NCBI GenBank assembly: GCA_038850515.1
Contig: JAWCLV010000004.1
Coordinates: forward strand, 299-64,298
Length of the DNA stretch: 64,000 nucleotides
Reading direction: 5' to 3'
Source of the DNA: Candidatus Bathyarchaeia archaeon
Lineage (GTDB): Archaea; Thermoproteota; CALKCG01; B24; JAGTQN01
The notes under the pieces are model-generated. The model saw nothing but the letters and a program-made list of their open reading frames with translations. It was not told the origin of the DNA and searched no databases. The translations under genes and the position numbers were made by a program. How positions within the stretch are numbered: the first letter of the stretch is position 1; every line of letters begins with the position of its first letter. Positions 1-64,000 of the stretch are shown piece by piece.

Positions 1-2
1 TA

Positions 3-491
3 AACCCCTTCCAATCTGATTACTTCACTATCCTCTCAGGACCGACAGATAGGGAGCAGATCGTAGAAGAGGGGGGCCCATGTATTATCATCGCCACTTC
101 CGGAATGCTGGAGGGCGGCCCAGCCGTTGAGTATTTCAAGCTCATGGCTCAAAATCCCAACAACCTTCTTGTCTTTGTAAGCTATCAAATCGAGGGGACC
201 CTAGGAAGGCGCCTGAAGAACGGCCTGGGAGAGGTTGCCCTTGCTGATACCAATGGAAGGATCCAGGTTTACAGCGTAAAGATGGAGGTAAAGTCTGTGG
301 AAGGCTTTAGCGGTCACTCGGATAGGGCTCAGATATTGAACTATTTGAAACGAATCTCCCCTAAGCCTGAGAAAGTCATCGTCTGCCATGGAGAGCCTAA
401 CAAAGTCCTGAACCTATCCCAAGCTATTTGGAGATCCTCGCGGATACCTACCTTCGCTCCGGATAATCTCGAAACGGTAAGGCTCAGGTAA
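3..491 (+). CDS. 3' part of an archaeal beta-CASP / metallo-beta-lactamase ribonuclease (aCPSF1-like). The 5' end lies outside the window.
   Basis: Frame 3 is open from the window edge (..IIIATSGMLEGGP..), so the listed ORF 105-491 is only the Met-initiated tail. The C-terminal GFSGHSD and VIVCHGEP segments fit the beta-CASP motif B/C region. Confidence 0.8.
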   Translation, partial: NPFQSDYFTILSGPTDREQIVEEGGPCIIIATSGMLEGGPAVEYFKLMAQNPNNLLVFVSYQIEGTLGRRLKNGLGEVALADTNGRIQVYSVKMEVKSVEGFSGHSDRAQILNYLKRISPKPEKVIVCHGEPNKVLNLSQAIWRSSRIPTFAPDNLETVRLR

Positions 492-610
492 AGGCTTTCT
501 AATAATCCTAGGACGGGATGCCTTGAAGCTTTGTCCTAAAGGATTCGTTGGAGGATATTTTCTAGAAAGGATAGTAACTTCTCTTCTTATCGATCCTTTT
601 AGCCTTAGGG

Positions 611-631
611 AAGCCATGAAAATGGCTTTTT
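611..631 (+). terminator. Hairpin plus T-run downstream of the aCPSF1-like gene
   Basis: aagccat (611-617) pairs perfectly with atggctt (622-628) around a gaaa loop, followed by ttt. Archaeal termination normally needs only a T-run, so the role is uncertain. Confidence 0.3.
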
Positions 632-760
632 CTATTCAAAAAAATCCTAGTTAGACTTCCCTTCTTCCAGCCTGTACCTAGCCCAGTAGGGATCTTGCCT
701 TAAAAGGCTTCATGAAAGGATCTTAGACAGAAGGAAGAATTCTGATCTTTCCTTCGGGCA

Positions 761-1171
761 TCACTTCCTGGAGGAGGGGGCTACCCAGTCTAGGAATTCC
801 CTCGGATTCCTAACCCTCACCTCCAGCTTTATGGCTCCTAGGGGCGACTCCCCCCTTTCCTCGCAGAATGAAACGTGTCCTGCAAAGGCAACTTGCTTAT
901 TGAGGTATACGGTGAAGGTATCCCCCCTAAGGCTTAGTTTGAAGATGCGCCTAGCAGCATCCCTAATCCTCTCAGCCACTAGTAGCTCCCGAAATCTCTC
1001 CAAGCCCTTTTCATCGGTTTTCGCTAGGAGAAGCTTCCTTCCATCATCAAGGATTAATTCCTCGAAGGTTTCGATGGCTAAAAGGTTCCTTACCGCCTTC
1101 AAAACCTTTTCCCGGTCTTCTGTGGGATTCAGGGAAACCTGAACCCTCGCCTCGATAACCTCCAAAGCCAA
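761..1171 (-). CDS. UPF0201 / COG1931-type predicted RNA-binding (exosome-associated) protein
   Basis: The N-terminus VIEARVQVSLNPTEDREKVLKAVRNL is typical of this family. The start is TTG at 1171, or TTG at 1165, which has GGAGG 7 nt upstream. Confidence 0.75.
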   Translation of the reverse strand: MALEVIEARVQVSLNPTEDREKVLKAVRNLLAIETFEELILDDGRKLLLAKTDEKGLERFRELLVAERIRDAARRIFKLSLRGDTFTVYLNKQVAFAGHVSFCEERGESPLGAIKLEVRVRNPREFLDWVAPSSRK

Positions 1172-1739
1172 GCCTCCCTAAAAGAAGCTTCATTTTCTCC
1201 TTTAAATCCTCTGGTCCTCCAACATTGTCGATGACTACATCTGCCGCCTTTAAGGCTTGGAAGAGACCCAGCCTTTTCTCTTCAGAATCCCTGATTTCGA
1301 GGTCCTTTAGGCATTTCGGATCGTCTTCTCGTCCCCTGGAACGAAGGTTTTGAAACCTTCGTTCCATAGGTGCCTTTATCGCCACAAGAACGAAATGCTT
1401 GAAGCTCTTCCTGAATAGAAGGACTTCCTCGAGGCTCCTTATACCTTCTATGGCTATGAGGGGCGCCTCTAGGGCTCTACACTTTGCCAGGCATTTCTCA
1501 GCCACGATGGTGGGACCCTCTTCTTGGCGGATCTTGTGTATGAAGGCATTCATGACATCAGCTGTGAGCTTCAGGCCCCTTTTCAGCGCTTCTTCCCTTA
1601 CTATATCCCCCATGCTTAAGACTGGATAGCCTAGATCCGATATAGCCTTAGCAGCCGTCGTCTTTCCAGCACCAGGCATACCGACGATTCCTAGGACAGT
1701 CTTATCGATTTTCTTTTTGGAATCCTCCATGGAATTCAA
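1047..1739 (-). CDS. UPF0200-type P-loop kinase (dephospho-CoA kinase / adenylate kinase-like)
   Basis: Walker A motif GMPGAGKTT. Family-like sequence ends near ..KEKMKLLLGRL (about aa 189). The last ~41 codons run into the UPF0201 gene in another frame. Confidence 0.75.
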   Translation of the reverse strand: MNSMEDSKKKIDKTVLGIVGMPGAGKTTAAKAISDLGYPVLSMGDIVREEALKRGLKLTADVMNAFIHKIRQEEGPTIVAEKCLAKCRALEAPLIAIEGIRSLEEVLLFRKSFKHFVLVAIKAPMERRFQNLRSRGREDDPKCLKDLEIRDSEEKRLGLFQALKAADVVIDNVGGPEDLKEKMKLLLGRLGFGGYRGEGSGFPESHRRPGKGFEGGKEPFSHRNLRGINP

Positions 1740-1844
1740 GCTCCAAAGGATGGAAAGATCCCTAATTTAGTTTTAATTTAATTTTTCTCTTTTAAATTCG
1801 ATAAATAGGCGATATTTTCCCATTCTGATTTGTTTCCTTTCTCA

Positions 1845-2780
1845 CTATATTCCCTCACTTCTATCCCAATCTATTCCTTCCAATCCATGTTCCCTCGTCC
1901 GAATGAAGACCTTTGATATGCCTTTTTCGCGGGCTTTCCTAGCAAGCTTGAGGAGGATCTCCCGGCTTATAGGAGCCCCCTCCCTCAATTGGGGACTTGG
2001 GACCTCTAGGCTAGGAATAAACTGCTGGAGAACATAGACTGGGTCTAGGGGGGCCAGTTCCTCCGATATGGCAGATATGCTTTCCTCCCTATCTGTTAAG
2101 CCTGGCACGATGGTCGTCCGGACTTCATAGGGAACTTGGTTTAAGGCGCAAAGCCTCAGGCTCTCTTTAACTGACCTTATGACCTTTGGGGCCATGGAGG
2201 GTTTCCCGGTAGCGACTCCATAATCCTCATTTCTGAAGGGAGCCTTCACATCGATGGCAACATAGCTCAGAAGCTTCGAATTCAACAACTTCCTTAGAAC
2301 TTCCGGGCGTGTTCCATTGGTTTCGATGAAGACCTTTAAACCCTTCCCCTTAGCCCATAGGGCTAGTTCCTCGAGGGCTTCTTGTTGAAGGGTGGGCTCG
2401 CCTCCTCCGAAACCAAGGGCATCCAAGAGCTGGAGACTTTTAAGAATCTTCGCCTCAACATCCTCTAGGCTATAGAGGGCTCCGGACTCTAGGGGAATGA
2501 GCCTTCGGTTCTGGCAGAAGGGGCATGCAAGATTACAGCCAGAAAGGAAGAGCATGAAGGTTAGGTTTCCAGGCCAATCGATGGCACTTAATTCGATCCA
2601 TCCTCCGAGCCTAACCTCTTTTCGAGCTGAACCTTCCAAGCCTCGCACCTTGGAAATCAATAGGAATGGGAATTTCTGGACGGCCTTAATGAGAGAAAAT
2701 AGAAGATAAGTTTTTAGGGAAAAATTGAATGCGTAATACTTCGATGAAATAAATTCTGATCTTTTTATTGGAAAAGTCAA
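1845..2780 (-). CDS. Radical SAM activating enzyme (NrdG / PflA-like activase family)
   Basis: CNLACPFC is a CxxxCxxC cluster motif, preceded by IDWPGNLTFMLFLSGC, with GFGGGEPTL downstream. The first ~44 codons look non-homologous, and an in-frame GTG at 2648 is a plausible true start. Confidence 0.8.
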   Translation of the reverse strand: MTFPIKRSEFISSKYYAFNFSLKTYLLFSLIKAVQKFPFLLISKVRGLEGSARKEVRLGGWIELSAIDWPGNLTFMLFLSGCNLACPFCQNRRLIPLESGALYSLEDVEAKILKSLQLLDALGFGGGEPTLQQEALEELALWAKGKGLKVFIETNGTRPEVLRKLLNSKLLSYVAIDVKAPFRNEDYGVATGKPSMAPKVIRSVKESLRLCALNQVPYEVRTTIVPGLTDREESISAISEELAPLDPVYVLQQFIPSLEVPSPQLREGAPISREILLKLARKAREKGISKVFIRTREHGLEGIDWDRSEGI

Positions 2781-2961
2781 GTAAATCGCATTCTAATCTA
2801 TAGACTTTCCCAAATCTTACTTATGCTAGAGCAGAAACGCTTAGAGAACATTTCTTAAATATCAGACAATAGGCCTCGGATCTCGAAGGCATTATGAAAT
2901 CTTTTTGGGCTTAATATCTAGGGAATCAAAGTCTGGAAAGCTGGTCTTAACCGAAATAGTC

Positions 2962-2971
2962 TTATAAATAA
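2962..2971 (+). promoter_or_regulatory. TATA-like box for the GH51 operon
   Basis: cttataaataaag lies about 45-55 nt upstream of the TTG start at 3016. GGAGGT lies at 3004-3009. Confidence 0.4.
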
Positions 2972-3015
2972 AGATCCCAATTGAATTTAGGCTAGTCTTT
3001 TCGGAGGTCACAGTC

Positions 3016-4485
3016 TTGGAATGTAAAGGTTTTGTCGATGCAACATCGCCTATAGGAAGATTCGATAGAAGGTGTTATGGGCAATTCATCGAACACTTGG
3101 GGAAATGCATCTATGGGGGCATATGGGTAGGGGAGGCTTCGAAAATTCCTAATGTCAAGGGATTCCGCCAAGATGTCCTCGAAGCGATAAGGGAACTGAA
3201 GCCCCAGATCGTCAGATGGCCTGGAGGAAACTTTGCCTCAGGTTATCATTGGATTGATGGTATCGGGCCTAGGCATCAACGTCCAAGACGCTTCGATATG
3301 GCATGGGGGTCCGAAGAGTCCAACGAATTTGGAACGGATGAGTTCCTTGAATGGTGTAGGCTCGTAGGGGCTGATCCTTTCATCGTCGTCAACGCTGGAA
3401 ACGGAGTTCCCTCAGAGGCTGCAGCCTGGGTAGAGTACTGCAACTCAGCCGGGCGAACGTACTATGCATCCTTGAGAAGGAGCCATGGCATCGAGAAGCC
3501 CTACGGAGTGAGGCTTTGGGGTATAGGAAACGAACTCTACGGGAGATGGCAAGTGGGCTTCTGCATCGACGGGAAGGAATGTGCTAGGAGAACCATCGAA
3601 TTCTCGAATGAGATGCGGAAAGTCGATCCGAGCATTGAGCTTGTCGCCGTCGGTTGCGAGGACCCAGAGTGGAACCTCTCCATGGTTAAAGAGGCGGGGG
3701 AATACTTCGACTATCTTTCAATCCATATTTACACAAGGGGAGGAAGGCCCTACAGGGAGCTTGTCGCGTCCCCTGTGGATGTGGAGCGAAGGCTCATGGG
3801 TGTCTATCGCCTCATAGAGGGCGCCCGCCGAAGGTATGGAGTTAAGCGGGAGATAAAGCTCGCCTTCGATGAATGGAACGTATGGTATCCCGAGGCTAAG
3901 GCTCCCCTCCATGAGCAGATTACAGGCGTCGGGGATGCCATCTTTACTGGGCTAATCTTGAATGCGCTTCAAAGGCTTTGCAGGATTGTCCCTATAGGAG
4001 GCTTTGCCCAAACGGTAAACGTTCTGCCCCTCATCATAGCCTCCGATGATGGGCGCATAGTCCTTACCCCCCAGTATCATGTCTTTAAAATGTATGCCTC
4101 CTGCGATGCGGACTTAGTCCTCAGAACCTCCGCCGACTCCCCCGCCTATCTCTCCCAAGAATTGGGGGATTATGTTCCCTTCGTGGACATATCAGCAACC
4201 CTCGGAACGAAGGGCGAATGCCTACACCTGTACGCTGTGAATAGGCATGAAAAGGAGCCTGCGGAGCTAGAGGTATCCTTCAGGGGCTTCAAGCCCCAAA
4301 GGGCATTGGGCGAATACATTAGCGGCGCTTCAGAAGAGGACCGAAATACCTTAGACGAGCCCAGTAGAGTTGGGATAGAAAAGCTCGATGCAAGGATTGA
4401 AGGAGGCAAGCTCTTCGCCTTCTTAAAGCCTCATTCCATAAATGTCATTACCATAAAGGGAGAGCCTTCCGTGAATATGAATTGA
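3016..4485 (+). CDS. abfA: Alpha-L-arabinofuranosidase, glycoside hydrolase family 51
   Basis: GH51 signatures WGIGNELYGRWQVG and AFDEWNVWY. TTG start with GGAGGT 6-7 nt upstream. Confidence 0.85.
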   Translation: MECKGFVDATSPIGRFDRRCYGQFIEHLGKCIYGGIWVGEASKIPNVKGFRQDVLEAIRELKPQIVRWPGGNFASGYHWIDGIGPRHQRPRRFDMAWGSEESNEFGTDEFLEWCRLVGADPFIVVNAGNGVPSEAAAWVEYCNSAGRTYYASLRRSHGIEKPYGVRLWGIGNELYGRWQVGFCIDGKECARRTIEFSNEMRKVDPSIELVAVGCEDPEWNLSMVKEAGEYFDYLSIHIYTRGGRPYRELVASPVDVERRLMGVYRLIEGARRRYGVKREIKLAFDEWNVWYPEAKAPLHEQITGVGDAIFTGLILNALQRLCRIVPIGGFAQTVNVLPLIIASDDGRIVLTPQYHVFKMYASCDADLVLRTSADSPAYLSQELGDYVPFVDISATLGTKGECLHLYAVNRHEKEPAELEVSFRGFKPQRALGEYISGASEEDRNTLDEPSRVGIEKLDARIEGGKLFAFLKPHSINVITIKGEPSVNMN

Positions 4486-4534
4486 ATATGCCATAGAAAA
4501 ATATCGAAAGATTCCTTAGGGGCTTTGAAGGGCT

Positions 4535-5839
4535 ATGGAACCTAAGCTTATCGGTATGTACGTGGGTTACGAAGTCCTTTCAAGGGGAGGACTGGAAAAG
4601 AACCTAGATCTTATGCAGGCTTATGGGGTCAATACCATAATCCTTTCGGGAGGCTATAGTGTAAGCCCCGAAGTCGAGACCCTTAATCCTTTAGGAAGGT
4701 ATCCAAAACAACCCAATGTTCTTCCAGAGATTCGAAGGGCTTGCGAAAGAAGGGGGCTAAACCTCTGGCTTTGCGTGGGAGTCCCCTACGCCGAATGCGT
4801 CCAAAAGGCGGCTGATTACCCAAGCCTTGCGGTCCGAGATGTCTTCGGTAGCATAATAGAGCCTGATCAAAGCTTTGGCTTTCGATGGGCCGCTTCCCTA
4901 TGCCCAAGCAATCCATCAATTCGAGCTTATCTCCAAGCCCTTTTCAGGGATTTGGCCAAGAGCTACGACCTTGAAGGCTTTACGCTCACCCACCTCAGGT
5001 TTTCTCCTCCTAGCCATTCTTTCCTGAACCTCTTTTCATGCTTCTGTCCTTCATGCATCGATGAGGCTTCGAGGCTAGGCTATGAGCCTGAAAAATCTAG
5101 GAAACAGCTTATGGAAGCCTTAGAGGAGTTAAAGGGGCTTGATGCCTGTAAGATTCGGACCCTATCGGAGGAGGGGGCCACGATCCACGATTGGATTCAA
5201 TTCCTAGGCTTGGGAGAGGAGGCCCTCCGATGGTTTGAGTTCAGGGCAAAGATAATTGCCGAAAATCTGGCATCCTTTCACGAAGTTGTTAAGGATGTAA
5301 GCCCAAACACCCTCTTCAGCTGCGATAACTATCCCCCTAGCTTTGCTATTCTTGTTGGTCATAGATATAGGGAGCTCGAAAGGATCGGGGACTTCCTCTC
5401 GCCTCTCCTAAATCATCCGACGATTTTCCAGACCCTCGTCTTCGCAGAGGTTTGTAAGGTCCTTCTAGAATGGAATCGAGGGCGAGGCATGGAGGAGGCT
5501 GACCTCCTAAGGCTCCTCTATGGTTTGGCGGGTTATGGAGATTTAGGTCTTCCCCCGAGCATGTCGAGACTTATAGGCTCCCAGAGGCGCGGAGATACCT
5601 TCGAAACGGAGGTTTCGCTTCCAAGGTTGATCGAAAGGGAGGCTGCCAAGACAAAGGCCATATCCAAAGGTTCCAAGCCCCTCTTCGTGGTACTCGAGGC
5701 CCACACAAGCCTATCGAAGGCGGAGATCAAGGAGAGGATAAGAGCCGTAAGAAAGGTTGGAGTCGATGGGATTTTCTTCACATCCTTCGAGGGCGATGTC
5801 GCCCCTCTCGAGGCGATTGAGGAGGGTCTTAGGGACTAA
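4535..5839 (+). CDS. TIM-barrel glycoside-hydrolase-like protein (GHL-type, function unknown). Paralog of 62369-63688.
   Basis: Aligns by eye with the 62369 protein: LCPSNPSIRAYLQALFRDLAKSYDLEGFTLTHLRF versus VCPNNPDMRNYLARLYADMVENYEIQGIDMDYIRY. Both share a CFCxxC motif and a W(F/L)xFR segment. Confidence 0.6.
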   Translation: MEPKLIGMYVGYEVLSRGGLEKNLDLMQAYGVNTIILSGGYSVSPEVETLNPLGRYPKQPNVLPEIRRACERRGLNLWLCVGVPYAECVQKAADYPSLAVRDVFGSIIEPDQSFGFRWAASLCPSNPSIRAYLQALFRDLAKSYDLEGFTLTHLRFSPPSHSFLNLFSCFCPSCIDEASRLGYEPEKSRKQLMEALEELKGLDACKIRTLSEEGATIHDWIQFLGLGEEALRWFEFRAKIIAENLASFHEVVKDVSPNTLFSCDNYPPSFAILVGHRYRELERIGDFLSPLLNHPTIFQTLVFAEVCKVLLEWNRGRGMEEADLLRLLYGLAGYGDLGLPPSMSRLIGSQRRGDTFETEVSLPRLIEREAAKTKAISKGSKPLFVVLEAHTSLSKAEIKERIRAVRKVGVDGIFFTSFEGDVAPLEAIEEGLRD

Positions 5840-5930
5840 AGGACTTTTAGGCTCCTAGGAGAATTGAATTTTTCGCTCTAGTGATTTTAAGGTCTTAGCG
5901 ACTCGACCGATTTGATGAAAGGGGATGACA

Positions 5931-5964
5931 TGGAATGGAATGGAATGGACTCTATGGAATGGGA
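5931..5964. repeat. Pentanucleotide microsatellite (TGGAA)n
   Basis: tggaa tggaa tggaa tggac tcta tggaa tggga read directly from the intergenic spacer. Confidence 0.8.
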
Positions 5965-6031
5965 TTTATGAAAGCAATAAAAGGCTTCCTAGCCCATAAT
6001 AATGGGCTAAAGCCTAGGAAGGGAGTTATTC

Positions 6032-6781
6032 ATGTCCGATAGACTTCGCCTTTTGGCTATAGGGGCCCATGTGGCCGATGTGCCAAAAAGGGCTGGCGGA
6101 ACCCTCGCCAGATATGTGAAGGAAGGGCATAAGGTCTTCATGGCAACCCTATCCTTCGGGGAGACCATGGAATCCTACCTCCTCTGGAGGAGGAAGCCCG
6201 GAATAACGATCGATGAAGTCAGGGCGATTAGAGAGCAAGAATTCCTCGAATCCTGTAGGATCCTTGGTGCTGAGCCCATTATGCTTCGCTTTGAGGATAA
6301 TTTCCCCCTCCATCCCTTGCCTAAGGAAGCCCCGGAGAAGGTTGCCGAACTGATCCGCAGGACGAGGCCACATATCCTTCTCACTCACTGGTTCCTCGAA
6401 CTCTACGACGACCACCGTATCACGGGAAAGCTCGTTTCAACTGTAGCCAGAGATTTGGCTGCGGATCCAAAAAGCCTTAAGGAAAAGGGCCTTGAGCCTT
6501 GGTCTGTTGAGGACGTTTACTTCTTCGAGCCGAGCATCGGGGAGGCCGATCCATCCAGATTCATACCCGACCTCTACATCGATGTAACAGATGTTTGGGA
6601 TAGAAAGCTAGAATGTCTCAAGCCCTTCTGGTTCAGCCAAACGGATGTGAGCGATTACTATACCACGGCAGCCTTATACTGTGGCGGCCAAGTAGGGGTT
6701 AAGTACGCCGAACGCTTCGCCCAGCACAGGATTAGAAGAGTCTTCAAGCTTTTCCCAACATATCGATTACAGGAGGGATAG
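6032..6781 (+). CDS. PIG-L / LmbE family N-acetylglucosaminyl deacetylase-like protein
   Basis: N-terminal LLAIGAHVADVPKRAGGTLARYVKEGHKVFMATLSFGE matches the family AHPDD..GGT..G..V pattern (here AHVAD). Confidence 0.7.
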   Translation: MSDRLRLLAIGAHVADVPKRAGGTLARYVKEGHKVFMATLSFGETMESYLLWRRKPGITIDEVRAIREQEFLESCRILGAEPIMLRFEDNFPLHPLPKEAPEKVAELIRRTRPHILLTHWFLELYDDHRITGKLVSTVARDLAADPKSLKEKGLEPWSVEDVYFFEPSIGEADPSRFIPDLYIDVTDVWDRKLECLKPFWFSQTDVSDYYTTAALYCGGQVGVKYAERFAQHRIRRVFKLFPTYRLQEG

Positions 6782-6951
6782 CATAGCCTAACAAACGGGG
6801 GAGGAGGGAGGGAAGGAGGGGATCTTCGATAAGACGATAAGATTAAGATAAGCATCGGATTGGATTTTTCTGATATCATCTTTATCAAGGGCTTGCCTTT
6901 TATAGGGCTTCCGTGTGTCTTCACATAGAGATCGAAGGTGGAGTGGATCCT

Positions 6952-8091
6952 ATGCCCGCTTCCAGAAGGAGGTTTTTTGAAGCCATCGAGAGGAGGGAGC
7001 CTGATTGCGTTCCTATCACGGATTTAGGCCTCGACCCTCCAATCGTGGAGGCGATAACAGGGGAGTGCCTCGAAGGTTTCAGCATGGTAGCCCCCTCCGG
7101 AAGGGATCTTTGGGAGGCCTCCATAAGGGGGAGGGAGGCCTTAGCGAGGGCCTGCCTTAAGCTCGGCTTTGATGCCATCCCTGCTGTAAGCGACTACTCC
7201 CTTGCTAGCAAGGAAGCCGTACCTAAATTCCTCTCAGCCACTAGGTTCATCGATGAGTGGGGTAGGATAATGGATGCTAGACCCGAGACTAAGACGACTT
7301 GGTGGGTTGGAGGGACTTTGGATGTCGAGGATGTCGAGGAGGCCATGGAAGCCTATATCCCTCCGGATCCGGAGGCCGAAGGAAGGTTTGAGATGATTCA
7401 AAGGCTCGTAAAGCCGCTCCTTAAGAAGGATGTGGCGATCATGGCTCAAGGGCACAGCGGATGGCACATGGCCTTTCAAGTGAGGGGAGGAATCGATAAG
7501 CTCATTATCGACATGTACAGGCGACCCAAAGCGGCTAAGAATTTCATGGAGAAGGTTGCCAATACGTGCTTTGGCATGGTAAAGCTTATGGTTGAGGGGG
7601 GGGTAGAAGTCCTCTTCATTACGGATGACTATGCCGACAACAGGACTCCCTTTATGAACCTTCAACTCTTCAGGGAGTTCGAACTCCCAAACCTTAGGAG
7701 AATAATCGAATTTGCCGATAAGAGGGGGATCCCAGTCCTTAAGCATTCGGATGGAAACCTCTACCCAATCATCGATGACATGCTTAATGCCGGAATTAAG
7801 GGCCTTCATCCGATAGAGCCTGGAACCATGGATCTGGCCGATGTGAAGCGAAGGTATGGGGATCGGATCTGTCTATTAGGAAACGTGGACTGTCGGTATG
7901 TTTTGCCCTTCGGCTCTGAGGAGGATGTGAGAAGGGATGTGAGACGATGCATAGATGAAGCGGCGGAGGGAGGAGGCTTCGTCCTTACCTCGAGTAACTC
8001 CATCCATGCTAACTGTAAGGTTGAAAACGTCTATGCAATGGTCGATGAGGCTAGGAAGTATGGGAAGTATCCGTTACGGGTAGGTAGATAG
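6952..8091 (+). CDS. Uroporphyrinogen decarboxylase (URO-D) family protein, MtaA/CmuA-like
   Basis: LKHSDGNLYPIIDDMLNAGIKGLHPIEPGTMDLADVKRRYGDRICLLGNVDC is typical of the URO-D fold family. I prefer ATG 6952 (GGTGGAG about 9 nt upstream) over the track's GTG 6913. Confidence 0.7.
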   Translation: MPASRRRFFEAIERREPDCVPITDLGLDPPIVEAITGECLEGFSMVAPSGRDLWEASIRGREALARACLKLGFDAIPAVSDYSLASKEAVPKFLSATRFIDEWGRIMDARPETKTTWWVGGTLDVEDVEEAMEAYIPPDPEAEGRFEMIQRLVKPLLKKDVAIMAQGHSGWHMAFQVRGGIDKLIIDMYRRPKAAKNFMEKVANTCFGMVKLMVEGGVEVLFITDDYADNRTPFMNLQLFREFELPNLRRIIEFADKRGIPVLKHSDGNLYPIIDDMLNAGIKGLHPIEPGTMDLADVKRRYGDRICLLGNVDCRYVLPFGSEEDVRRDVRRCIDEAAEGGGFVLTSSNSIHANCKVENVYAMVDEARKYGKYPLRVGR

Positions 8092-8548
8092 GGAAAGGGG
8101 TGGGAGAGATAGGGATAGAGGTAAGGATAGTAAGGGATGGAGGACTGAGGGACTAAAGATCCATTAGGGAAGGGAATTCGAAAGGTCTTCTGAACCCAGG
8201 ATCCATAACAGAGTTCCTGGGGATACTTTCTCCCTTCTATATGTTCTATCTTGGGGAATTTTTCTAAAAGCTTTCCACCTTTAGCGGAGATTGTAAAATC
8301 GTGAAAGAATGCAACAAAAGATTTTTTCATAAGGTTTAAGTTATGTTGTAATATTGGGCTCGAAATACCAAATTTGGACTTGGGAACATCCTTAATCGGA
8401 GAAGAACAACCATCAACGTAACTAAAACATTAGTTTTTCATGTATCGCATACCATGCGCATAAGTTTTGCCACCAAGGGTTGCTTGCCTTCTTTAAGATG
8501 GAAAGGGAAGTCCTAATTAGGGATCCACCCATACAAAAAATTGTAAAA

Positions 8549-8586
8549 ATCTATTTTCTATAGATTCCTATGTATTATACATAGAT
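8549..8586. promoter_or_regulatory. Cluster of ATAGAT/ATCTAT half-sites and a 17-nt near-palindrome upstream of pit
   Basis: atctat (8549-8554) and atagat (8560-8565) form an inverted repeat. ctatgta-tta-tacatag spans 8568-8584, and atagat recurs at 8581-8586. The cluster lies 40-75 nt upstream of ATG 8626. Confidence 0.35.
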
Positions 8587-8625
8587 AATCCATATTATCC
8601 TGTAGCATAAACGTTCCCTTGAACG

Positions 8626-9651
8626 ATGAGCTTTGTAGAGATTGCCCTCTTATTGGGATTCCTCCTTTCCTTCCTTATGGCTATAGCCCTTGGAGGAAAT
8701 GACGCAGCTACGCCTACTGACTGTGTCGTAGGTGCAAGGATCCTTACGATCAAGAAGGCCGTTTTGCTCTTCGCCGTTTTCACAGCTATCGGAGCCCTAA
8801 GCCAGGGCTTCATGGTCATGAAAACCATAGGAACCGGCATCGTACCTTCAATAGATCTTCTAGGAGCCATCGTCATCGTTCTATCGGCCTTTACATGGAT
8901 TATGTTCTGCAATTTCTACGGTCTTGAGATATCCGTTACCCATTCGGTAGTTGGTAGTGTCCTTGGTTATGGAATGGCCTCCTACGGTACTGGAGGAATT
9001 CGTTGGGACCTAATCCGTATGGTCATCCTAAGCTGGTTCTCATCTCCCTTAGTGGCTGTACTTCTTGCTTTTCTTTTATACAAGCTCCTCGCCTTTACGA
9101 TGGAAAAGTTCAATAGTCTCTGGAAGGCTATGCCCCACCTCCTCATCCTATCCCTTTGTTACTCAGCCTATGCCTTTGGCGCGAATGACATAGCCAATTC
9201 GACTGGTGTCTACGTTACTGTTACGAAGATAGTCTTGGGCAATCTTCCCGAATATAACATCATGATCCTTCTGGCAGCCTTTGGAAGCCTAGGGATAGCC
9301 GTAGGAGGCTTTTTCCTAGGACCAAAGGTCATAGAAACCGTAGCCTTTAAAATTATAAGGCTTAGCGTCCTAGGAGCTGCCGCGGCAGAGCTTACCAATG
9401 CTCTAACAGTCCATCTTTTTACAACCCTTTCTTACTTCTTCTTTGGCTATGGAATACCTATATCATCATCCCTAGCCAGCGTAGGGGCCCTCGTCGGCGT
9501 GGGCCTCGCCAGCTATGGAACTTCTGGAATCAACAGAAGAACCGTTATGATACTTTCGATGGGATGGGTTGCCACAGTTTTTGTAACCGCTTTCCTTAGC
9601 TACGCTCTATATTCCCTCCTCCTCCCTTATGTGGGACCTATTGTAGGATAA
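8626..9651 (+). CDS. pit: Inorganic phosphate transporter, PiT (PHO4) family
   Basis: Duplicated GANDxxN signature (GGNDAATPT and GANDIANSTG) in a polytopic membrane protein. Confidence 0.85.
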   Translation: MSFVEIALLLGFLLSFLMAIALGGNDAATPTDCVVGARILTIKKAVLLFAVFTAIGALSQGFMVMKTIGTGIVPSIDLLGAIVIVLSAFTWIMFCNFYGLEISVTHSVVGSVLGYGMASYGTGGIRWDLIRMVILSWFSSPLVAVLLAFLLYKLLAFTMEKFNSLWKAMPHLLILSLCYSAYAFGANDIANSTGVYVTVTKIVLGNLPEYNIMILLAAFGSLGIAVGGFFLGPKVIETVAFKIIRLSVLGAAAAELTNALTVHLFTTLSYFFFGYGIPISSSLASVGALVGVGLASYGTSGINRRTVMILSMGWVATVFVTAFLSYALYSLLLPYVGPIVG

Positions 9652-9750
9652 ATGGGATACCCCTTCTTTACGAAGGTCCCTCCCTTTTTGGACTAGGAAG
9701 TAAAAAAGCTTATTTTGCTAAAAGGTGATTAAGTCCTTCTAGGAAGAACG

Positions 9751-10419
9751 TTGTACAAGGGACATGCTAGCGTTTGGCTTGGAAGGAGAAGAGAAAGGGA
9801 CATTCTTAAGCTTTCGGAGGGACATTTTAAAAAAATCATCGACTTAGCGACGCTTCTTAAGAATTTTATGAAAGCTTTTTTGGACAACAATCTTGGAGAA
9901 AAGGAAAAAATGTTCAAGGAAATTTTCAATTTGGAGCGTGAGGCTGACGATGCGAAGGAAAGCATTATCGTAGAGCTTTCAAAAGGGCCCTTCCATCCTA
10001 TGGACAGGGAAGACATTATGAGGCTCATCCTAACCATGGATGGTATTGCCGACAACATCAAGGCGGCTTCGAGGAAACTTATGTATGTGGATTCCTCGGA
10101 GATCCCTGATGAGGTAAAGAGGGACATCCTTGAGCTGACGAACATGGTTTTCGATTCGATAATGAGGTTAGGGGAAGCCCTGAAAGCCCTTGTGGAAGGT
10201 TCGAAGGATGTTTTAAAGCTTGCGGACAGCGTCGAGAGGGCTGAAGAAGCCATAGACGAGTTTCGGGTTGGCCTAATAGCCAGGGTCCTGAAGTGGGGTG
10301 AAGGAGCTCGAAGGATAAGCGTATTGCTTATGTTGAAGGAGGCCATCGAAAACCTAGAGGCTGCGGCTGACGGAACGGAGGATGTGGCAGACATTATAAG
10401 AATGATCGTAGCTGGCTAA
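9751..10419 (+). CDS. DUF47 / TIGR00153 PhoU-like protein, the usual partner of PiT transporters
   Basis: Helical acidic protein directly downstream of pit, with family-like segments ..LEREADD..KEAIENLE. TTG start. Confidence 0.7.
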   Translation: MYKGHASVWLGRRRERDILKLSEGHFKKIIDLATLLKNFMKAFLDNNLGEKEKMFKEIFNLEREADDAKESIIVELSKGPFHPMDREDIMRLILTMDGIADNIKAASRKLMYVDSSEIPDEVKRDILELTNMVFDSIMRLGEALKALVEGSKDVLKLADSVERAEEAIDEFRVGLIARVLKWGEGARRISVLLMLKEAIENLEAAADGTEDVADIIRMIVAG

Positions 10420-10529
10420 TCGTCTAGTTCCGGTCGGAAGCTCCTTAAAATTAAAACTTCTGCCTTGAAAAGCGGTTAATAAGTCCTTTCGTTTCTTCTT
10501 ATAGCTTCTCCTTCAAAAATCGTAGAGCG

Positions 10530-11252
10530 ATGGGAAGCTTTATCATCTTCCTGTTAGGTATGTCTATGGTTGGCTTGAAGTCTCCGGCTAAGTTCGCCTT
10601 TACTTTAGCCTTTGTTTTAGCTTCAAGCCTTTTAATCTACCTCTACTACGGTAAACTGTCAGTTTTCTTCTTGAAAACGAATCCTTTCTATAGGGGACCT
10701 ATTATATTTTTCCTCTGCCTCCTGGGAGCCGTCTCCATAGTGTTTCCCGTTCCCTATACGGCGGTTATCCTCTGCCTATCGGCTAGGATACCGGAACTAA
10801 ACCTCCTCGAGATAGCCCTCTGGGGGGGCTTTGGCTCAGGGCTTGGAGAGTTCCTTGGCTGGATCCTAGGGCGATACTTCGAATCCCAGGTCCAAGATTC
10901 AAGATATGGAAGGAAATTAAGGGCCTTCTCGAAGCTCATAAGCTCTGGCAGGGGTAGGTGGCTCATACCCATAGCCATTATGGCCTTCGCCTTTACTCCC
11001 TTGCCCGACGATGTCCTTTTCATCGTCCTAGGTGCCATAAATTATAGCTTAGCAAAGGCTATCATTCCATCGATTGTCGGAAAGGTTGCCATGCTATACA
11101 CGATAGGAGTCTTCGGTCAGATCCTTGGTTCCTCCGTTTCCATACTGCCAGATTGGGCTTTAATGATCCTTACAGTAGCCCTCGTTGCCGCATTTCTCAT
11201 CTTCATAGAAGTCATCGATTGGGAGAGGCTTGTGGAACGTATCACAGAATGA
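10530..11252 (+). CDS. Polytopic membrane protein, possibly DedA/VTT-like
   Basis: Hydrophobic throughout. FPVPYTAVIL, GSGLGEFLGWILGRYF and FTPLPDDVLFIVLGA resemble VTT-domain motifs. Confidence 0.5.
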   Translation: MGSFIIFLLGMSMVGLKSPAKFAFTLAFVLASSLLIYLYYGKLSVFFLKTNPFYRGPIIFFLCLLGAVSIVFPVPYTAVILCLSARIPELNLLEIALWGGFGSGLGEFLGWILGRYFESQVQDSRYGRKLRAFSKLISSGRGRWLIPIAIMAFAFTPLPDDVLFIVLGAINYSLAKAIIPSIVGKVAMLYTIGVFGQILGSSVSILPDWALMILTVALVAAFLIFIEVIDWERLVERITE

Positions 11253-11322
11253 TAAATTTGAAGGGAACAGCTCTTGTAGCTAGGCGACTTTTCAAATAGA
11301 AAAAGGAGAATAATTTAACAAA

Positions 11323-11332
11323 CTTTATATAC
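11323..11332 (+). promoter_or_regulatory. TATA-like box for mscL
   Basis: ctttatatac is centred about 33 nt upstream of ATG 11361. Confidence 0.4.
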
Positions 11333-11360
11333 ATATAAGGCTAATCTTAAAAAGATTGAT

Positions 11361-11735
11361 ATGTCTAAAGAAGATGAAATTCTAGAAGAGCTGAAGAAGA
11401 TTAGACAACTGTTAGAGCCTAAACCCGCTCCGCCACCGCCGCCTCCGCCAAAAGGGTTAATGAACGAGTTTAAGGCCTTCATTTCAAAATATGGGGTTAT
11501 GGGGATGGCTGTTGCCTTCATTCTCGGTTTATATCTTGGAGCCCTAGTGCAGGCACTTGTTAACGACTTAATCATGCCCATAATTCAGTTCGTCACTCCC
11601 GATGTGCAATGGGAACTTATTGAGCTAGGGCCCTTCCGAGTTGGCCACTTTATAGGTGCCTTTATAACATTCATCATCGTAGCCTTCGTAATATTCATTC
11701 TAGTGAAAATTACGAAAAAATGGGGAATAGAGTGA
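11361..11735 (+). CDS. mscL: Large-conductance mechanosensitive channel MscL with an atypical N-terminal extension
   Basis: NEFKAFISKYGVMGMAVAFILGLYLGALVQALVNDLIMPII and FIGAFITFIIVAFVIFILVK align with the MscL S1/TM1 and TM2 regions. Confidence 0.8.
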   Translation: MSKEDEILEELKKIRQLLEPKPAPPPPPPPKGLMNEFKAFISKYGVMGMAVAFILGLYLGALVQALVNDLIMPIIQFVTPDVQWELIELGPFRVGHFIGAFITFIIVAFVIFILVKITKKWGIE

Positions 11736-12143
11736 TCCTTAGCCTCCTCTCCCCTCCCTTCCTTTCTCGATCTGAGTTTACAGAATTCGCTCTTAATAAA
11801 GAAAGAATATAGCCAGGGTCTTGAAGTCATGGAGCTTATCCATAGCCAGGGCAATATTTTGATTTATGAACGATAAATGTTTACGAAACTTGGCGGCTTA
11901 ATTTTTATTTCTTGAATTTTCTTTCATTCCATCTATTAACATGGAAAAATTTTGAAAAGGGCTATCAAATAAGAAATAACGATGGCTACTATTATTCGGA
12001 AAAAGGAATTTAGCCATAAAGCATTTACTAGCATTCCGATGTTGATCGATCGGAGATTTTTCTTCATTTATGAACATCATTTAGAAAATTGTATCACCTA
12101 GGGTTTTTATCCTGGGGCTCCCTAGCTCAGATTCTAGTTGATT

Positions 12144-14102
12144 TTAAAGCTTTAGCTCCTTGATATCAGCTAGGCTATTTAGATCGTTCACTTTCAACTT
12201 CCCGTCGGAGATTGTATAGAGGGTGCCATCGATATACAAGGCTCTTTTCACGAAATACCTCTCTTCCAAGGATCCAAGAGCCTCGAGGTGCGTAACCCTT
12301 CCTACCAAATCAAGCTCCGACTCCCCTATACGAAAGATATAGACGCCCTGCCAGATGTAATCCCCATAGGCGTAGGGTGGGACTCCCTTTGGATAATTTT
12401 CTTCGTCGATCTCAGCAAGGAGGATCGGAAGGATGAGGATTCCCCTTCGCTTATCTAATAATAGAGCCTTATGGTCCCTAAGGATTGGGGAATCGGTTCC
12501 ACGATCCCCGATTTCATATTTGGCGATTTCCCTAGGCCTTTCAATATCTCTGACATCAAAGATGGATATCTTGATTCCTTGGTACCAGGCAAAATCCTCG
12601 GAAGCTTCGGCTTCCACGGTCTCCTTCCCTATGCCTAGGATGATTCCATCGCCGTAAGGATGAAGATAGTCTGAATATCCGCTTATCTTTAGGGCTCCAA
12701 GGGCTTTGGGATTCCTAGGATCCTCTAGATCTATAGTGAATAGAGGGTCGACCTTCTTGAAGGTGACAAGATAACCTCGGTTTCCAAGAAACCTAGCTGA
12801 GTATATGGTCTCTCCAGGGGCTAGCCCTTCGAGTCTTCCAACGATAGAAAGGCTTAGATCGAGGACGTAAAGGCTATTGGATGAAAGGAAGCCTTCTTCC
12901 CTCGAATAGCTATGAACGGTCGTCGCAATCCGAAAGTATCCGTTATGCTCATCCATGGAGAATTGGTTCAGAACATGCCCCGGTACAACCCCGCTCGCTT
13001 CATACTCGATTTCGCCAGAGTCCATGATGCGAAGCCTATGGATCTCCGTTCCATCAGATTCCGAATCTGAGACCTTTCCCAATGAGTTTCCATAACCCAG
13101 CATCCTTGGGATCGCCACATAGACATTCTCCATGGATACGTAAACGGCGCTTGCAGTTCCAAGAAGAAGGACTTCATGTTCCGGAGGTTCTAGATTCCTT
13201 ATGGTGAAGGAAAGGATCGTCGTGAAGGCATACCAGTAGTCGGCGGAGGCGTTGGAATAGTAGATTTGCGAGGCTTCGATCCTTTCGAAATTTCCATCGT
13301 AAGAAATTATTGGGAGCATAACCTCCCCCTCGATTACGATGGTAGGTTGGCTGACAAAGAGATATACGTAATCGCCGATCATCCTTGATGTGAAATAACT
13401 TCCGTTGACCGAAATCACCCTTAGAAGGTTTGGCTTTTCCCGATCCTCGATGCTGTATATCCAAGCTCTGGTTTCCGCTTGCCATGAAATAGGCGGAACA
13501 ATCGATATCGAGGTTGAAACGTTGGGAGAAGCCTTTGCATCCTTTTTCGAATAAAGGAAGGTATCGTAGAATTCCTCGAAGACAACGAGCCTATCGTCCT
13601 TGACGAGAAGACCCCTTATCGTCCCGTTAAAGTCCACCCGAGCTAGAACCTTGGCCCTCTCGGGAGGATATGCCCTGATTATGATTAGGCGTTCATAAGA
13701 GGCGAAGTAAATGTACTCTCCATCGCATTTCACAACGTCTGCCTCATCGACGCCTTCAACTTGCACATTCGTTAGGGAATATTCATAAACGGAGGAAGCT
13801 TGGGGAGCCTTGGTAAAAACCCCCGCGTCCTCTGAGAGGGTCGGGTAGAAGCCCCGGCTCCTGTTCGTAATCCTGCTATTGTTTAAGAAGACCTTCAATT
13901 CTTCATAGGACGAAAACCTTGAAAGCTCGCCGGTTGTCTTTATGACTTTTAAACCCAAGGAAAGGTTCAAGAAGTTTAGGATTGCGAATCCAAAGATCGA
14001 TAATATAACGGAAAGGGCATAGATGCGTAGAAGAATCTTCTTCCTCCTACCTATATTCCCTCTTGAATTCGAATTTTCTGAGGATTTCTCTTTCACTTTC
14101 AT
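12144..14102 (-). CDS. Membrane-anchored or secreted beta-propeller domain protein (COG4880 / PF09826-like)
   Basis: N-terminal transmembrane anchor. VQVEGVDEADVVKCDGEYIYF and LVTFKKVDPLFTIDLEDPRNPKALGALKISGYSDYLHPYGDG are typical of the family. Confidence 0.75.
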   Translation of the reverse strand: MKVKEKSSENSNSRGNIGRRKKILLRIYALSVILSIFGFAILNFLNLSLGLKVIKTTGELSRFSSYEELKVFLNNSRITNRSRGFYPTLSEDAGVFTKAPQASSVYEYSLTNVQVEGVDEADVVKCDGEYIYFASYERLIIIRAYPPERAKVLARVDFNGTIRGLLVKDDRLVVFEEFYDTFLYSKKDAKASPNVSTSISIVPPISWQAETRAWIYSIEDREKPNLLRVISVNGSYFTSRMIGDYVYLFVSQPTIVIEGEVMLPIISYDGNFERIEASQIYYSNASADYWYAFTTILSFTIRNLEPPEHEVLLLGTASAVYVSMENVYVAIPRMLGYGNSLGKVSDSESDGTEIHRLRIMDSGEIEYEASGVVPGHVLNQFSMDEHNGYFRIATTVHSYSREEGFLSSNSLYVLDLSLSIVGRLEGLAPGETIYSARFLGNRGYLVTFKKVDPLFTIDLEDPRNPKALGALKISGYSDYLHPYGDGIILGIGKETVEAEASEDFAWYQGIKISIFDVRDIERPREIAKYEIGDRGTDSPILRDHKALLLDKRRGILILPILLAEIDEENYPKGVPPYAYGDYIWQGVYIFRIGESELDLVGRVTHLEALGSLEERYFVKRALYIDGTLYTISDGKLKVNDLNSLADIKELKL

Positions 14103-14173
14103 TTATACTCACTCTATCGTACCTACTGAGGGCTTGCTATTCTATTTGCAACGCTTGCCTTAATCCTAAGCCT

Positions 14174-14189
14174 TAGAACAATTGTTCTA
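14174..14189. promoter_or_regulatory. Perfect 16-nt palindrome in the 400-bp divergent spacer
   Basis: tagaacaattgttcta equals its own reverse complement. Confidence 0.35.
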
Positions 14190-14471
14190 GGGTCTAGACA
14201 TCCTTCATGGAATTCCCTCTTCCATCGAGGGTTTCGAAAATTGAGCTTTTGACGCAGCTTCTTCCCATCCATCCGGTTCCGAAGCGGCATGACTACTCGA
14301 TCCGTATCGTGACCCCTAGGGAAGCTTTGTCCTAGCCTTAGAGCCTAGTTTTCCATAGCTCACTTCACACCAGCCCATATATCACATCACAACATCTTCT
14401 ATGAATGGGGAACTGATGCAAGGAATTGAATAAAAATTATAAAATCAAACAATCGCTCAAGGTAAGAGAAA

Positions 14472-14483
14472 GCTTAAAATTTT
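14472..14483 (+). promoter_or_regulatory. TATA-like box for tpiA (suggests a leaderless or very short leader mRNA)
   Basis: gcttaaaatttt is centred about 25 nt upstream of ATG 14503, with no SD in between. Confidence 0.4.
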
Positions 14484-14499
14484 GACTTAGAAAGTTTAA

Positions 14500-15189
<690 letters not shown>

Positions 15190-15407
15190 CCCATCGAGAC
15201 AGGAAGGTTAAAGGATCTATGAAGTGAAAAAGGCGAAAGGAAAAATGGAGGCAGATGGAAGCGACGGGATGCTAATTCTCCCATTTTTTACATAAGCCTA
15301 ATGCCCTCTCTTCCGCCTATGAAGGAAAGACCCCTCGAATCTAGCGCATCAGAAGCTTCCAGATCCTTTCGTATCGATAAAAGGCATCGAATCCCTTTTT
15401 CTAAAGC

Positions 15408-15863
15408 CTAGAGTCTTCTAAACCTTATCATCTCTGCCCCTTCCCATCGGATTCTTCCAGCAGCCTTGGCAAACTCCTCGAGTCCCTCGGTTATTCTGGC
15501 AAAAAGGTTTCCACCTGAGCCCTTCGCATGCCTATCATAGTATATGACGATCTCAGCATAGTCGGTCGTAGAGGTGCCCACATAGGACCCTTCCTTCGTT
15601 ACAGGTCCGGCCATGTAATAGTAACACAGGTCCCCTGGAAGGACATCCCAGACCAGATTCTCGGGCTCAATCTTCAAAACCTTTGGCGGGTCAAGATATG
15701 TGAGAATCTCCGCACCGGACCAGGCGCATGTTATGAACTTGAAATCGGCTGGGAGAATCCCTAGGATGGCTTGGCATGTCTTAGGAGCCTCATCCATAAG
15801 GAGCGTTGCTACTGCCCTAACCTTCTGTCTCAGCATGAATAGCTCTATCCTTTCCTTAACCAT
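15408..15863 (-). CDS. DUF3830-like (cyclophilin-like fold) protein, copy A
   Basis: EAPKTCQAIL..AWSGAE..NLFARITEGLEEFAKAAGRIRWEGAEMIRF matches my recollection of the DUF3830 family pattern. GGGAGG SD upstream. Confidence 0.65.
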   Translation of the reverse strand: MVKERIELFMLRQKVRAVATLLMDEAPKTCQAILGILPADFKFITCAWSGAEILTYLDPPKVLKIEPENLVWDVLPGDLCYYYMAGPVTKEGSYVGTSTTDYAEIVIYYDRHAKGSGGNLFARITEGLEEFAKAAGRIRWEGAEMIRFRRL

Positions 15864-15893
15864 GGCTTCCCTGGCCTCCCTACTTCGAATCGA

Positions 15894-16352
15894 TTACTTC
15901 GATTCTAGGATCGCCTCCTTGGCTCCCTCGATCCTTATTCGCCTACCAAGGCTGAAGAGGCTCCCAAAATTCGAGGAAACGATTCCGAAGAGGTTCACGG
16001 CCTTAGCTCCCCTTACGTAGGATGGGCGAGCAGACCTTCCATAGACGAAGCCTAGCTCTACATACTCATCGACGCCATGGATTAGCCCTGGATCGTCCCA
16101 GTAGCTGTACCAGTACGTAACGTCCCTTGGTCTCACATCCTTAACCAGATTCTCCTTTGGAGCCTTCATCATATCGTGTCCCCTAAGCTCTATCGTGACC
16201 ATCTGGCCTGAATAATTCGTATGGACGAGCTTTCCTCTGATGGGGAGGGAGCCTAAAATCGCTTTACAGGTCCCAGGGGCCTCCTCCTCTAGAAGGAGGA
16301 TCTCCGCCTCAAAGCCTTCCCCTGGCAATTTAAGGACCAGGGCCTTTGCCAT
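15894..16352 (-). CDS. DUF3830-like (cyclophilin-like fold) protein, copy B
   Basis: EEAPGTCKAILGSLP..NYSGQ..NLFGIV..RIRIEGAKEAIL is a paralog of copy A. AGGAGG lies 8 nt upstream of the ATG. Confidence 0.65.
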   Translation of the reverse strand: MAKALVLKLPGEGFEAEILLLEEEAPGTCKAILGSLPIRGKLVHTNYSGQMVTIELRGHDMMKAPKENLVKDVRPRDVTYWYSYWDDPGLIHGVDEYVELGFVYGRSARPSYVRGAKAVNLFGIVSSNFGSLFSLGRRIRIEGAKEAILESK

Positions 16353-16363
16353 ATCAAAGCCTC

Positions 16364-17452
16364 CTAGAAAACGACTTCCCCTGCCCTTATCACATGGATC
16401 GCCTCGAGCTTATATCTTCCCCTCCTAGTTTCGCCAACCGAGTCTAGGAAGGAGAAGGTTCCCTCTAGAACCTTAAAGCAAGCCACATCGCCGCACGCGC
16501 CAATCTTAAGGGTTCCTATCTCATCCTCCTTCCTCAGAACTATGGCTGGATTCCAAGTGGAACGCTTTACAACCTCCTCCAAAGGCATGCCTAAGGCTAA
16601 CCACTTGGACATGGTGGTTGGCATATCGTACACGGGGCCCCTTAGGCACCTTTTGTGCAAGTCTGTACTTATCGTAAAAGGCAGTAAGCCCTGCTCCAAG
16701 CATTTCTCGGCCACTTGGAAGCTGAAGCCAGACCTTCCGTGACCTTGATCCAAGTAGACGCCGCGATTGACGGCCTCCCATACCTCAGGAAGGACCTTTC
16801 CGTTTTCATCCAAGAGCCCTTTCCTAGGAGGAGGATGGAAGCTGTGGGTAAGGACATCCCCCTTGTAAAGGCGACCCAGAATCGTCTTAAGCTCAAGTCC
16901 GTAAGGCTCGCACATTAGTATGCATTCTCCCCAATCGGCCGCATCCCTTGCCATCGAAAGCGTAGCCGCATCTTCCTCCGGGGGACCATGATGCCACTTA
17001 ATGCCGATGACAAGATCCCTGTTAGCCTTTACAGCCTCAGCATAGCGTCCTCCCTGGCGTCTCATGCATAGGAGAGCGTATACCCTAGTCCTTGACCTAT
17101 TGGCTATGTAATACCTGAAGGCATCCACATCCTCAGGGTATATGGAACCCGCATCTAGGACCGTGGTTACTCCCTTAGAAAGGCTTGTGGAATCGACCTC
17201 CAAGGTATCGCAGGACCAGTGACCCAGAAGGTAGTATACATGCGTATGGAGATCTATTAAACCTGGAGTAACTATCAGCCCCTTCGCGTCTAAAAGATGC
17301 CTCGAATTCGATGGGTCGATGCCCTCCTTCAATTCGGCTACCTTGCCTTCAAGGATGGCCACATCCATCTTGGCCTTTATGCCTTGGGATGGGTCGATTA
17401 ATAAGCCATCCTTGATGAGAAGGTCGTACTTGACCACAAGCGATGCACCCAC
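16364..17452 (-). CDS. Metal-dependent amidohydrolase (COG3964-like, dihydroorotase/deacetylase-related)
   Basis: YDLLIKDGLLIDP, GLIDLHTHVY (HxH metal site) and a C-terminal beta-sandwich. GTG start at 17452 or 17437. Confidence 0.75.
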   Translation of the reverse strand: MGASLVVKYDLLIKDGLLIDPSQGIKAKMDVAILEGKVAELKEGIDPSNSRHLLDAKGLIVTPGLIDLHTHVYYLLGHWSCDTLEVDSTSLSKGVTTVLDAGSIYPEDVDAFRYYIANRSRTRVYALLCMRRQGGRYAEAVKANRDLVIGIKWHHGPPEEDAATLSMARDAADWGECILMCEPYGLELKTILGRLYKGDVLTHSFHPPPRKGLLDENGKVLPEVWEAVNRGVYLDQGHGRSGFSFQVAEKCLEQGLLPFTISTDLHKRCLRGPVYDMPTTMSKWLALGMPLEEVVKRSTWNPAIVLRKEDEIGTLKIGACGDVACFKVLEGTFSFLDSVGETRRGRYKLEAIHVIRAGEVVF

Positions 17453-17629
17453 GGTCCCCTTTATACATAGAAAGGAAAAAAGCTTGCCTAGGATTCAGGT
17501 TCCACTGGCTCGACCGAAGGCTTGAATGATGTAGCATAAGCTTGGACGCCATTAAATTAGATTAGATGCCGGAAGCCCTTACCCACAATTTTTAAGGAGT
17601 TCCCATAATTATAGCCTTGGTGAATACCT

Positions 17630-18763
17630 ATGATGATTAGGAGCCTTGAGACAATCCTTCTTTCCAGTCCAGTTCCTAAGGAGCACCAGCTCAATTGGGA
17701 TGGTAGGGCCTACGGTCAAAGGGTCCTTAAGAACGACATGATGATCGTCCGAATCGAGACGGATGATGGAATCGAGGGCATAGGAGAGCCTAGCGTCTAC
17801 GGGAATCCAAAGCTTATGGAGACTTGGCTCAGGGATCATAAAGCCATGTTCTTAGGAAAGGATCCCTTCGATGCCCTTCATATCGCTACTCCTACCCTTT
17901 ATTATGGATGGACTGTCAATTGTGCCTTGGCAGGCGTAAATCAAGCCCTATGGGACATCCTAGGAAAGGCTTCGAAGGTTCCAGTTTACAAGCTTTTAGG
18001 CGGAAAACGTACGGATCGAATAAAGGTCTACGCAAGCGCCGGTCAGCTTGGAAATACGGTTGAAGAGATAAGGCGCGAGGCCGAGAAGTTCAGGGAGGAG
18101 GGCTTTCTAGGCTATAAGCTAAGGGTAACCCTCGAGGACTATAGGGAGAAGGTTAGGGCGGCCAGGGAAGGTCTCGGGAAGGACTTAGATCTCATGGTGG
18201 AGTGGAACATGAGGCTTCCGAGTGCGAAGGTTGCCATCAACGCTATAAGAAATATTGAGCGTTATGATTTAACCTGGGTTGAGGAGCCCCTTCCCGGATC
18301 CGATATCGAAGGCTATGCTGAACTGAGGAAGGCCGTTGACGTGCCTATATCTGGGGGCGAAGGTCTAGCCACAAGATGGGAATTCAAGGTTAGGCTTGAA
18401 AAGGGCTGCTATGGAATCGTCCAGCCAGACTGTGATGTGGCGGGGATAAGCGAGGCTAGCCGAATAGCCTTCATGGCAAGCTTGGAGGAAGTCCTTCTAT
18501 GTCCTCACAATTGGCATAACGCCATAAACACTGCCGCCAATGTCCAGCTGATGGCATCATCGCCCAATCAGTTCTACCTCGAATCGAACAGGTCTTGGAA
18601 CAACAGCTGCCCCGAGTTCCAAGAGCAAATCGTCAAGAATCCCCTTCTTCCAAGGAAAGGCTACATCGAAGTTCCGGATAGGCCAGGGCTTGGAGTCGAA
18701 CTGGATAAGGAGGCTCTAAAGAGGTTCCCATATCTAGACATAGAGAGGGCTGCACCCCTTTAA
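17630..18763 (+). CDS. Enolase-superfamily enzyme (mandelate racemase / muconate lactonizing family, sugar-acid dehydratase-like)
   Basis: MIVRIETDDGIEGIGE, TWVEEPL, ISGGE, IVQPD. Confidence 0.8.
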   Translation: MMIRSLETILLSSPVPKEHQLNWDGRAYGQRVLKNDMMIVRIETDDGIEGIGEPSVYGNPKLMETWLRDHKAMFLGKDPFDALHIATPTLYYGWTVNCALAGVNQALWDILGKASKVPVYKLLGGKRTDRIKVYASAGQLGNTVEEIRREAEKFREEGFLGYKLRVTLEDYREKVRAAREGLGKDLDLMVEWNMRLPSAKVAINAIRNIERYDLTWVEEPLPGSDIEGYAELRKAVDVPISGGEGLATRWEFKVRLEKGCYGIVQPDCDVAGISEASRIAFMASLEEVLLCPHNWHNAINTAANVQLMASSPNQFYLESNRSWNNSCPEFQEQIVKNPLLPRKGYIEVPDRPGLGVELDKEALKRFPYLDIERAAPL

Positions 18764-18971
18764 CAACTGGTAGGGGCTTAGTTCCAAAAAAGCCCAGCCC
18801 TCAGAAAGGCCCTCATACATTTCATTTTTCGCTTTTTAAGTGCAAGGAGAAAGCCTTGGAGAAGAAAAGGGAAGGAAGGAAAGGAAAAGGACGGACCTTC
18901 TTCATCCCGATATAGTATAGCCCAGATTCAGCAACAATCTCTAAGTGCTGTATTGTATGGAAACTATGATG

Positions 18972-19799
18972 CTAAAATGAAAGGTAGGGAGCAAGAAGCC
19001 TTTCTGCGTTTCTGTGAAGGATGTTGTGGCGATCCTCATCCCCTATCCTTGAGAAGATAACGCAACCTATTCCATAGTGGGGATCGAACCAAGGGAGATC
19101 CGTTCCGAACAATATCTTCTCAGAGCCAGCTTCCTTAACCATCCATTCAATAACGCCATTTATGGCATAGGCAGCCGTCAGTTCCAAGTAAACGTTTTGA
19201 TAATCCCTGGCTAATTTAATGGCCTTCTCCCACTCTCCATAGCCCGAATGGCCCATGAGAAGCATAGCCTCGGAGTACTTCCTTGCTAACTGTTCCACAT
19301 GGGAAGGCGAATCGAAGGGACTTCCACCCCATGTATGCATCAGGACGAGCAATCTGCGTTCGTTCGCATATTCAAGCGCCCTTTCGTACCTTGGACTTGT
19401 TAGAGGATGCCTATGATAATCGGATAAAAATTTGAATCCTACGAATCCCTTAGATTTTGAAAAAGTCTCTATCTCGTCCTTGATTCTTTCAGGATAGTTT
19501 GGGTTTATGACCCAGTAGGCCCTGAAGCGATTTGGGTATCGCCTTACCGTATCTTCCATCTTGATATTTTCCCTCGTATCTATGAGGGCTGCATGGGAAC
19601 TCGAAACCACGAGCCTAACGCCGCATCTATCCATCGTACGAACCATGTCTTCCGCTGAAGGATTTGGAAAGTATATGCCTTGATATGGTCCTAGATGGGC
19701 ATGCATATCGATAACTGGGCATGTTTCACTCCTGCCCTTCTCCAAGAATTCCCTGACTAAGGGCGAGGGATGCGAATTCCCATAACTTTCTACTTTCAT
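18972..19799 (-). CDS. Amidohydrolase_2 (PF04909-like) family hydrolase/lactonase
   Basis: VIDMHAHLG, MHTWGG, GHSG, LFGTDLPW. There is a 4-nt start/stop overlap with the upstream gene. Confidence 0.75.
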   Translation of the reverse strand: MKVESYGNSHPSPLVREFLEKGRSETCPVIDMHAHLGPYQGIYFPNPSAEDMVRTMDRCGVRLVVSSSHAALIDTRENIKMEDTVRRYPNRFRAYWVINPNYPERIKDEIETFSKSKGFVGFKFLSDYHRHPLTSPRYERALEYANERRLLVLMHTWGGSPFDSPSHVEQLARKYSEAMLLMGHSGYGEWEKAIKLARDYQNVYLELTAAYAINGVIEWMVKEAGSEKILFGTDLPWFDPHYGIGCVIFSRIGDEDRHNILHRNAERLLAPYLSF

Positions 19800-20569
19800 A
19801 GCCGAACCCTTCCAAGAATCCTTTCGAGGTTTCCAGAAGCTATGGCCTGGCGCTCCTTGCCCGATATATCCGCCTGAAGTAGCATGAGTATCGGACCGCC
19901 CGGATTCCAGTTTGGAAAACCTGTTCCGAAGAGAAGTCTCTCCGCCCCATATTTTCTACAGAAATCCCTTATGCCTCCATCCAATTCATACCTCGAAATA
20001 TCGAGGTAAAGGTTCTCGTATTTCTCGATTAAAGGTCTGAAAAATCGATCGTGGCCCCAGGAGCCGTGCTCAGTGACTATGAGCGTAAGTTCAGGCGCAT
20101 CTGATAGGATCCTCTCTATAAGATACCAGCCAGATATGCCTCCACAGGATTCGTTTATGGAAATGAAAAGGGGTATCCTTCTCTCGCACATAAGATCGTA
20201 TAGCGAAGAAAGGGCGGTCCTCGTCATCAGATACTTGTGCTCCGAAGGGAAGGCGCGAAAGGCCCTTACGCCATGCTTCTTCATCCTTTCAAGGATTTCT
20301 TCTTTAGAGCCGAGCTCCCCGGTTTGTAATGGGAGGATGGCGAGGACTCCATGAAGCCTAGGGTAGGGCTTTATCGCTTCTATAAGGATCTCATTACCGA
20401 CGACGGGGGAATCGTCCCTCTGCCTGGCATGGTAGACCAAGGCTTCGGCGATGCCGTAATAATCCATTTCGGCTAGGAGTTCTTCGCCACTTTCCGCGTA
20501 TCGGAGGGGGCGAAGCATCGAAGTGCCTAAACATGCGTTACAGTCGAAGAGTTTCAAATTCTCTCTCAC
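19796..20569 (-). CDS. Amidohydrolase_2-like paralog with a degenerate N-terminal metal site
   Basis: Same fold cues (LLFGTGFPNW), but the HxH position reads FDCNACLG. It overlaps both neighbours by 4 nt. Confidence 0.65.
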   Translation of the reverse strand: MRENLKLFDCNACLGTSMLRPLRYAESGEELLAEMDYYGIAEALVYHARQRDDSPVVGNEILIEAIKPYPRLHGVLAILPLQTGELGSKEEILERMKKHGVRAFRAFPSEHKYLMTRTALSSLYDLMCERRIPLFISINESCGGISGWYLIERILSDAPELTLIVTEHGSWGHDRFFRPLIEKYENLYLDISRYELDGGIRDFCRKYGAERLLFGTGFPNWNPGGPILMLLQADISGKERQAIASGNLERILGRVRL

Positions 20570-21789
20570 TCAAGGAGTTCTTCCGCGTTTTCCTTTATCT
20601 TCCTTATCGCTTCCAGCACTAAGTCGACGTTCTCCCTTTTCATAAGGAAATCCTTTCCGAGGGCGATCACTTCGTTTCGGTAGATGCGCTCCGAGACAGG
20701 GCATTGAACCTTTGTATAATCTACTGGAATTCCGTAGATGGACTTCAGCTCCAAGAAGGCTGGATTCTTGTATATGGGATCGTTATGCGCTGTTCCGCAA
20801 GGAATTCCCTCAGCCCTCAAGGCTCGCATGAAGAGATCCCTCGTAACGCCCTTAAACTTGGATGCATCGTAGCGGATGAAGTAGAAGTAGTAGCCACGCT
20901 TCGTTATTCTCGGATCCCTTTTCAGGGCTGAGACGCCTCCGATCTTCTCGAGTTCCTTAGCCATATATTCGCCATTTATGTAGCGGATCTCCGTCTGATA
21001 CGGAAGCCTTCTGAATTGGGATAGGAGGAGGGCTGCTTGGATCTCCGTCATCCTCATATTATAGCCTATGACGTGATGCTCATAAACGGGCCTTCCGGGC
21101 ATCCTTCCAAAATTTGCATAGGAAAGGCATTTCGCATAAAGTTCCTCATCGTTCGTGGAGACAAAGCCTCCTTCACCGCATGTCAGGGGCTTTCCTTGCT
21201 GGAAGCTGAAGGCTCCGAGGTGCCCTATCGAGCCAACCTTCCTTCCACGCCACTCGGAGCCATGGGCCTCAGCGCAGTCCTCTACGACAACGAGGTTGTG
21301 CTCTTTGGCTATCTCCATTATCTCATCCATGTTGGCTGGATAGCCCCCATAATGAACTGGAACGATCGCCTTCGTCCTAGGCGTAATAAGCTTCCTTATC
21401 CATGACGGATCTATTTGGTAGGTTTCCGGATCTATGTCTGCGAAAACGGGAATGGCACCGATCTGCACGGCTGCCGTTGCCGTGGCAATGAAGGTGACGG
21501 CTGGAACTATGACTTCGTCCCCATGGCCTACGCCTCCGGCCTTCAAAGCCAAGGCGATGGCATTTGTTCCATTATTAACAAGGAGCCCATATTTGACGCC
21601 GAGATATTGGGCGAAGGCGGCCTCAAACTGCCCGTTCTTCGTATCAGGACCATGGGTAAGGGAACACCATCGACCGCTTACAAGGGCTTCCAAAACTGCG
21701 TATTTATCCGTTTCATCTAAGACTGGCCACTCAGTTCTAAGTCCATAAGGAGCGACGGGTTTCCCACCTTTCAAGGCTAGCTCAGCCAT
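20566..21789 (-). CDS. DegT/DnrJ/EryC1/StrS family PLP-dependent aminotransferase
   Basis: VPAVTFIATA, IVPVHYGG, EDCAEAHG, and FSFQQGKPLTCGEGG with the PLP lysine. Confidence 0.85.
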   Translation of the reverse strand: MAELALKGGKPVAPYGLRTEWPVLDETDKYAVLEALVSGRWCSLTHGPDTKNGQFEAAFAQYLGVKYGLLVNNGTNAIALALKAGGVGHGDEVIVPAVTFIATATAAVQIGAIPVFADIDPETYQIDPSWIRKLITPRTKAIVPVHYGGYPANMDEIMEIAKEHNLVVVEDCAEAHGSEWRGRKVGSIGHLGAFSFQQGKPLTCGEGGFVSTNDEELYAKCLSYANFGRMPGRPVYEHHVIGYNMRMTEIQAALLLSQFRRLPYQTEIRYINGEYMAKELEKIGGVSALKRDPRITKRGYYFYFIRYDASKFKGVTRDLFMRALRAEGIPCGTAHNDPIYKNPAFLELKSIYGIPVDYTKVQCPVSERIYRNEVIALGKDFLMKRENVDLVLEAIRKIKENAEELLE

Positions 21790-22177
21790 TTTTCATCATT
21801 CTAAATTATCTAAGATTTCCAGAAAAATCTTTGGGAATAGGAATTTTCAAGCCTCATGCGACAAATTATCGAAATTATGTCTTTAAGGTTCGAGAAGAAA
21901 TGTTTTTTATGCCCAAGCTTTCCGTCGAGGGTAGTCTTATAAAATGCCTTCCTTTCTTCAAATAACTTCCTTTCTTAACTTCAACTTCAATTTAAGATGC
22001 TTAAGGAACCAAATCCTTAATGAAATTTATTGATGCCAAGGTATAGGTGTTCGGGAAAGTAATCTTAGAATATCGTTGACGCATTTCTATGCATCTCCTC
22101 GTATCCCGTCTTATCATATCATAGAGCAAAACGTATATATGGCATAAGCTCAGGCTTCTGAGGAAGTGGGTCTTCGT

Positions 22178-24265
22178 ATGGTAAAGGGCGTGCTGATAAT
22201 CGCCGAGAAGCCTGATGCAGCCCAGCGTATCGCTGAAGCCCTTGACGATAGAGGAAAGCCAAAAAAGAGCATGAAAAGGGGCATTCCCTACTTCCTCGCG
22301 TCTAGAAAAGGGGAAAACCTCATCGTCGTTCCGGCCTTGGGGCATCTCTACACCGTATGCCAGGCTAAAGGAGGGAGGGACGACTATCCGATTTTCGAAA
22401 TCGATTGGGCTCCAAGGTATTTGGCCGAGCGGGGAGCCTCCCAAACGAAACTTTGGATCGAGACGATCTCTGAACTTGCCAAGGAGGCGGACACTTTCAT
22501 ATCGGCCTGCGACTTCGATATCGAAGGCTCCCTCATAGGATATAACATTCTAAAGTATGCCTGTGGCGAAAAGGATAAAGAAGCCAAAAGGATGCGCTTC
22601 TCAACCCTTACGGAAAGGGAGCTTGTTAAGGCCTACGAAAACGCTTCCCCCCAACTCGACTTTCCCCTTATAGAGGCAGGAAGGGCTAGGCATGAGGTCG
22701 ATTTCATCTATGGAGTAAACCTGACGAGGGCCCTAACCTCCGCCGTGGCTAAAGAAAGCGGCAGGTACTTTACTATCAGTACAGGAAGAGTTCAGGGACC
22801 AACGCTTCACTTCGTGGTCGAGAGGGAGAAGGAAATCCTAAGCTTCGTTCCAACGCCATACTGGAAGATCGATGCGATCGTAAAGGTCTCTGGGAGATCC
22901 CTCGAAGCCCTTTATGAAAAGGATCGAATCGAGACCTTTGCAGAAGCCCAGGAGATCGTTGAAAAATGCGGAGGTAAAATTGGCTTAATAAAGGATATGA
23001 GGACCCGAAGGATTGCCCAGGCACCCCCAACACCCTTCAACATAGGGGATCTACAGGCTGAGGCATACAGGCTCTTTGGCTTCACACCTCTTAGGACCCT
23101 AGGAATTGCCGAGGCCCTTTACCTTTCGGCCCTCATATCCTACCCAAGGACATCGAGTCAAAAGCTACCCGCCACCATAGACAGTCGCGGAATCCTCGAG
23201 GCCCTTGCCCAGATACCCGATTACAAAGCCCTCGCCCAACAACTCCTAGCAAAGGAAGGGATCGCTCCCCATGAGGGCGAGAAGGAGGATTCGGCCCATC
23301 CGGCGATCTATCCTACGGGTAAGGCGCCTGAAAGGGAGCTCAATCCCTCGGAGAGGAAGATTTACGACCTCATCGTCAAGCGTTTTTTGGCAACCTTTGC
23401 GGAAGAATCCCTCAGGGAAAGCCTTCGTGTTGAGATCGAGAATAGTGGCTACAAGTTCTTCCTCCAAGGAAGCCGCATCTTGGAGGAGGGATGGCTTAGG
23501 TTCTACAGACCCTATGTGAAGGGCGAGGAGAAGATCCTTCCGCCTCTAAAGGTAGGGCAGGAAGTCCTCTTTACAAAGGTTGAAGCCGTGGAAAGGTTTA
23601 CGGATCCTCCTCCAAGGTTTAACCCCAGTAGCCTGCTTAGACTTATGGAGGATTGGCAGATTGGAACGAAGGCTACAAGGGCTGAGATTATCGATACCCT
23701 TTATAAGAGAAACTACGTTCGGGACGAGCGCATGGCAGCTACTGAGCTGGGCTTCGATGTGGATGAGGTCTTAGGGAAGTTCTCCCCAGTCATCATAAGC
23801 GTTGATATGACTAGGGAGCTTGAGAGCCGCATGGATGCCATTGAGAGGGGCTTGGAGACAAGGGAAAAGGTATTGGCCGAGGCTATCGAAAGGATAAAGC
23901 CCGTCCTCAAAGAGCTTAAGGCGAGAGAAAGGGAGCTGGGAGAGCAGCTCAGCCTTATCGTAAGGAAGGTTTTGCAGCAGCAGCGTAGCGTAGGGGCCTG
24001 TCCTGTCTGTGGAATCGGAACCCTTTTCATCCTCAGATCCAGAAGAACGGGAAAGCGCTTCGTCGGATGTAGCAATTTCTTCAAGGGCTTGTGTAAGGCT
24101 TCATACCCCTTACCCCAGAGGGGGACCATCAAGCCAACGGGAGATGCTTGTCAAGGATGTGGCTGGCCTACCCTTCGGGTGAAGGCTTTAGGGAGGAGGC
24201 CTTGGATCCTATGCCTAAATCCATCTTGTCCGAAGAAGGAGAAGGCGGGAGGGGAAGATCGATAA
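22178..24265 (+). CDS. topA: DNA topoisomerase, type IA (archaeal TopA/Topo III-like) with two C-terminal zinc ribbons
   Basis: Toprim N-terminus VLIIAEKPDAAQRIAEAL, ISYPRTSSQ (catalytic Tyr region), CPVCG..C..C and CQGCG..C..C. The track start GTG 22166 is also possible. Confidence 0.85.
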   Translation: MVKGVLIIAEKPDAAQRIAEALDDRGKPKKSMKRGIPYFLASRKGENLIVVPALGHLYTVCQAKGGRDDYPIFEIDWAPRYLAERGASQTKLWIETISELAKEADTFISACDFDIEGSLIGYNILKYACGEKDKEAKRMRFSTLTERELVKAYENASPQLDFPLIEAGRARHEVDFIYGVNLTRALTSAVAKESGRYFTISTGRVQGPTLHFVVEREKEILSFVPTPYWKIDAIVKVSGRSLEALYEKDRIETFAEAQEIVEKCGGKIGLIKDMRTRRIAQAPPTPFNIGDLQAEAYRLFGFTPLRTLGIAEALYLSALISYPRTSSQKLPATIDSRGILEALAQIPDYKALAQQLLAKEGIAPHEGEKEDSAHPAIYPTGKAPERELNPSERKIYDLIVKRFLATFAEESLRESLRVEIENSGYKFFLQGSRILEEGWLRFYRPYVKGEEKILPPLKVGQEVLFTKVEAVERFTDPPPRFNPSSLLRLMEDWQIGTKATRAEIIDTLYKRNYVRDERMAATELGFDVDEVLGKFSPVIISVDMTRELESRMDAIERGLETREKVLAEAIERIKPVLKELKARERELGEQLSLIVRKVLQQQRSVGACPVCGIGTLFILRSRRTGKRFVGCSNFFKGLCKASYPLPQRGTIKPTGDACQGCGWPTLRVKALGRRPWILCLNPSCPKKEKAGGEDR

Positions 24266-24487
24266 TTGAACAAGTGCCTAATATGCGAAAGGAAGTCTGA
24301 CAGCCTCGTCTGCGAGCAACACTCGAGGGCTTATCAGAACCTCCTTGAGGGCTACGAAGTATGGAGGAGAGCCAAGGGGCTCTCTTGGAACGAGTATCTT
24401 ACCGAGCTTTCCGAGAACAAGTATGCTGGAGCTTGGGTAAGGCTCCTTGCCAAAAAAATGCTGGATCTTGGGATCAGGGGTCCATAA
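24266..24487 (+). CDS. Small zinc-knuckle protein (hypothetical), abutting the topA stop codon
   Basis: CLICERKSDSLVCEQH has the pattern C-x2-C-x8-C-x2-H and is followed by helical sequence. The TTG start follows the topA TAA directly. Coding potential looks normal, but no family is recognised. Confidence 0.45.
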   Translation: MNKCLICERKSDSLVCEQHSRAYQNLLEGYEVWRRAKGLSWNEYLTELSENKYAGAWVRLLAKKMLDLGIRGP

Positions 24488-24565
24488 ACTTTCCAATACC
24501 CATATCTTTCATTTGCCCTTCTAGCCCTTTTTCACCATAATGGCTTAGCAACCTCGACTTAATGA

Positions 24566-24868
24566 TTAACCTCCTCCGATAAGAATTGGAGCTACGGTTA
24601 CAACATCCTGATCCTTCAGTTTGATGGAGGATAGGGCATCAAGATCTGCAGAAATTCCGTTGATCATGAGGACATATAAAGGGGCTCCTATGCCTTCGAT
24701 GGGTTTCAATTCTTTTGCAAAGGAAGCCCCAAGCCTTTCTGAAAGCAGAACTACAAGATCTTGGAGACTTGCGTTTTCTTGTAGAATAGCATCGAATTCC
24801 CTAACGCCTTTCTTCTCCCCTATCCGACCTATTAAGAAGACCTTAATTTTAATTCCTATCGATTCCAT
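24566..24868 (-). CDS. MoaD/ThiS-family beta-grasp (ubiquitin-like) protein ending in Gly-Gly
   Basis: 100 aa with C-terminus ..VTVAPILIGGG. Last gene of the AOR operon, overlapping the ferredoxin gene by 20 nt. Confidence 0.7.
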   Translation of the reverse strand: MESIGIKIKVFLIGRIGEKKGVREFDAILQENASLQDLVVLLSERLGASFAKELKPIEGIGAPLYVLMINGISADLDALSSIKLKDQDVVTVAPILIGGG

Positions 24869-25334
24869 GAAGACCCCTTGTTAAGTTAGAGGCAAGCTTC
24901 AGTCTCTTCATCTGGGCTTGGATTTCCCTCGTCGTTAGGCTCAGGGCATCCTCTGGACAGGCTTCGATGCAGGCAGGATTTCCATCACAAAGGTTGCAGA
25001 CGAGGGCAACCCGAAGCTCAGGATGAATCATAATTGTCCCAAAATCACAGGCCTCTACGCAAAGACCGCAACCCGTACACTTCGAAGCCTCAACCCTTAT
25101 GATGCCAAGTCCATCTTGGCTTAAGGCATCCCTTGGGCAAGCCTCTACACATGGGGGGTCTTCACAAAGGACACAGGCTATAGAAACGTTCTTGTCCGGA
25201 TAGATCCTTACGGTTCTTATTCTGGAGGAGGAAGGGCGGAAGGCCTTCTCGTACATAAAGGAGCAGATGTATTCACAAATCCCACAACCAACGCATTTGA
25301 AGGGATCGCAATGTACAAACTTGAACTTTTTCAA
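24849..25334 (-). CDS. Polyferredoxin with four CxxCxxCxxxC(P) [4Fe-4S] motifs
   Basis: CVGCGICEYIC, CEDPPCVEACP, CTGCGLCVEAC, CDGNPACIEACP. TTG start with GGAGGT 6 nt upstream. Confidence 0.85.
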   Translation of the reverse strand: MKKFKFVHCDPFKCVGCGICEYICSFMYEKAFRPSSSRIRTVRIYPDKNVSIACVLCEDPPCVEACPRDALSQDGLGIIRVEASKCTGCGLCVEACDFGTIMIHPELRVALVCNLCDGNPACIEACPEDALSLTTREIQAQMKRLKLASNLTRGLHGIDRN

Positions 25335-25336
25335 AG

Positions 25337-27193
25337 CTAAACCTCCATCCTCGGCAAAGTCTTAGCCCTAGGATCGCATTCTTCAAGGCCTAGCTCCAAA
25401 AGCTTCTCTTGCTTAGGAACTCCATCGCAATCCCATCCCCTCGCCCCGTAGTAGTCCCTTACGAGGAGCTCGAGCTCTTCTGGCTTGACAAAGCTTCCTT
25501 TCGCAGGGCCGTTTTGTATGGGGTCCCTCATAATCCTTGGTGGGAGGGTATCCTCAAGCCTTGTAAGCCCCTCCCGAAGGTTGTAGATCCTTGCCATATT
25601 TGTGATTCTCTCAGCCGTCTTAAGGAGGTCTGGGGCTGATTTCTTGAAGCCTGTCACTAGATAGTAGAGCTCTGCCATCTCGTCTACTCCCTTCAAAGCG
25701 GCCCTCGAGAACTTGCAAAGTGGGAGGGAATCGTAGAGAACGTAGAGATCCTCCATGCCTTTCACAAGCTCCCCCCTACCTCCTTCAACCTTGAACCTGT
25801 CAACTTTTCCTGAGAGGTCGAGGCTGTAGGCACCATGGGTTTGATGGTGGGCCCCCCTTCTCGAGATGGCGTAACCAAGGGCTGAGGTTTTCAAGCCCCT
25901 TACATCGTAGCCCGTCATCTCAACTCCTTTCACATGCATCGCGAAGCCCTCCGATCCCTTACCGAGGATTTGGGAAGCCCTCCTCACGCCTTCGGCTAGT
26001 AGGCTACCAAGGCCCTTACGGTGGGCTATGGCTTCCAAGATGGCAAGAAGAGCTTCCGCATTGCCAAAAGTAAGCTTAAAGCCCCCCACATCCTCCTCGG
26101 TTAGAAAGCCCCTTTCGAAGCATTCCATGGCGAAGGCTATGGTAACTCCCGAGGATATGGTGTCCATTCCGTATAGGTCGCAAAGCTCTATAGCCTTTAT
26201 CACAGCTTCAAGGTCGCCAACCCCGCAGTAGGGCCCTAAGGCCCAAAGGGATTCGTACTCAACCCTAACTGTTGTTCCTTTGAACCTTCCGTTCTGGATA
26301 GAGGCTATGTGCTCGCACCCCATAGGGCAGGCGGAGCAAGCTTGGATCTTCGATACGAATCTTTCATTAAGGATCTCCCCGCTGACATTGTAGGCTTCCT
26401 CGAAGACGGCATCCCTATAGTTCCTCGTTGGCATTGCTCCTGCCGCATTAAGGGTCAGGATGTTCGCGGATGTTCCGAGCATCCTGTACTTGCTCGTGCT
26501 AGGCCCTTGGAATCTCCTGTAGAGTTCAAGGCATTTCTCCTCAAGCTCTTCAGGCCTCGCTACGGATACGGGGCGACTTCCGCTAATGGCTATGGCCTTA
26601 AGTTTTTTGGAGCCCATAACGGCCCCAAGCCCCGTCCTGCCAGCGGCCCTGTACCTGTCATTAATGATGCATGCGAACCTAACGAGGTTCTCACCTGCGG
26701 GACCTATGGAGGCGATCCTAATGTCGTAGTTTCCTAGATCTTTTCGGATCTCATCCTCGGTCTTCCAAGTCGTTGCACCCCAAAGGTGAGCTGCGTCCAT
26801 AAATTCTACGTCTTCATCTTCTATGTATAGGAAAAGGGGTTTTTCAGAAGCCCCCAAAACCATAAGTCCATCGTACCCTGCTCTTTTGAGCTCCACTCCC
26901 CAAAAACCGGAGGAGTAAGATTCTCCAAGAAGCAAGGATTGGGGCGATTTTGCAAAGACCCCAAATCTTGGACTGCAAGGAACCATCGTACCAGCAAAGG
27001 GTCCTGTGACGAAGATCAAAGGATTTCCGTAGCTTAGAGGCTCTATATTAGGCTCTTGAAAGTCATAGAGAAGCTTTATTCCAAAGCCTGTGGCACCAAG
27101 CCATTTCAAAACGAAGTTTTCATCTAGCCCGAGAACCTTGTGCCTTCGCTTTTTAAGGTCTACTACAAGAACCTTGCCTCCATAGCCATACAA
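25337..27193 (-). CDS. aor: Tungsten/molybdopterin aldehyde:ferredoxin oxidoreductase (AOR family)
   Basis: MYGYGGKVLVVDL, GPAGENLVRFA, GLGAVMGSKKLKAI, and the CSACPMGC cluster motif. 618 aa. Confidence 0.9.
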   Translation of the reverse strand: MYGYGGKVLVVDLKKRRHKVLGLDENFVLKWLGATGFGIKLLYDFQEPNIEPLSYGNPLIFVTGPFAGTMVPCSPRFGVFAKSPQSLLLGESYSSGFWGVELKRAGYDGLMVLGASEKPLFLYIEDEDVEFMDAAHLWGATTWKTEDEIRKDLGNYDIRIASIGPAGENLVRFACIINDRYRAAGRTGLGAVMGSKKLKAIAISGSRPVSVARPEELEEKCLELYRRFQGPSTSKYRMLGTSANILTLNAAGAMPTRNYRDAVFEEAYNVSGEILNERFVSKIQACSACPMGCEHIASIQNGRFKGTTVRVEYESLWALGPYCGVGDLEAVIKAIELCDLYGMDTISSGVTIAFAMECFERGFLTEEDVGGFKLTFGNAEALLAILEAIAHRKGLGSLLAEGVRRASQILGKGSEGFAMHVKGVEMTGYDVRGLKTSALGYAISRRGAHHQTHGAYSLDLSGKVDRFKVEGGRGELVKGMEDLYVLYDSLPLCKFSRAALKGVDEMAELYYLVTGFKKSAPDLLKTAERITNMARIYNLREGLTRLEDTLPPRIMRDPIQNGPAKGSFVKPEELELLVRDYYGARGWDCDGVPKQEKLLELGLEECDPRAKTLPRMEV

Positions 27194-27210
27194 AGCCTTG
27201 TCACCCGATG

Positions 27211-27537
27211 CTAGCCCACCCTTACCCTAGCGACCTCAAACCTTCTGATGGAGGCGAGCTTCTTGAGCTCTCTGAAGGCATCTCTGAAATCCTCGCAGGC
27301 TATTCCTGGTCTATGATTCCTAGCACAGACGGCCTTCTGGTCGACGATTGTCAGGTTTTTACAGTAGAGACAGAACCCCATTCCATCTAGGAGACCCGAA
27401 GTAGCTCCTTCCACGGGGGTGAAATCCTCGCAGGCTATTCCTGGTCTATGATTTTTAACGCACGCTACGAAACCTTCCATATCCCTGCGTTCTATAAGGT
27501 TTATACAGTTCCTGCAGAAGCTTAAGGTCAAGCACAT
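27211..27537 (-). CDS. Small Cys-rich protein made of two tandem Cys4 repeats (no family recognised)
   Basis: Repeat 1 is C8-x2-C11-x14-C26-x9-C36 and repeat 2 is C56-x2-C59-x11-C71-x9-C81. Both end in NHRPGIACEDF. The gene sits 3 nt after the gltB-like stop codon and 17 nt before aor. Confidence 0.65.
   Translation of the reverse strand: MCLTLSFCRNCINLIERRDMEGFVACVKNHRPGIACEDFTPVEGATSGLLDGMGFCLYCKNLTIVDQKAVCARNHRPGIACEDFRDAFRELKKLASIRRFEVARVRVG
27285..27453. repeat. Perfect 34-nt direct repeat inside the Cys-rich gene
   Basis: tgaaatcctcgcaggctattcctggtctatgatt occurs at 27285-27318 and at 27420-27453, an offset of 135 nt (45 codons). Flanking sequence has diverged. Confidence 0.9.
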
Positions 27538-27540
27538 CCC

Positions 27541-29139
27541 CTAACTAAGGAGGGCCTCCATCTCCAGAGCCTCGGATTCCTCAGGCAAAGGTATGCCTGT
27601 AGCCTTGGAAGCCCTTTCGGTCAAGGCGAAGATATCTCGTCTCGAGACAAGGCTAAGCTTGAACTTTCTTAGCCCTGCCAAGAGCTGTTGAAGCCCTACA
27701 CTCATCTTTTCCATATATCCGTAAAGACCTAGGGCTCCCCAAGGTATTTTATCGGCCTTTTCTCCTAGCCTTGCCTTGATTTCCGGAAGGAAGAAAAATA
27801 GTCTCTCCAAGTCTTTTCCATAATACTCGGTGAAGTGCTTCGGTAGCTTCCCCTCCTTCGCAAGCCGAGCGAAGTATGAGGCCTTCATAACAGAGGTGAG
27901 GGCTGCCCTACCTGTGACGGCCGCCTTAACCAAGGGAACGCCGTCAAAGTTGCTCAAGGCTATAGCCTTAAGGACCTGGGTTTCGTTCACGAAGCCTCCA
28001 GCCATCACTATGTCCGGAACATGCCTTCCCTTCCTCCTTAGGATCTGGGCGCACTTCAAGACCTGGGCTTCCAAGTATACAGTTGGTATTCCCATCTCGT
28101 CCATCATAGGAACTGGACTCATACCAGTTCCGCCCTCACATCCATCGAAGGTTACATAGTCGATGCGGGCCTCCGAAGCTAGTTTAATAGTGTAAGCCGT
28201 AGCCGTTGGCCTGTAAGCACCTGTCTTGAGGCTTACATGTTTAGCACCGTTTTCCCTGAGCTTATCGATGCTCTCAAGGAATTCTTCCTTAGAAGCCATT
28301 CCGACCCGACTGTGCCTCTCGAAGCTTTGGAAGAAGCCGGCCCTATAGGCTGCTTGCACCTCAGGATCGTCAGGATCAGGTATGACAAGGTATCCTCTTC
28401 TTTTGAGCATTATTGCCCTATCCAAGTCCAAAATCCTGACCTCGCCGCCTATGGCCTTCGCACCCTGGCCCCACTTTCGCTCGATAATGTCGACCTCGAG
28501 CTTCGATAGAGCATAAAGATCAACACCAAGCCTTTCGTCCTCGACATTCGTCTGGACGGCTATGGCTCCATGCTTTCCATCCCAGAACTCCCTGTAGGCT
28601 TTCACCCTTTCCTCTAGGTCTGGAGATTTTACAACCCTTCCGCCGCTGAGCTCGGCTTCAGGATCCATGCCACAGACATTTTCTCCTATGGTTGCAATAA
28701 TGCCCGTTAAGGCTGCACCTATGGCTACGCTCCTCCAATGCCTTGCTGCGATGGCTGTGGAGCCAAGGGCCCCCGTTACGATAGGAGCCTTTAGCCTCAC
28801 ACCTCCAACCTCGGTCCCTATGTCTACGTTGGGGAATAGGGCCTTATCCGGGTCAGGCTCTATCCCCTCAGCTCCCCTAACTTCGCAATGGAAGTTGAAA
28901 TGGCTCCAGTCGAGACCATAGTTTTTCATAGCCCCTGCTGTACTAAGGCCAAAGAGGAAAGGAGGAGGGTAGAGGGATTCCCTTCCTCTAAACGCCGATA
29001 GGGAAATCTCGCATACAAAGGGGCATTCCTCGATGCAGAGGGGGCACATGCCGCTTACGGCTGAAGTATCCTTAACCCTAACGGAGGTCCAGTTTGTGGG
29101 CTTCGAATTTAGGTATTTTGAGTCCAACATTTGAGTCAT
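27541..29139 (-). CDS. Glutamate synthase-related FMN-binding domain protein (GltB domain 2 / COG0069-like), stand-alone
   Basis: N-terminal CPLCIEECPFVCE Cys cluster, then a TIM-barrel core with IVTGALGS, DGCEGGTGMSP and IVMAGGF, which are typical of the GltS FMN domain. Confidence 0.75.
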   Translation of the reverse strand: MTQMLDSKYLNSKPTNWTSVRVKDTSAVSGMCPLCIEECPFVCEISLSAFRGRESLYPPPFLFGLSTAGAMKNYGLDWSHFNFHCEVRGAEGIEPDPDKALFPNVDIGTEVGGVRLKAPIVTGALGSTAIAARHWRSVAIGAALTGIIATIGENVCGMDPEAELSGGRVVKSPDLEERVKAYREFWDGKHGAIAVQTNVEDERLGVDLYALSKLEVDIIERKWGQGAKAIGGEVRILDLDRAIMLKRRGYLVIPDPDDPEVQAAYRAGFFQSFERHSRVGMASKEEFLESIDKLRENGAKHVSLKTGAYRPTATAYTIKLASEARIDYVTFDGCEGGTGMSPVPMMDEMGIPTVYLEAQVLKCAQILRRKGRHVPDIVMAGGFVNETQVLKAIALSNFDGVPLVKAAVTGRAALTSVMKASYFARLAKEGKLPKHFTEYYGKDLERLFFFLPEIKARLGEKADKIPWGALGLYGYMEKMSVGLQQLLAGLRKFKLSLVSRRDIFALTERASKATGIPLPEESEALEMEALLS

Positions 29140-29434
29140 TAAAAGCTCAAAAGGAAGCTTATAAGGTTTATGGTAACCGGTAGCCGATTGCCTTATCTGT
29201 ATCTAGAGCTTCGATTTAGTATCCAAATTCATTCCACATCCATAAAATCATGATCCTAGCATAGACTTGATGCAATTATCCTTAGGGCTATAAGGAAGGT
29301 TTCATGCGGATCCTCTTGACTCGAGAACCTTGCCATGATCAGCCTCCTAGAGGAATCGATGAAGAGGGTTAGGGTTACACTTTTTTTGACAAGGCTTCAG
29401 GAAAGTTTTTTATTGTATCGAATTCTTTTCAACC

Positions 29435-30430
29435 ATGAAGGCTATGGTTTCCCCCGCTGAGGAGGGCTATAGAAAGGAGATAGAGATCCTAAGGATTCTG
29501 AGCGAGAATAGAATGCCTATGGGCTCCACTATTCTTCAGAGGGAGCTTACGAAGAAAGGCTTCCTCGTGAACGATCGAACCGTACGCTACCATCTCCAGC
29601 TCTTGGCTGAGAGGGGCCTCATTAGGAATGTTGGGCGTCATGGAAGGATCATAACTGATAAGGGATTAGAGGAGCTCCACAACGCCCTTGCCTTCGAGAA
29701 GGTCAACTTCGTCATCACGCGGTATCTATCCCTAGCTTATAGAGTAAGCTACAATCCCCAAAACCGCAAGGGACTTCTTGTGGCGAACGTTTCCATCGTC
29801 GAAAAGGACTCCTTGGAAAAGGTCCTAGAGATAGTTAGAAGGCTAAGGAGGGAGGAAATTCTCCCAGCTCCATACGTGAAGATCCTTTATGAGGATGAAG
29901 AATATCAAAACGTTTACGTACCTAAAGGAAAGATCGGCATCTTTACGGTCTGTAACCTTACGATCGATGGAATCCTTATGCATGCGGGCATTCCTCTAAT
30001 CCTAAGGTACGGTGGGCTTGTTCAGTTCGTGAACAGGAAGCCCTCTAGGTTTACGGAGCTTGTGGCTTACGAAGGTACGACGATTCCCCCTCCTGAGATC
30101 TTCGTATATAGACGCCTGACCTCCGTCATGCGCTTCCTCGAAACGGGCTCTGGAATGCTACCGGCTAATCTAAGGGAGATACCCAACGAAGCTAGGGAAG
30201 CGGCGGAATCGATCCTGAGAGAGCTTAGGAACGATGGATGGGGAGGCCTCGTCGCCATAGGGAAACCGAATGAGCCTGTTCTAGGAGTCCCAGTTTCCAT
30301 GGATAGATGCGGGATATCGATGATAGCCGGAATCATACCCTTGGCTGCTTTGATGGAAATGAACATTCCTGCTGAAACCTTTGCTCCCCATTGCCTCTTG
30401 CCCATCGAGGAAATGGAAAGAATCGATTAA
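29435..30430 (+). CDS. nrpR: NrpR-type nitrogen regulatory repressor (winged helix plus one DUF128/NRD domain)
   Basis: EIEILRILSENRMPMGSTILQRELTKKGFLVNDRTVRYHLQLLAERGLIRNVGRHGRIITDKGLEEL is the characteristic NrpR N-terminus. At 331 aa it is the single-NRD type. Confidence 0.8.
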   Translation: MKAMVSPAEEGYRKEIEILRILSENRMPMGSTILQRELTKKGFLVNDRTVRYHLQLLAERGLIRNVGRHGRIITDKGLEELHNALAFEKVNFVITRYLSLAYRVSYNPQNRKGLLVANVSIVEKDSLEKVLEIVRRLRREEILPAPYVKILYEDEEYQNVYVPKGKIGIFTVCNLTIDGILMHAGIPLILRYGGLVQFVNRKPSRFTELVAYEGTTIPPPEIFVYRRLTSVMRFLETGSGMLPANLREIPNEAREAAESILRELRNDGWGGLVAIGKPNEPVLGVPVSMDRCGISMIAGIIPLAALMEMNIPAETFAPHCLLPIEEMERID

Positions 30431-30484
30431 CCGAATATTTTTCTGATAAACCTTATAGACAAAGGAAAGGCAGAGGAGGAGGGC

Positions 30485-31480
30485 ATGGAAGGCTTCAGGG
30501 TCGTTTTCAGGGCTCCGAAATTGGTGGATGTGGAGGGCTTCGAAGTGGAGCCCCCTAAGTCTGGAAGGCTCCTCGTAAGGACCGTCTTTAGCCTCATCAG
30601 CCCTGGAACAGAAACCGCCTTCTTAATGGCTTTGGAGAACACTTCCCGAATTTTTCCCCAATATCCTGGTTATAGCAACATAGGAATCGTAGAGGAAGTG
30701 GGAGATGGAATAGGAATAGAGGGGTTTAAACCCGGGGACCTCGTAGCCTCCCCCTCGAATCATGCAAGCCATGTATATCCTAAGGCTGAAGAATGCTTTA
30801 AGGTTCCAGAAACCCTATCGCCAAAGGAAGCCTCCTTCTTTAATCTAGGCATGATAGCCCTTCAAGGAGTCCGAAAATCGAAGATCGAGCTCGGAGAGCC
30901 TGCCGTGGTTTTGGGCTTAGGGCTTATAGGCCAGATGGCTTCCCAGCTCCTCAGATTGGATGGAGCCTTGCCCGTTATAGCCATAGATACCCTAGATAAT
31001 AGGCTTATGATGGCTAAGAGGCTTGGCGCCGACTACATCCTAAATCCGTCTAAAATGGATGCAGAAGAGGAGGTTAAGAGGCTTACAGATGGGAAGGGAG
31101 CTAGGGTTGTGATCGATGCTACAGGGTATCCAGATGCCATAGGATTGGCATTCAAGCTTGCATCCATGAGGGGAAGGGTTGTTCTTCTAGGAAGCACAAG
31201 GGGGCTAAGTACCGTTAACTTCTACAGGGACGTCCATAGGAAGGGTCTTTTTGTCATAGGCGCCCATAATTCCATAAGACCTTCCTACGAGTCTTCTGAG
31301 GGCTACTGGACCCGATTAGACGACGGAAAGACGATTTTCAAGCTTATGGCTAAAGGTATGCTAAGGTGCGGGGAGCTTATATCAAGAGTTGTAAAGGCTA
31401 CGGAGGCGGCTGAGGCTTATAGGTTATTGATAGAAGAGAAGGATAAAGTCCTAGGGGTTCTGCTTGACTGGAACCTATAA
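30485..31480 (+). CDS. Medium-chain dehydrogenase/reductase (zinc-type alcohol dehydrogenase family)
   Basis: SLISPGTE, GYSNIGIVEEVG, and the Rossmann motif VVLGLGLIGQ. Confidence 0.7.
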   Translation: MEGFRVVFRAPKLVDVEGFEVEPPKSGRLLVRTVFSLISPGTETAFLMALENTSRIFPQYPGYSNIGIVEEVGDGIGIEGFKPGDLVASPSNHASHVYPKAEECFKVPETLSPKEASFFNLGMIALQGVRKSKIELGEPAVVLGLGLIGQMASQLLRLDGALPVIAIDTLDNRLMMAKRLGADYILNPSKMDAEEEVKRLTDGKGARVVIDATGYPDAIGLAFKLASMRGRVVLLGSTRGLSTVNFYRDVHRKGLFVIGAHNSIRPSYESSEGYWTRLDDGKTIFKLMAKGMLRCGELISRVVKATEAAEAYRLLIEEKDKVLGVLLDWNL

Positions 31481-31505
31481 AATTAGGGAATAGAAGGAAG
31501 GAAAA

Positions 31506-31535
31506 GGCAAGGCAAGGGAAGGCAAGGCAAGGGAA
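31506..31535. repeat. Perfect 15-nt tandem duplication in a purine-rich spacer
   Basis: ggcaaggcaagggaa occurs twice back to back, and is followed by ggcc. Confidence 0.85.
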
Positions 31536-31707
31536 GGCCAGAAAGGAGGAGATTCGGAAGATCTATACCCTTTGAAAGCTTGTGAGACCTTTAAGCATAC
31601 ACTCTTCCTTATGAAACACTAATTCCTTGCCAAGGGCCTAGTCTCTATCAAAATGTTTCAAAGTCAATAGGCCGTCTATCCCTTTTCCTCCCTTCTTCTC
31701 TTCTAAC

Positions 31708-32952
31708 CTACCTTCCGAGCCTTCCTAGGAGTTGGTATGGGACTGTGTGGATTCTTATCGCCCCTGTGGCGTCCCTCTGATCGAAGCCCGCTCGCTTCAC
31801 GGACCTCATCTCAGGGGAGAAGAGGGAACTCTTGGATTGGCGCTCCACTATCTCTATATTTCCTTTGTAGAGTTTCACCCTATATGTGCCATTCACATGG
31901 ACCTGGGTTGAGTCGATGAAGGCATCCAGATCCTTCCTGAGGGGATGGACCCACATACCATGATAGACGATCTCAGCCCAAAGCTTGTCGATGTATCTCT
32001 TCAGCTGGAGCTGCTCCTTCGTAAGGGTGAGTTGCTCAAGGTCCCCATGAACCTTTAGGAGGATCGTGGCTGCAGGGGCTTCATAGAGCTCCCGGGACTT
32101 CAGCCCCATCATACCATCTTCAAGGATGTCTATGCGGCCAACTCCATTCTCTCCACCAACCTTATTGAGGTAGAGGATCATCTCAACGGGATCCTCGATG
32201 CCATCGACGCAAATGGGAACGCCTCCCTCAAAGGTGATATTCAGCTCCCTAGGCTTGTCTGGCGCCTCTTCGGGGGAAACGGTCCAGAGATAATCCTCAG
32301 GATATTGGGATACAAGGTCCTCGACCTGTCCGCTTCCCATGCTATGGCTCCACATGTTAATGTCCCCACCAAGCTTCCCCCTTCGCCTTTTTGGAGTTAT
32401 CCCATAATTCTTCAGGATCTCCTCCTCCTCGGCCCGCATGAGATTGAATTCCCTGATAGGGGCTATATTCCTTATATCGGGAGCCAAGTAGCTGACAGTC
32501 GTCTCGATTCGGAACTGGTCGTTTCCCTTGCCTGTGCATCCGTGGGCGATGGCCGTCGCTCCAACTTTCCTGGCAACCTCTACACACTTAGTAGCTATGA
32601 GGACCCTAGTCATCGATGTGCCAACGGGATAGCCCTGGTAGCTCCCATTCGCCTTTATGCACCGGAAGATCCATTCTCTGACAAACTCATCCTTGGCATC
32701 GATGAAGACGGGCTCTATGCCAAGGATCTTCGCCCTTTCAAAGGCTATCTGAATTTCCTCTTCGCCCTGACCTACGTCTACAAGGACAGGAACGATCTTG
32801 TCGAACCCGTACTTCTCGCGAAGAAAGATGAGAACGAGGGTAGAATCGAGGCCTCCGGAGAAGGCTGAAACGGCCGTTTTTACGTCAGATTTGGCTTGGG
32901 AGCTGGGGTCTCCCATACAGACAACACCTATTTTTGCGAGAAATTTAAGCAT
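31708..32952 (-). CDS. Divergent argininosuccinate synthase-like N-type ATP pyrophosphatase (ArgG paralog)
   Basis: SAFSGGLDST P-loop, HGCTGKGNDQFR and LKSRELYEAPA are retained. Canonical substrate-pocket motifs are altered (see findings). The true start may be the Met at 32916. Confidence 0.8.
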   Translation of the reverse strand: MLKFLAKIGVVCMGDPSSQAKSDVKTAVSAFSGGLDSTLVLIFLREKYGFDKIVPVLVDVGQGEEEIQIAFERAKILGIEPVFIDAKDEFVREWIFRCIKANGSYQGYPVGTSMTRVLIATKCVEVARKVGATAIAHGCTGKGNDQFRIETTVSYLAPDIRNIAPIREFNLMRAEEEEILKNYGITPKRRRGKLGGDINMWSHSMGSGQVEDLVSQYPEDYLWTVSPEEAPDKPRELNITFEGGVPICVDGIEDPVEMILYLNKVGGENGVGRIDILEDGMMGLKSRELYEAPAATILLKVHGDLEQLTLTKEQLQLKRYIDKLWAEIVYHGMWVHPLRKDLDAFIDSTQVHVNGTYRVKLYKGNIEIVERQSKSSLFSPEMRSVKRAGFDQRDATGAIRIHTVPYQLLGRLGR

Positions 32953-33152
32953 CTTCTTTATAAACTTTTCAAAAAAGATCTTATAGCCTTTACAGTCCTG
33001 AAGAGATGGATAAAGAGTATAAACGATGAAAAATAAGGATAAGGATTAATTCTCGATGAACCTTCCCCTAAAGCCCTTGGACTAGGCTCCTAGGAGCCTT
33101 CCGAAGCCAAGTAACGTCGATACAGTACAGTAGCATAACATAGTATACTGCT

Positions 33153-33174
33153 GATTGGAGGATTGGAAGATTGG
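33153..33174. promoter_or_regulatory. Tandem octamer (GATTGGAR) x2.75 in the divergent argG-like/argH spacer
   Basis: gattggag gattggaa gattgg lies 65-85 nt upstream of argH ATG 33239. Confidence 0.35.
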
Positions 33175-33238
33175 CGATAAACCCTTTATTCTTAGGATGG
33201 CTTTTCCAGTTGGAATTCCTAAGGATGGTTGAAAGACT

Positions 33239-34813
33239 ATGGGCGATATCCTTCGTCGGGGACGCTTAGGATCTGCAAGGGTTCCGGAAGTTGCCGATTA
33301 CACATCCTCCATAAGGGAGGATGCGAGGATCTTCAAGGCAGACCTTCAGGTCGATATGGCCCATGTCGTTATGCTCGTCGAGACAGGCATCCTATCTCTG
33401 CAAGACGGTGCTAGAATCCTGAAGGCCCTTATGGATATAGAAGCCCAAGGATACGAGGGCTTAAGGGGCACGCCGGATCTGGAGGATATTCATATCGTCA
33501 TCGAGACGAGGCTCATAGAAAGCCTTACCGAGACCATCGGAGGGAGAATTCATACAGCTAGGTCTAGGAATGATGAGGTTGCCACATGCATCCGATGGAC
33601 CCTTAGAAAGGAGCTACTGGAGCTCATGGAACTTCTTAGGGATCTGGAGGCAACCCTTCTGAGGAGGGCTGAAGAGAATGTCGAAACCGTAATGCCCGGC
33701 TTCACCCATACGCAACATGCCCAACCCGTAACGATGGCCCATCACCTTATAGCCCACTTCGATGCTCTAGAGAGGGATCTGGAAAGGCTTATGGAAGCCT
33801 ATGCCCGCGTTAATAGGTCTCCTTTGGGGGCTGGAGCCCTGGCGGGAACCGGCTTCCCCATCGATAGGCTTAGAACATGCGAACTCTTGGGCTTTGATGG
33901 TTTGGTAGAGAATTCCATGGATGCCGTCGCCGCCAGGGATTTTGCCCTCGAGGTTCTTTCCGATCTCTCGATTCTTATGTGCAACGTTAGCCGCATAGCC
34001 GAGGAGTTGGTCCTCTGGAGCACATCGGAATTCTCCTTCGCTGAGCTTGACAACGCCTATGCATCGACGAGTAGCATCATGCCCCAGAAGAAGAATCCTG
34101 ATACGATGGAGATCATGAGGGCAAAGGCTGGAAGGGTCTACGGCAACCTTTTGGCAGCCCTCGTCATGCTAAAGGCTCTTCCCCTCACCTATAATAGGGA
34201 TTACCAAGAACTGACACCAAGGCTTTGGGATACCCTCGATGCGACAAAGTCCACCCTTCGAATCCTTAGGGGAGCCCTAGAAACTATAGAGTTTAAGGCT
34301 GATAGGATGCTGGCCAAGGCTGGCGAGGGCTTCTCGACGGCCACAGAACTTGCCGATACGATTATGAGGGAAACTGGTCTTCCTTTCCGTACGTGCCATA
34401 TGATAGTTGCGGCCCTTGTTTCAAGGGCTATTGAGGAAGGACGAAGCCTTGAGGAGATCGATAGTGCCTTCTTGGATGAAGTAAGTTTCAAAATCCTAGG
34501 AAGAGGGCTTGGTATCGGAAATGAAAAGATTAGATGCGCCCTCGACCCTAGGGGCTTCGTTGAATCCCGAAGATCCATAGGAAGCCCGAGGCCAGAGGAA
34601 GTAAGGCGAATGCTGGTCGAAAGGAGAAGGCTTTTGGAAGTATGGAAGGAAAACCTGCAAAAAAAGAGGGATAGCCTTGCCGAAGCTGAAAGGCTCCTCA
34701 AGGAGGCTGTCGAGGCGATAATGGCTAAGGCTATGACTAAGGCTACGGCTGAGGCTACGAATAAGGCTGAGGCTATGGCTAGGGATAGGGATAGGGCATC
34801 TAATAGTCCCTAA
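33239..34813 (+). CDS. argH: Argininosuccinate lyase with a low-complexity C-terminal tail
   Basis: ARSRNDEVAT, GFTHTQHAQP, and the fumarate-lyase signature SSIMPQKKNPD. The tail reads ..AKAMTKATAEATNKAEAMARDRDRASNSP. Confidence 0.9.
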   Translation: MGDILRRGRLGSARVPEVADYTSSIREDARIFKADLQVDMAHVVMLVETGILSLQDGARILKALMDIEAQGYEGLRGTPDLEDIHIVIETRLIESLTETIGGRIHTARSRNDEVATCIRWTLRKELLELMELLRDLEATLLRRAEENVETVMPGFTHTQHAQPVTMAHHLIAHFDALERDLERLMEAYARVNRSPLGAGALAGTGFPIDRLRTCELLGFDGLVENSMDAVAARDFALEVLSDLSILMCNVSRIAEELVLWSTSEFSFAELDNAYASTSSIMPQKKNPDTMEIMRAKAGRVYGNLLAALVMLKALPLTYNRDYQELTPRLWDTLDATKSTLRILRGALETIEFKADRMLAKAGEGFSTATELADTIMRETGLPFRTCHMIVAALVSRAIEEGRSLEEIDSAFLDEVSFKILGRGLGIGNEKIRCALDPRGFVESRRSIGSPRPEEVRRMLVERRRLLEVWKENLQKKRDSLAEAERLLKEAVEAIMAKAMTKATAEATNKAEAMARDRDRASNSP

Positions 34814-34826
34814 AAGCCCTGAGTTC

Positions 34827-35951
34827 CTAAAAAGAGGAGAAAAGATTCTCCAAGGTTTTTCGATAAACCTGAATGCTCGTAAGGAATTCCCTTAGGCTTA
34901 TGCACTCCCTGGGCGTATGCCCTAGCCTCGATTCCCCAGGACCGTAGGTTACGCAGGGTATTCCAAGCTCCATACCGAAGAGATTCATATCCCCCGTCCC
35001 TGTCTTCCTAAGAAGCTTCGGCTTCGTCCCAAGGATAGCATAAATGGCTTTGGAAAGGGCTTGGACAAGGGAAGAATCCTCAGGAACTTCGAAGGCCTCC
35101 GATGATTCCTCGAGGTCCCTCCCAACCCTTACCTTAGGATTTTCCCTTCTAAATGCCTCCACAACCTCATCTACAACCTTGAGGGCTTCTCCGACCCTGA
35201 CAGAGGGGGGTAGTCTCACATCGAGGGTTGCCTCGCAATTTCCAGGCACGACATTCGGAGCCTCCCCTCCCCTAATGCCCGTTATACAAACGCTTATGGA
35301 TTCATACCTATTGCCAATGGATGAAGCCTTAAGGGCTTCAAGGCTTCCCCTAAGCCTCATGTAGATGCTGTAAGCCCCTTCGATGGCATTCTCAAAGGCC
35401 CAGGGCGAGGCCGCATGACCCGAGACCGTTGAACAACGAATTTTCAGCTGGAGCCTTCCCTTATAGCCTATGGTTATGTTTCCAAGGCCGCTGGGCTCAC
35501 CAAAGATGGCATAATCGGCCTGAAGGCGTTCCTTTACCAGATGCTTGACTCCGAGACTTGCCCCTTCCTCATCAACGACGCCTATTGTAAGGATGGTACC
35601 TCGCCCCTCGTAAGGATCTATGGATGCGCCGGCCGCGATCATGGCAGCTAGGGATGCCTTGGCATCCACTGCACCCCTTCCCCATAGATAGTCGTCCTCA
35701 AGCCTTATCGGAAGGGGTCCAGGAACCGTATCCATGTGGCTACAAAGGACTATGATGGGGCGACCATTGCCCCTCTTTCCTCTGACGTTTCCTACGGCAT
35801 CAAGGGATACCTCATAGCCGAGGTTTCCCATCGCTTCGGCTAGGTAGGAGGCCAAGGGCTTCTCCTGGCCGGAGGGGCTATAGATCTTAAGCATATTCAT
35901 GAGAAGATCGATCCATCGGTCCTCTCCCCTCGAATCCGTATGGGATCCCAA
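34827..35951 (-). CDS. lysK: M20-family deacylase, [LysW]-lysine/ornithine hydrolase or acetylornithine deacetylase type (LysK/ArgE)
   Basis: LKIYSPSGQEKPLASYL, VLCSHMDTVPG, GRGAVDAKAS, VVDEEG. TTG start at 35951, or Met at 35900. Confidence 0.75.
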   Translation of the reverse strand: MGSHTDSRGEDRWIDLLMNMLKIYSPSGQEKPLASYLAEAMGNLGYEVSLDAVGNVRGKRGNGRPIIVLCSHMDTVPGPLPIRLEDDYLWGRGAVDAKASLAAMIAAGASIDPYEGRGTILTIGVVDEEGASLGVKHLVKERLQADYAIFGEPSGLGNITIGYKGRLQLKIRCSTVSGHAASPWAFENAIEGAYSIYMRLRGSLEALKASSIGNRYESISVCITGIRGGEAPNVVPGNCEATLDVRLPPSVRVGEALKVVDEVVEAFRRENPKVRVGRDLEESSEAFEVPEDSSLVQALSKAIYAILGTKPKLLRKTGTGDMNLFGMELGIPCVTYGPGESRLGHTPRECISLREFLTSIQVYRKTLENLFSSF

Positions 35952-36043
35952 ATCTAATTACCATCTCTAATTAACTAAATTAAATAGCCTAGCTAGTCTT
36001 TGCGCATTTCAAAAAATATAGCCCTTTTAAGCCTTTCTCAAGG

Positions 36044-36856
36044 CTAGGGAACGAGAGCGGTTCCCCTCTTGCCATCGATGGCTTCTATAATAGGATTCTC
36101 TCCAATTCCGGAGCATATGACGGCTTCCTTTACACCGGCATCCAGGGCTTCTAGGGCCGCATGGACCTTTGTTATCATACCAGGTCCTATGGAAGGAAGG
36201 ATTTCCTTAGCTTCTGAGCTTCTTAGCCTTGGAACAACCTTTCCGTTTAGGAGGAGCCCCTCTACGTCTGTCAGTAGTATGAGCTTATCGGCCTTTAGGG
36301 CCCCAGCTATAGCGGCGGCCGCCCTATCCCCGTCGACATTCAGTATTTCGCCTCCTTCACCGAGGGCGAGGGGGGCAACAATGGGCACATAACCCCCCTT
36401 GAAAAGAAGTTCCAAAAGCTCCGTATTGACTGAAACGATTCGACCGGTATAGCCTCCTTCCATAGCCCGCTTTCTCCCCCTCTCATCGATGACGATGAGC
36501 CTCTTCTTCCTCTCGGCTGCCAAAAGCCCCCCATCAACACCGGAAAGTCCCAGGGCTTTGACTTCGAAGGCTTGGAGGGTCGAGGCGATCTCCTTGTTTA
36601 TCCTTCCAGCAATGACCATCGTGTAGATAGCCAAGGTCTCCTTATCCGTATAGCGGCTCCGAAAGCCCTCTGGAGAAGTTACAAAAACCGTTTCCTTCCC
36701 GAGCCTTTTTGCCATCTCCGTTACCTCGTCTCCACCTCCATGGACAATGGTTAGGAATGCCTTTGCCGCCAGGGCTTTAAGATCCTCTATGAGGGCTCTG
36801 TCAGGAGTCCCTCCGCTACCGAGGATGCTTCCTCCGATTTTAACAACAAACCTCAT
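36044..36856 (-). CDS. lysZ: Amino-acid kinase family, [LysW]-aminoadipate/glutamate kinase or N-acetylglutamate kinase type (LysZ/ArgB)
   Basis: MRFVVKIGGSIL, IVHGGG, NVDGDRAAAAIA, LTDVEG. Confidence 0.8.
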   Translation of the reverse strand: MRFVVKIGGSILGSGGTPDRALIEDLKALAAKAFLTIVHGGGDEVTEMAKRLGKETVFVTSPEGFRSRYTDKETLAIYTMVIAGRINKEIASTLQAFEVKALGLSGVDGGLLAAERKKRLIVIDERGRKRAMEGGYTGRIVSVNTELLELLFKGGYVPIVAPLALGEGGEILNVDGDRAAAAIAGALKADKLILLTDVEGLLLNGKVVPRLRSSEAKEILPSIGPGMITKVHAALEALDAGVKEAVICSGIGENPIIEAIDGKRGTALVP

Positions 36857-37018
36857 GCCAAACCCTCTTATTAAAAAGCCTTTTTCGGTTAGAATTCCTT
36901 TCCTATGAAGGACCTATTCTCCGCTTCCCTTCTTTTCTTATCATCTTTAGATCTTTTATTCTTCTTAATCCCTTCCCTTTCTTTCCCTATCCTCATTCCT
37001 TTTTACCATAAACCTACC

Positions 37019-37192
37019 CTATTCTCCCCAATCTTCCCCTTCAACCTCGGCAGGCTTCAGCTCCACATGGCTTCCTTGGATCTTGTGGATCTCGAACTCC
37101 TGCCCACAGTCTGGACATGAAACGATTTCCCCTAGGACTGCATCGTCCGGGACATTGATGTTGCCATCGCATTCGGGGCACTTGACCTTCAT
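37019..37192 (-). CDS. lysW: LysW amino-group carrier protein (57 aa, absent from the supplied ORF track because it is under 60 aa)
   Basis: My translation is MKVKCPECDGNINVPDDAVLGEIVSCPDCGQEFEIHKIQGSHVELKPAEVEGEDWGE. It has a CPEC..CPDC zinc ribbon and the EDWGE C-terminus diagnostic of LysW. GGAGGTGA lies 6 nt upstream of the ATG. Confidence 0.85.
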   Translation of the reverse strand: MKVKCPECDGNINVPDDAVLGEIVSCPDCGQEFEIHKIQGSHVELKPAEVEGEDWGE

Positions 37193-37210
37193 GATCTTTC
37201 ACCTCCTTTC

Positions 37211-37240
37211 ATTCCATTCTATTCCATTCTATTCGATTCA
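37211..37240. repeat. 10-nt tandem repeat straddling the argG stop codon
   Basis: attccattct occurs twice, followed by a degenerate copy attcgattca. On the coding strand this is AATAGAATGG repeats just before the lysW SD. Confidence 0.8.
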
Positions 37241-38439
37241 TTAGATGATTTTTGTCCCCCAGGCTTCCGGGAGAGAACCCTCTGGGCTACGACTGTTGGA
37301 AGGCCCCAGAGTTCTATGAAGCCTTCACTCGCCCAGGCCTTGAAAGTTGTCTTGGCATCGTATGTAGCCAAGTCAAAATCATAAAGGGAGAAGGGGGATG
37401 ACCTCCCTTGCACCATCACGCTTCCCTTGTAAAGCTTCAGCTTGACTTCCCCCTCAACCCTTCCTTCCATAGCCTCTATGAAGGCGTCGAGGGATCGCTT
37501 AAGGGGTTCGAACCAGAGACCCGCATAGGCAAGGTAGCTCCACTGGGAATCCACGAGCTCCTTGAATCGAAGCTCCATGCCAGTGAGGACGATCTTCTCA
37601 AGGTCCTTGTGGGCTTCTAGGATGCAGATGGCTGCAGGGGCTTCATAGACTTCTCGGCTCTTTATTCCCACAACCCTGTCCTCGATGTGGTCTATGCGTC
37701 CTATGCCATGGGCTCCAGCAATCTTGTTCAAGGTTCTTATGAGGGATACTCCATCCATCTTTTCGCCATTCAAGGCGACAGGGACGCTTCCCTTAAAGCC
37801 TAAGGTTACAGTCTCAGCTTTATCGGGAGCCCTTTCCTGCGGAACAGTAAGGGTAAAGGCATCTTCTGGTGGGGGCTGGTCAGGATATTCTATGATGCCG
37901 CATTCGACGGACCTACCCCAAAGATTCTGGTCGATGCTGTAGGCATGTTTCTTGATGCCTATAGGAATGCCATGGCGCCTCGCATATTCGATTTCTGAAG
38001 CCCTATCCATTCCCCATTCTTTAACAGGTGCATAGACCTTCAAATGAGGCGCCAAGGCTCTGACTCCGATTTCGAGGCGCACTTGGTCGTTTCCTTTACC
38101 CGTGCATCCGTGGGCGACAGCCGTGGCATTCTCCTTTAAGGCTATATCGACGAGCTTTCGGGCGATAAGGGGCCTGGAGAGGGCCGTAGCCAAGGGATAC
38201 TTGCCCTCATAAAGGGCATTAGCCTTTATGGCTGGGAAAACGTAGTCTCTGACGAACTCATCCTTCGCGTCGATACTATAGTGCCTCTCAACACCAAGCC
38301 TTTCTGCCTTTTCCCTTACGGCCTCAAGATCCTCCTGCTGGCCAAGGTCCAATGTAACCGTTATTACGCTAGCTTTATACTTCTCCTGGAGCCACTTCAC
38401 ACTCACAGATGTGTCGAGGCCTCCTGAGTAAGCCAGCAC
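37219..38439 (-). CDS. argG: Argininosuccinate synthase (canonical)
   Basis: LAYSGGLDTS, YEGKYPLATALSRPLIA, HGCTGKGNDQVR, YSIDQNLWGRSVECG, IEDRVVGIKSREVYEAPA. The GTG start puts the P-loop only 3 aa from the N-terminus. Confidence 0.9.
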   Translation of the reverse strand: MLAYSGGLDTSVSVKWLQEKYKASVITVTLDLGQQEDLEAVREKAERLGVERHYSIDAKDEFVRDYVFPAIKANALYEGKYPLATALSRPLIARKLVDIALKENATAVAHGCTGKGNDQVRLEIGVRALAPHLKVYAPVKEWGMDRASEIEYARRHGIPIGIKKHAYSIDQNLWGRSVECGIIEYPDQPPPEDAFTLTVPQERAPDKAETVTLGFKGSVPVALNGEKMDGVSLIRTLNKIAGAHGIGRIDHIEDRVVGIKSREVYEAPAAICILEAHKDLEKIVLTGMELRFKELVDSQWSYLAYAGLWFEPLKRSLDAFIEAMEGRVEGEVKLKLYKGSVMVQGRSSPFSLYDFDLATYDAKTTFKAWASEGFIELWGLPTVVAQRVLSRKPGGQKSSNESNRME

Positions 38440-38683
38440 GATTCTCTCCGACGTCTTTTTTCACCTTCCGATCATTCTAAAGGCATATAGTCTCCTTAGT
38501 TCTTTAAGGATGTATATCGCAAAATCCTCGTTATATTTAAAATTTTACTGAGATCTGTTCAAGGAATTTTTGAAATAACTAAGGGATTTGGATCGAGGGG
38601 AGGCGAGGCAGGGAAGGCCTGATTCGCTTCGATTCGCTTTGAATCGCATTCTAACAAAACTGAGTGCCTCAGACTCCTCATCC

Positions 38684-39838
38684 CTAGGCTAGGTCTTTTC
38701 CGATCCCAGGGGCTATGACAGCCTTCAGACACCGCTTTTCTTTGATGGTTCTAAGGGCCTTTTCAGCTTCTTCAACCTCAAATTTATGGGTTACAAGTTT
38801 TTCGAAGGGGACCTTCCCAGCGAAGCTTTTGAAGAGACTTAAAACCGTTTTGAACTGGGTCTGATGGGGTGAGCTCCAGGAGCCCATGATGTCCAAGTCC
38901 TTATTGCAAATGATGTAAGGTCTCACTTCGACTGTTCCTGGATCTGTGAAATGCCCAACCTCGATGAGCTTCCCGCCCCTCCTAGCAAGGAGGATGCCCT
39001 CCGCAAAGGCTTGGGGAGCCCCAGCAGCCTCTACAACGACATCTGCGCCAACCCCATTCGTCAGCTCCTGGACAAGCCTTACACGATCGTCCTGGGTTGT
39101 TCTCGCGATATTAATCGTATGGCTGGCCCCGAATTCCTTGGCTTTCTGGAGCCTGTAGTCCTCCATATCCGTTACGATGATATCCCCAGCTCCCGCTATC
39201 CTCGCTGCCAAGAGGATGAGAAGACCTATGGGACCCGCACCCTGGATAACGACCGATTTTCCTAGGCCAAAGCCCTCACTAGCGTAGGGAATGCCTGGCA
39301 TGAAGGCCCTTTCAAGGGCCCTTGTGGCTATGGACATGGGCTCCGAAAGAACGGCCACTTCATTAGGAATTTCCTCAGGAACCTTATGAACCGTAGAGCC
39401 AGGTCTTACGTAGAGGAATTCCGCGTAACCTCCAAAGAAGTGGGGAGGATCGAGGCTACTCATCGATATACCATAGGCGATCCTATTATCACATAGGTTA
39501 GGCCTTGAAGGAACATTTTTGCAGTAGAAGCACCTTCCGCAGGCGATGGAAGGAACGACCACAACTCGATCACCAGGTCTTAAAGCCTGTCCAGTGCCCT
39601 CCATCCGATCAGATCCATCCCCCATCTCGAGGACTTCCCCTAGGATTTCATGACCAGGAATCAGGGGGAAGGGTGCCTTTGGCATTCGCCCCTCGTACAT
39701 ATGGAGGTCCGTTCCGCAGACCCCGGTCATAAGGATCCTTAGTAGCATGGAGTCTTTGGAAACCTTAGGCCTTACAAAGCTTTTGATTTCGAGCTCCCCA
39801 GGCTTAACCATTACCACAGCCTTTCCAAATTCTTCCAA
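38684..39838 (-). CDS. Zinc-dependent alcohol/polyol dehydrogenase (MDR family, sorbitol/threonine dehydrogenase-like)
   Basis: GVCGTDLHMYEG, GHEILGEV, structural-zinc lobe CGRCFYC, and the Rossmann motif VIQGAGPIG. Confidence 0.8.
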   Translation of the reverse strand: MEEFGKAVVMVKPGELEIKSFVRPKVSKDSMLLRILMTGVCGTDLHMYEGRMPKAPFPLIPGHEILGEVLEMGDGSDRMEGTGQALRPGDRVVVVPSIACGRCFYCKNVPSRPNLCDNRIAYGISMSSLDPPHFFGGYAEFLYVRPGSTVHKVPEEIPNEVAVLSEPMSIATRALERAFMPGIPYASEGFGLGKSVVIQGAGPIGLLILLAARIAGAGDIIVTDMEDYRLQKAKEFGASHTINIARTTQDDRVRLVQELTNGVGADVVVEAAGAPQAFAEGILLARRGGKLIEVGHFTDPGTVEVRPYIICNKDLDIMGSWSSPHQTQFKTVLSLFKSFAGKVPFEKLVTHKFEVEEAEKALRTIKEKRCLKAVIAPGIGKDLA

Positions 39839-40046
39839 GGCTAGAATCCCCGTCCATCAAATTTGAAATTGAATAGTATTTGATGGCAAAAAAGGCTTTT
39901 GTGAAAATCGAAATCGAGAGTGCGATGGAAATCGGAAAGTATGCCAAAGGAAAACGGGGCGAGGCGAGGAGAGAGCGAAACGAAGAACCTAAAAGCCCTT
40001 CGCTCCTTATATCTTAATCATTAAGGCATATGGCTAGGGATTTTCC

Positions 40047-40661
40047 TTGAACCTTGAGGATATCCTTAGTAAGATGCCAAGCTATTCTGAGGAGCTGGGT
40101 CTGGACCTAAGGAAGGCGGAGGATCGATTCAAGTGGTTCTTAGCCTCGATTCTTTTCGCAAAGCGCATATCAGCCGATATTGCTAAAAGGACCTACAGAT
40201 GCTTCGAGGCCAAGGGGCTTACTGAGCCTGAAAAGATCCTCGAAGCTGGATGGGATAGGCTTGTCCAAGTCCTGGATGAGGGAGGCTATGTAAGGTACGA
40301 TTTCTCCACTGCTTCAAACCTCCTAGCCATAATGAAGCTCTTAAAGGAGCGATACGGTAGCCTAGAGAATCTATATTCGATGGCAAGGGATCCTTGGGAT
40401 CTAGAAGTCCGCCTTCAGGAGTTTAAAGGAGTCGGCCCTGTAGCCGTAAGCATATTTCTAAGGGAGCTTAGGGATGTCTGGCCTAAGGCGAGACCAAAGC
40501 CTTCCCCTATGGCTCTTAGAATGGCTTCCCAGCTTGGGCTTTCCAACATCGAAACCTACGAGTCGGCCCTAGTAAGGCTTGCCTTGGAGTTCTGCAAGAA
40601 AAAGCGCTGCAATGTCTGCCCCGTTTTGGGCTACTGTTCGGCTAGGGTATCGGCTCCTTAG
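40047..40661 (+). CDS. HhH-GPD superfamily DNA glycosylase-like protein with a C-terminal Cys cluster
   Basis: LQEFKGVGPVAVSIFLREL is a helix-hairpin-helix with GVG, and CKKKRCNVCPVLGYC is C-x4-C-x2-C-x5-C. ATG at 40074 is an alternative start. Confidence 0.65.
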   Translation: MNLEDILSKMPSYSEELGLDLRKAEDRFKWFLASILFAKRISADIAKRTYRCFEAKGLTEPEKILEAGWDRLVQVLDEGGYVRYDFSTASNLLAIMKLLKERYGSLENLYSMARDPWDLEVRLQEFKGVGPVAVSIFLRELRDVWPKARPKPSPMALRMASQLGLSNIETYESALVRLALEFCKKKRCNVCPVLGYCSARVSAP

Positions 40662-40911
40662 TTCTGATCTAGGCTTCGATATTCGGAAGCCTTAATCGGA
40701 GAATCGAAAAGAGACGTGAAACGGAGGGGAGGCGGAGGGGAAGGAATCGGATTTCGAAGCCCTAGAAGGTAGGTTCCAAGGAAGAAGGGCTCCCATGGTC
40801 TTCGGAAGGGCTAAAGGGCTTCGGTAAGCGCCCCTTCCCTCACAATCCTTCCCTAAGGAAGGACTTTTAAGCTATTCTGAATCACAATAGCTAAAGAATA
40901 GAGGGAATCTG

Positions 40912-42171
40912 ATGGAAAGGTTAGCCATCGAGGGTGGGGAACCCGTTCGCAAGGATCCTTGGCCTACAAGGATTCAGGTTGACGATGAGGAGTTAGAAGC
41001 CGTTGTAAGGGTTTTGAAGGAATCCATGGAAGGACCCCTCCGCTTCGGAAGGTACAGTAGCCCCTCAAGGACCGAAGAGTTTGAGGAGGCCTTCGCAAGA
41101 CTTATAGGCGTTAAACACGCCGTCGCATCGAGTTCAGGAACGGCTTCTATCCATACGGCCCTGGGCGCTACTCAGCTGGAGCCTGGATCAGAGGTTATTA
41201 CCTCGCCCATAACGGATCCAGGAACCGTAGCTCCCATCCTCTTTCAGAATTTAATTCCCGTCTTCGCCGATGTTGATCCTGAAACTCTCAACCTAGATCC
41301 AGATTCCATTTCCAAACGCATTAATGAAAGGACAAAGGCGATTATACCAGTTCATTTGGCGGGAACACCCTGCAAAATGGATGTGATCATGGAAATAGCC
41401 CAAGAACACGATCTCCTCATCATCGAGGACTGTGCCCAGGCCCATGGAGCTACCTATGGGGGTAGAATGGTCGGTTCTCTAGGAGACCTCGGCTGCTTCA
41501 GCCTCATGGGAGGAAAGCACATTACTAGCGGTGGAGAGGGAGGAATGACCGTAACGAACGATGAGGAGCTTTGGAGGAATGCCAAATCCTTCGCTGATAA
41601 GGGTAAGGCTTATTCGTCCGAAAGGCGACAGTTGGGCTACCCCTCCGTCATTCTAGGACTAAACTACCGCATGAACGAGCTACAGGCTGCCATAGGCCTC
41701 GTCCAGCTTAGGAAGCTTCCTAGAATCGTGGCTGTTCGGAGAAGACTTTGCCAGAAACTTGCTAAGGCTATGGAAGACTTCGAAACCATCAGTTTCATGA
41801 AGGTTCCAGAGAAGGCCGAGTCTTCTTACTGGTTCTGCCACTTTCGATTGGATCTTCAGGCCCTTAGGGTTGGCGTCGACAGGTTTGCTGAAGCCCTTCG
41901 AAGGGAGGGTATCCCTGTTGGAGCCCGGTACATAGGATCTCCAATCTATGAGTGGCCCTTTTTGGCAAACCGTGCAACCTTCGGGAGATCCCAGCATCCA
42001 TGGACATGTAGCTTCTATGGGAAAGAGATACGATACGAAGGAAGTTGCCCAAAGGCTAAGGAGGTTCTAGGCCGCGTCATAACTTTGTCGATTCATGAGG
42101 GTTGTACGGATAAGGAAATCGATGATACGATTCTCGCCTTGGAAAAGGTTGAGAAGGCTTACAGGCTATGA
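40912..42171 (+). CDS. DegT/DnrJ/EryC1/StrS family PLP-dependent aminotransferase (second copy)
   Basis: IIPVHLAGTPC, EDCAQAHG, FSLMGGKHITSGGEGG. Paralog of 20566-21789. Confidence 0.85.
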   Translation: MERLAIEGGEPVRKDPWPTRIQVDDEELEAVVRVLKESMEGPLRFGRYSSPSRTEEFEEAFARLIGVKHAVASSSGTASIHTALGATQLEPGSEVITSPITDPGTVAPILFQNLIPVFADVDPETLNLDPDSISKRINERTKAIIPVHLAGTPCKMDVIMEIAQEHDLLIIEDCAQAHGATYGGRMVGSLGDLGCFSLMGGKHITSGGEGGMTVTNDEELWRNAKSFADKGKAYSSERRQLGYPSVILGLNYRMNELQAAIGLVQLRKLPRIVAVRRRLCQKLAKAMEDFETISFMKVPEKAESSYWFCHFRLDLQALRVGVDRFAEALRREGIPVGARYIGSPIYEWPFLANRATFGRSQHPWTCSFYGKEIRYEGSCPKAKEVLGRVITLSIHEGCTDKEIDDTILALEKVEKAYRL

Positions 42172-42469
42172 AGGGAAATAGAATTTATGCGATTGCCTTT
42201 TTGACTGAGCCTGCTGGTCTTTATTCGCCTCTTATCGCTTAAGAGGTACCTCAACCATCTTTGCCATTTTCTCAAAGATGCGTAAACGTGGTTGACCATC
42301 CTATACCACTTTTTGGTAGCTACGAACCTTTTTATGGCTTCCCTCTAAAGATCGTGAAGATGTCCTCCCCTATACGAATACGATATCCACCGGAAAGGAA
42401 TCCGATCTAAACTGCCGCGTATGATATAAAATAAAATATAATTTAGATATAAAATATAATATAATAACG

Positions 42470-42511
42470 CCAACTGCTGGTATTTTTCCCCAAAATACCA
42501 ACTACTGGTAT
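42470..42511. repeat. Direct 14-mers plus a 9-bp stem hairpin and an ATACCA-N5-TGGTAT palindrome
   Basis: ccaactgctggtat (42470-42483) and ccaactactggtat (42498-42511) are direct repeats. tggtatttt (42478-42486) pairs with aaaatacca (42492-42500). An A/T-only tract at 42421-42468 precedes the element. Confidence 0.7.
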
Positions 42512-42964
42512 TATGGTTATCGTTATTCCCTCGATTTGACTGCGAAGTAGTAGGCTACGATCATGGCATCCTGAGGCAAGAGGTGCTCGGAGAGGGCCGT
42601 AGCCTTCGAAAAATAAAGCTCCAAGAGCCCTACGGCTATCGCTTCTATCGTAAAGGTTAGGGCTAAGACAAGATGTCCATCCAGTCCTCCTATTGGACCT
42701 ATACTTCCTTTAGCGTAAGGATGAGCTTCCTATTCTTCCAACTCCCTTCATCATCGTTCCCATCTTTATTTTCGGTTTTTTTCCATTTACCAACCCTCAT
42801 AAACAACCTATTTGGACATATTTTTGTCTCGAAATCTTATGCCAAAGGATAATAGCCATCCTAGAACCTCACCATATTCTCGGAGGGCCATACGCAACAA
42901 CTCGCGATAAGATTCCATTACTAACGCTTTAAAACCCGCACGATGGAATTTATCCCATCCAAGC

Positions 42965-42980
42965 TTGTATTTTTATACAA
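42965..42980 (+). promoter_or_regulatory. Palindromic TATA-like element upstream of the FAD oxidoreductase gene
   Basis: ttgtat-tttt-atacaa is a perfect inverted repeat, 25-40 nt upstream of the GTG 43005 / ATG 43017 starts. Confidence 0.4.
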
Positions 42981-43004
42981 AAAAATCGGGTATGGCCTTT
43001 CAAG

Positions 43005-44288
43005 GTGATCCTTTCCATGCTTGAGGAGGAAATTCCTATAACCTTCGACGTTGATGTCCTTGTAGCCGGAGGTGGCATAGCGGGCCTCACAGCTGCTATA
43101 GCCTCTGCCAGAAGCGGTGCCGAAACGCTCCTCGTGGAACGCTATAACTTCCTCGGAGGGCTGGCTACTGGTGGCTACGTGACTTACTTGGCTCCTCCTC
43201 CAATACCCTTAGATAAGGGGGGCTATGGCGGAATCTTTCAGGAGATCGTTGAAAGGCTCCTATCCTTGGGAGCCGCCTATCAGTTCAAGGAGAACGAAGG
43301 AGGAGCCAAAGCCGGAGAGATCATCTTCGACGGTGAGATGCTCAAGTATATAGCCAACCATATGGTGATGGAATCCAACGTAATGCTTCTACTTAACACA
43401 TATATCGAGGGGGCCATCGTCGAAGAAGGGAGCATCAAGGGCTTAATAGCCATCAACAAGTCTGGAAGGCAGATTCTCAAGGCGAAGGTCTTCATCGACT
43501 CGACAGGGGATGGGGATGTGGCGGCCTTCGCGGGGGCCCCCTACGAGAAAGAGGAGGTTTCAAAGATGCTTCCCATAACCATGATGTATACGATAGGCGG
43601 CGTTGATATTCCAAGGTTCTTGGTTTATCTGAAGGAAGATCCAGGCTTAGCGAAGGCGGCAAAAAAGGCAAACTTCACGACGGCAGGAAAAGCTCGAGGA
43701 CCGAGTATGATTTCCCTCCATCGTGTTTGCAAGGATCAGGTCGAGGTCTGGGGAGGCTCTGTCCATGCAGACGGGACGGATGCCCTTGATCTAACGAGGG
43801 CTGAGCTCGAACTCAGAGACCGGATCGTTGCGGAACTTGAATTCCTAAGGAAGAATGTACCGGGCTTTGAGGTTTCCTACATAGCCTCAAGCTCGCCATA
43901 CATAGGTGTAAGGGAGACGAGACGGATTATTGGCGACTATATCCTAACGGCTGAGGATCTTAGGGCTGGTAGATGCTTTGAGGATTCGGTGGCATGGTAT
44001 AGGGATCCAAGGTTTCCTGGGGCAAAGGGAAAATCCATTCCCTACAGGTGCCTTATCGCCAAGGGGCTGAAGAACCTCCTCGTGGCCGGGAGGTGCTTCT
44101 CAGCAACCCATGAGGCGCTAGACATGTGCAGGCTCGTGAACGAGTGCTCCATCATGGGACAGGCTGCTGGAACGGCGGCGGCCATAGCCGCTAAGGGAAA
44201 TTTGGGAGTTAGGGATGTGGAAATCTCGGAGCTTCGCAAGAAGCTTGCGGAGCAAGGAGCCTTTGTGAAGGATCCTATAGAGATATAA
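43005..44288 (+). CDS. FAD-dependent oxidoreductase (PF12831-like)
   Basis: Dinucleotide fold VDVLVAGGGIAGLTAAIASARSGAETLLVER, plus IDSTGDGDVA. Confidence 0.75.
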   Translation: MILSMLEEEIPITFDVDVLVAGGGIAGLTAAIASARSGAETLLVERYNFLGGLATGGYVTYLAPPPIPLDKGGYGGIFQEIVERLLSLGAAYQFKENEGGAKAGEIIFDGEMLKYIANHMVMESNVMLLLNTYIEGAIVEEGSIKGLIAINKSGRQILKAKVFIDSTGDGDVAAFAGAPYEKEEVSKMLPITMMYTIGGVDIPRFLVYLKEDPGLAKAAKKANFTTAGKARGPSMISLHRVCKDQVEVWGGSVHADGTDALDLTRAELELRDRIVAELEFLRKNVPGFEVSYIASSSPYIGVRETRRIIGDYILTAEDLRAGRCFEDSVAWYRDPRFPGAKGKSIPYRCLIAKGLKNLLVAGRCFSATHEALDMCRLVNECSIMGQAAGTAAAIAAKGNLGVRDVEISELRKKLAEQGAFVKDPIEI

Positions 44289-44324
44289 GAATCGAAACAA
44301 GGAAGGTAAGGGAAGGGAAAGGAT

Positions 44325-45428
44325 ATGAAGATCTCAGATATTAAGGCGATAAACCTTCGTGGCGGGAATAACACTATCGTTCAGGTCTTTTCGGATGAGG
44401 GGATAGTGGGCATAGGGCATATCGATTCCTCCTCCGTAGCTCGCTACATCGTGGAGGGGGAGCTGAAGCCCCTTCTCCTAGGCGAAGACCCGCTACAAGT
44501 CGAAAGGCTATGGATCAAGATGTACCGTGCCATAAGATGGCATGGACTGAGGGGCGTAAGCATCCATGCGATGGCTGGAATCGATATGGCCCTCTGGGAT
44601 CTGGCAGGGAAGAAGCTAAGAGTTCCAGTTTGGAAGCTCCTAGGTGGCCGCTACAGGGATAAAGTCATACCCTACGCAAGTGCATCCTTTGGAAGGAAGG
44701 GCCGGGAAGAGCTGGCTAGGGAGACCGCTATGTATAGGGAGCAGGGCTTCAGGGCTGTGAAGTTTGGTTGGGGGCTCTTTGGACGCCTGAGCATAGAGAA
44801 GGATGTGGAGATGGTAAGGGGCGTTAGGGAGGGAGCGGGAGAGGATATGAAGGTGATCATAGATGCTGGGGCGCCTTGGGAGGCCAACGCGACTAGGATG
44901 ATAAGGACGATACGAGAGATCGAAAAATATGGGATCCTCTTCTTTGAGGAGCCCCTTCCCCAAGATGACCTTGAGGGTTATCGAAGGATCAAGGCTAGCG
45001 TCGATATGCCAATAGCCTCTGGAGAATCCCTAGGCTCCATATACGAGTTCAAGCCCCTCATAGACCAGCGCCTTGTAGACATCGTTCAGCCAGACCCATC
45101 AAGGGTTGGGCTTACCCAATGGAGGAGGATTGCAAGGATGGCGGAGGAGGCAAACATGCTCTGTATACCCCATGATTGGAGTACGGGCATAAACATCGTA
45201 GCCCAGATCCACCTGGTAGCTTCAATACCTAACGGAGAATATGTCGAGTATCACAGGCCCATTACCCATCCCGAGGATCCAGAAGCCTTGGCTTTCGCCT
45301 CCGCGATTATGGATGAGCTCCTTATGGAGCCCTTCGAGCTAAAGAACGGATACTTCGAAGTTCCAGATAAGCCAGGTCTAGGAATCGAGCTTAATGAGGC
45401 CGTCCTGAGGAAGTACGCCGTCGAGTAA
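44325..45428 (+). CDS. Enolase-superfamily enzyme (mandelate racemase / muconate lactonizing family), second copy
   Basis: IVQVFSDEGIVGIGH, FFEEPL, IASGE, IVQPD. Confidence 0.8.
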   Translation: MKISDIKAINLRGGNNTIVQVFSDEGIVGIGHIDSSSVARYIVEGELKPLLLGEDPLQVERLWIKMYRAIRWHGLRGVSIHAMAGIDMALWDLAGKKLRVPVWKLLGGRYRDKVIPYASASFGRKGREELARETAMYREQGFRAVKFGWGLFGRLSIEKDVEMVRGVREGAGEDMKVIIDAGAPWEANATRMIRTIREIEKYGILFFEEPLPQDDLEGYRRIKASVDMPIASGESLGSIYEFKPLIDQRLVDIVQPDPSRVGLTQWRRIARMAEEANMLCIPHDWSTGINIVAQIHLVASIPNGEYVEYHRPITHPEDPEALAFASAIMDELLMEPFELKNGYFEVPDKPGLGIELNEAVLRKYAVE

Positions 45429-45569
45429 ATCCGATGGATCTTTTTCATCGATCAGTCCCCAAAGGCTTGAGCAGAACAATCGGTGTGAAGAATTTTGGAA
45501 TAGATGCCGCCAAAAACGCTCGGACTAACCCATTTTAACTTTTCATTTCGTTTTCATCTTCATCTTGTG

Positions 45570-47636
45570 TTAGACTGCCTTTAAGAAACCAACAAGTTCC
45601 CGCCTAAAGTTTAGATAGGCATCTCCAAACTCCCGCATAGTCTTGGCTGCAGGCCCGTAGCGGGACCACTCTTCAGGCTTTAGACCACCATCCTCCAAAG
45701 GAGCTTCGATCCCAATTTTCCTAAGGCGTTCAGAGAGCTCTGTTGTAAGTTCGTAAGCCTTTCGGAAATCACCGATGCTAAGTAGCCTCTTCAGGGCTGC
45801 ATCGTCTGGCTGGGCGCCTATGCTATTCTCAAACTGGGTAAGTTCAAAGCCTTCTTGGCGGGAAAACTCCCAGACCCTCAGTTGCTGATCCGGGAATTCC
45901 GTATTCGTTACGTTCTCGATTCCCCTTCCAGCAAGTACAAGGAGGGTATCCTCCGCCCTCCTCTTGGACGAGGGTAGAAGGTCTACCTTGTCCAGGACCT
46001 CATGGGCTTCCGCTTCGGAGAGCCCCAACGTCTCCTGAAGCCACCTCTCCCATTTCGGTCTATTCTCAGGCTGGAAAGCGAGCTTGAAGACCCTTCGCGT
46101 TACGAAGACGCCCGAAAGCCGTATATCCTCCTCTAATCGAGATAGAGCTTTTTCATCCATATTCATGCCTCGCAGAGCCTCTTTAAACCTCGGATCCATA
46201 AGCGACCTCAGATATCTCTTGGAGCAAAGGATCGATATGCGCTCCGCATGCGAAGAGGCCTTCGAAACCTCTTCGAGGGCCCCTAGTCCCTCGGCCAGTC
46301 GCATGATGTAGGCATCCCTATCAGCTACCTTCTCCAAGGCAGCCTTCAAAAGCCTCTCAGCCTCAACCTCACGAAGGTGGTCCTCCAGCCTCCCCTCCAT
46401 ATTCGTGATGTATACTTGTGTTATGGGAATCCCTACCTTCACAGCCTTCGCTAGGCCCCTCATGGCTGCGAAGGTAAGGGCAACTTCTTGCGAAACCGTA
46501 TAGGTGACAGTGTCGTTCGTCCCCATTCCTAGGCTGTTGAGGGCTTCAGTAATCCTTATCGCTTCCATATCGCTACCTGCAACCTTGAAAACCACATTCG
46601 GCCTTCCCCTTCCTTCAATTTCCGTGTTGGGCATCAGGTGGGCATCATATTCTTTGAGGATGCCCTGAAGTATACCGTATATCTTTAGCGCATCTCCGAG
46701 GCTCCCTTCTAGGCTTGAAGCCTTAAAGGGATTAAGCTGGAGGCTTACGAGCCCATCGTGGAAGTTGGATAGGAGGGCGATGGGCCTGAAATCAAGGAGG
46801 TTGGGTAGAAGGGAAACAATGGTTCCATAAATGGCGATCTCGTCTTCAAACCTTTCAGGATCCTCGGACCACTCGGGATGGGCCTTTGAAAGCTCCTTAA
46901 ACCTCTTCCACAACTCAGGATTCTCCCTAAAGGCTCTAGCCGCTATGACAGGGTTGCTCGAAACTTGGACAGCCCCTAGGTGCCTAACCCATCTTAGCCC
47001 AGTGGCGGAGTCGTTCCCAAGCTTACTTATGCCATCGCTCACTATTCTGTAGTATATGTTCTCTCGGATGGCTTTCTGGGCGGATACCATGAAACTAGCC
47101 ATCAGGTTCTCCTCATCGAGTCCCTTTTCGATCTCTTCCGCTAGCCTTGCAACCATACTATTGCCTAGAAGGACCTTCTTCATATCTCCGAGGAGCCTTT
47201 TGACAACGGCCATTGCTGCGTTTGAAATGCCCCTCTCATGCTCTGGCTTCCGTTCTTGATATGGCCCTCGCCCTCGCCCTCGATCTACGCTCTCCCACCA
47301 CTTGAGGGCCTCTACAACTATCCGAAGTGCCTCCTTGGCCTCTTCATCTGAGAATCCGACCCTTAGCCTCTCTATCCCGATCAGATTGAGACCTACCTCA
47401 ACAAGGACTTCGAAGCATCTCTCGCGGCAACCAGGGTCTTGGACAAACTTGAGACTAAGCTGGCGTATTGCGTCACCGAGTATGTTACAAAGCTTTCCTC
47501 GGATCTCTTTGTTCAGTATCGTATCGGCGGCCAGTTTCGAATAACCACTCAGTGCCAGCCAGGCCAAGTGGCTGGATCGGTCTAAGGTTATTGGCGGTTG
47601 CTTAGGACATACATTCCATTCGCTCAACGAGGGCAC
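45570..47636 (-). CDS. Large (688 aa) protein with a transaldolase-like TIM-barrel core flanked by about 210-aa N-terminal and 230-aa C-terminal helical extensions
   Basis: LGAVQVSSNP (compare TTNP), NVVFKVAGS (compare the IKIP/IKLA Schiff-base Lys strand), GTNDTVTYTVSQ (compare N-x-T-L-x-F-S-x-x-Q) and ITNMEGRLED (compare SPFVGRxxD) occur in the canonical order. GTG start directly after an in-frame stop. Confidence 0.5.
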   Translation of the reverse strand: MPSLSEWNVCPKQPPITLDRSSHLAWLALSGYSKLAADTILNKEIRGKLCNILGDAIRQLSLKFVQDPGCRERCFEVLVEVGLNLIGIERLRVGFSDEEAKEALRIVVEALKWWESVDRGRGRGPYQERKPEHERGISNAAMAVVKRLLGDMKKVLLGNSMVARLAEEIEKGLDEENLMASFMVSAQKAIRENIYYRIVSDGISKLGNDSATGLRWVRHLGAVQVSSNPVIAARAFRENPELWKRFKELSKAHPEWSEDPERFEDEIAIYGTIVSLLPNLLDFRPIALLSNFHDGLVSLQLNPFKASSLEGSLGDALKIYGILQGILKEYDAHLMPNTEIEGRGRPNVVFKVAGSDMEAIRITEALNSLGMGTNDTVTYTVSQEVALTFAAMRGLAKAVKVGIPITQVYITNMEGRLEDHLREVEAERLLKAALEKVADRDAYIMRLAEGLGALEEVSKASSHAERISILCSKRYLRSLMDPRFKEALRGMNMDEKALSRLEEDIRLSGVFVTRRVFKLAFQPENRPKWERWLQETLGLSEAEAHEVLDKVDLLPSSKRRAEDTLLVLAGRGIENVTNTEFPDQQLRVWEFSRQEGFELTQFENSIGAQPDDAALKRLLSIGDFRKAYELTTELSERLRKIGIEAPLEDGGLKPEEWSRYGPAAKTMREFGDAYLNFRRELVGFLKAV

Positions 47637-47991
47637 CTAGCAACTCGATTTATTTTCCTTACTTATTTAACAGTATCGTTAAGGATATGAAGAGCGTATC
47701 ATTTTCTTAGAAAAAGGCTGTTTTTAGGGACATAAAATAAAAATTCTGGCTATTAATAGTAAAGCTCAAAAATATGCCCTATCGATACAGATACCAAACC
47801 GCCTCAATGGAAGAATCGGCAGTCTTTTGAATAGGTCGAAAGTTTTCCATATTCATCCGAGAACTTTGTTAGCTTTCAAGAAGAAAGAACGTTTTTCCAT
47901 AACCAAAACATTTCTCGATTAAGAATGAACACTTTTATCCTCTAGTCCCAAGAATTAACTCGATAAGGGGCATCCGGAATTGGTGAAGATA

Positions 47992-48957
47992 ATGGATTTG
48001 GAAAGCATTAAAAATGTGAGCGTCGTAGGCGCTGGCATCATGGGGCATGGAATCGCCCAAGTCTTCGCCCAGGCTGGTTACAGGGTTTCTCTTATGGCGA
48101 GAAGGGAGGAGACGCTGAGACGGTCCCTTGACCAGATAAGGTCGAATGTAGAACTTTTCGTCCAGCATAAGCTTGTGAAGGAGGGGGCGGCGGATATCAT
48201 ACTTTCAAGGATTACAACCTTTACAAACTTGAAGGAGGCGGTCTCTGATGCGGATTTCGTCATCGAGGCAGTCCCTGAAGTCCTAGATACTAAGCGTGAA
48301 GTCTTCCAAGCCCTAGACGCCTACTGTCCCGAGGAGGTTGTTCTGGCTACGAATACTTCCTCCCTGCGCATTACAGATATTAGCCTAGCTACGAAGAGAC
48401 CTTATCGAGTGGTTGGAGCCCACTTCTGGAACCCAGCCCATCTCATGCCCCTAGTCGAGGTGACGAAGGGGGAATATACTTCTTGGGAGACCCTCAACCT
48501 TACCTGCCAGCTTTTGGAGAGGGTTGGAAAAGTTTCCGCAAAGGTATTGAAGGACATACCAGGCGGGATAGGCAATAGGATTCAGGTTGCCATGTGGCGT
48601 GAAGCCATCTCTCTCCTCGACCAAGGCGTAGCGAGTGCCGAGGATATAGACAATGCTGTTATGCTCACCTTCGGTGCGAGGCTTCCGTTTATGGGTCCCT
48701 TCCTCACCGCCGATATGAACGGAGTCGATCTGATACTTAACGTCCACAGCTATCTATATAAGTACCTCTACAACTCCACGGAGCCTGCTAGGGTTCTAAA
48801 GGAGAAGGTGGAAAAGGGAGAGTTTGGCATCAAGTCTGGAAGGGGCTTCTATACATGGACGAAGGAAGGAATCGCCAAAGCCATTGCCAAGAGGGATGAA
48901 TGCCTGATAAACGTCTTTAGGCCCTATCTAGAGAGGCAACTTTCAAAGTTGCGATAA
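47992..48957 (+). CDS. 3-hydroxyacyl-CoA dehydrogenase family NAD-binding protein
   Basis: VSVVGAGIMGHGIAQVFAQAGYRVSL, TNTSSL, HFWNPAHLMPLVEV. The track start TTG 47980 is also possible. Confidence 0.8.
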   Translation: MDLESIKNVSVVGAGIMGHGIAQVFAQAGYRVSLMARREETLRRSLDQIRSNVELFVQHKLVKEGAADIILSRITTFTNLKEAVSDADFVIEAVPEVLDTKREVFQALDAYCPEEVVLATNTSSLRITDISLATKRPYRVVGAHFWNPAHLMPLVEVTKGEYTSWETLNLTCQLLERVGKVSAKVLKDIPGGIGNRIQVAMWREAISLLDQGVASAEDIDNAVMLTFGARLPFMGPFLTADMNGVDLILNVHSYLYKYLYNSTEPARVLKEKVEKGEFGIKSGRGFYTWTKEGIAKAIAKRDECLINVFRPYLERQLSKLR

Positions 48958-49027
48958 TACTTCCTAACCTTCTATCGATACCATTATTTGGCCGTGACCA
49001 TATAAGCCTTCGTTAAAGGGGTTGTGT

Positions 49028-49483
49028 ATGAGCCGTGAGCTCTTCAAGAGATTTGAGCATACGGGCATCTATGTGAGCGACATGAAGAGGTCCCTCGAAT
49101 TCTACAATGGGTTGCTAGGCTTCCCAGTGGTAAGGGATGTGGAAGTTAAGGTTTTGAACCTTCATGTTGTCTTCCTCGATGCAGGGGGCTTCTTCATCGA
49201 GCTACTGGAACCCCACGACAAGGATGGTTACGTAAAGCTGCCTGAGAAGTCCTTTGGGCTAAGGCAGATATGCCTTTTAGTCGACGACCTAAAATTGGCC
49301 TACGAAATGCTGAAGGCGAAGGGAGTAGAATTCATCGAGCCTCCCTTGGAGATTGTACCAGGCCAGGTAAGCCATGCTATCTTCCTCGACCCCGATGGGG
49401 TGCATGTGGAGCTTCTTCAAAGGCATGTACCCATGCAACCCGGAGCTGCAGAGGCTGAAAAGGCTAGGTCTTCCATGGGCTAG
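49028..49483 (+). CDS. VOC-family protein (glyoxalase I / methylmalonyl-CoA epimerase-like)
   Basis: FEHTGIYVSDMKRSLEFYNGLLGF..FIELLEP..HVELLQ. Confidence 0.75.
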   Translation: MSRELFKRFEHTGIYVSDMKRSLEFYNGLLGFPVVRDVEVKVLNLHVVFLDAGGFFIELLEPHDKDGYVKLPEKSFGLRQICLLVDDLKLAYEMLKAKGVEFIEPPLEIVPGQVSHAIFLDPDGVHVELLQRHVPMQPGAAEAEKARSSMG

Positions 49484-49509
49484 AGGCTTATCGGAAAGGC
49501 GGGCTGCGC

Positions 49510-51015
49510 ATGACCCTTCTAGAGGAACCGATCAAAGAGGTCTTGACCCTAAAAAACTATATCGAAGGCGAATGGAGGGAATCCGAAGGCAAGCTTCTGG
49601 AAGTTATTAACCCTGCCACCTGCAAGGTCATAGCCCATGTTCCCGTCTCAACAAAGGAGGAGCTGAATGCTGCCATAGAGGCAGCCAAGGAGGCTTTTCC
49701 CGATTGGAGAAGGACGCCTCCCATAGTCAGGGCCCGATGCCTCTTCAGGTTGAAGCAGCTAATGGAGGAACGCTTTGAGGAACTTAGCAGAATCCAGACG
49801 ATGGAGCATGGAAAGACCATCGATGAGTCCCGAGGAGAGACAAGGCGAGGAATCGAAAACGTTGAGGTGGCAACGGGCATTCCGTCCTTGATGATGGGAT
49901 ATAACCTAGAGGACATCGCCTCGGGCATCGATGAATACGTTATACACCAGCCCTTAGGAGTCTTCGGGATCATAGCTCCCTTCAACTTCCCCTTCATGGT
50001 TCCCCTATGGTTTGCCCCCTACGCAGTAGCCACAGGGAACTGCGTTGTCATAAAGCCATCGCCTCATTGCCCTATAAGCCAAGTCAAGCTTGCGAAGCTC
50101 GTTGAGAAGGCGGGTTTCCCACCGGGCGTTTGGAATGTGGTCCATGGTGACGGTACCATCGCCTCTTATATGCTAGACAATCCAGATATCGAAGGCATAT
50201 GCTTCGTAGGCTCCACGCCTGTAGGGAAGGAAGTCTATAAGCGTTGTGGTGAGACTGGAAAACGAGTAATAGCCCAGTGCGGGGCGAAGAACTTCCTCCT
50301 CGTCATGCCCGATGCCGACTTGGAAAGGACCATAGCGGCCTGCATGACCTCCTTCTTCGGCAACACAGGGCAGAGATGCCTATCAGGAGCCAACCTATTG
50401 ATCGTAGGCGAAGGCCTGGCGGATTCCGAGTATGAAATATTCTATCGAAGGGTTGTGGATGCCTTCATCGATTCGGCTTCAAGGATCAGGGTCGGCTATG
50501 GACTCGATGAATCCGTTCAGATGGGACCCCTTCAGAACAAGGATAGGAAAGAAAGAGTCGTAGGATTCATCGAGAGGGGCTTGGAAGAAGGTGCCACATT
50601 AAGGCTTGATGGAAGGAACGTAAGGCTTGTAGGAGACTGGCCGAAAACATGCTTTCTTAACCCTACAGTCTTCGAGGATGTGACGCCGGATATGGGCATC
50701 GGGAGGGAAGAGATCTTCGGACCTGTAGCAAGCGTCATGGGGGCTCGAAGCTTCGATGAAGCCTTGGAGATGATCGAACGGAATCCTTATGGCAATGCGG
50801 CCGCCATCTTCACATCCAGCGGAAAATGGGCGCGGGAGTTCCAGTACAGGGTTAGGTGCGGAAACATAGGCATCAATATAGGTATACCAGCGCCCATGGC
50901 ATTCTTTCCCTTCGGAGGAATGAAGGAATCCTTCTTCGGAACCCTTCATGGACAGGGCAAGGAGGCAATACGCTTCTTCACCGATAGCAAGGTTGTCATC
51001 CAAAGGTGGTTCTAG
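49510..51015 (+). CDS. mmsA: Aldehyde dehydrogenase, methylmalonate-semialdehyde dehydrogenase-like
   Basis: NYIEGEWRES..LEVINPAT, FPDWRRTPPIVRARCLFRLKQL, the FNFP motif, catalytic GQRCLS, and EEIFGPV. Confidence 0.8.
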   Translation: MTLLEEPIKEVLTLKNYIEGEWRESEGKLLEVINPATCKVIAHVPVSTKEELNAAIEAAKEAFPDWRRTPPIVRARCLFRLKQLMEERFEELSRIQTMEHGKTIDESRGETRRGIENVEVATGIPSLMMGYNLEDIASGIDEYVIHQPLGVFGIIAPFNFPFMVPLWFAPYAVATGNCVVIKPSPHCPISQVKLAKLVEKAGFPPGVWNVVHGDGTIASYMLDNPDIEGICFVGSTPVGKEVYKRCGETGKRVIAQCGAKNFLLVMPDADLERTIAACMTSFFGNTGQRCLSGANLLIVGEGLADSEYEIFYRRVVDAFIDSASRIRVGYGLDESVQMGPLQNKDRKERVVGFIERGLEEGATLRLDGRNVRLVGDWPKTCFLNPTVFEDVTPDMGIGREEIFGPVASVMGARSFDEALEMIERNPYGNAAAIFTSSGKWAREFQYRVRCGNIGINIGIPAPMAFFPFGGMKESFFGTLHGQGKEAIRFFTDSKVVIQRWF

Positions 51016-51016
51016 A

Positions 51017-51496
51017 ATGGACACGCAACGCCCGACGGCCTCAGCCATCGTAAGCTTTGCCCAGAGACTGGAAGAAGGATCCCGTAGGTTCTATGAGGCA
51101 CTTGCCGAGGCTTATCCGCAAGGCAGGGAGACGTTCCTAGCCTTCGCAAAGGAGGCTGAGAAGAACAGCGTTTTGATAGGTAGAGCTTATCATGAAACGG
51201 TTAGCGATGCCATAGAAACCGGCTTTTCCTTCGATGGTCTTAACCTGAAGGATTACGAGATCGAGGAAGAGCTTGGAATAGGAGTAACGACCGATTCGGG
51301 CCATGCTGAAGCCTTGAAGAAGGCCTTGAGACTCGAAGAGCTGGCATATCGGTTCTATTCTGATGTCGCCGAGCGAGCGCTTTCTTTGCTGGCGACGATG
51401 CAAAGAACCTTCAGGAAGGTTGCGGAGATAAGGAATGCTCGAATGAGCAAAATCCAAGGGATGCTAGAGGATCTTGAGCTTCGATCCCTATCTTGA
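51017..51496 (+). CDS. Helical ferritin/rubrerythrin-like hypothetical protein (metal-ligand His not evident)
   Basis: The ATG at 51017 sits 1 nt after the mmsA stop. Paired helices read ..LEEGSRRFYEAL.. and ..LEELAYRFYSDV... The track ORF start 50948 overlaps mmsA and is rejected. Confidence 0.5.
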   Translation: MDTQRPTASAIVSFAQRLEEGSRRFYEALAEAYPQGRETFLAFAKEAEKNSVLIGRAYHETVSDAIETGFSFDGLNLKDYEIEEELGIGVTTDSGHAEALKKALRLEELAYRFYSDVAERALSLLATMQRTFRKVAEIRNARMSKIQGMLEDLELRSLS

Positions 51497-51601
51497 TGGT
51501 AATATGGATGCCTATGATTGTGGATGGGCATGATATGGTTATTTATGAGACTACTCTAGTACCATTAGCATTACCATTGGAGTCCAAATAGGTGAAGAGG
51601 G

Positions 51602-52606
51602 ATGAGATACCGCATCCTAGGAAGGACAGGGATGAAGGTTTCAGTCCTCGGCTGCGGGACGAATGCCCTAGCAGGCGTTAGCCAAGAGCAGGCGAATATT
51701 GTCTTGAACTATGCCCTCGATAAAGGCATTAATGTGGTCGAAACGGGCTCAAAAAGGACCTATGGCATTATCGAAGAAATGGTTGGGAACGCCATCAGCG
51801 ATAGGAGGGATGAGATCTGGCTCTTCAACAAAAGCGTGGAGCTAACGGCTAAGGAGATCCTTCGGGACGTAGATCAGAGCCTAGCCTCCCTAAGGACCGA
51901 TCACATAGACCTTTATCAGCTTGGCAATATACGCTTTCCCCACCAGCTCGATCGCTGCCTAGCGCCCAACGGAGCCCTTCAAGGGCTCATAAGGGCCCAG
52001 AGGCAAGGAAAGGTGACCTTCATAGGCATTACGAGCCACGCTCCTGACATCCTAATGAAGGCTTTGGAGGCCTATCCCTTCGATAATGTCCAGTTTCTGT
52101 TAAACATGGCAAACCCCTACGCCCTTGAAGAACTCATACCCTACGCAAAAAGGAATGGCATCGGAACTGTTTCGATGCAGCCCACGGGCCACGGTTTCCT
52201 GAAGCCTGCCAGCAAAGCCTTCCGATTCTCCTTCTGCTCCGGCGTGGACATCGTCCTTAGCGGTATGTACTCCATGGGAACAATCGATGAGAATGTAACC
52301 TATTCAGATCCTGAGCCTTCAGGGGCCGAGTGGGAAGGGCTTTTTCGGGAGATGAGGGAGCTTCCTTCCACGGGCTGCAGGCAGTGCGGTGCCTGTACGC
52401 CATGCCCTCAGGAGATCGGTATATCAACTATTATGACCTTTCTCCATTACAGGGCTAAGTATGGTCTCTTGCCTCAAGGGGAGCGCTCCTTCAAGGACCA
52501 GGCCAAAAGGGCTTCCCTTTGCGATGAATGCGGGGAATGCGAGAGGCGATGCCCCTACAGGCTTTCCATTATTCCTATGGTTAAGATGGCCGCTAAGACT
52601 GTCTAA
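51602..52606 (+). CDS. Aldo/keto reductase with a C-terminal 2x[4Fe-4S]-type Cys domain (COG1453-like)
   Basis: MRYRILGRTGMKVSVLGCG, IDLYQL, then CRQCGACTPCP and CDECGECERRCP. Confidence 0.8.
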   Translation: MRYRILGRTGMKVSVLGCGTNALAGVSQEQANIVLNYALDKGINVVETGSKRTYGIIEEMVGNAISDRRDEIWLFNKSVELTAKEILRDVDQSLASLRTDHIDLYQLGNIRFPHQLDRCLAPNGALQGLIRAQRQGKVTFIGITSHAPDILMKALEAYPFDNVQFLLNMANPYALEELIPYAKRNGIGTVSMQPTGHGFLKPASKAFRFSFCSGVDIVLSGMYSMGTIDENVTYSDPEPSGAEWEGLFREMRELPSTGCRQCGACTPCPQEIGISTIMTFLHYRAKYGLLPQGERSFKDQAKRASLCDECGECERRCPYRLSIIPMVKMAAKTV

Positions 52607-52763
52607 AGGTCCCCTGAGTGCCAGAATAACGGAGTTTACACTCAGACGATGGAGGGAAAGGTGAGGGGAGCGGATAAAAGCCTATGAAACAACGATCAAA
52701 CGCATTAAAGCTTTTAACAATGTAAAGTTCGCAAGGAAATTTAGGAAGAAATTTTAGAGGGCT

Positions 52764-53807
52764 TTGAATGGAATGAAGAAGCTTCTAATACCAAAGCCTA
52801 TTTCTGCGGGCATATTCCTTTCCTATAAGTGCACGAGCGAGTGTAAGCACTGCATGTATGCTTGCTCCCCCCGCTGGAGAGCTGACTGGATCTCAGAAGA
52901 GGATTTGGAAAGAATCCTAACCCAGCTATCCGACAAAATTCTGCCAAGCCCCCTGGGTTCAGATAGAATCGGTATCAACTATGGTCTTCATTTCACGGGC
53001 GGAGAGCCCTTCCTCAACTTTACTCTCCTGCTGAAAGCTGTAAAAATAGCTCATGAACTCAGAATCCCCTCCACATTTGTAGAAACAAACTGTTTTTGGT
53101 GTATAGATGATAGAACTACAGAAGAGAGACTTTTGCAGTTGAAAAATGAAGGGTTAGATGGAATGCTCCTCAGCGTTAACCCATTTATATTAGAGCAAGT
53201 ACCTTTTGAAAGAATTGAAAGGGCTATTAATGTAAGCTTAAAAATTTTTGGCAGAAATACTATAGTATATCAGAAGTTCTTTTACGATGAATTTAAAAGG
53301 CTTAACATAAAAGGAAAGCTATCGTTTCAAGAATACTTACAAAAAGTCGATTTGAATAGCTTATCCATTGCGGAATTGATTCCAATGGGCAGGGCATGCT
53401 ATAAGCTGGAGTCCTTACTCGAAAGGCTCTATGGAAGATATCCCGCAAAGAAATTCTTTAACGAAACTTGCAGAGAGGAGCTAACAAGGGATTGGCATGT
53501 TCACATAGATAATTATCGCAACTATATGACGGGCTATTGTGGAGGCATTTCTTTAGGGGATTGGCTGGAGATTGGCGCTAAAAACATGGAGGTAGGCTTG
53601 GATGAACTTCCGATCCTCGATGCCCTCATAAATAAGGGTATGGGAAAGCTCTATGAAATTGGCAAGGAGTTCGCCTATAGGGAACGAAGGGATGGGTACG
53701 TTCATAAATGCCATCTCTGTATAGATATAAGGAGGCATATTGCAAGACAAACCGAAGAGTTTAAAGAACTAAAGCCTAGGGAATTTTATTTTTACCTTGA
53801 TATTTGA
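52764..53807 (+). CDS. Radical SAM protein of unknown specificity
   Basis: CTSECKHC is a CxxxCxxC motif, with FTGGEPFLNF downstream. ATG 52773 is an alternative start. G+C drops sharply after about 53040, inside the gene. Confidence 0.7.
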   Translation: MNGMKKLLIPKPISAGIFLSYKCTSECKHCMYACSPRWRADWISEEDLERILTQLSDKILPSPLGSDRIGINYGLHFTGGEPFLNFTLLLKAVKIAHELRIPSTFVETNCFWCIDDRTTEERLLQLKNEGLDGMLLSVNPFILEQVPFERIERAINVSLKIFGRNTIVYQKFFYDEFKRLNIKGKLSFQEYLQKVDLNSLSIAELIPMGRACYKLESLLERLYGRYPAKKFFNETCREELTRDWHVHIDNYRNYMTGYCGGISLGDWLEIGAKNMEVGLDELPILDALINKGMGKLYEIGKEFAYRERRDGYVHKCHLCIDIRRHIARQTEEFKELKPREFYFYLDI

Positions 53808-53831
53808 ATTTTTCAGATCGTTACTTATAGG

Positions 53832-54488
53832 TCATCGATGGATTTGGGTCTTCGATGCCGGAGATTCGAAAGCTATGCGAAGATTCGATAGTATGCTGTT
53901 CAAATGTTCTTCGATAAGTTCCTCATCTACTCTATAGGGACACCAAGCAATGTAAAGTACATTTTTTGTTTCGAGCGATATTGAAGTCCTCCTCGCAGGT
54001 CCGTAGAGAACGCTTGCAAGAATTCCATCTTCATCTTTAAGGATTATATCGTTCTTCTTAAGCCCCTGTTCCTTACCGTTGAGCATAACATATTTTTCTC
54101 CTCCCCTTGAAACTTCGAAAATCAAATTCCCTTTTATGGAATCTAGGTCATGCCCAGAGGTAAGAATTCTGTTTTTAAGCTCAGCTATAAACATGCTATC
54201 GACCAGTACTGAAACTTGGGGAAACCTGCCACTATTCTTTATGGTTTTTATCTGGAATTCTATGGGGTATGTTTTCCCCCAGCTCCTAAAGTAGGCATTG
54301 TATCTTTTTATGATATTATCCTTTTCCAGGTCTATTTCCCTTATCTCCCTCTCAAATTCACGCTTCCGCTCTTCCAATCTATCGTGCTTCTTCATGTTTA
54401 ATACATTTGATACGATTAAGCTTCCGAAGGTAGCCTCGGGATATGCAGTTTTTAGCTCCGGTTTAGGTTCAATTTTCATATTTATCAA
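53832..54488 (-). CDS. B3/B4 domain protein (stand-alone homolog of the PheRS beta-subunit B3/4 domain, COG3382-like)
   Basis: RYNAYFRSWGKTYPIE, SVLVDSMFIAELKNRILTSGHDLDSIKGNL, DGILASVLYGPARRTSISLETKNVL. Confidence 0.7.
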   Translation of the reverse strand: MINMKIEPKPELKTAYPEATFGSLIVSNVLNMKKHDRLEERKREFEREIREIDLEKDNIIKRYNAYFRSWGKTYPIEFQIKTIKNSGRFPQVSVLVDSMFIAELKNRILTSGHDLDSIKGNLIFEVSRGGEKYVMLNGKEQGLKKNDIILKDEDGILASVLYGPARRTSISLETKNVLYIAWCPYRVDEELIEEHLNSILSNLRIAFESPASKTQIHR

Positions 54489-54524
54489 TTCATATTCTAC
54501 TTCATGGTTTAGGATTTTTATATT

Positions 54525-56786
54525 TTATTCAAGAACGACTTTACTAAAGAAGTTATGTAAAGCCGATAGAACCCTCGTTTCTCCCATAACTTCGAATTTA
54601 CCAGTTAGCCTTATATCTTCAGAGGAGCTCCCGATCATAACCTCATATAAGCCTGGTTCAACTACAAGCCTCATGTAGCGATCATAGAAGGCAAGCTGAT
54701 CCATAAAGAGGGTAAAGGATAATTTTTTCTTTTCATCGGGCTCGAGCGTTAGTCTCTTAAAGCCCTTCAGCTCCTTTATGGGTCTGGAAACCGAAGCGAG
54801 GGGGTCATGGACATATAGCTGTACAACTTCGTCTCCCCTTTTATCTCCTATATTCTTAATCTCGAAGGTTATCGAAACTCTGCCCGCCGGATTAATCCTT
54901 TCGGGATATATCTTAAGGGACGAATATTCGAATCTCGTATAGCTTAGCCCATATCCAAAGGGGAATAGGGGCTTGGCGCTCATAAATACGTAATCTCTAA
55001 AGGACGAGGCTTTTCTACTATAATACATGGGTATTTGACCAGCATCCTTGGGAATGCTTATAGGCAGTTTGCCTCCGGGATTATAATCGCCAAACAATAC
55101 GTCTGCGACAGCGTTTCCCCCCTCTTCGCCTGGAAACCAAGCCTCGATGATAGCCGAAGCATTCTCAGCCGCCCAATTTATGGACATAGGCCTACCGTTT
55201 ACTAGGACTAGTATAAGCGGCTTTCCAAGGTTCCCCAGCTCTCTGAGAAGCTCTTCTTGGATTCCTGGTAACGAGAGGCTTGTTTGGTCCCTTCCTTCGC
55301 CAGTTACTGCTGGAAGCCTGAACATTCCGGATCTTTCGCCCATTACCGCTATTATGGCATCCGACTTTGAGGCGGCTTCTAAGGCTTCCTTGAATCCCTC
55401 TCTTGATGGATCGTATACGTCGCAGCCCTTGGCGAAATGGATTAAAGTTTGCGGTGAAACCTTGCTTCTGATAGCCTCAAGGATAGAGGCTATTGGAACC
55501 GCCTCTTCCTTGCAATTTAAGTGGACCGTATAACTGTAGTCGCCTAAAAGTCCACGCTTGGTATCGGCGTTAGGTCCCACTACTGCTATGGCTTTTAGAT
55601 CCTTCCTTAAGGGCAAGATCCCATCGTTCTTAAGAAGGACGATGGATTCCCTGGCGGCCCTTAGAGCTAAAGCCCTATCTTCCTTTGTATCGAAGGCCTT
55701 TGAGGCTCCTTCGATATCTACGTAGGGATTATCAAAAAGCCCTAGTAGGAGCTTAGCCTTTAAAACCCTATAAACAGCCTCGTCCACTAAGGCCTCTGAA
55801 ACAAATCCTTCTTTAACGGCCTTAAGTAAAGGTTCACCATAGCATTTGATCCTTGGAAGCTCTATATCAATGCCCGCCTCCAAGGCTTGAACGGCCGCCT
55901 CCATCTCATTGGCCGCAACGTGATGAAAGGTTTTCAGCATTTCTATGGCACCATAATCTGAAACAACATAGCCCTGGAACCCCCATTTTTGCCTGAGGGT
56001 TTCAGTCAAGAGTTCCCTCGAGGAAGCGCAGGGAACTCCATCGATATCATGGTAAGCATTCATGAGGGAATAAGCGCAAGCCATCCTTATGGCGGCCTCG
56101 AAGGGGAAAAGGAAGACTTCCCTAAGCTCCCTAGGAGAAACATGGACTGGTGCGCAGTTTCTTCCACCTTCTGGAAAGCCATGGGCTGCAAAGTGTTTCG
56201 GAGTGGCTACAACGCCAGAAGATAAGGAATCTCCCTGAAGTCCCCTAATGTACCCTACGCCCATATTGGCTACCAAATAGGGGTCTTCTCCGTAGGTTTC
56301 TTCGGTCCTACCCCATCTAGGATCCCTAACGACGTCCAGAACTGGGGCTAGCCCCTGGCACGCCCCTATGGACCTCATTTGTCTTCTGATCGTTGCCGTA
56401 ATCCTTTGAAGAAGATCCGGATCCCATGTGCTCCCTAAGCCAATGGCCTGGGGAAATGTTGTTGCACCATAAGCCATTAGGCCGCTTAAGCATTCTTCAT
56501 GGATTATCGCCGGAATGCCGAGCCTTGTCTCCTCGATCAGAAACCTCTGGATATCGTTGGCTACCTCGGCTACTTTAGAAGGCTCTTTAGGAGAGGCGGG
56601 GCTACCTGCCAAGCGGGTTATCTGTCCAATACCTACGCTAATAGTATTTTGGGCTTTTTCTCTTGAAAATCTTCCATCCTCTAGAAGCTCGGATGCTGGA
56701 ACCGAACCTAGCTGGGCTATCTTCTCCTCAAGGGTCATCTTCCCAAGGATACTTTGGACTTTATGCTGTATGGAACCCGCATCCAT
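54525..56786 (-). CDS. Glycoside hydrolase family 3 (beta-glucosidase/beta-xylosidase)
   Basis: GIGQITR, DPRWGRTEETYGEDP, TPKHFAAHG, VVSDYGAI (nucleophile region), and a C-terminal Fn3-like domain. Confidence 0.85.
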   Translation of the reverse strand: MDAGSIQHKVQSILGKMTLEEKIAQLGSVPASELLEDGRFSREKAQNTISVGIGQITRLAGSPASPKEPSKVAEVANDIQRFLIEETRLGIPAIIHEECLSGLMAYGATTFPQAIGLGSTWDPDLLQRITATIRRQMRSIGACQGLAPVLDVVRDPRWGRTEETYGEDPYLVANMGVGYIRGLQGDSLSSGVVATPKHFAAHGFPEGGRNCAPVHVSPRELREVFLFPFEAAIRMACAYSLMNAYHDIDGVPCASSRELLTETLRQKWGFQGYVVSDYGAIEMLKTFHHVAANEMEAAVQALEAGIDIELPRIKCYGEPLLKAVKEGFVSEALVDEAVYRVLKAKLLLGLFDNPYVDIEGASKAFDTKEDRALALRAARESIVLLKNDGILPLRKDLKAIAVVGPNADTKRGLLGDYSYTVHLNCKEEAVPIASILEAIRSKVSPQTLIHFAKGCDVYDPSREGFKEALEAASKSDAIIAVMGERSGMFRLPAVTGEGRDQTSLSLPGIQEELLRELGNLGKPLILVLVNGRPMSINWAAENASAIIEAWFPGEEGGNAVADVLFGDYNPGGKLPISIPKDAGQIPMYYSRKASSFRDYVFMSAKPLFPFGYGLSYTRFEYSSLKIYPERINPAGRVSITFEIKNIGDKRGDEVVQLYVHDPLASVSRPIKELKGFKRLTLEPDEKKKLSFTLFMDQLAFYDRYMRLVVEPGLYEVMIGSSSEDIRLTGKFEVMGETRVLSALHNFFSKVVLE

Positions 56787-57149
56787 AAGATTCTCCGAAA
56801 AATACTAATCGATTTAATCGATAAAAGACTTACCAAAATTAGAGATGAGCCTACGATGAGAAGGGATCGGATCCCAAGGAGAATCCCAAGAAGATACTAG
56901 GATAAAATGCATCTTTGCAGATAGAGATGTATAGGGGTTCCCCATCGATAAATCGACTTCTGAATGCTGAAAGCCCCTGGCTTTTTATCCTAGGGCCTAT
57001 GCGATCATAGATCGATAAATCTGAAACATTAGGAAAGCTTATCATCGGGCTTCATAGCGTCCTAGGCGCTTAAATACGCTCCGATAGGTTTCTCCTAAAG
57101 GGGTAATGAAGAAAAATCCTTCCTTGAATTCATTCAATTCGAGGTGCTA

Positions 57150-58217
57150 TTAGCGAAGAACGGCATCGAAGACCCGCATATAGTTCTCCCCAAGGATCTT
57201 TTTAACCTCCCTTTTCGAGTAGCCCCTTTCTAGGAGACCCTCAGTTATTAGGGGCATATCGGCCACGTCTTTAAGGACGGCATTCGCCTTAGCCCCTCCC
57301 ATTCCGTCAAAGTCCATCCCCAAGCCTACATAGTCTATGCCTACGAGACCTACGATATAGTCTATATGATCGAGCAGCCTCGAAAGGCTAGGAGCTTGGG
57401 CATCTATAAAGGGCTTGTAGCTCATAACACCTATTACGCCCCCCGCTTCGGCCAAGGCTTTCAGCTGATCGTCCTTCAAATTCCTCGGATGGGGACAAAG
57501 GGAATAGGCGTTTCCATGGGTATCGATGAAGGGCCCCTTAGCCGCCTTAGCTACCTGCCAGAAACCCTCCTCAAGAAGGTGGGAAACGTCTACAAGCATT
57601 CCAAGCCTTCCCATCTCATCGATGAGGTCGAAGGCAAAGGGATCTAAGGGACCTCCTATCGTATCGGACTTACGGTTCTCGTAGCCAGAAAGGGCCACGC
57701 AGCGCAATCCGAGGCGATGGAGGATCCTTAGAGTATCCAAGGTGGCTCCGCTAGGTAACCTTGATTCAATGCTCATCATGAGGGCAACCTTCCCTTCTTC
57801 CTTAGCTTTACGTACATCTTCGGCCTTCCTAGCCAAAGTCAGCTTATCCGGGCTCTTCTCGATTTCGCGATACACGAGTTCTATACAGTCTAAAGCCGCG
57901 GAAAGGCCGAGGAGGTTGTCACCTTTACGCATGCGTGGAAGGGAGACTGCCCTTTCGGGGCGCCTTAAAGCCACGCTTGCTGGTGAATCGGCGTTGCAAA
58001 TCGCCATCATTTGGCAGGTAACTCCACCCTCCATCAACCTTGGAAGATCCATGTCAAAGACTTCCTCATTCCTCTTTGAAAAGTCGACGCCAGGATGGAG
58101 CCAAAGCTCAAGGATGGTGTCAGAATGGGTATCGACTACTATGGATTCCTTGTGAAGGCGCTTTGCATGGTCTTTCATTGCTCCTCTTTCAGAATTAGTC
58201 TTTAACAGGTCCCTCAC
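57150..58217 (-). CDS. Membrane (renal) dipeptidase family M19 metallopeptidase
   Basis: VVDTHSDT, DVSHL, GLGMDFDG. Confidence 0.8.
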   Translation of the reverse strand: MRDLLKTNSERGAMKDHAKRLHKESIVVDTHSDTILELWLHPGVDFSKRNEEVFDMDLPRLMEGGVTCQMMAICNADSPASVALRRPERAVSLPRMRKGDNLLGLSAALDCIELVYREIEKSPDKLTLARKAEDVRKAKEEGKVALMMSIESRLPSGATLDTLRILHRLGLRCVALSGYENRKSDTIGGPLDPFAFDLIDEMGRLGMLVDVSHLLEEGFWQVAKAAKGPFIDTHGNAYSLCPHPRNLKDDQLKALAEAGGVIGVMSYKPFIDAQAPSLSRLLDHIDYIVGLVGIDYVGLGMDFDGMGGAKANAVLKDVADMPLITEGLLERGYSKREVKKILGENYMRVFDAVLR

Positions 58218-58891
58218 CCTAAAGGGATTCTTGATCGTGTTTAAATAAAGTTAGCCTTAGCATTTAGGCTGGATGCGCCTTTCTATCCTTACTGGAGGTC
58301 AAAGCTTCCCTAACAGACATAGATTCCTTAACTTTACACTTTTCCGAGGATAGAAGGGATAAAAAGGGTGAAAACATCTTTCCTTATCGCCCGTCTTGAA
58401 AGCTTTCAGCCTTGGTCTCGATTGGCTCACCTAATCTGGGCTGAAATTCTCGCCATGGATACGGTTCCTTGATAAAAATATTTCCCATTCGTATAGCCAT
58501 TCCTCTTTTTCAGTTTGGCATTTTCTTTCGGCATCTCAGAATCTTCCATATCTTGCAAGCTTGATGTGATAGCGGACATTATGGATCCTTATCCCAAGAC
58601 GGTAATACCCATCTCTTTCTTTTATCCGGCCCCGGGGAATGGAGCTCACGGGCTCGCATCCAAGTATCCTAGGGCTCCGAAGAGAATGATGCATAAGTCA
58701 GACTTCCGAGAAACGCGACTACAACCATAATGTCTATTATAGGCTTCGCCACCATACTTAGTATAGCTGGGCTTCCTATATGCTCCACTGCCCTGCCAAG
58801 GCGACTCCACCTATGGCTTCAGAATTTGCCTTTTCTCCTCAAAGAACAAAGGCCAAAGGAATCTAGCTCATGGACAAAGGGGGATAAAGGG

Positions 58892-59635
58892 ATGATCTCC
58901 ATATCCGAGAAAAAGAGGGCGCTAAGGGCGAGGGTCTGGAGTCTCCTCGAGGAGAGGGGAGTGGCAAAATTCCCAATGCCCCCATACGGAAGAATCCCGA
59001 ACTTCTTGGGGGCTGAAAAGGCTGCTAGAAGGATCCTCGAGATGGAGGAGTTCATAAAAGCTAGGGTTGTGAAGGTGAACCCAGATTCTCCTCAGATGGA
59101 AGTCAGGAGGGGCGTTTTGGAGGCTAGGAAGGTCTTGGTGATGCCATCTCCGAGGTTGAGGGAAGGATTCCTTGTTTTGAAGCCTGAGAGAATCCCTAGG
59201 AGCCTTTTTATCAAGGCTGCGACCATCTCTGGCGCCTTCCATCTGGGCGTAAGGGCTGATCTTGAAGATCTTCCTAGCGTTGATTTTATAGTCTGTGGCT
59301 CTGTAGCTGTCACATTGAAGGGTGAAAGGATCGGGAAGGGAGGAGGCTACAGCGAGCTCGAGTATGCGATTCTAAGGGAGCTCGACCTAGTCGGGGATGA
59401 AACTCCCATAGCGACATCTGTCCATGAGCTCCAGATAGTCTATGATATCCCCCTCGAGGAGCATGACTTCTCCGTGGACTATATAGCGACGCCCGAAAGG
59501 ACAATCAGGACTACGGGTCCTAGGAGGAGACCGAGGGGAATCATCTGGGAAAAACTCTCCGAGGAGGAGATAGAAGCGATGCCTCTCCTTAAGAGACTTA
59601 AAGAGAATCCATTTCGGGGAAAGAAGGTTCGATAA
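58892..59635 (+). CDS. 5-formyltetrahydrofolate cyclo-ligase family protein (COG0212-like)
   Basis: Family-like from MISISEKKRALRARVW.., with the GKGGGYSE motif. The 54 upstream in-frame codons of track ORF 58730 look non-coding. Confidence 0.65.
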   Translation: MISISEKKRALRARVWSLLEERGVAKFPMPPYGRIPNFLGAEKAARRILEMEEFIKARVVKVNPDSPQMEVRRGVLEARKVLVMPSPRLREGFLVLKPERIPRSLFIKAATISGAFHLGVRADLEDLPSVDFIVCGSVAVTLKGERIGKGGGYSELEYAILRELDLVGDETPIATSVHELQIVYDIPLEEHDFSVDYIATPERTIRTTGPRRRPRGIIWEKLSEEEIEAMPLLKRLKENPFRGKKVR

Positions 59636-59866
59636 GTGGAAACTCTAAGTTGTCGGAGGTTGTTCAGGTACCGTGAATCTGTGTATTACTTTTCCATATT
59701 TAGTCATGGATGTTTAGGGCTTAAGTTCTCATAACCATTGTTCAGGACGGAAAAAGCCTCCTTCAAGCGACATGTTACTCCGTGTCATCTTTGAGTTGGG
59801 AAGATGATCGAATTTCTATGGGTACTGGGAAGGCTAGAAAAAGGCTTAGGTGAACATTTAAACATC

Positions 59867-60256
59867 ATGGAATTCAAGCTGAATAAGGGGCGGGATGTTA
59901 CCTTGGGTCATGTCTGGGTTAAGACGAAGATAGGCGACGAGGACTGCAACAAGCTTATCGAGGTTGATGCCTTAGTAGATACTGGCGCTACGCTCATGAT
60001 TATACCCCGCAAGTTGGCTATGGATCTCAAAATAAAGGCGACTGGAAGATCAGTTGTGGAGACTGGAGCAGGAAGATTAGAGCTTGAGCGCTCAAGGGTA
60101 TGGATTGAGCTTGAGGGGAGAAGTGAGGTCGTGCCAGTACTGATATCAGATGTCATAGATAAAGTGCTCATTGGTGTAACAACCCTAGAAATCTTAGGAT
60201 TGCGAGTGGATCCCCTCACAGGGAAACTTAAAGAGTGGACGCTTCTACTCTATTAA
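59867..60256 (+). CDS. Retropepsin-like (clan AA) aspartic protease
   Basis: ALVDTGATLMIIP is the DTGA active-site motif, in a protein of about 129 aa. ATG 59867 is preferred over track start 59804. Confidence 0.7.
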   Translation: MEFKLNKGRDVTLGHVWVKTKIGDEDCNKLIEVDALVDTGATLMIIPRKLAMDLKIKATGRSVVETGAGRLELERSRVWIELEGRSEVVPVLISDVIDKVLIGVTTLEILGLRVDPLTGKLKEWTLLLY

Positions 60257-60439
60257 GCATATTATTGTAAACATTAGAAATATTCGGAACATTTTTCTTG
60301 ATGAGGTTGGCGATTAGAACGCTTCCTTGTATTTCATGGAAGTAAACAAATTTTTCAAGGGATAGCGATGCCTAATTTAAGATAATTCTTATGATATTAA
60401 TATTCATTTCTAAAAAAGAGAATTAAGAAAATAATTTAA

Positions 60440-60742
60440 TTATACTTCAATGAGCTCCTCCTTCGGTATGAAACGCATGTACCATCTTTCCAGAAGCCCC
60501 TTCGTGGCGATATGGAGTTCCACAGGCTCCTCCACAGCCTTATAGACTTTGACCATCATTTCATACTTTCGCTCGATTGCCTCAGTGACTATTAGGATGT
60601 CTATGTCGCTCATCGCCGTAGCTTCGCCCCTCACGACTGAGCCGAAAACGTAGACCCTGGCCCTCGGATCCATGGAGAGCACTATTCCCTTAACTTTTCT
60701 TGCCACCTCTTCATAGTTTTTCGTCAGATTTTTAGGATTCAT
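60440..60742 (-). CDS. Minimal nucleotidyltransferase (MNT), antitoxin-type partner of HEPN
   Basis: VYVFGSVVRGEATAMSDIDILIV is the GS...DxD NTase motif. There is a 4-nt overlap with the upstream HEPN gene. Confidence 0.8.
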   Translation of the reverse strand: MNPKNLTKNYEEVARKVKGIVLSMDPRARVYVFGSVVRGEATAMSDIDILIVTEAIERKYEMMVKVYKAVEEPVELHIATKGLLERWYMRFIPKEELIEV

Positions 60743-61185
60743 GAGAGCTCATCCATAAGCTTCTTGAAGGTATCGATCACGAACCTGTGGAGGCTTAATG
60801 CCTCCCTCTCCTCATAACTGTATGGAAGGTATCTAGAGGCTATGTAGGCTTCCTCAAGCCTGGCTATGTAATGTAGCCTCTCCTCATCATCGACCAAGGA
60901 AAGTAGGTGGGGGTAAAGCCCCGCAAGTTCCCTTATAAGCCTCCTTAGAGAATGGGTCCTAGGATAAGAGCCTACCTTTATCAAAAGCTTATACTTCAGA
61001 ATAAGCTGGCAATACTGCTCTAAGCTGAAAACTGCTAGATCCCAATCGCCGTCCTTGAGCAAGGAAGCAGCATTTTTTAAAAAAGCCTCGGCCCTTCTCC
61101 TTATGATATCAGCTTCCTCAAGGGGCATCTTTCGATTCACCAGCACTTGCAAAGGCACGGCATTCTTGATGGGGAATGATACCAT
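60739..61185 (-). CDS. HEPN domain protein (toxin-type partner of MNT)
   Basis: RRRAEAFLKNA and the R-x4-6-H-type motif in YPRTHSLRRL. Met at 61128 is an alternative start. Confidence 0.75.
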   Translation of the reverse strand: MVSFPIKNAVPLQVLVNRKMPLEEADIIRRRAEAFLKNAASLLKDGDWDLAVFSLEQYCQLILKYKLLIKVGSYPRTHSLRRLIRELAGLYPHLLSLVDDEERLHYIARLEEAYIASRYLPYSYEEREALSLHRFVIDTFKKLMDELS

Positions 61186-61427
61186 GGTGCTAATTGGCGC
61201 GAAATCAAGGATCCTTTTTGGAACATTTTCTAGAGAAGTTGAATCGGGCGACTTAATTAAAGCTTCGCTTTGAGGGGGAGCGCCAAGATAGTTCGAATGG
61301 ATAGGAAAGCCCGCTTTTTACCTCCTTTCCTATTCCTCACCTGCCATGGGAAGTTTATTGGCTATAAAAACATCCCTATCCTAAGGCTTACTAATGGCGC
61401 GGTTAATAAGGGCCTTCCAGAATACTC

Positions 61428-62132
61428 ATGATGGCGAAGGTTCCCTTGCTCAAGGTAGACTTCCACGTCCATACTATCCATTCAGATGGAAGGGGGACGG
61501 TTATAGAGGTCCTAGAGATCGCTAGGAAGAAGGGTTTGGATGGTCTGGCCATCACGGATCACGAAACCCTTGGGGGATTCCTCGAAGCCAAATCTTGTAG
61601 GGGCAAAAGGCCCTTCGTCCTTCCGGGCTACGAGGTTCATACGGATGCTGGGCATATCGTAGTCCTAGGCTTGGAGACCCTTCCGAAAGGATCTGGTTAT
61701 ATGTCTTCCATTATACCCTATGAGGATCTTCTGGAATGGGTGAGGGATCTTGGAGGTCTGGCGATTCTTGCCCATCCTGCAGTTGGAAGGCTTCATATGG
61801 AAAGGTGGAGTCGTTGCAGGCCCGATGCCGTGGAAGCCTTGAACGCCTCCTATCCGATCTATGGATACTTCGTTCCTAAAGGGCTAAGAATCGCTGAAGG
61901 GCTGGGGGTACCGGGTATTGGAGGAAGCGATGCCCACTATGCTGAATGCGTAGGTGATGCCTACACGGTCCTGAATCTTGAGTTTGATTCGGGGTTCGAG
62001 GCTAGAAATCCCAGGATTGAAAAGATCTTGGAAGCCTTCAGAAGCCTTAGGGCTGGCTTTGGCGGAGGTCTATCGCCAATAAAGACGCGGATAAGGGTTG
62101 GATTTGGATACGCAATTTCCAGCCTTCTCTAG
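61428..62132 (+). CDS. PHP-domain metal-dependent phosphoesterase
   Basis: VDFHVHTIHSDG, LAITDHE, AHP, GGSDAH. Confidence 0.8.
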   Translation: MMAKVPLLKVDFHVHTIHSDGRGTVIEVLEIARKKGLDGLAITDHETLGGFLEAKSCRGKRPFVLPGYEVHTDAGHIVVLGLETLPKGSGYMSSIIPYEDLLEWVRDLGGLAILAHPAVGRLHMERWSRCRPDAVEALNASYPIYGYFVPKGLRIAEGLGVPGIGGSDAHYAECVGDAYTVLNLEFDSGFEARNPRIEKILEAFRSLRAGFGGGLSPIKTRIRVGFGYAISSLL

Positions 62133-62368
62133 CATTAGCCTGATGGAATAGATCCTAATAAACTGAGGAATTTCTTTTCATAGACCAATGAATGAACACT
62201 ACGATAGGCTTTAGAGGTTTTACTTCCCCGAAAAATGGTTTTTAGATCTGCGAGCCTGTCTGGTCCATAAGGCTTCGAAGGCTTATCCATTCTCTAAAGA
62301 GTGTAGGGAATCATTTCCCATTAACACTTAAGTTTCCAGACCCAAACCTTTGCCTTAAGGGATCGGGT

Positions 62369-63688
62369 ATGGCTTCTCGGCGCTTTGTTGGAATGTGGTG
62401 TTCCTCCTTTCTAGAGGATGCTGGAACGATCCTAGAAAGGATGAGGGAGAACGGTATCAATGCCGTATCGCCCATCGTAGGAGGGGGAAGCCTTGAGGGC
62501 GTCCTCTTCAAACCCCGAAGGGACTATAGTAGCCTTAGGTTTAGAGCCGTTCAGGCGAGGGCTTTAGGCAAGCAATCCATCGAAGGAAGGGACATCCTCG
62601 GCGAGTTTGTAAGGGCGGCTAAGGAGAGAGATATGGCTGTTGTTCCATGGCTTGTCTGCTTCAACAATGAGCCTTTTGCTAGAAGCTTTCCGGGAGCCAC
62701 TACGGTCGATGTTTTTGGAGGCAGGGGAAGCACCTTCGTATGTCCCAACAATCCTGATATGCGGAATTACTTGGCAAGGCTCTATGCGGATATGGTGGAG
62801 AACTACGAGATCCAAGGCATCGATATGGATTACATACGCTATCCGGCGGGACAGGGTCTTACAGGAGGTGTTGGCAGCTACCTTCCAACCCTTACCTTCG
62901 CCTCCTACGAGTGCTTCTGCGATTACTGCAAGGAAGCTGCCGAGAAGAAGGGCTTGGACTGGAAAAGCATTAGGAGGGACGTGGCAGCCGTAGCCGAGGA
63001 ATCGAAGCAACAGACCCCTGAAACCTTCCGAAGGACTACGGCTTCCCTCCGAGGGATATACGACCTCGTTAGGTTCTTCATCAAGTACCCGAGCCTCATC
63101 GAGTGGCTGCGCTTTAGAACTGAGACCGTCACGGAGGTCGTTAAGGAGATAAGGGATGCCGTAAAGGATGTTAATCCGAAGGTTGAGGTTCACGCGGACC
63201 TTTTCTATCCTACGACGGCTTGGATTGCCGGTCAGGACTATGCCCAGCTAAGCGCGTATCTAGATGCCGCTAGACCCATGATCTATATCGGAAGGATGGG
63301 GTATTGGACCGTTCCTGAGCTAAGGCTTCGATGGAAAACCCTTCATGGCATTATACCCGAGGGCGAGATCCTTGAGCATAAGAGCAGGCTATTGGGCATT
63401 GAAGCCCCTGATAGGTTCGACCTCTTCGAGGCTCAAGGCATCTCTGCCGAATGGGATTATTATGAGACCCTTAAGGCTAAGGCTGAGGTGGGCGAGAATA
63501 CAAAGATCTACTCAGGCATAGGAACTAGCGGGAATGCGCCCTGCGCAACCTATGCCCAACCATGGCATGTGGAGATGGCCATAAAGAACTGTGCCAAAGC
63601 TGGGGCCGATGGCTTCTGGTTCTTCGAGTATGGAGCCACGCCGCCTGAGAATATGAGGGCGATAGGGATTACCCTGAGGAACCTTTAG
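62369..63688 (+). CDS. TIM-barrel glycoside-hydrolase-like protein (GHL-type), paralog of 4535-5839
   Basis: GIDMDYIRYP, CFCDYCKEAAEKKGLDW, WLRFRTETVTEVVKEIRDAVKDVNP. Confidence 0.6.
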   Translation: MASRRFVGMWCSSFLEDAGTILERMRENGINAVSPIVGGGSLEGVLFKPRRDYSSLRFRAVQARALGKQSIEGRDILGEFVRAAKERDMAVVPWLVCFNNEPFARSFPGATTVDVFGGRGSTFVCPNNPDMRNYLARLYADMVENYEIQGIDMDYIRYPAGQGLTGGVGSYLPTLTFASYECFCDYCKEAAEKKGLDWKSIRRDVAAVAEESKQQTPETFRRTTASLRGIYDLVRFFIKYPSLIEWLRFRTETVTEVVKEIRDAVKDVNPKVEVHADLFYPTTAWIAGQDYAQLSAYLDAARPMIYIGRMGYWTVPELRLRWKTLHGIIPEGEILEHKSRLLGIEAPDRFDLFEAQGISAEWDYYETLKAKAEVGENTKIYSGIGTSGNAPCATYAQPWHVEMAIKNCAKAGADGFWFFEYGATPPENMRAIGITLRNL

Positions 63689-63830
63689 GGGGAAAGGTTT
63701 CTCCATTCCATAGGGCTTATGTCGCCCAAGATAGCCTCATATCTTCTATAAGTATGCGTATTTCTACAAGCTTGCGGATTTTCAATCTAATGTCATTTGG
63801 CAAGGTTTCTTTTCTTTGCTTCACTTCATC

Positions 63831-63998
63831 TCATCTTAACTTATCATGCCAGAATTTCTTTGAGTAAAACTCTGATAGCCTCCATCTTCTGTAATTCCTT
63901 GCGCCCATACTATGAACGAAGGATGGGATATTCTCCTTTGAGGCTACGATATAGCCTTTCTTATGAGGGGGAACCATGCCAAGCACCCGGGATGGGCG
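63831..63998 (-). CDS. Possible 3' end of a gene entering from the right window edge (unassigned)
   Basis: My translation from the edge is open: RPSRVLGMVPPHKKGYIVASKENIPSFVHSMGARNYRRWRLSEFYSKKFWHDKLR then stop at 63831-63833. No family recognised. Confidence 0.3.
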   Translation of the reverse strand, partial: RPSRVLGMVPPHKKGYIVASKENIPSFVHSMGARNYRRWRLSEFYSKKFWHDKLR

Positions 63999-64000
63999 TG

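Follow-up and report, generated by a model that had tools for sequence, protein, structure and literature searches.

Why should a glutamate synthase-type flavoprotein be encoded together with a tungsten aldehyde oxidoreductase, and how might the two be connected? The question is raised by a 64,000-nt stretch of DNA from a Candidatus Bathyarchaeia archaeon (hereafter the window), in which an earlier note had described a five-gene operon and suggested a nitrogen-regulated redox complex of its products. Gene identities and the operon-like architecture were upheld by our analysis, while the complex itself continues to rest on gene context, which suggests physical coupling of the AOR module to the GltB-like enzyme.

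Gene content and operon organization

The locus contains the following features:

29435..30430, plus strand: NrpR-type nitrogen repressor gene, divergent (331 aa; winged helix and one NRD unit)
29172..29192, no strand assigned: palindrome GGYAA-N4-TTRCC in two overlapping copies (GGTAACCGGTAGCCGATTGCC), each with one mismatch; candidate operator
29159..29164, minus strand: TATA box TTATAA (part of CCTTATAAGC), which precedes the GltB-like ATG by 20-25 nt
27541..29139, minus strand: GltB-like gene (532 aa)
27211..27537, minus strand: double-Cys4 protein gene (108 aa)
25337..27193, minus strand: tungsten AOR gene, AOR sensu stricto/AorB type (618 aa; TTG start)
24849..25334, minus strand: AorA-like polyferredoxin gene with four [4Fe-4S] motifs (161 aa; TTG start)
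24566..24868, minus strand: MoaD/ThiS-like gene with a Gly-Gly end (100 aa)

All six open reading frames lie at the coordinates and on the strands first reported, and we re-read every junction from the sequence. The five minus-strand genes span 24566-29139 with gaps of 3, 17, 2, and -20 nt: the GltB-like stop is followed directly by GGG and the Cys4 ATG (TAG-GGG-ATG), GGGTGA lies between the Cys4 stop and the AOR TTG, GGAGGT lies 8 nt upstream of the ferredoxin TTG, and the ferredoxin and MoaD-like genes overlap. These spacers are too short for internal promoters or terminators and, together with the Shine-Dalgarno motifs, support the five-gene, operon-like unit that had been claimed. In codon usage and GC content, the operon is typical of its genome. 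The window is not alone in its tight spacing: gaps in four other loci range from -20 to +24 nt.

A tungsten AOR module

The 618-aa protein contains the Pfam domains AFOR_N (6e-72) and AFOR_C (1.5e-127), and its best PDB match was 1aor (1e-131), followed by 9mqx_D, 9g7j, and 8c0z_A. Alignment to 1aor recovered the CxxCxxxC...C cluster ligands, the Glu of YESxWALG, and the DTIS/DSxxLC pterin motifs, which we take to play the same roles as in that structure. Judged by these family features, the protein is a tungsten aldehyde:ferredoxin oxidoreductase. The adjoining gene encodes a protein with four CxxCx2-5Cx3C motifs that matched several Fer4 families in Pfam, and its best PDB matches (9mqx_E, 5e-32; the WOR5 subunit 6x6u_B, 1e-26; AorA 8c0z_C, 9e-25) are Fe-S partner subunits of AOR-family enzymes. 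With four [4Fe-4S] motifs, a length in the range of about 150-190 aa, and a position next to the AOR gene, it is by sequence an AorA-type polyferredoxin. The MoaD-like protein ends in ...ILIGGG and matched ThiS (E 0.004) and TIGR01687 moaD_arch (E 0.0015), each below cut-off; its orthologs in two other loci (L006 and L004) have ThiS matches on record, and by analogy it may be a maturation factor for the tungsten cofactor.

The combination of AOR, polyferredoxin, and MoaD-like genes is, as had been stated, an established arrangement, known from the aorABCDE operon, in which AorD and AorE are MoaD-like genes analogous to the one found here (PMC6365974). In AorABC(DE) of Aromatoleum aromaticum and Moorella thermoacetica (PMC6365974; PDB 8c0z), a tungsten AOR and a polyferredoxin with four [4Fe-4S] clusters are likewise encoded with MoaD-like genes, and electrons pass from tungsten via Fe-S clusters to a terminal flavoprotein (PMC6365974). 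The AOR and ferredoxin of the window best match such AOR-family enzymes, wired to a terminal flavoprotein via an AorA-type subunit. In contrast to AorABC(DE), however, the operon has no AorC (FAD/NAD) gene, its sole flavoprotein is the GltS-FMN paralog, the Cys4 protein is extra, the genes run aorB-aorA-moaD-like after that of the flavoprotein, and the catalytic subunit is nearest to archaeal AOR (1aor). A search for an AorC-type FAD subunit found no Pyr_redox/FAD protein in the cluster, and GltD/SudA and Pyr_redox_2 queries returned nothing across the 64-kb window. The AOR is full-length and shares its conserved cofactor ligands with Pyrococcus furiosus AOR (1aor), and WOR5 (6x6u) also has a polyferredoxin/Fe-S subunit as partner; by contrast, the classical archaeal form of AOR works as a homodimer with free ferredoxin as its electron acceptor, and no flavoenzyme is encoded alongside it (PMC6365974).

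A divergent paralog of the glutamate synthase FMN domain

The 532-aa protein matched PF01645 (Glu_synthase; E 2e-16, 60.5 bits against a cut-off of 20.4), a partial match that covers aa 281-395 and about a third of the profile (positions 185-296 of 369), and no other FMN-barrel Pfam family was matched at E 0.01. With hhalign, it aligned to a canonical archaeal GltS FMN subunit (L033:6160-7671, itself matching PF01645 at 8e-140) over 234 columns (aa 118-415; Prob 95.7, E 9e-9), and the synthase-site motifs xQVASGRFGV, QGAKPGxGG, and DGxxGGTGAxP lined up. A canonical archaeal GltS FMN subunit used as tblastn query also matched the gene (28% over 318 aa, E 2e-9), and E. coli GltB was matched at E 4e-4, as against 0.08 for LldD and 0.23 for GuaB. 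AF2 modeled the protein as an FMN-type TIM barrel (pTM 0.79); the top Foldseek matches of this model were FMN TIM barrels other than GltS, and the family profile did not reach GltS in the PDB by sequence search. Overall, the alignments and motifs indicate that the protein is a divergent paralog of the GltS FMN (synthase) domain and that its family forms a deep branch separate from GltS; the homology first proposed thus holds, and membership in a non-GltS TIM-barrel family is not borne out.

The protein shares the FMN TIM barrel, QGAK, and GGTGxSP with GltB/GltD and with split archaeal GltS (GATase_2, Fd-FMN, and GXGXG), whereas both it and the window are without the amidotransferase, central, and GXGXG domains. 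A C-x5-C-x4-CP [3Fe-4S] motif after the barrel is a feature of GltS; this motif is missing from the whole GltB-like sequence (Cys at 32, 35, 39, 43, 85, 156, 334, and 363), which instead has an N-terminal CPxCx3CPx2C motif whose four cysteines (C32/C35/C39/C43) are invariant among 28 homologs and probably form an Fe-S site. It further differs from GltS by a helical domain added at the C-terminus and by two insertions. Bathyarchaeial and E. coli sequences used as tblastn queries against the 64-kb window uncovered no amidotransferase (GATase_2), GXGXG, GltD, GDH, or GS gene, in agreement with the reported lack of an amidotransferase or GXGXG partner.

Across 83 loci, the GltB-like gene usually stands alone, and its neighbors included GDH (15), NrpR (11), Cys4 (11), GltD/SudA-like (8), and SudB/PyrK-like (6) genes. 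Elsewhere among Bathyarchaeia, genes for GltD-like and PyrK-like electron-input subunits come after this paralog, or the paralog closes a split GltS operon, lying directly downstream of the canonical genes in L033 and L094. These neighbors (GDH, GltD-like, NrpR, and canonical GltS) suggest that the protein may form glutamate from 2-oxoglutarate.

The double-Cys4 protein and the two redox modules downstream of it

The Cys4 protein consists of two repeats of FCxxCxN(F)..R...G...C..(N)H.P...C.(D/E)F. It matched no family in Pfam or NCBIfam (best Zn_ribbon_RPB9, E 0.007, below cut-off), and fold searches with a low-confidence AF2 model (pLDDT 66) gave no PDB/Foldseek match at E<7. A zinc ribbon or rubredoxin-like identity was considered and rejected, there being no recognizable family or fold match. 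The description of this protein as unclassified is therefore correct as regards Pfam, yet it is no orphan: a search of 1.84e9 proteins yielded a family of 147 clusters at 90% identity (58 representatives), with neither a Pfam match nor fusions to other proteins. By gene neighborhood, the window's protein is the short form of a rare, previously undescribed family found nearly always beside GltS-type genes, and the eight cysteines invariant in both short and long forms, with this independent GltS link, mark it as a protein under selection.

A long form (212 aa) partners the GltB-like gene in at least four AOR-free loci, where the order is GltB-like, Cys4, SudB, SudA (L027, L045, L049, and L053) and an NfnAB/SudAB-like module takes the place of AOR-ferredoxin. 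The corresponding order in the window is GltB-like, Cys4 (108 aa), AOR, ferredoxin. Among the 83 loci, wherever Cys4 follows the GltB-like gene and the contig continues, a redox module (NfnAB-like or AOR-ferredoxin) is always downstream. The short form occurs only with the AOR block, and both are lost together. Some relatives head split-GltS operons at gaps of 120-340 nt, with no AOR/Nfn module directly attached, and one lies upstream of HMGL-like genes, so a regulatory or sensing role would fit as well as that of an electron carrier.

Conservation of the cluster among Bathyarchaeia

All five genes recur in unchanged order in four other loci from Bathyarchaeia (L004, L006, L009, and L013), with gaps of at most 24 nt and in at least three different flanking genomic contexts; relatives have thus kept the GltB-like/Cys4/AOR trio together. 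The pairwise identity matrices, one per gene, share a single topology, and congruent divergence has brought identities down to 23-79% with order and spacing kept. The coupling of the GltB-like gene to AOR is, however, confined to one clade and dispensable there: of the 15 loci in the GltB-like clade to which the window belongs, 5 have it, as do 2/80 GTDB species representatives, and it is missing from interleaved sister loci. Among these is the syntenic relative L007, which lacks all four downstream genes and carries an IS-like ORF at the site where the AOR block sits in the window. Absence of the block from sister loci implies that the GltB-like enzyme can work without it.

NrpR and the operon promoter

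The divergent gene, separated from the GltB-like gene by a 295-bp spacer (29140-29434) as described, encodes a winged-helix and NRD protein (HTH_12, 1e-20; NRD1_2, 1e-78) 96% identical to the NrpR of syntenic L007. The palindrome abuts the upstream edge of the operon's TATA box, and in L004, L006, L007, L009, and L013 it is likewise followed by ctttataa. By the general rules of archaeal promoters, a TATA box this close to the GltB-like ATG predicts a leaderless transcript. GGYAA-N4-TTRCC with at most one mismatch occurs upstream of GltB-like genes in 27/83 loci (about 1 expected), including all five AOR-type clusters and 11/11 NrpR-adjacent loci (Fisher p 8e-7, uncorrected for phylogeny), and 8/13 exact matches in 1.35 Mb fall upstream of GltB-like genes. 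By these counts, the palindrome is specific to GltB-like promoters and is a candidate NrpR-type operator.

The locus shares its NrpR domain architecture with the methanogen NrpR regulon (PMC2723118), and here a 14-bp GG...CC palindrome lies beside the TATA box of a nitrogen-assimilation-type gene; it differs from that regulon in its half-sites (GGYAA-N4-TTRCC), its Bathyarchaeial host, and its putative target, a GltS-like/AOR operon. The methanogen operator, GGAAN6TTCC (PMC2723118), was not found in 29140-29434 at up to one mismatch. The nitrogen regulation suggested earlier is thus plausible from the recurrent NrpR adjacency and the promoter palindrome, though the canonical operator is absent from the spacer.

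Proposed mechanism and alternative explanations

Our tentative reading, to which we give somewhat less than an even chance, is that of a nitrogen-regulated operon in which a GltS-like enzyme draws its electrons from AOR-polyferredoxin instead of from an NAD(P)H module. The region would be a single operon co-inherited within a Bathyarchaeia sub-clade and transcribed from the TATA promoter, with an NrpR-type palindromic operator on the promoter's upstream edge, and nitrogen limitation would derepress it as 2-oxoglutarate acts via NrpR. The GltB-like enzyme would convert 2-oxoglutarate and ammonia to glutamate by reductive amination. In most archaea, where its gene stands alone, the donor is presumably free ferredoxin; in others, the double-Cys4 protein and the NfnAB/SudAB-like (GltD-like) module following it would supply electrons from NAD(P)H; and in the window's clade, this slot would be taken by the short Cys4 protein, tungsten AOR, polyferredoxin, and MoaD-like protein. 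Aldehyde oxidation at the AOR tungsten cofactor would be the electron source, with electrons passing from the AOR [4Fe-4S] cluster through the polyferredoxin to the GltB-like protein, where the Fe-S site and FMN would receive them, Cys4 serving as adaptor or carrier between the two, and the reduced FMN converting 2-iminoglutarate to glutamate.

A stricter form, possible but somewhat doubtful, has AOR and polyferredoxin hard-wired through a Cys4 metalloprotein to the GltS-like FMN/Fe-S enzyme, so that aldehyde would drive 2-oxoglutarate amination under NrpR control. If true, this would be a glutamate synthase with an aldehyde oxidoreductase, in place of GltD/NAD(P)H or free ferredoxin, as its input module, and AOR would belong to a set of several exchangeable input modules docking via the Cys4 family. 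The evidence suggests, and does not prove, that aldehyde oxidation directly powers ammonium assimilation in a few uncultured Bathyarchaeia.

The AOR module could instead be merely co-expressed with a ferredoxin-dependent GltS-like enzyme, both serving amino-acid and nitrogen metabolism without physical coupling: AOR-polyferredoxin would reduce the general ferredoxin pool or clear 2-oxoacid-derived aldehydes of amino-acid metabolism, and Cys4 would be a GltS-specific accessory or regulator unrelated to AOR. We think this possible but somewhat doubtful, although a mostly solitary GltB-like gene needs a soluble donor, the AOR block was repeatedly lost while the GltB-like gene was retained, and Cys4 relatives head split-GltS operons. 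Against it, the short Cys4 form is tied to the AOR block, both types of operon place Cys4 exactly at the junction of GltB-like gene and redox module, and the tight linkage survives at least three genomic rearrangements.

It is improbable, in our view, that the flavoprotein works oxidatively or on another substrate, releasing ammonia from glutamate or an amine like the N-methylglutamate-type GltS relatives; both it and AOR (acting on the aldehyde product) would then feed the polyferredoxin in a catabolic module for scavenging nitrogen under its limitation. Such a role would suit the partial GltS match, the family's deep and separate branching, its two insertions and its lack of a 3Fe-4S motif, the frequent GDH neighbor, and the complete canonical GltS that coexists with the protein in L033 and L094, suggesting a non-redundant function; NrpR-type control fits scavenging as much as assimilation, and stand-alone GltS-FMN homologs with other substrates exist, such as N-methylglutamate synthase. 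Yet the protein retains the synthase-site motifs QGAK and GGTGxSP, electron input to glutamate synthases typically comes from modules such as its GltD/NfnAB-like partners, and redox potentials make glutamate oxidation with a ferredoxin-level acceptor unfavorable. That the arrangement is without functional significance, an AOR-ferredoxin-MoaD block and a small ORF having landed downstream of a conserved gene and being read through from its promoter, appears quite improbable: the patchy distribution and syntenic L007, with its IS-like ORF in place of the block, would agree with such an insertion, but the five genes diverged congruently with order and spacing kept, the cluster is intact across different genomic contexts, its composition is native, and Cys4 is by its invariant cysteines a selected protein linked to GltS genes independently of AOR.

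Organization of the cluster

The positions of the six reading frames proposed in the earlier note were all exact:

24566-24868, minus strand, MoaD-like protein (100 aa)
24849-25334, minus strand, polyferredoxin (161 aa)
25337-27193, minus strand, tungsten-type AOR
27211-27537, minus strand, double-Cys4 protein (hereafter Cys4; 108 aa)
27541-29139, minus strand, GltB-like protein (532 aa)
29435-30430, plus strand, NrpR-type repressor

The GltB-like gene (29139-27541) ends in TAG, followed by GGG and the Cys4 start at 27537. As described earlier, the spacing is tight, with 17 nt (catcGGGTGAcaaggct) between the Cys4 stop and the TTG start of aor, and 295 bp separate the GltB-like gene from NrpR on the opposite strand. 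The aor stop lies 2 nt before the ferredoxin TTG, itself preceded at 8 nt by GGAGGT, the ferredoxin gene shares 20 nt with the MoaD-like gene, and the internal genes carry Shine-Dalgarno motifs. The closest protein matches, MAG proteins at 99% identity, assign the window to a Bathyarchaeia archaeon. GC content and codon usage gave no sign of a foreign origin of the five genes, being the same as in the rest of the window. No tRNA genes or Rfam families were found within the window, and a search of the 64 kb for amidotransferase, GXGXG, GltD, glutamate dehydrogenase (GDH) and GS genes returned none, so that the GltB-like protein indeed has no amidotransferase or GXGXG partner there.

The AOR-ferredoxin-MoaD module, the GltS fold and NrpR (here a winged helix plus NRD) are all already known. 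The AOR is full-length and of the tungsten type (Pfam AFOR_N, 6e-72; AFOR_C, 1.5e-127), with P. furiosus AOR (1aor, 1e-131) and then bacterial AorB as nearest structures, and it retains the CxxCxxxC...C ligands, the glutamate of YESxWALG and the two pterin motifs. The polyferredoxin has four [4Fe-4S] motifs, and in the PDB it is matched best by the Fe-S subunits that partner AOR-family enzymes (9mqx_E, the WOR5 subunit and AorA). The MoaD-like protein ends in Gly-Gly, with ThiS/MoaD matches below threshold. Together, the three genes form an established module, as had been claimed, corresponding to the published aor operon (AorA, 4x[4Fe-4S]; AorB, W-cofactor; AorC, FAD; AorD/E, MoaD-like maturation factors; PMC6365974), although a gene for an AorC-type FAD subunit is absent from the window cluster.

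The GltB-like protein as a divergent GltS paralog

Pfam Glu_synthase matched the GltB-like protein above threshold at aa 281-395 only, and PDB sequence searches with the protein and with its family profile (a narrow one, Neff 1.8) reached no GltS structure. Its AF2 model is an FMN-type TIM barrel (pTM 0.79), for which Foldseek placed lactate/glycolate oxidases, IDI-2 and IMPDH on top and GltS outside the top 50. A non-GltS TIM-barrel family was nevertheless rejected, and the GltS homology put forward earlier upheld, as this ranking is outweighed by hhalign to the archaeal GltS FMN subunit, with LldD and GuaB controls non-significant. The family alignment matched E. coli GltB with an E value of 4e-4 (versus 0.08 for LldD and 0.23 for GuaB) and the canonical archaeal GltS FMN subunit of comparison locus L033 (full-length PF01645, 8e-140) with 95.7% probability (E 9e-9, 234 columns, aa 118-415). 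Because this match is significant and the motifs pair (VQTNVEDERLGV with VQVASGRFGV, GQGAKAIGGE with GQGAKPGIGGH, and DGCEGGTGMSP with DGVRGATGAAP), the 532-aa protein is, by profile comparison, a divergent GltS-FMN paralog. Unlike canonical GltS, it has two insertions, a C-terminal helical domain and an invariant N-terminal CPxCx3CPx2C motif, and lacks the C-x5-C-x4-CP motif.

Genomic neighbourhoods of the GltB-like family

The family is very large (6645 matches), with 62-65% identity to members in Hadarchaeia, Methanomethylicia, Nezhaarchaeales and Asgard MAGs. We clustered all neighbouring ORFs in 80 species-representative loci plus metagenome contigs. The recurrent neighbours were glutamate dehydrogenase (15/83 GltB-like loci, 13 of them adjacent), NrpR (11/83), GltD/SudA-like flavoproteins (8/83), PyrK/SudB-like proteins (6/83) and small AsnC-type proteins (6/83), and a profile HMM placed Cys4 directly 3' of the GltB-like gene in 11/83. 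Four arrangements were prominent:

A: GltB-like, Cys4 (212 aa), SudB-like, SudA-like, often with a convergent NrpR (L027, L045, L049, L053)
B: GltB-like, then GDH
C: GltB-like, Cys4 (about 109 aa), AOR, polyferredoxin, MoaD-like (window, L004, L006, L009, L013)
D: GltB-like alone or with NrpR

In two loci (L033, 2788-10238; L094, 6001-12426), the split archaeal GltS operon is complete (Cys4, ferredoxin, Pyr_redox_2 with a Rubredoxin_C domain, GATase_2, ferredoxin-FMN, GXGXG) and has a 535-aa GltB-like paralog directly on its 3' side, so that each locus encodes a pair of GltS-type FMN proteins. Given these recurrent neighbours and arrangements, the GltB-like family is firmly embedded in glutamate/nitrogen metabolism, yet it coexists with canonical GltS.

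A gene for a protein of about 340-370 aa with PhoU and MazE/AbrB domains lies divergent from Cys4-headed glutamate synthase operons (L033, 1567-2655; L090, 5813-6826; L091, 5742-6866; L093, 1498-2598; L094, 4801-5832), and also upstream of GltB-like genes in eight GTDB loci. Because it recurs beside GltS-type operons, its product is a candidate GltS regulator in Bathyarchaeia, the second after NrpR.

A GltS-associated double-Cys4 family

Judged by its conservation, Cys4 is a real, selected protein: its two repeats share eight invariant Cys and conserved Asn, Arg, Gly, His and Pro across short, medium and long forms. The family (41-220 aa, annotated only as "hypothetical protein") is rare, 1.84 billion proteins yielding 147 clusters at 90% identity and 58 representatives, and is confined to Bathyarchaeia and relatives. 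Its earlier description as unclassified holds in that it has no Pfam family, but not entirely, as it belongs to a GltS-associated family. An exhaustive profile search found no domain fusions. In contexts reached via Cys4 itself, GltS-type genes were present in 5/6: Cys4 is the first gene of the split GltS operon in L091 and L094, follows a SudB-SudA pair in L093, lies beside a split GltS operon and NrpR in L095, and in L090 is upstream of a GltB-like gene and beside glutamine synthetase. The sole exception is L092, where it precedes HMGL-like synthases.

Among the 83 loci, a redox module (SudB/SudA or AOR/polyferredoxin) follows the GltB-like-Cys4 pair in every case where the contig continues, and in the window's clade Cys4 and the AOR block were lost together. 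Relatives at the head of split-GltS operons, and in one case of HMGL-like genes, weaken the idea of a pure adaptor for redox modules only. Structure prediction with AF2 reached only low confidence (pLDDT 66), the model matched no PDB fold, and pI was uninformative as a discriminator between carrier and DNA-binder. Cys4 may thus be an Fe or Zn adaptor/electron carrier, or a regulator.

HMGL-like genes (homocitrate/isopropylmalate synthase-type) were seen after Cys4 in L092 (7001-9296) and after the GltS operon in L091 (12702-13913), and may mean that the Cys4 family is linked more broadly to pathways that consume 2-oxoglutarate.

Conservation and absence of the AOR block

The GltB-like/Cys4/AOR trio is conserved in related genomes, as the earlier note anticipated, with the same five-gene order in the window and four comparison loci, gaps of -20 to +24 nt throughout, and differing flanks (NrpR and topoisomerase in the window; DUF131 and PALP genes in L006, L009 and L013; others in L004). 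Pairwise identity matrices for each of the five genes gave one topology, ((L006,L009),L013),L004,window. An NJ tree of GltB-like proteins places the cluster loci inside one clade of 15, on three sub-branches whose sisters L007, L017 and L008 lack the block. L007 shares synteny with the window (96% identity in NrpR and topoisomerase, 90-92% in flanking DNA) and has 725 bp (3153-3878) in place of the 3.06-kb Cys4-to-MoaD block (24488-27540). This segment holds a reverse-strand ORF with a zinc-finger-like motif (CRTCSRTFSENRGKPFF), possibly an IS/transposase remnant, and no remnants of the Cys4, AOR, ferredoxin or MoaD-like genes were found in it. With matching topologies and order, but absent from sister loci including syntenic L007, the block is co-inherited and kept intact, yet dispensable; its absence from the sisters may reflect repeated loss or cassette exchange.

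The GltB-like gene itself is only 85% identical between the window and L007 (83.5% in DNA), oddly below its flanks, with no recombination breakpoint found inside it. In the middle of the NrpR/GltB-like spacer, some 200 bp (29186-29382) are without a counterpart in L007, where the spacer is shorter by about 110 bp. The variable unit is thus the operon as a whole, promoter included.

Promoter and candidate operator

The GltB-like ATG (29139) is preceded at 20-25 nt by a TATA element (CCTTATAAGC, with TTATAA at 29159-29164), a distance that, by general archaeal promoter geometry, predicts a leaderless transcript. Two overlapping copies of GGYAA-N4-TTRCC at 29172-29192 abut the TATA/BRE, their half-sites lying in GGTAACCGGTAGCCGATTGCC. 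With at most one mismatch, this palindrome occurred upstream of GltB-like genes in 27/83 loci (about 1 expected), including 5/5 AOR-type clusters and 11/11 NrpR-adjacent loci (Fisher p 8e-7, loci counted without phylogeny correction), and of 13 exact matches across the 1.35 Mb of locus sequence, 8 fell in those upstream regions. No enrichment was seen elsewhere in the window (7 matches versus 5.5 expected) or in the loci. On this pattern of occurrence, GGYAA-N4-TTRCC is a strong candidate operator, with NrpR its obvious putative binder. The methanogen NrpR operator is GGAA-N6-TTCC (PMC2723118), to which the spacer (29140-29434) holds no match with one mismatch or fewer.

Possible function and significance

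The reading we favour, tentatively, is that AOR-polyferredoxin replaces an NAD(P)H module as electron source for the GltB-like enzyme. It would take the slot held by the GltD/NfnAB-like module in other Bathyarchaeia and pass low-potential electrons, possibly via Cys4, to an Fe-S/FMN enzyme performing ammonia-dependent glutamate synthesis under nitrogen limitation. Such a flow would parallel AorABC, where electrons from AorB reach a terminal flavoprotein through AorA. Somewhat less probable is that the genes are co-regulated without forming a complex. We consider it improbable that the GltB-like flavoprotein acts oxidatively or on a different substrate. Fortuitous adjacency appears slightly less probable still, weighing the block's dispensability against its shared gene order and topology.

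Four features are new: a conserved operon that joins an AOR module to a GltS-FMN paralog, a double-Cys4 family associated with GltS, the alternation of that module with NfnAB-like genes, and the putative variant operator; we found no description in the literature of AOR/glutamate-synthase coupling or of the other three. If the coupling is real, it would constitute a new power source for ammonium assimilation in abundant, as yet uncultured archaea of sediments and hot springs, with low-potential electrons from aldehydes of fermentation or amino-acid breakdown feeding directly into glutamate synthesis. It would also show nitrogen control of the NrpR type, through a variant operator, outside the methanogens, and give a first functional handle on both the double-Cys4 protein and the highly conserved 535-aa "glutamate synthase-related" family known in Bathyarchaeia, Hadarchaeia, Methanomethylicia, Nezhaarchaeales and Asgard archaea. 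Even without a complex, interchangeable NfnAB-like and AOR-polyferredoxin modules behind one enzyme and an enzyme-specific promoter palindrome are testable targets.

Other genes near the cluster

A 73-aa Cys-containing ORF (24266-24487, plus strand), without a Pfam family and 81% conserved in L007, begins at the topoisomerase stop codon and converges on the MoaD-like gene. Beside NrpR, 30485-38439 is an arginine-type biosynthesis neighbourhood with a Zn-type MDR dehydrogenase, argininosuccinate lyase, an M20 peptidase (ArgE/LysK-like), an amino-acid kinase (ArgB/LysZ-like) and two argininosuccinate synthase paralogs (31708-32952 and 37219-38439), an unusual duplication of ArgG.

Follow-up and report, generated by a model that had tools for sequence, protein, structure and literature searches.

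A second, divergent member of the argininosuccinate synthase (ArgG) family, here called ArgG2, is encoded next to the argininosuccinate lyase gene (argH) of a Bathyarchaeia genome and, judged by its phylogeny, is part of a deep branch of the ArgG family with archaeal and bacterial members. ArgG2 probably marks an undescribed step in arginine making, because it is constantly accompanied by a canonical ArgG and a single ArgH and is present in several lineages without ornithine carbamoyltransferase (OTC). In the reading favored here, which is given a probability of about 0.35 on comparative sequence evidence, ArgG2 would be an active ligase through which ornithine, CO2 and aspartate give citrulline independently of OTC, with ArgH acting twice. 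This reading builds on a conserved clade, changed residues, a constant gene triad, linkage to ArgH and a pattern of missing OTC.

Textbooks present the conversion of citrulline into arginine as a fixed step of two enzymes, and every ArgG-family protein is labeled “argininosuccinate synthase” by annotation pipelines. ArgG2 is a deep and widespread sister branch in which two residues that the known enzyme cannot do without are missing; in no genome checked is it the sole copy, and it remains associated with the lyase. Literature searches returned no published account of this paralogue.

The ArgG2 locus

The window, i.e., the whole 64,000-nt stretch of DNA that was analyzed, contains two full-length ArgG open reading frames at the coordinates given in the earlier note, which named no strand; both lie on the minus strand. 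The canonical argG (positions 37219-38439, 406 aa, 558.9 bits against PRK00509) keeps Ser180, Glu191 and Arg272 and heads a lysW operon on the same strand. It is followed by lysW (37019-37192), encoding a 57-aa zinc-ribbon carrier protein with a tail ending in EDWGE and homologues in the same position in relatives, by lysZ/argB (36044-36856), encoding the [LysW]-aminoadipate/glutamate kinase (NF010662, 304 bits for a cut-off of 194), and by lysK (34827-35951), encoding the [LysW]-lysine/ornithine hydrolase (NF003367, 307.9 bits; TIGR01902, 271 bits, above the cut-off), with which the argG-lysW-lysZ-lysK operon ends. On the plus strand, argH (33239-34813; TIGR00838, 552.7 bits for a cut-off of 279.5) is the sole argininosuccinate lyase gene, and the only ArgH-class Lyase_1 gene, of the window's own genome; its product clusters with native Thermoproteota ArgH.

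The ArgG2 gene (31708-32952, minus strand) is transcribed divergently from the adjoining argH, as previously described, and the two genes share a 286-bp spacer read from the sequence (32953-33238). The open reading frame encodes 414 aa, but translation probably begins at its second ATG, at position 32916, giving a protein of 402 aa, because a TATA-like element for ArgG2 (tttataaa) lies in the spacer at 32957-32964, a GGTG motif precedes position 32916 by 10 nt and database gene calls have 402 aa.

The two ArgG copies of the window are 41% identical across 390 residues, both contain PF00764 and PF20979, and the motifs previously quoted for each were found as written. With its PP-loop SGGLDST and its matches to PF00764 (1.3e-51) and PF20979 (1e-70), ArgG2 has the two-domain architecture of an N-type ATP pyrophosphatase, and its AF2 model (pLDDT 88.8) superposes on ArgG structures with a Foldseek TM of 0.85. 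Bit scores exceed the cut-offs of the general equivalog models TIGR00032 (398 for 268) and PRK00509 (402 for 334), both of which accept many other divergent subfamilies, and fall below that of the archaeal equivalog model PRK13820 (443.6 for 512). ArgG2 is not a member of the NCBIfam family NF038212 (argG_rel), since it reaches 186 bits for a cut-off of 425. The general scores are in line with an unlikely alternative, namely that ArgG2 is an ordinary argininosuccinate synthase using citrulline, aspartate and ATP, whose active center would be compensated internally (e.g., by Ser207 and a trans-acting Arg383) and which would be kept for different kinetics, regulation or channeling to ArgH.

A deep branch of the ArgG family

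In the phylogenetic tree, the ArgG2 sequences of Tier 1 and Tier 2 (bacterial/archaeal) form one clade on a long stem (support 0.999), and the ArgG2 of the window falls inside Tier 1 (support 1.0). The divergent copy thus belongs to a separate deep clade. Its members occur in Bathyarchaeia, Brockarchaeota, Hadesarchaea, Woesearchaeota, Planctomycetota, Latescibacterota and chlamydia-like bacteria. Within the same genomes, ArgG2 has the slower evolution, with a mean tree distance of 0.60 compared with 1.00 for ArgG. The superclade is monophyletic, is accompanied by a single canonical ArgG and a single ArgH, and carries a common signature in which Ser180 and Arg272 are replaced by Gly and Thr17 by Ser, while human positions 192 and 375 are Ser and Arg, respectively.

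Active-site residues

Canonical residues carry human ASS1 numbers, which were transferred through the family alignment and the alignment of one canonical ArgG with chain 2nz2_A (whose index is the UniProt position + 1). In this alignment, G195, G196, G206 and G280 of ArgG2 correspond to Ser180, Met181, Glu191 and Arg272. All four glycines are invariant in 120 ArgG2 homologues (64-100% identical), including those at the three positions, Ser180, Glu191 and Arg272, that the canonical copy retains, and V117, present in 108 of the 120, comes close to invariance. Given this conservation, ArgG2 is a conserved clade and not a decaying copy. In a mutational scan of human ASS1 by yeast complementation, S180G and E191G scored 0.027 and 0.042, both amorphic, while R272G (0.48) halved function (PMC13289927 supplement). 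As S180G and E191G are null in the human enzyme, loss of normal argininosuccinate synthase activity is expected for ArgG2 by analogy. Neither this expected loss nor the lack, in Tier 1, of any acidic residue replacing Glu191 is easily reconciled with an ordinary synthase.

The rest of the site is kept. In the human crystal structure, citrulline is directly contacted by Tyr87, Asn123, Arg127, Ser189, Glu270 and Tyr282, and aspartate by Thr119, Asn123 and Asp124 (PMC13289927). Every one of these residues is invariant in the 120 clade members, and so are Arg157 and Asp182; the PP-loop, the GKGNDQ motif, Arg95, Asp124, Asp182, Arg157 and the residues touching aspartate and the amino-acid end of citrulline are all retained. 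Hence, the claim of the earlier note that the citrulline/aspartate-binding region is remodeled holds in part: ArgG2 is a real and conserved protein altered at residues whose change to glycine (S180G, E191G) abolishes the human enzyme, but the alteration is limited to one β-hairpin patch (Ser180/Met181 beside Glu191) plus Arg272, and a broad remodeling is contradicted by the invariant contacts. The intact ATP site and direct contacts are also what an ordinary synthase would require. Another invariant change, Arg383, aligns with human Val375, in a loop that completes the active site of the neighboring subunit, argininosuccinate synthase sites being built from two subunits.

The four glycines of the hairpin patch and position 272 would enlarge the pocket, and Glu191, lost in ArgG2, has been proposed to help bind citrulline (PMC13289927). 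Both features would suit another, citrulline-like ureido substrate (e.g., N-acyl-citrulline, homocitrulline or LysW-bound citrulline), joined to aspartate to give a product cleaved by ArgH. The LysW-bound form was considered since the canonical argG heads the lysW operon and the window's genome uses the LysW carrier pathway; it was set aside because ArgG2 also accompanies ArgJ pathways of the acetyl type, so that a role confined to LysW cannot be general. For the whole group of ureido substrates, the residues binding the amino-acid end are unchanged, no additional conserved neighbor such as a deacylase or a special transcarbamylase accompanies ArgG2, and the OTC pattern described below would be left unexplained, which makes this possibility very unlikely.

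Co-occurrence and linkage with ArgG and ArgH

Each of the 17 genomes of the window's class, like all other genomes checked, has the triad of canonical ArgG, ArgG2 and ArgH, with exactly one copy of each. ArgG2 is never the sole ArgG, the canonical copy being present in each of about 45 Tier-1 and 10 of 10 Tier-2 genomes that carry ArgG2. As the canonical enzyme is never replaced in any genome checked, the comparison argues for a distinct function of ArgG2; such constancy would be unexpected for redundant isozymes.

ArgH is a frequent neighbor of the divergent copy: it adjoins ArgG2 in 12 of 19 Tier-1 loci, plus the window, and in 12 of 24 Tier-2 loci, where clustering of the loci identified ArgH as the only recurrent neighbor. 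One ArgH-ArgG2 fusion of 905 aa was found. Linkage to, and in one case fusion with, a canonical-looking ArgH would also be expected of an ordinary synthase, fusions of canonical ArgG with ArgH being common. Woesearchaeota have the gene order argG2-argJ-argB-argD-argC-argG, without argF, and in chlamydia-like genomes a Lys/Arg/Orn-type ABC transporter is followed by argG-argG2-argH. Where argH is not adjacent, the ArgG2 loci have no shared partner: the flanking genes encode a metallo-beta-lactamase fold protein, an HtrA-like protease, a FAD enzyme and a Gfo/Idh/MocA protein, as well as PyrD, malate dehydrogenase, the thermosome, a PALP enzyme and a DUF763 protein, all unrelated.

The constant presence of canonical ArgG, within the same operon in chlamydia-like and Woesearchaeota genomes, could alternatively reflect a non-catalytic or regulatory ArgG2, i.e., a ligand-binding subunit of ArgG or ArgH that senses citrulline, aspartate or ATP, or scaffolds the last two steps. 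Such a role would account for the loss of two residues essential in human ASS1, for the high conservation of ArgG2 and for its changed interface residues (Arg383 and Ala398), and the composition of argininosuccinate synthase sites from two subunits would make it feasible. It is nonetheless highly improbable: the PP-loop and catalytic Asp are fully conserved, pointing to chemistry and not to binding alone, ArgG and ArgG2 are often distant in Tier-1 genomes (e.g., about 160 kb apart in one of them), and the OTC pattern would again lack an explanation. An ArgG-ArgG2 fusion was sought as evidence of a heteromer and none was found; the one candidate, P0281, is a tandem repeat of canonical ArgG.

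Ornithine carbamoyltransferase in ArgG2 lineages

OTC was counted as present when the profile score exceeded the cut-off. It was detected in 371 of 401 genomes of the phylum sample, in which no family with only canonical ArgG lacks it family-wide, and it is almost never missing where canonical ArgG is the only copy. Among ArgG2 carriers, OTC is found in none of 17 Brockarchaeota (10 of these genomes being at least 90% complete), none of the two genomes of family f34 and not in the single genome of f40, and it is missing from 6 of 10 Tier-2 genomes; lineages without detected OTC include Woesearchaeota and chlamydia-like genomes. This association is to be read with the fact that all genomes are MAGs from a small number of lineages, which are related to one another, and that the counts carry no phylogenetic correction. 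The family-wide absence would be unexplained if ArgG2 were an ordinary synthase.

OTC is, however, encoded in the genome that holds the window and in 15-16 of the 17 members of its class; the ArgG2-carrying f18/g97, f44 and f59 have it as well. A simple replacement of OTC by ArgG2 therefore fails for the window's class, where ArgG2 is not needed to reach citrulline; the coexistence of both enzymes there fits an ordinary synthase.

In the two OTC-less genomes checked for it, the sole carbamoyltransferase is PyrB, encoded in a pyr operon, and Brockarchaeota and Woesearchaeota without OTC keep PyrB. The roles of the substrates might alternatively be reversed, with ArgG2 adenylating the ureido group of N-carbamoyl-aspartate, the product of PyrB, and the δ-amine of ornithine attacking to give argininosuccinate directly. 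This product is the normal substrate of ArgH, in agreement with the linkage to ArgH and with the unmodified Tier-1 enzyme, and only the center is changed, between the two conserved pockets that bind the ends of argininosuccinate. Such a reversal is quite unlikely, because canonical ArgG would have no substrate in OTC-less genomes, and yet it is never lost and can even share an operon with ArgG2. In addition, no carbamoyltransferase was detected in two OTC-less genomes with ArgG2 (G402 and G409), which may be incomplete.

A proposed route to citrulline

In the favored reading, ArgG2 would be a catalytically active member of an old, so far undescribed branch of the ArgG family, working beside canonical ArgG without replacing it and delivering its product to ArgH. 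CO2 and the δ-amine of ornithine would first form a carbamate, which ArgG2 would adenylate. Attack by aspartate would then yield a ureido analogue of argininosuccinate, from which ArgH would remove fumarate to release citrulline. Canonical ArgG and ArgH would finally convert citrulline into arginine; the lyase would thus act twice, as it would already have freed the citrulline. The substrates, the intermediate and its acceptance by ArgH are what we infer. The broader proposal, that of an arginine pathway needing neither carbamoyl phosphate nor OTC, in which two ArgG-family ligases each add one aspartate nitrogen and a single lyase is used twice, is a tentative one and is regarded as doubtful.

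We know of no ArgG-family enzyme that adenylates a carbamate, and the sole precedent we know for this chemistry is TsaC/Sua5, which forms threonylcarbamoyl-AMP and has another fold. Compared with the ArgH of canonical-only genomes, Tier-1 ArgH has no convincing positions specific to ArgG2 genomes, hence no sign of adaptation to a second substrate, whereas Tier-2 ArgH is a divergent clade.

A second ArgH specificity would be unnecessary if ArgG2 were an ammonia-dependent citrulline synthetase, using ornithine, CO2, NH3 and ATP, and linked to ArgH by shared regulation only. This possibility draws on the same OTC absence as the main explanation, and the conservation of Thr119, Asn123 and Asp124 is no proof of aspartate use, because these residues also contact ATP or citrulline. 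Conversely, the tight and often overlapping arrangement of argH and argG2, together with the one fusion, suggests that the lyase receives a product from ArgG2, and Arg157, which published work connects with the recruitment of aspartate, is invariant. The ammonia-dependent reading is the least probable of those considered.

If the OTC bypass is true, an apparent pathway gap would be closed in several uncultured lineages, and arginine making would be explained for OTC-less Brockarchaeota, Woesearchaeota and chlamydia-like bacteria. The bypass would also add a route free of carbamoyl phosphate, which is heat-labile, and would require metabolic reconstructions to be revised. If ArgG2 is merely an isozyme, Ser180 and Glu191 would be shown to be dispensable in a rewired active site.

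Comparison with known systems

The closest known system is canonical type I ArgG/ASS1 (EC 6.3.4.5; T. thermophilus 1J1Z/1KH1, human 2NZ2), which has the same two-domain fold (TM about 0.85, phmmer 1e-80) and shares with ArgG2 the PP-loop, GKGNDQ, the direct substrate contacts and the association with ArgH. ArgG2 differs from it by glycine at Ser180, Met181, Glu191 and Arg272, by an Arg in the trans-subunit loop (human Val375), by its separate deep clade, by never being alone in a genome and by its score below the PRK13820 cut-off. The curated NF038212 “argininosuccinate synthase-related protein” is an ArgG-like, non-ArgG family outside which ArgG2 falls. The nitrile synthetase ArtA (PDB 9LEH/9LEI; TM 0.82 and phmmer 8e-32 to ArgG2) combines the ArgG fold with chemistry other than that of argininosuccinate synthase, and the fold has therefore been recruited to other reactions; unlike ArgG2, to which it is about 27% identical, ArtA belongs to a natural-product setting and has no link to ArgH.

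OTC (ArgF) catalyzes the step that ArgG2 would bypass, and ArgG2 is found in Woesearchaeota arg operons without argF. The two are unrelated in fold and chemistry, OTC using carbamoyl phosphate and no ATP, and they coexist in the window's genome. The proposed logic is the same as that of PurA/PurC and PurB in purine synthesis, where an ATP-dependent ligase adds aspartate and a lyase of the fumarase superfamily removes fumarate. The folds of the PurA and PurC ligases differ from that of ArgG2, but PurB serves two ligases, and the ArgG2 genomes checked likewise all have two ArgG-family ligases and one ArgH, which would be used for both.

Two ArgG genes and their surroundings

The window holds two ArgG homologs, as the earlier note had claimed, both of them complete ORFs on the minus strand: ArgG2 (P0001) at 31708-32952 (414 aa) and the canonical ArgG (P0002) at 37219-38439 (406 aa). 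Each motif quoted in that note is found as written in the ORFs. The two proteins have the PF00764 and PF20979 architecture in common and are 41% identical over 390 residues. ArgG2 probably starts at its second ATG at 32916 (402 aa), the position at which gene calls in databases and alignments of homologues also begin, with GGTG 10 nt before this ATG and a TATA-like tttataaa at 32957-32964. The best matches place the source organism among uncultured Bathyarchaeia; its assembly comprises 71 contigs (1.54 Mb) and is ~81% complete.

The canonical gene belongs to an operon, argG-lysW-lysZ-lysK, whose order is kept in relatives. The carrier gene lysW (37019-37192, minus strand), between argG and lysZ, encodes a 57-aa zinc ribbon with a tail ending in EDWGE and is smaller than usual ORF cut-offs. 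The canonical argG ORF starts with a GTG right at the PP-loop strand (VLAYSGG; 38439-38465, minus strand), only 7 in-frame codons after a TGA and with GGTGA 21 nt upstream; hence translation may really begin slightly further upstream, a few residues earlier, at a non-standard codon. Convergent with ArgG2 lies a Zn-ADH-family gene with a weak N-terminal GroES-like domain (30485-31480, plus strand), just upstream of which is the nitrogen repressor gene NrpR (29435-30430). This ADH-like neighbour recurs only within the same genus (locus L047).

A conserved clade with an altered reaction centre

Among 5.8 billion proteins searched, ArgG2 has at least 120 homologues with 64-100% identity (Tier 1), which come from Bathyarchaeia, Brockarchaeota, Hadesarchaea and other Thermoproteota, all annotated at source as 'argininosuccinate synthase'. 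G195, G196, G206, G280 and H203 are invariant in 120/120 homologues and V117 is kept in 108/120. Likewise invariant are the PP-loop, Y108, T112/S113, R116, T140, K142, N144, D145, R148, D197, S204, E278, K285/S286/R287 and Y290. ArgG2 is a conserved clade rather than a copy in decay. A deeper group of 46-54% identity (Tier 2), identified by a genome-wide scan, occurs in Latescibacterota, Planctomycetota, chlamydia-like bacteria, Spirochaetales, Methanofastidiosum, Woesearchaeota and some Hadesarchaea, with the motifs GGDDKT[ML]WCRSIASG, EGS[ST]GKGNDQYRMH and FEDGIM. In a FastTree phylogeny of 133 ArgG-family sequences, Tier 1 (support 1.0) and Tier 2 (0.989) are each monophyletic and join in a single clade (0.999), which a long stem separates from every canonical or other ArgG type in the sample. 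ArgG2 evolves more slowly than the genes around it: compared with the syntenic locus L013, the window shows identities of 78% for ArgG2, 64% for ArgG, 65% for LysZ, 59% for ArgH and 48% for LysK, and ArgG2 has a mean tree distance of 0.60 versus 1.00 for the co-resident canonical ArgG.

Human ASS1 numbering was derived from a printed alignment of a canonical ArgG to chain 2nz2_A (index = UniProt + 1) and from the family alignment, so that G195 corresponds to Ser180, G196 to Met181, G206 to Glu191, G280 to Arg272 and V117 to Pro96. In human ASS1, citrulline is contacted by Tyr87, Asn123, Arg127, Ser189, Glu270 and Tyr282, with Glu191 proposed as an extra binder, aspartate by Thr119 and Asn123, to which other authors add Asp124, and ATP by residues including Ser180 and Asp182 (PMC13289927). 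In a mutational scan of the human enzyme, S180G (0.027) and E191G (0.042) were both amorphic and R272G scored 0.48 (PMC13289927 supplement). ArgG2 thus retains every first-shell contact while being without two residues indispensable in the human enzyme. The AF2 model of ArgG2 (pLDDT 88.8, pTM 0.87; TM ~0.85 to solved ArgG structures) places residues 196-198 and 203-210 in one beta-hairpin, hence the Ser180/Met181 and Glu191 positions are predicted to adjoin and the glycines to make one cavity.

Relative to canonical ArgG, the substitutions defining the clade are Thr17 to Ser, Ser180 to Gly, human position 192 to Ser, Arg272 to Gly, human Val/Ala375 to Arg (R383), Phe391 to Ala and a few others. 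The active site of an ASS1 subunit is completed by residues 375-378 of its neighbour, and variants in this loop show trans-complementation with variants at Arg272 and Asn271 (PMC13289927). The loss of Arg272 from the pocket together with the gain of an arginine in the trans loop suggests that the guanidinium group has been relocated in ArgG2, giving a rewired but working site.

Association with canonical ArgG and ArgH

In the genome of origin there are just two ArgG genes and a single ArgH, and both ArgG types occur in 17/17 genomes of its class. In a phylum sample of 401 genomes, ArgG2-level matches (at least 60% identity) were found only in this class and in families f10 (Brockarchaeota), f18/g97, f34, f40, f44 and f59, almost always joined by a second copy at ~45% identity; the remaining matching genomes have lower-identity canonical-type matches only, nearly always single. 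All ten Tier-2 genomes carry one canonical and one ArgG2-like gene, one of them with a third ArgG-family match. The ArgH-class lyase is single in five further Tier-1 and ten Tier-2 genomes, except the Tier-2 genome G410, which has two matches over the cut-off.

ArgH is the sole recurring neighbour of ArgG2. It adjoins ArgG2 in the window (argH, 33239-34813, plus strand) and in 12 of 19 Tier-1 loci, in an overlapping argH-argG2 operon or in divergent orientation, lies at most 6 kb away in two more, and adjoins it in 12 of 24 Tier-2 loci. A single 905-aa ORF with ArgH N-terminal and ArgG2 C-terminal (L050:2191-4908, plus strand, Bathyarchaeota contig PLS170224_bin_69) could be a natural fusion or an assembly artefact due to a lost stop codon. 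Thermoproteota with canonical ArgG only have the order argG-argH-lysW, whereas ArgG2 genomes have argG-lysW-lysZ-lysK with argH placed with ArgG2 instead. ArgG2 is thus part of arginine operons: that of Woesearchaeota reads argG2-argJ-argB-argD-argC-argG, and in chlamydia-like genomes an amino-acid ABC transporter is followed by argG-argG2-argH.

Tier-1 ArgH nests among Thermoproteota ArgH, scores 503-553 bits on TIGR00838 and had none of the ArgG2-specific substitutions sought in it; it is the native lyase and an ordinary one. The ArgH of Tier 2 (305-350 bits) makes up a separate, divergent clade. In the window, the family model match stops near residue 464 of 524 of ArgH, and a low-complexity, Ala/Lys/Thr-rich tail of ~40 residues extends past the usual end of the model (34690-34813, plus strand).

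Four facts have to be explained: the genomes never lose canonical ArgG, their single ArgH remains with ArgG2, only the reaction centre of ArgG2 is changed, and ornithine carbamoyltransferase (OTC) can be absent. A redundant argininosuccinate synthase isozyme would account for the single ArgH that stays with ArgG2, but leaves the kept canonical ArgG, the altered reaction centre and the absent OTC without an account, and so explains one of the four.

Distribution of OTC

The genome of origin encodes both a normal OTC (434 bits) and a PyrB, also a carbamoyltransferase; OTC is found in 15-16 of the 17 genomes of its class and in the ArgG2 carriers f18/g97, f44 and f59. In the class of the window, this contradicts the idea that ArgG2 simply takes the place of OTC. 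The f44 gene (G269:C12:115205-116137) has one in-frame TGA and may be a pseudogene or reflect a sequencing error. No OTC over the cut-off was found in 17 Brockarchaeota (ten of them at least 90% complete), two f34 genomes, one f40 genome and six of ten Tier-2 genomes, including both Woesearchaeota and chlamydia-like genomes; in these lineages the pattern agrees with a replacement of OTC. PyrB, in a pyr operon, is the sole carbamoyltransferase in the one Brockarchaeota and one Woesearchaeota genome checked. Across the phylum sample, OTC is present in 371/401 genomes and ~19-21 of the 30 OTC-less genomes are ArgG2 carriers; the other nine are singletons in families otherwise with OTC, one of which carries a fragmentary OTC at the end of a contig. 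The genomes are MAGs and the events few (three lineages in Tier 1 and roughly three to four in Tier 2); the link between ArgG2 and OTC absence is suggestive, not proven. Separately, the Thermoproteota families f7, f16, f27 and f30 have OTC in every genome of the sample, mostly without ArgG, which suggests catabolic OTC use or arginine auxotrophy.

A reversal of roles, in which ArgG2 would make argininosuccinate from carbamoyl-aspartate and ornithine, covers three of the four facts, namely the single linked ArgH, the reaction-centre changes and the absent OTC. However, it leaves canonical ArgG substrate-less in OTC-less genomes, yet these retain the gene, even within one operon with ArgG2.

Proposed function

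ArgG2 is likely (probability of about 0.7) to be an active, non-redundant ligase of the arginine pathway that passes its product to ArgH. The reading that fits all four facts, which we propose tentatively and at rather less than even odds, is that ArgG2 builds the ureido group itself, giving citrulline without OTC, a route in which we infer every chemical step. The delta-amine of ornithine and CO2 would form a carbamate, which ArgG2 would adenylate; aspartate would attack the adenylated carbamate and ArgH would take off fumarate to yield citrulline, which canonical ArgG and ArgH would carry to arginine. The loss of the Glu191 carboxylate and the gain of an arginine would suit an anionic carbamate over a neutral ureido group. 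The main points against this route are that OTC coexists with ArgG2 in the genome of origin, that Tier-1 ArgH is unmodified and that no precedent is known in the ArgG fold.

Comparison with known families

No paper on the ArgG2 paralogue was found in the literature searched, and current annotation hides it, since general ArgG models accept ArgG2 together with many other divergent subfamilies. Glu191 and Arg272 are replaced together (E to G/R to T, E to S/R to C, E to R/R to K) in other ArgG-like subfamilies (proteins P0199, P0204, P0229, P0247, P0132, P0144, P0170, P0142, P0258 and P0271), all called 'argininosuccinate synthase' by the general models; these paired changes suggest that the two residues interact. 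Metagenomes also hold canonical-type ArgG naturally fused to the carbamoyl-phosphate synthetase large subunit (~1500 aa) or to OTC (867 aa) (P0299, P0308, P0309, P0334, P0344 and P0355), and ArgG-ArgH fusions are common in Actinomycetota.

ArgG2 falls outside the curated 'argG_rel' family (186 bits against a cut-off of 425). It differs from argininosuccinate synthase in being without essential residues and in never being the sole copy. It has the fold of the ArgG family and would work like an adenylating ligase of that family, and the nitrile synthetase ArtA shows that the ArgG fold can take other chemistry.
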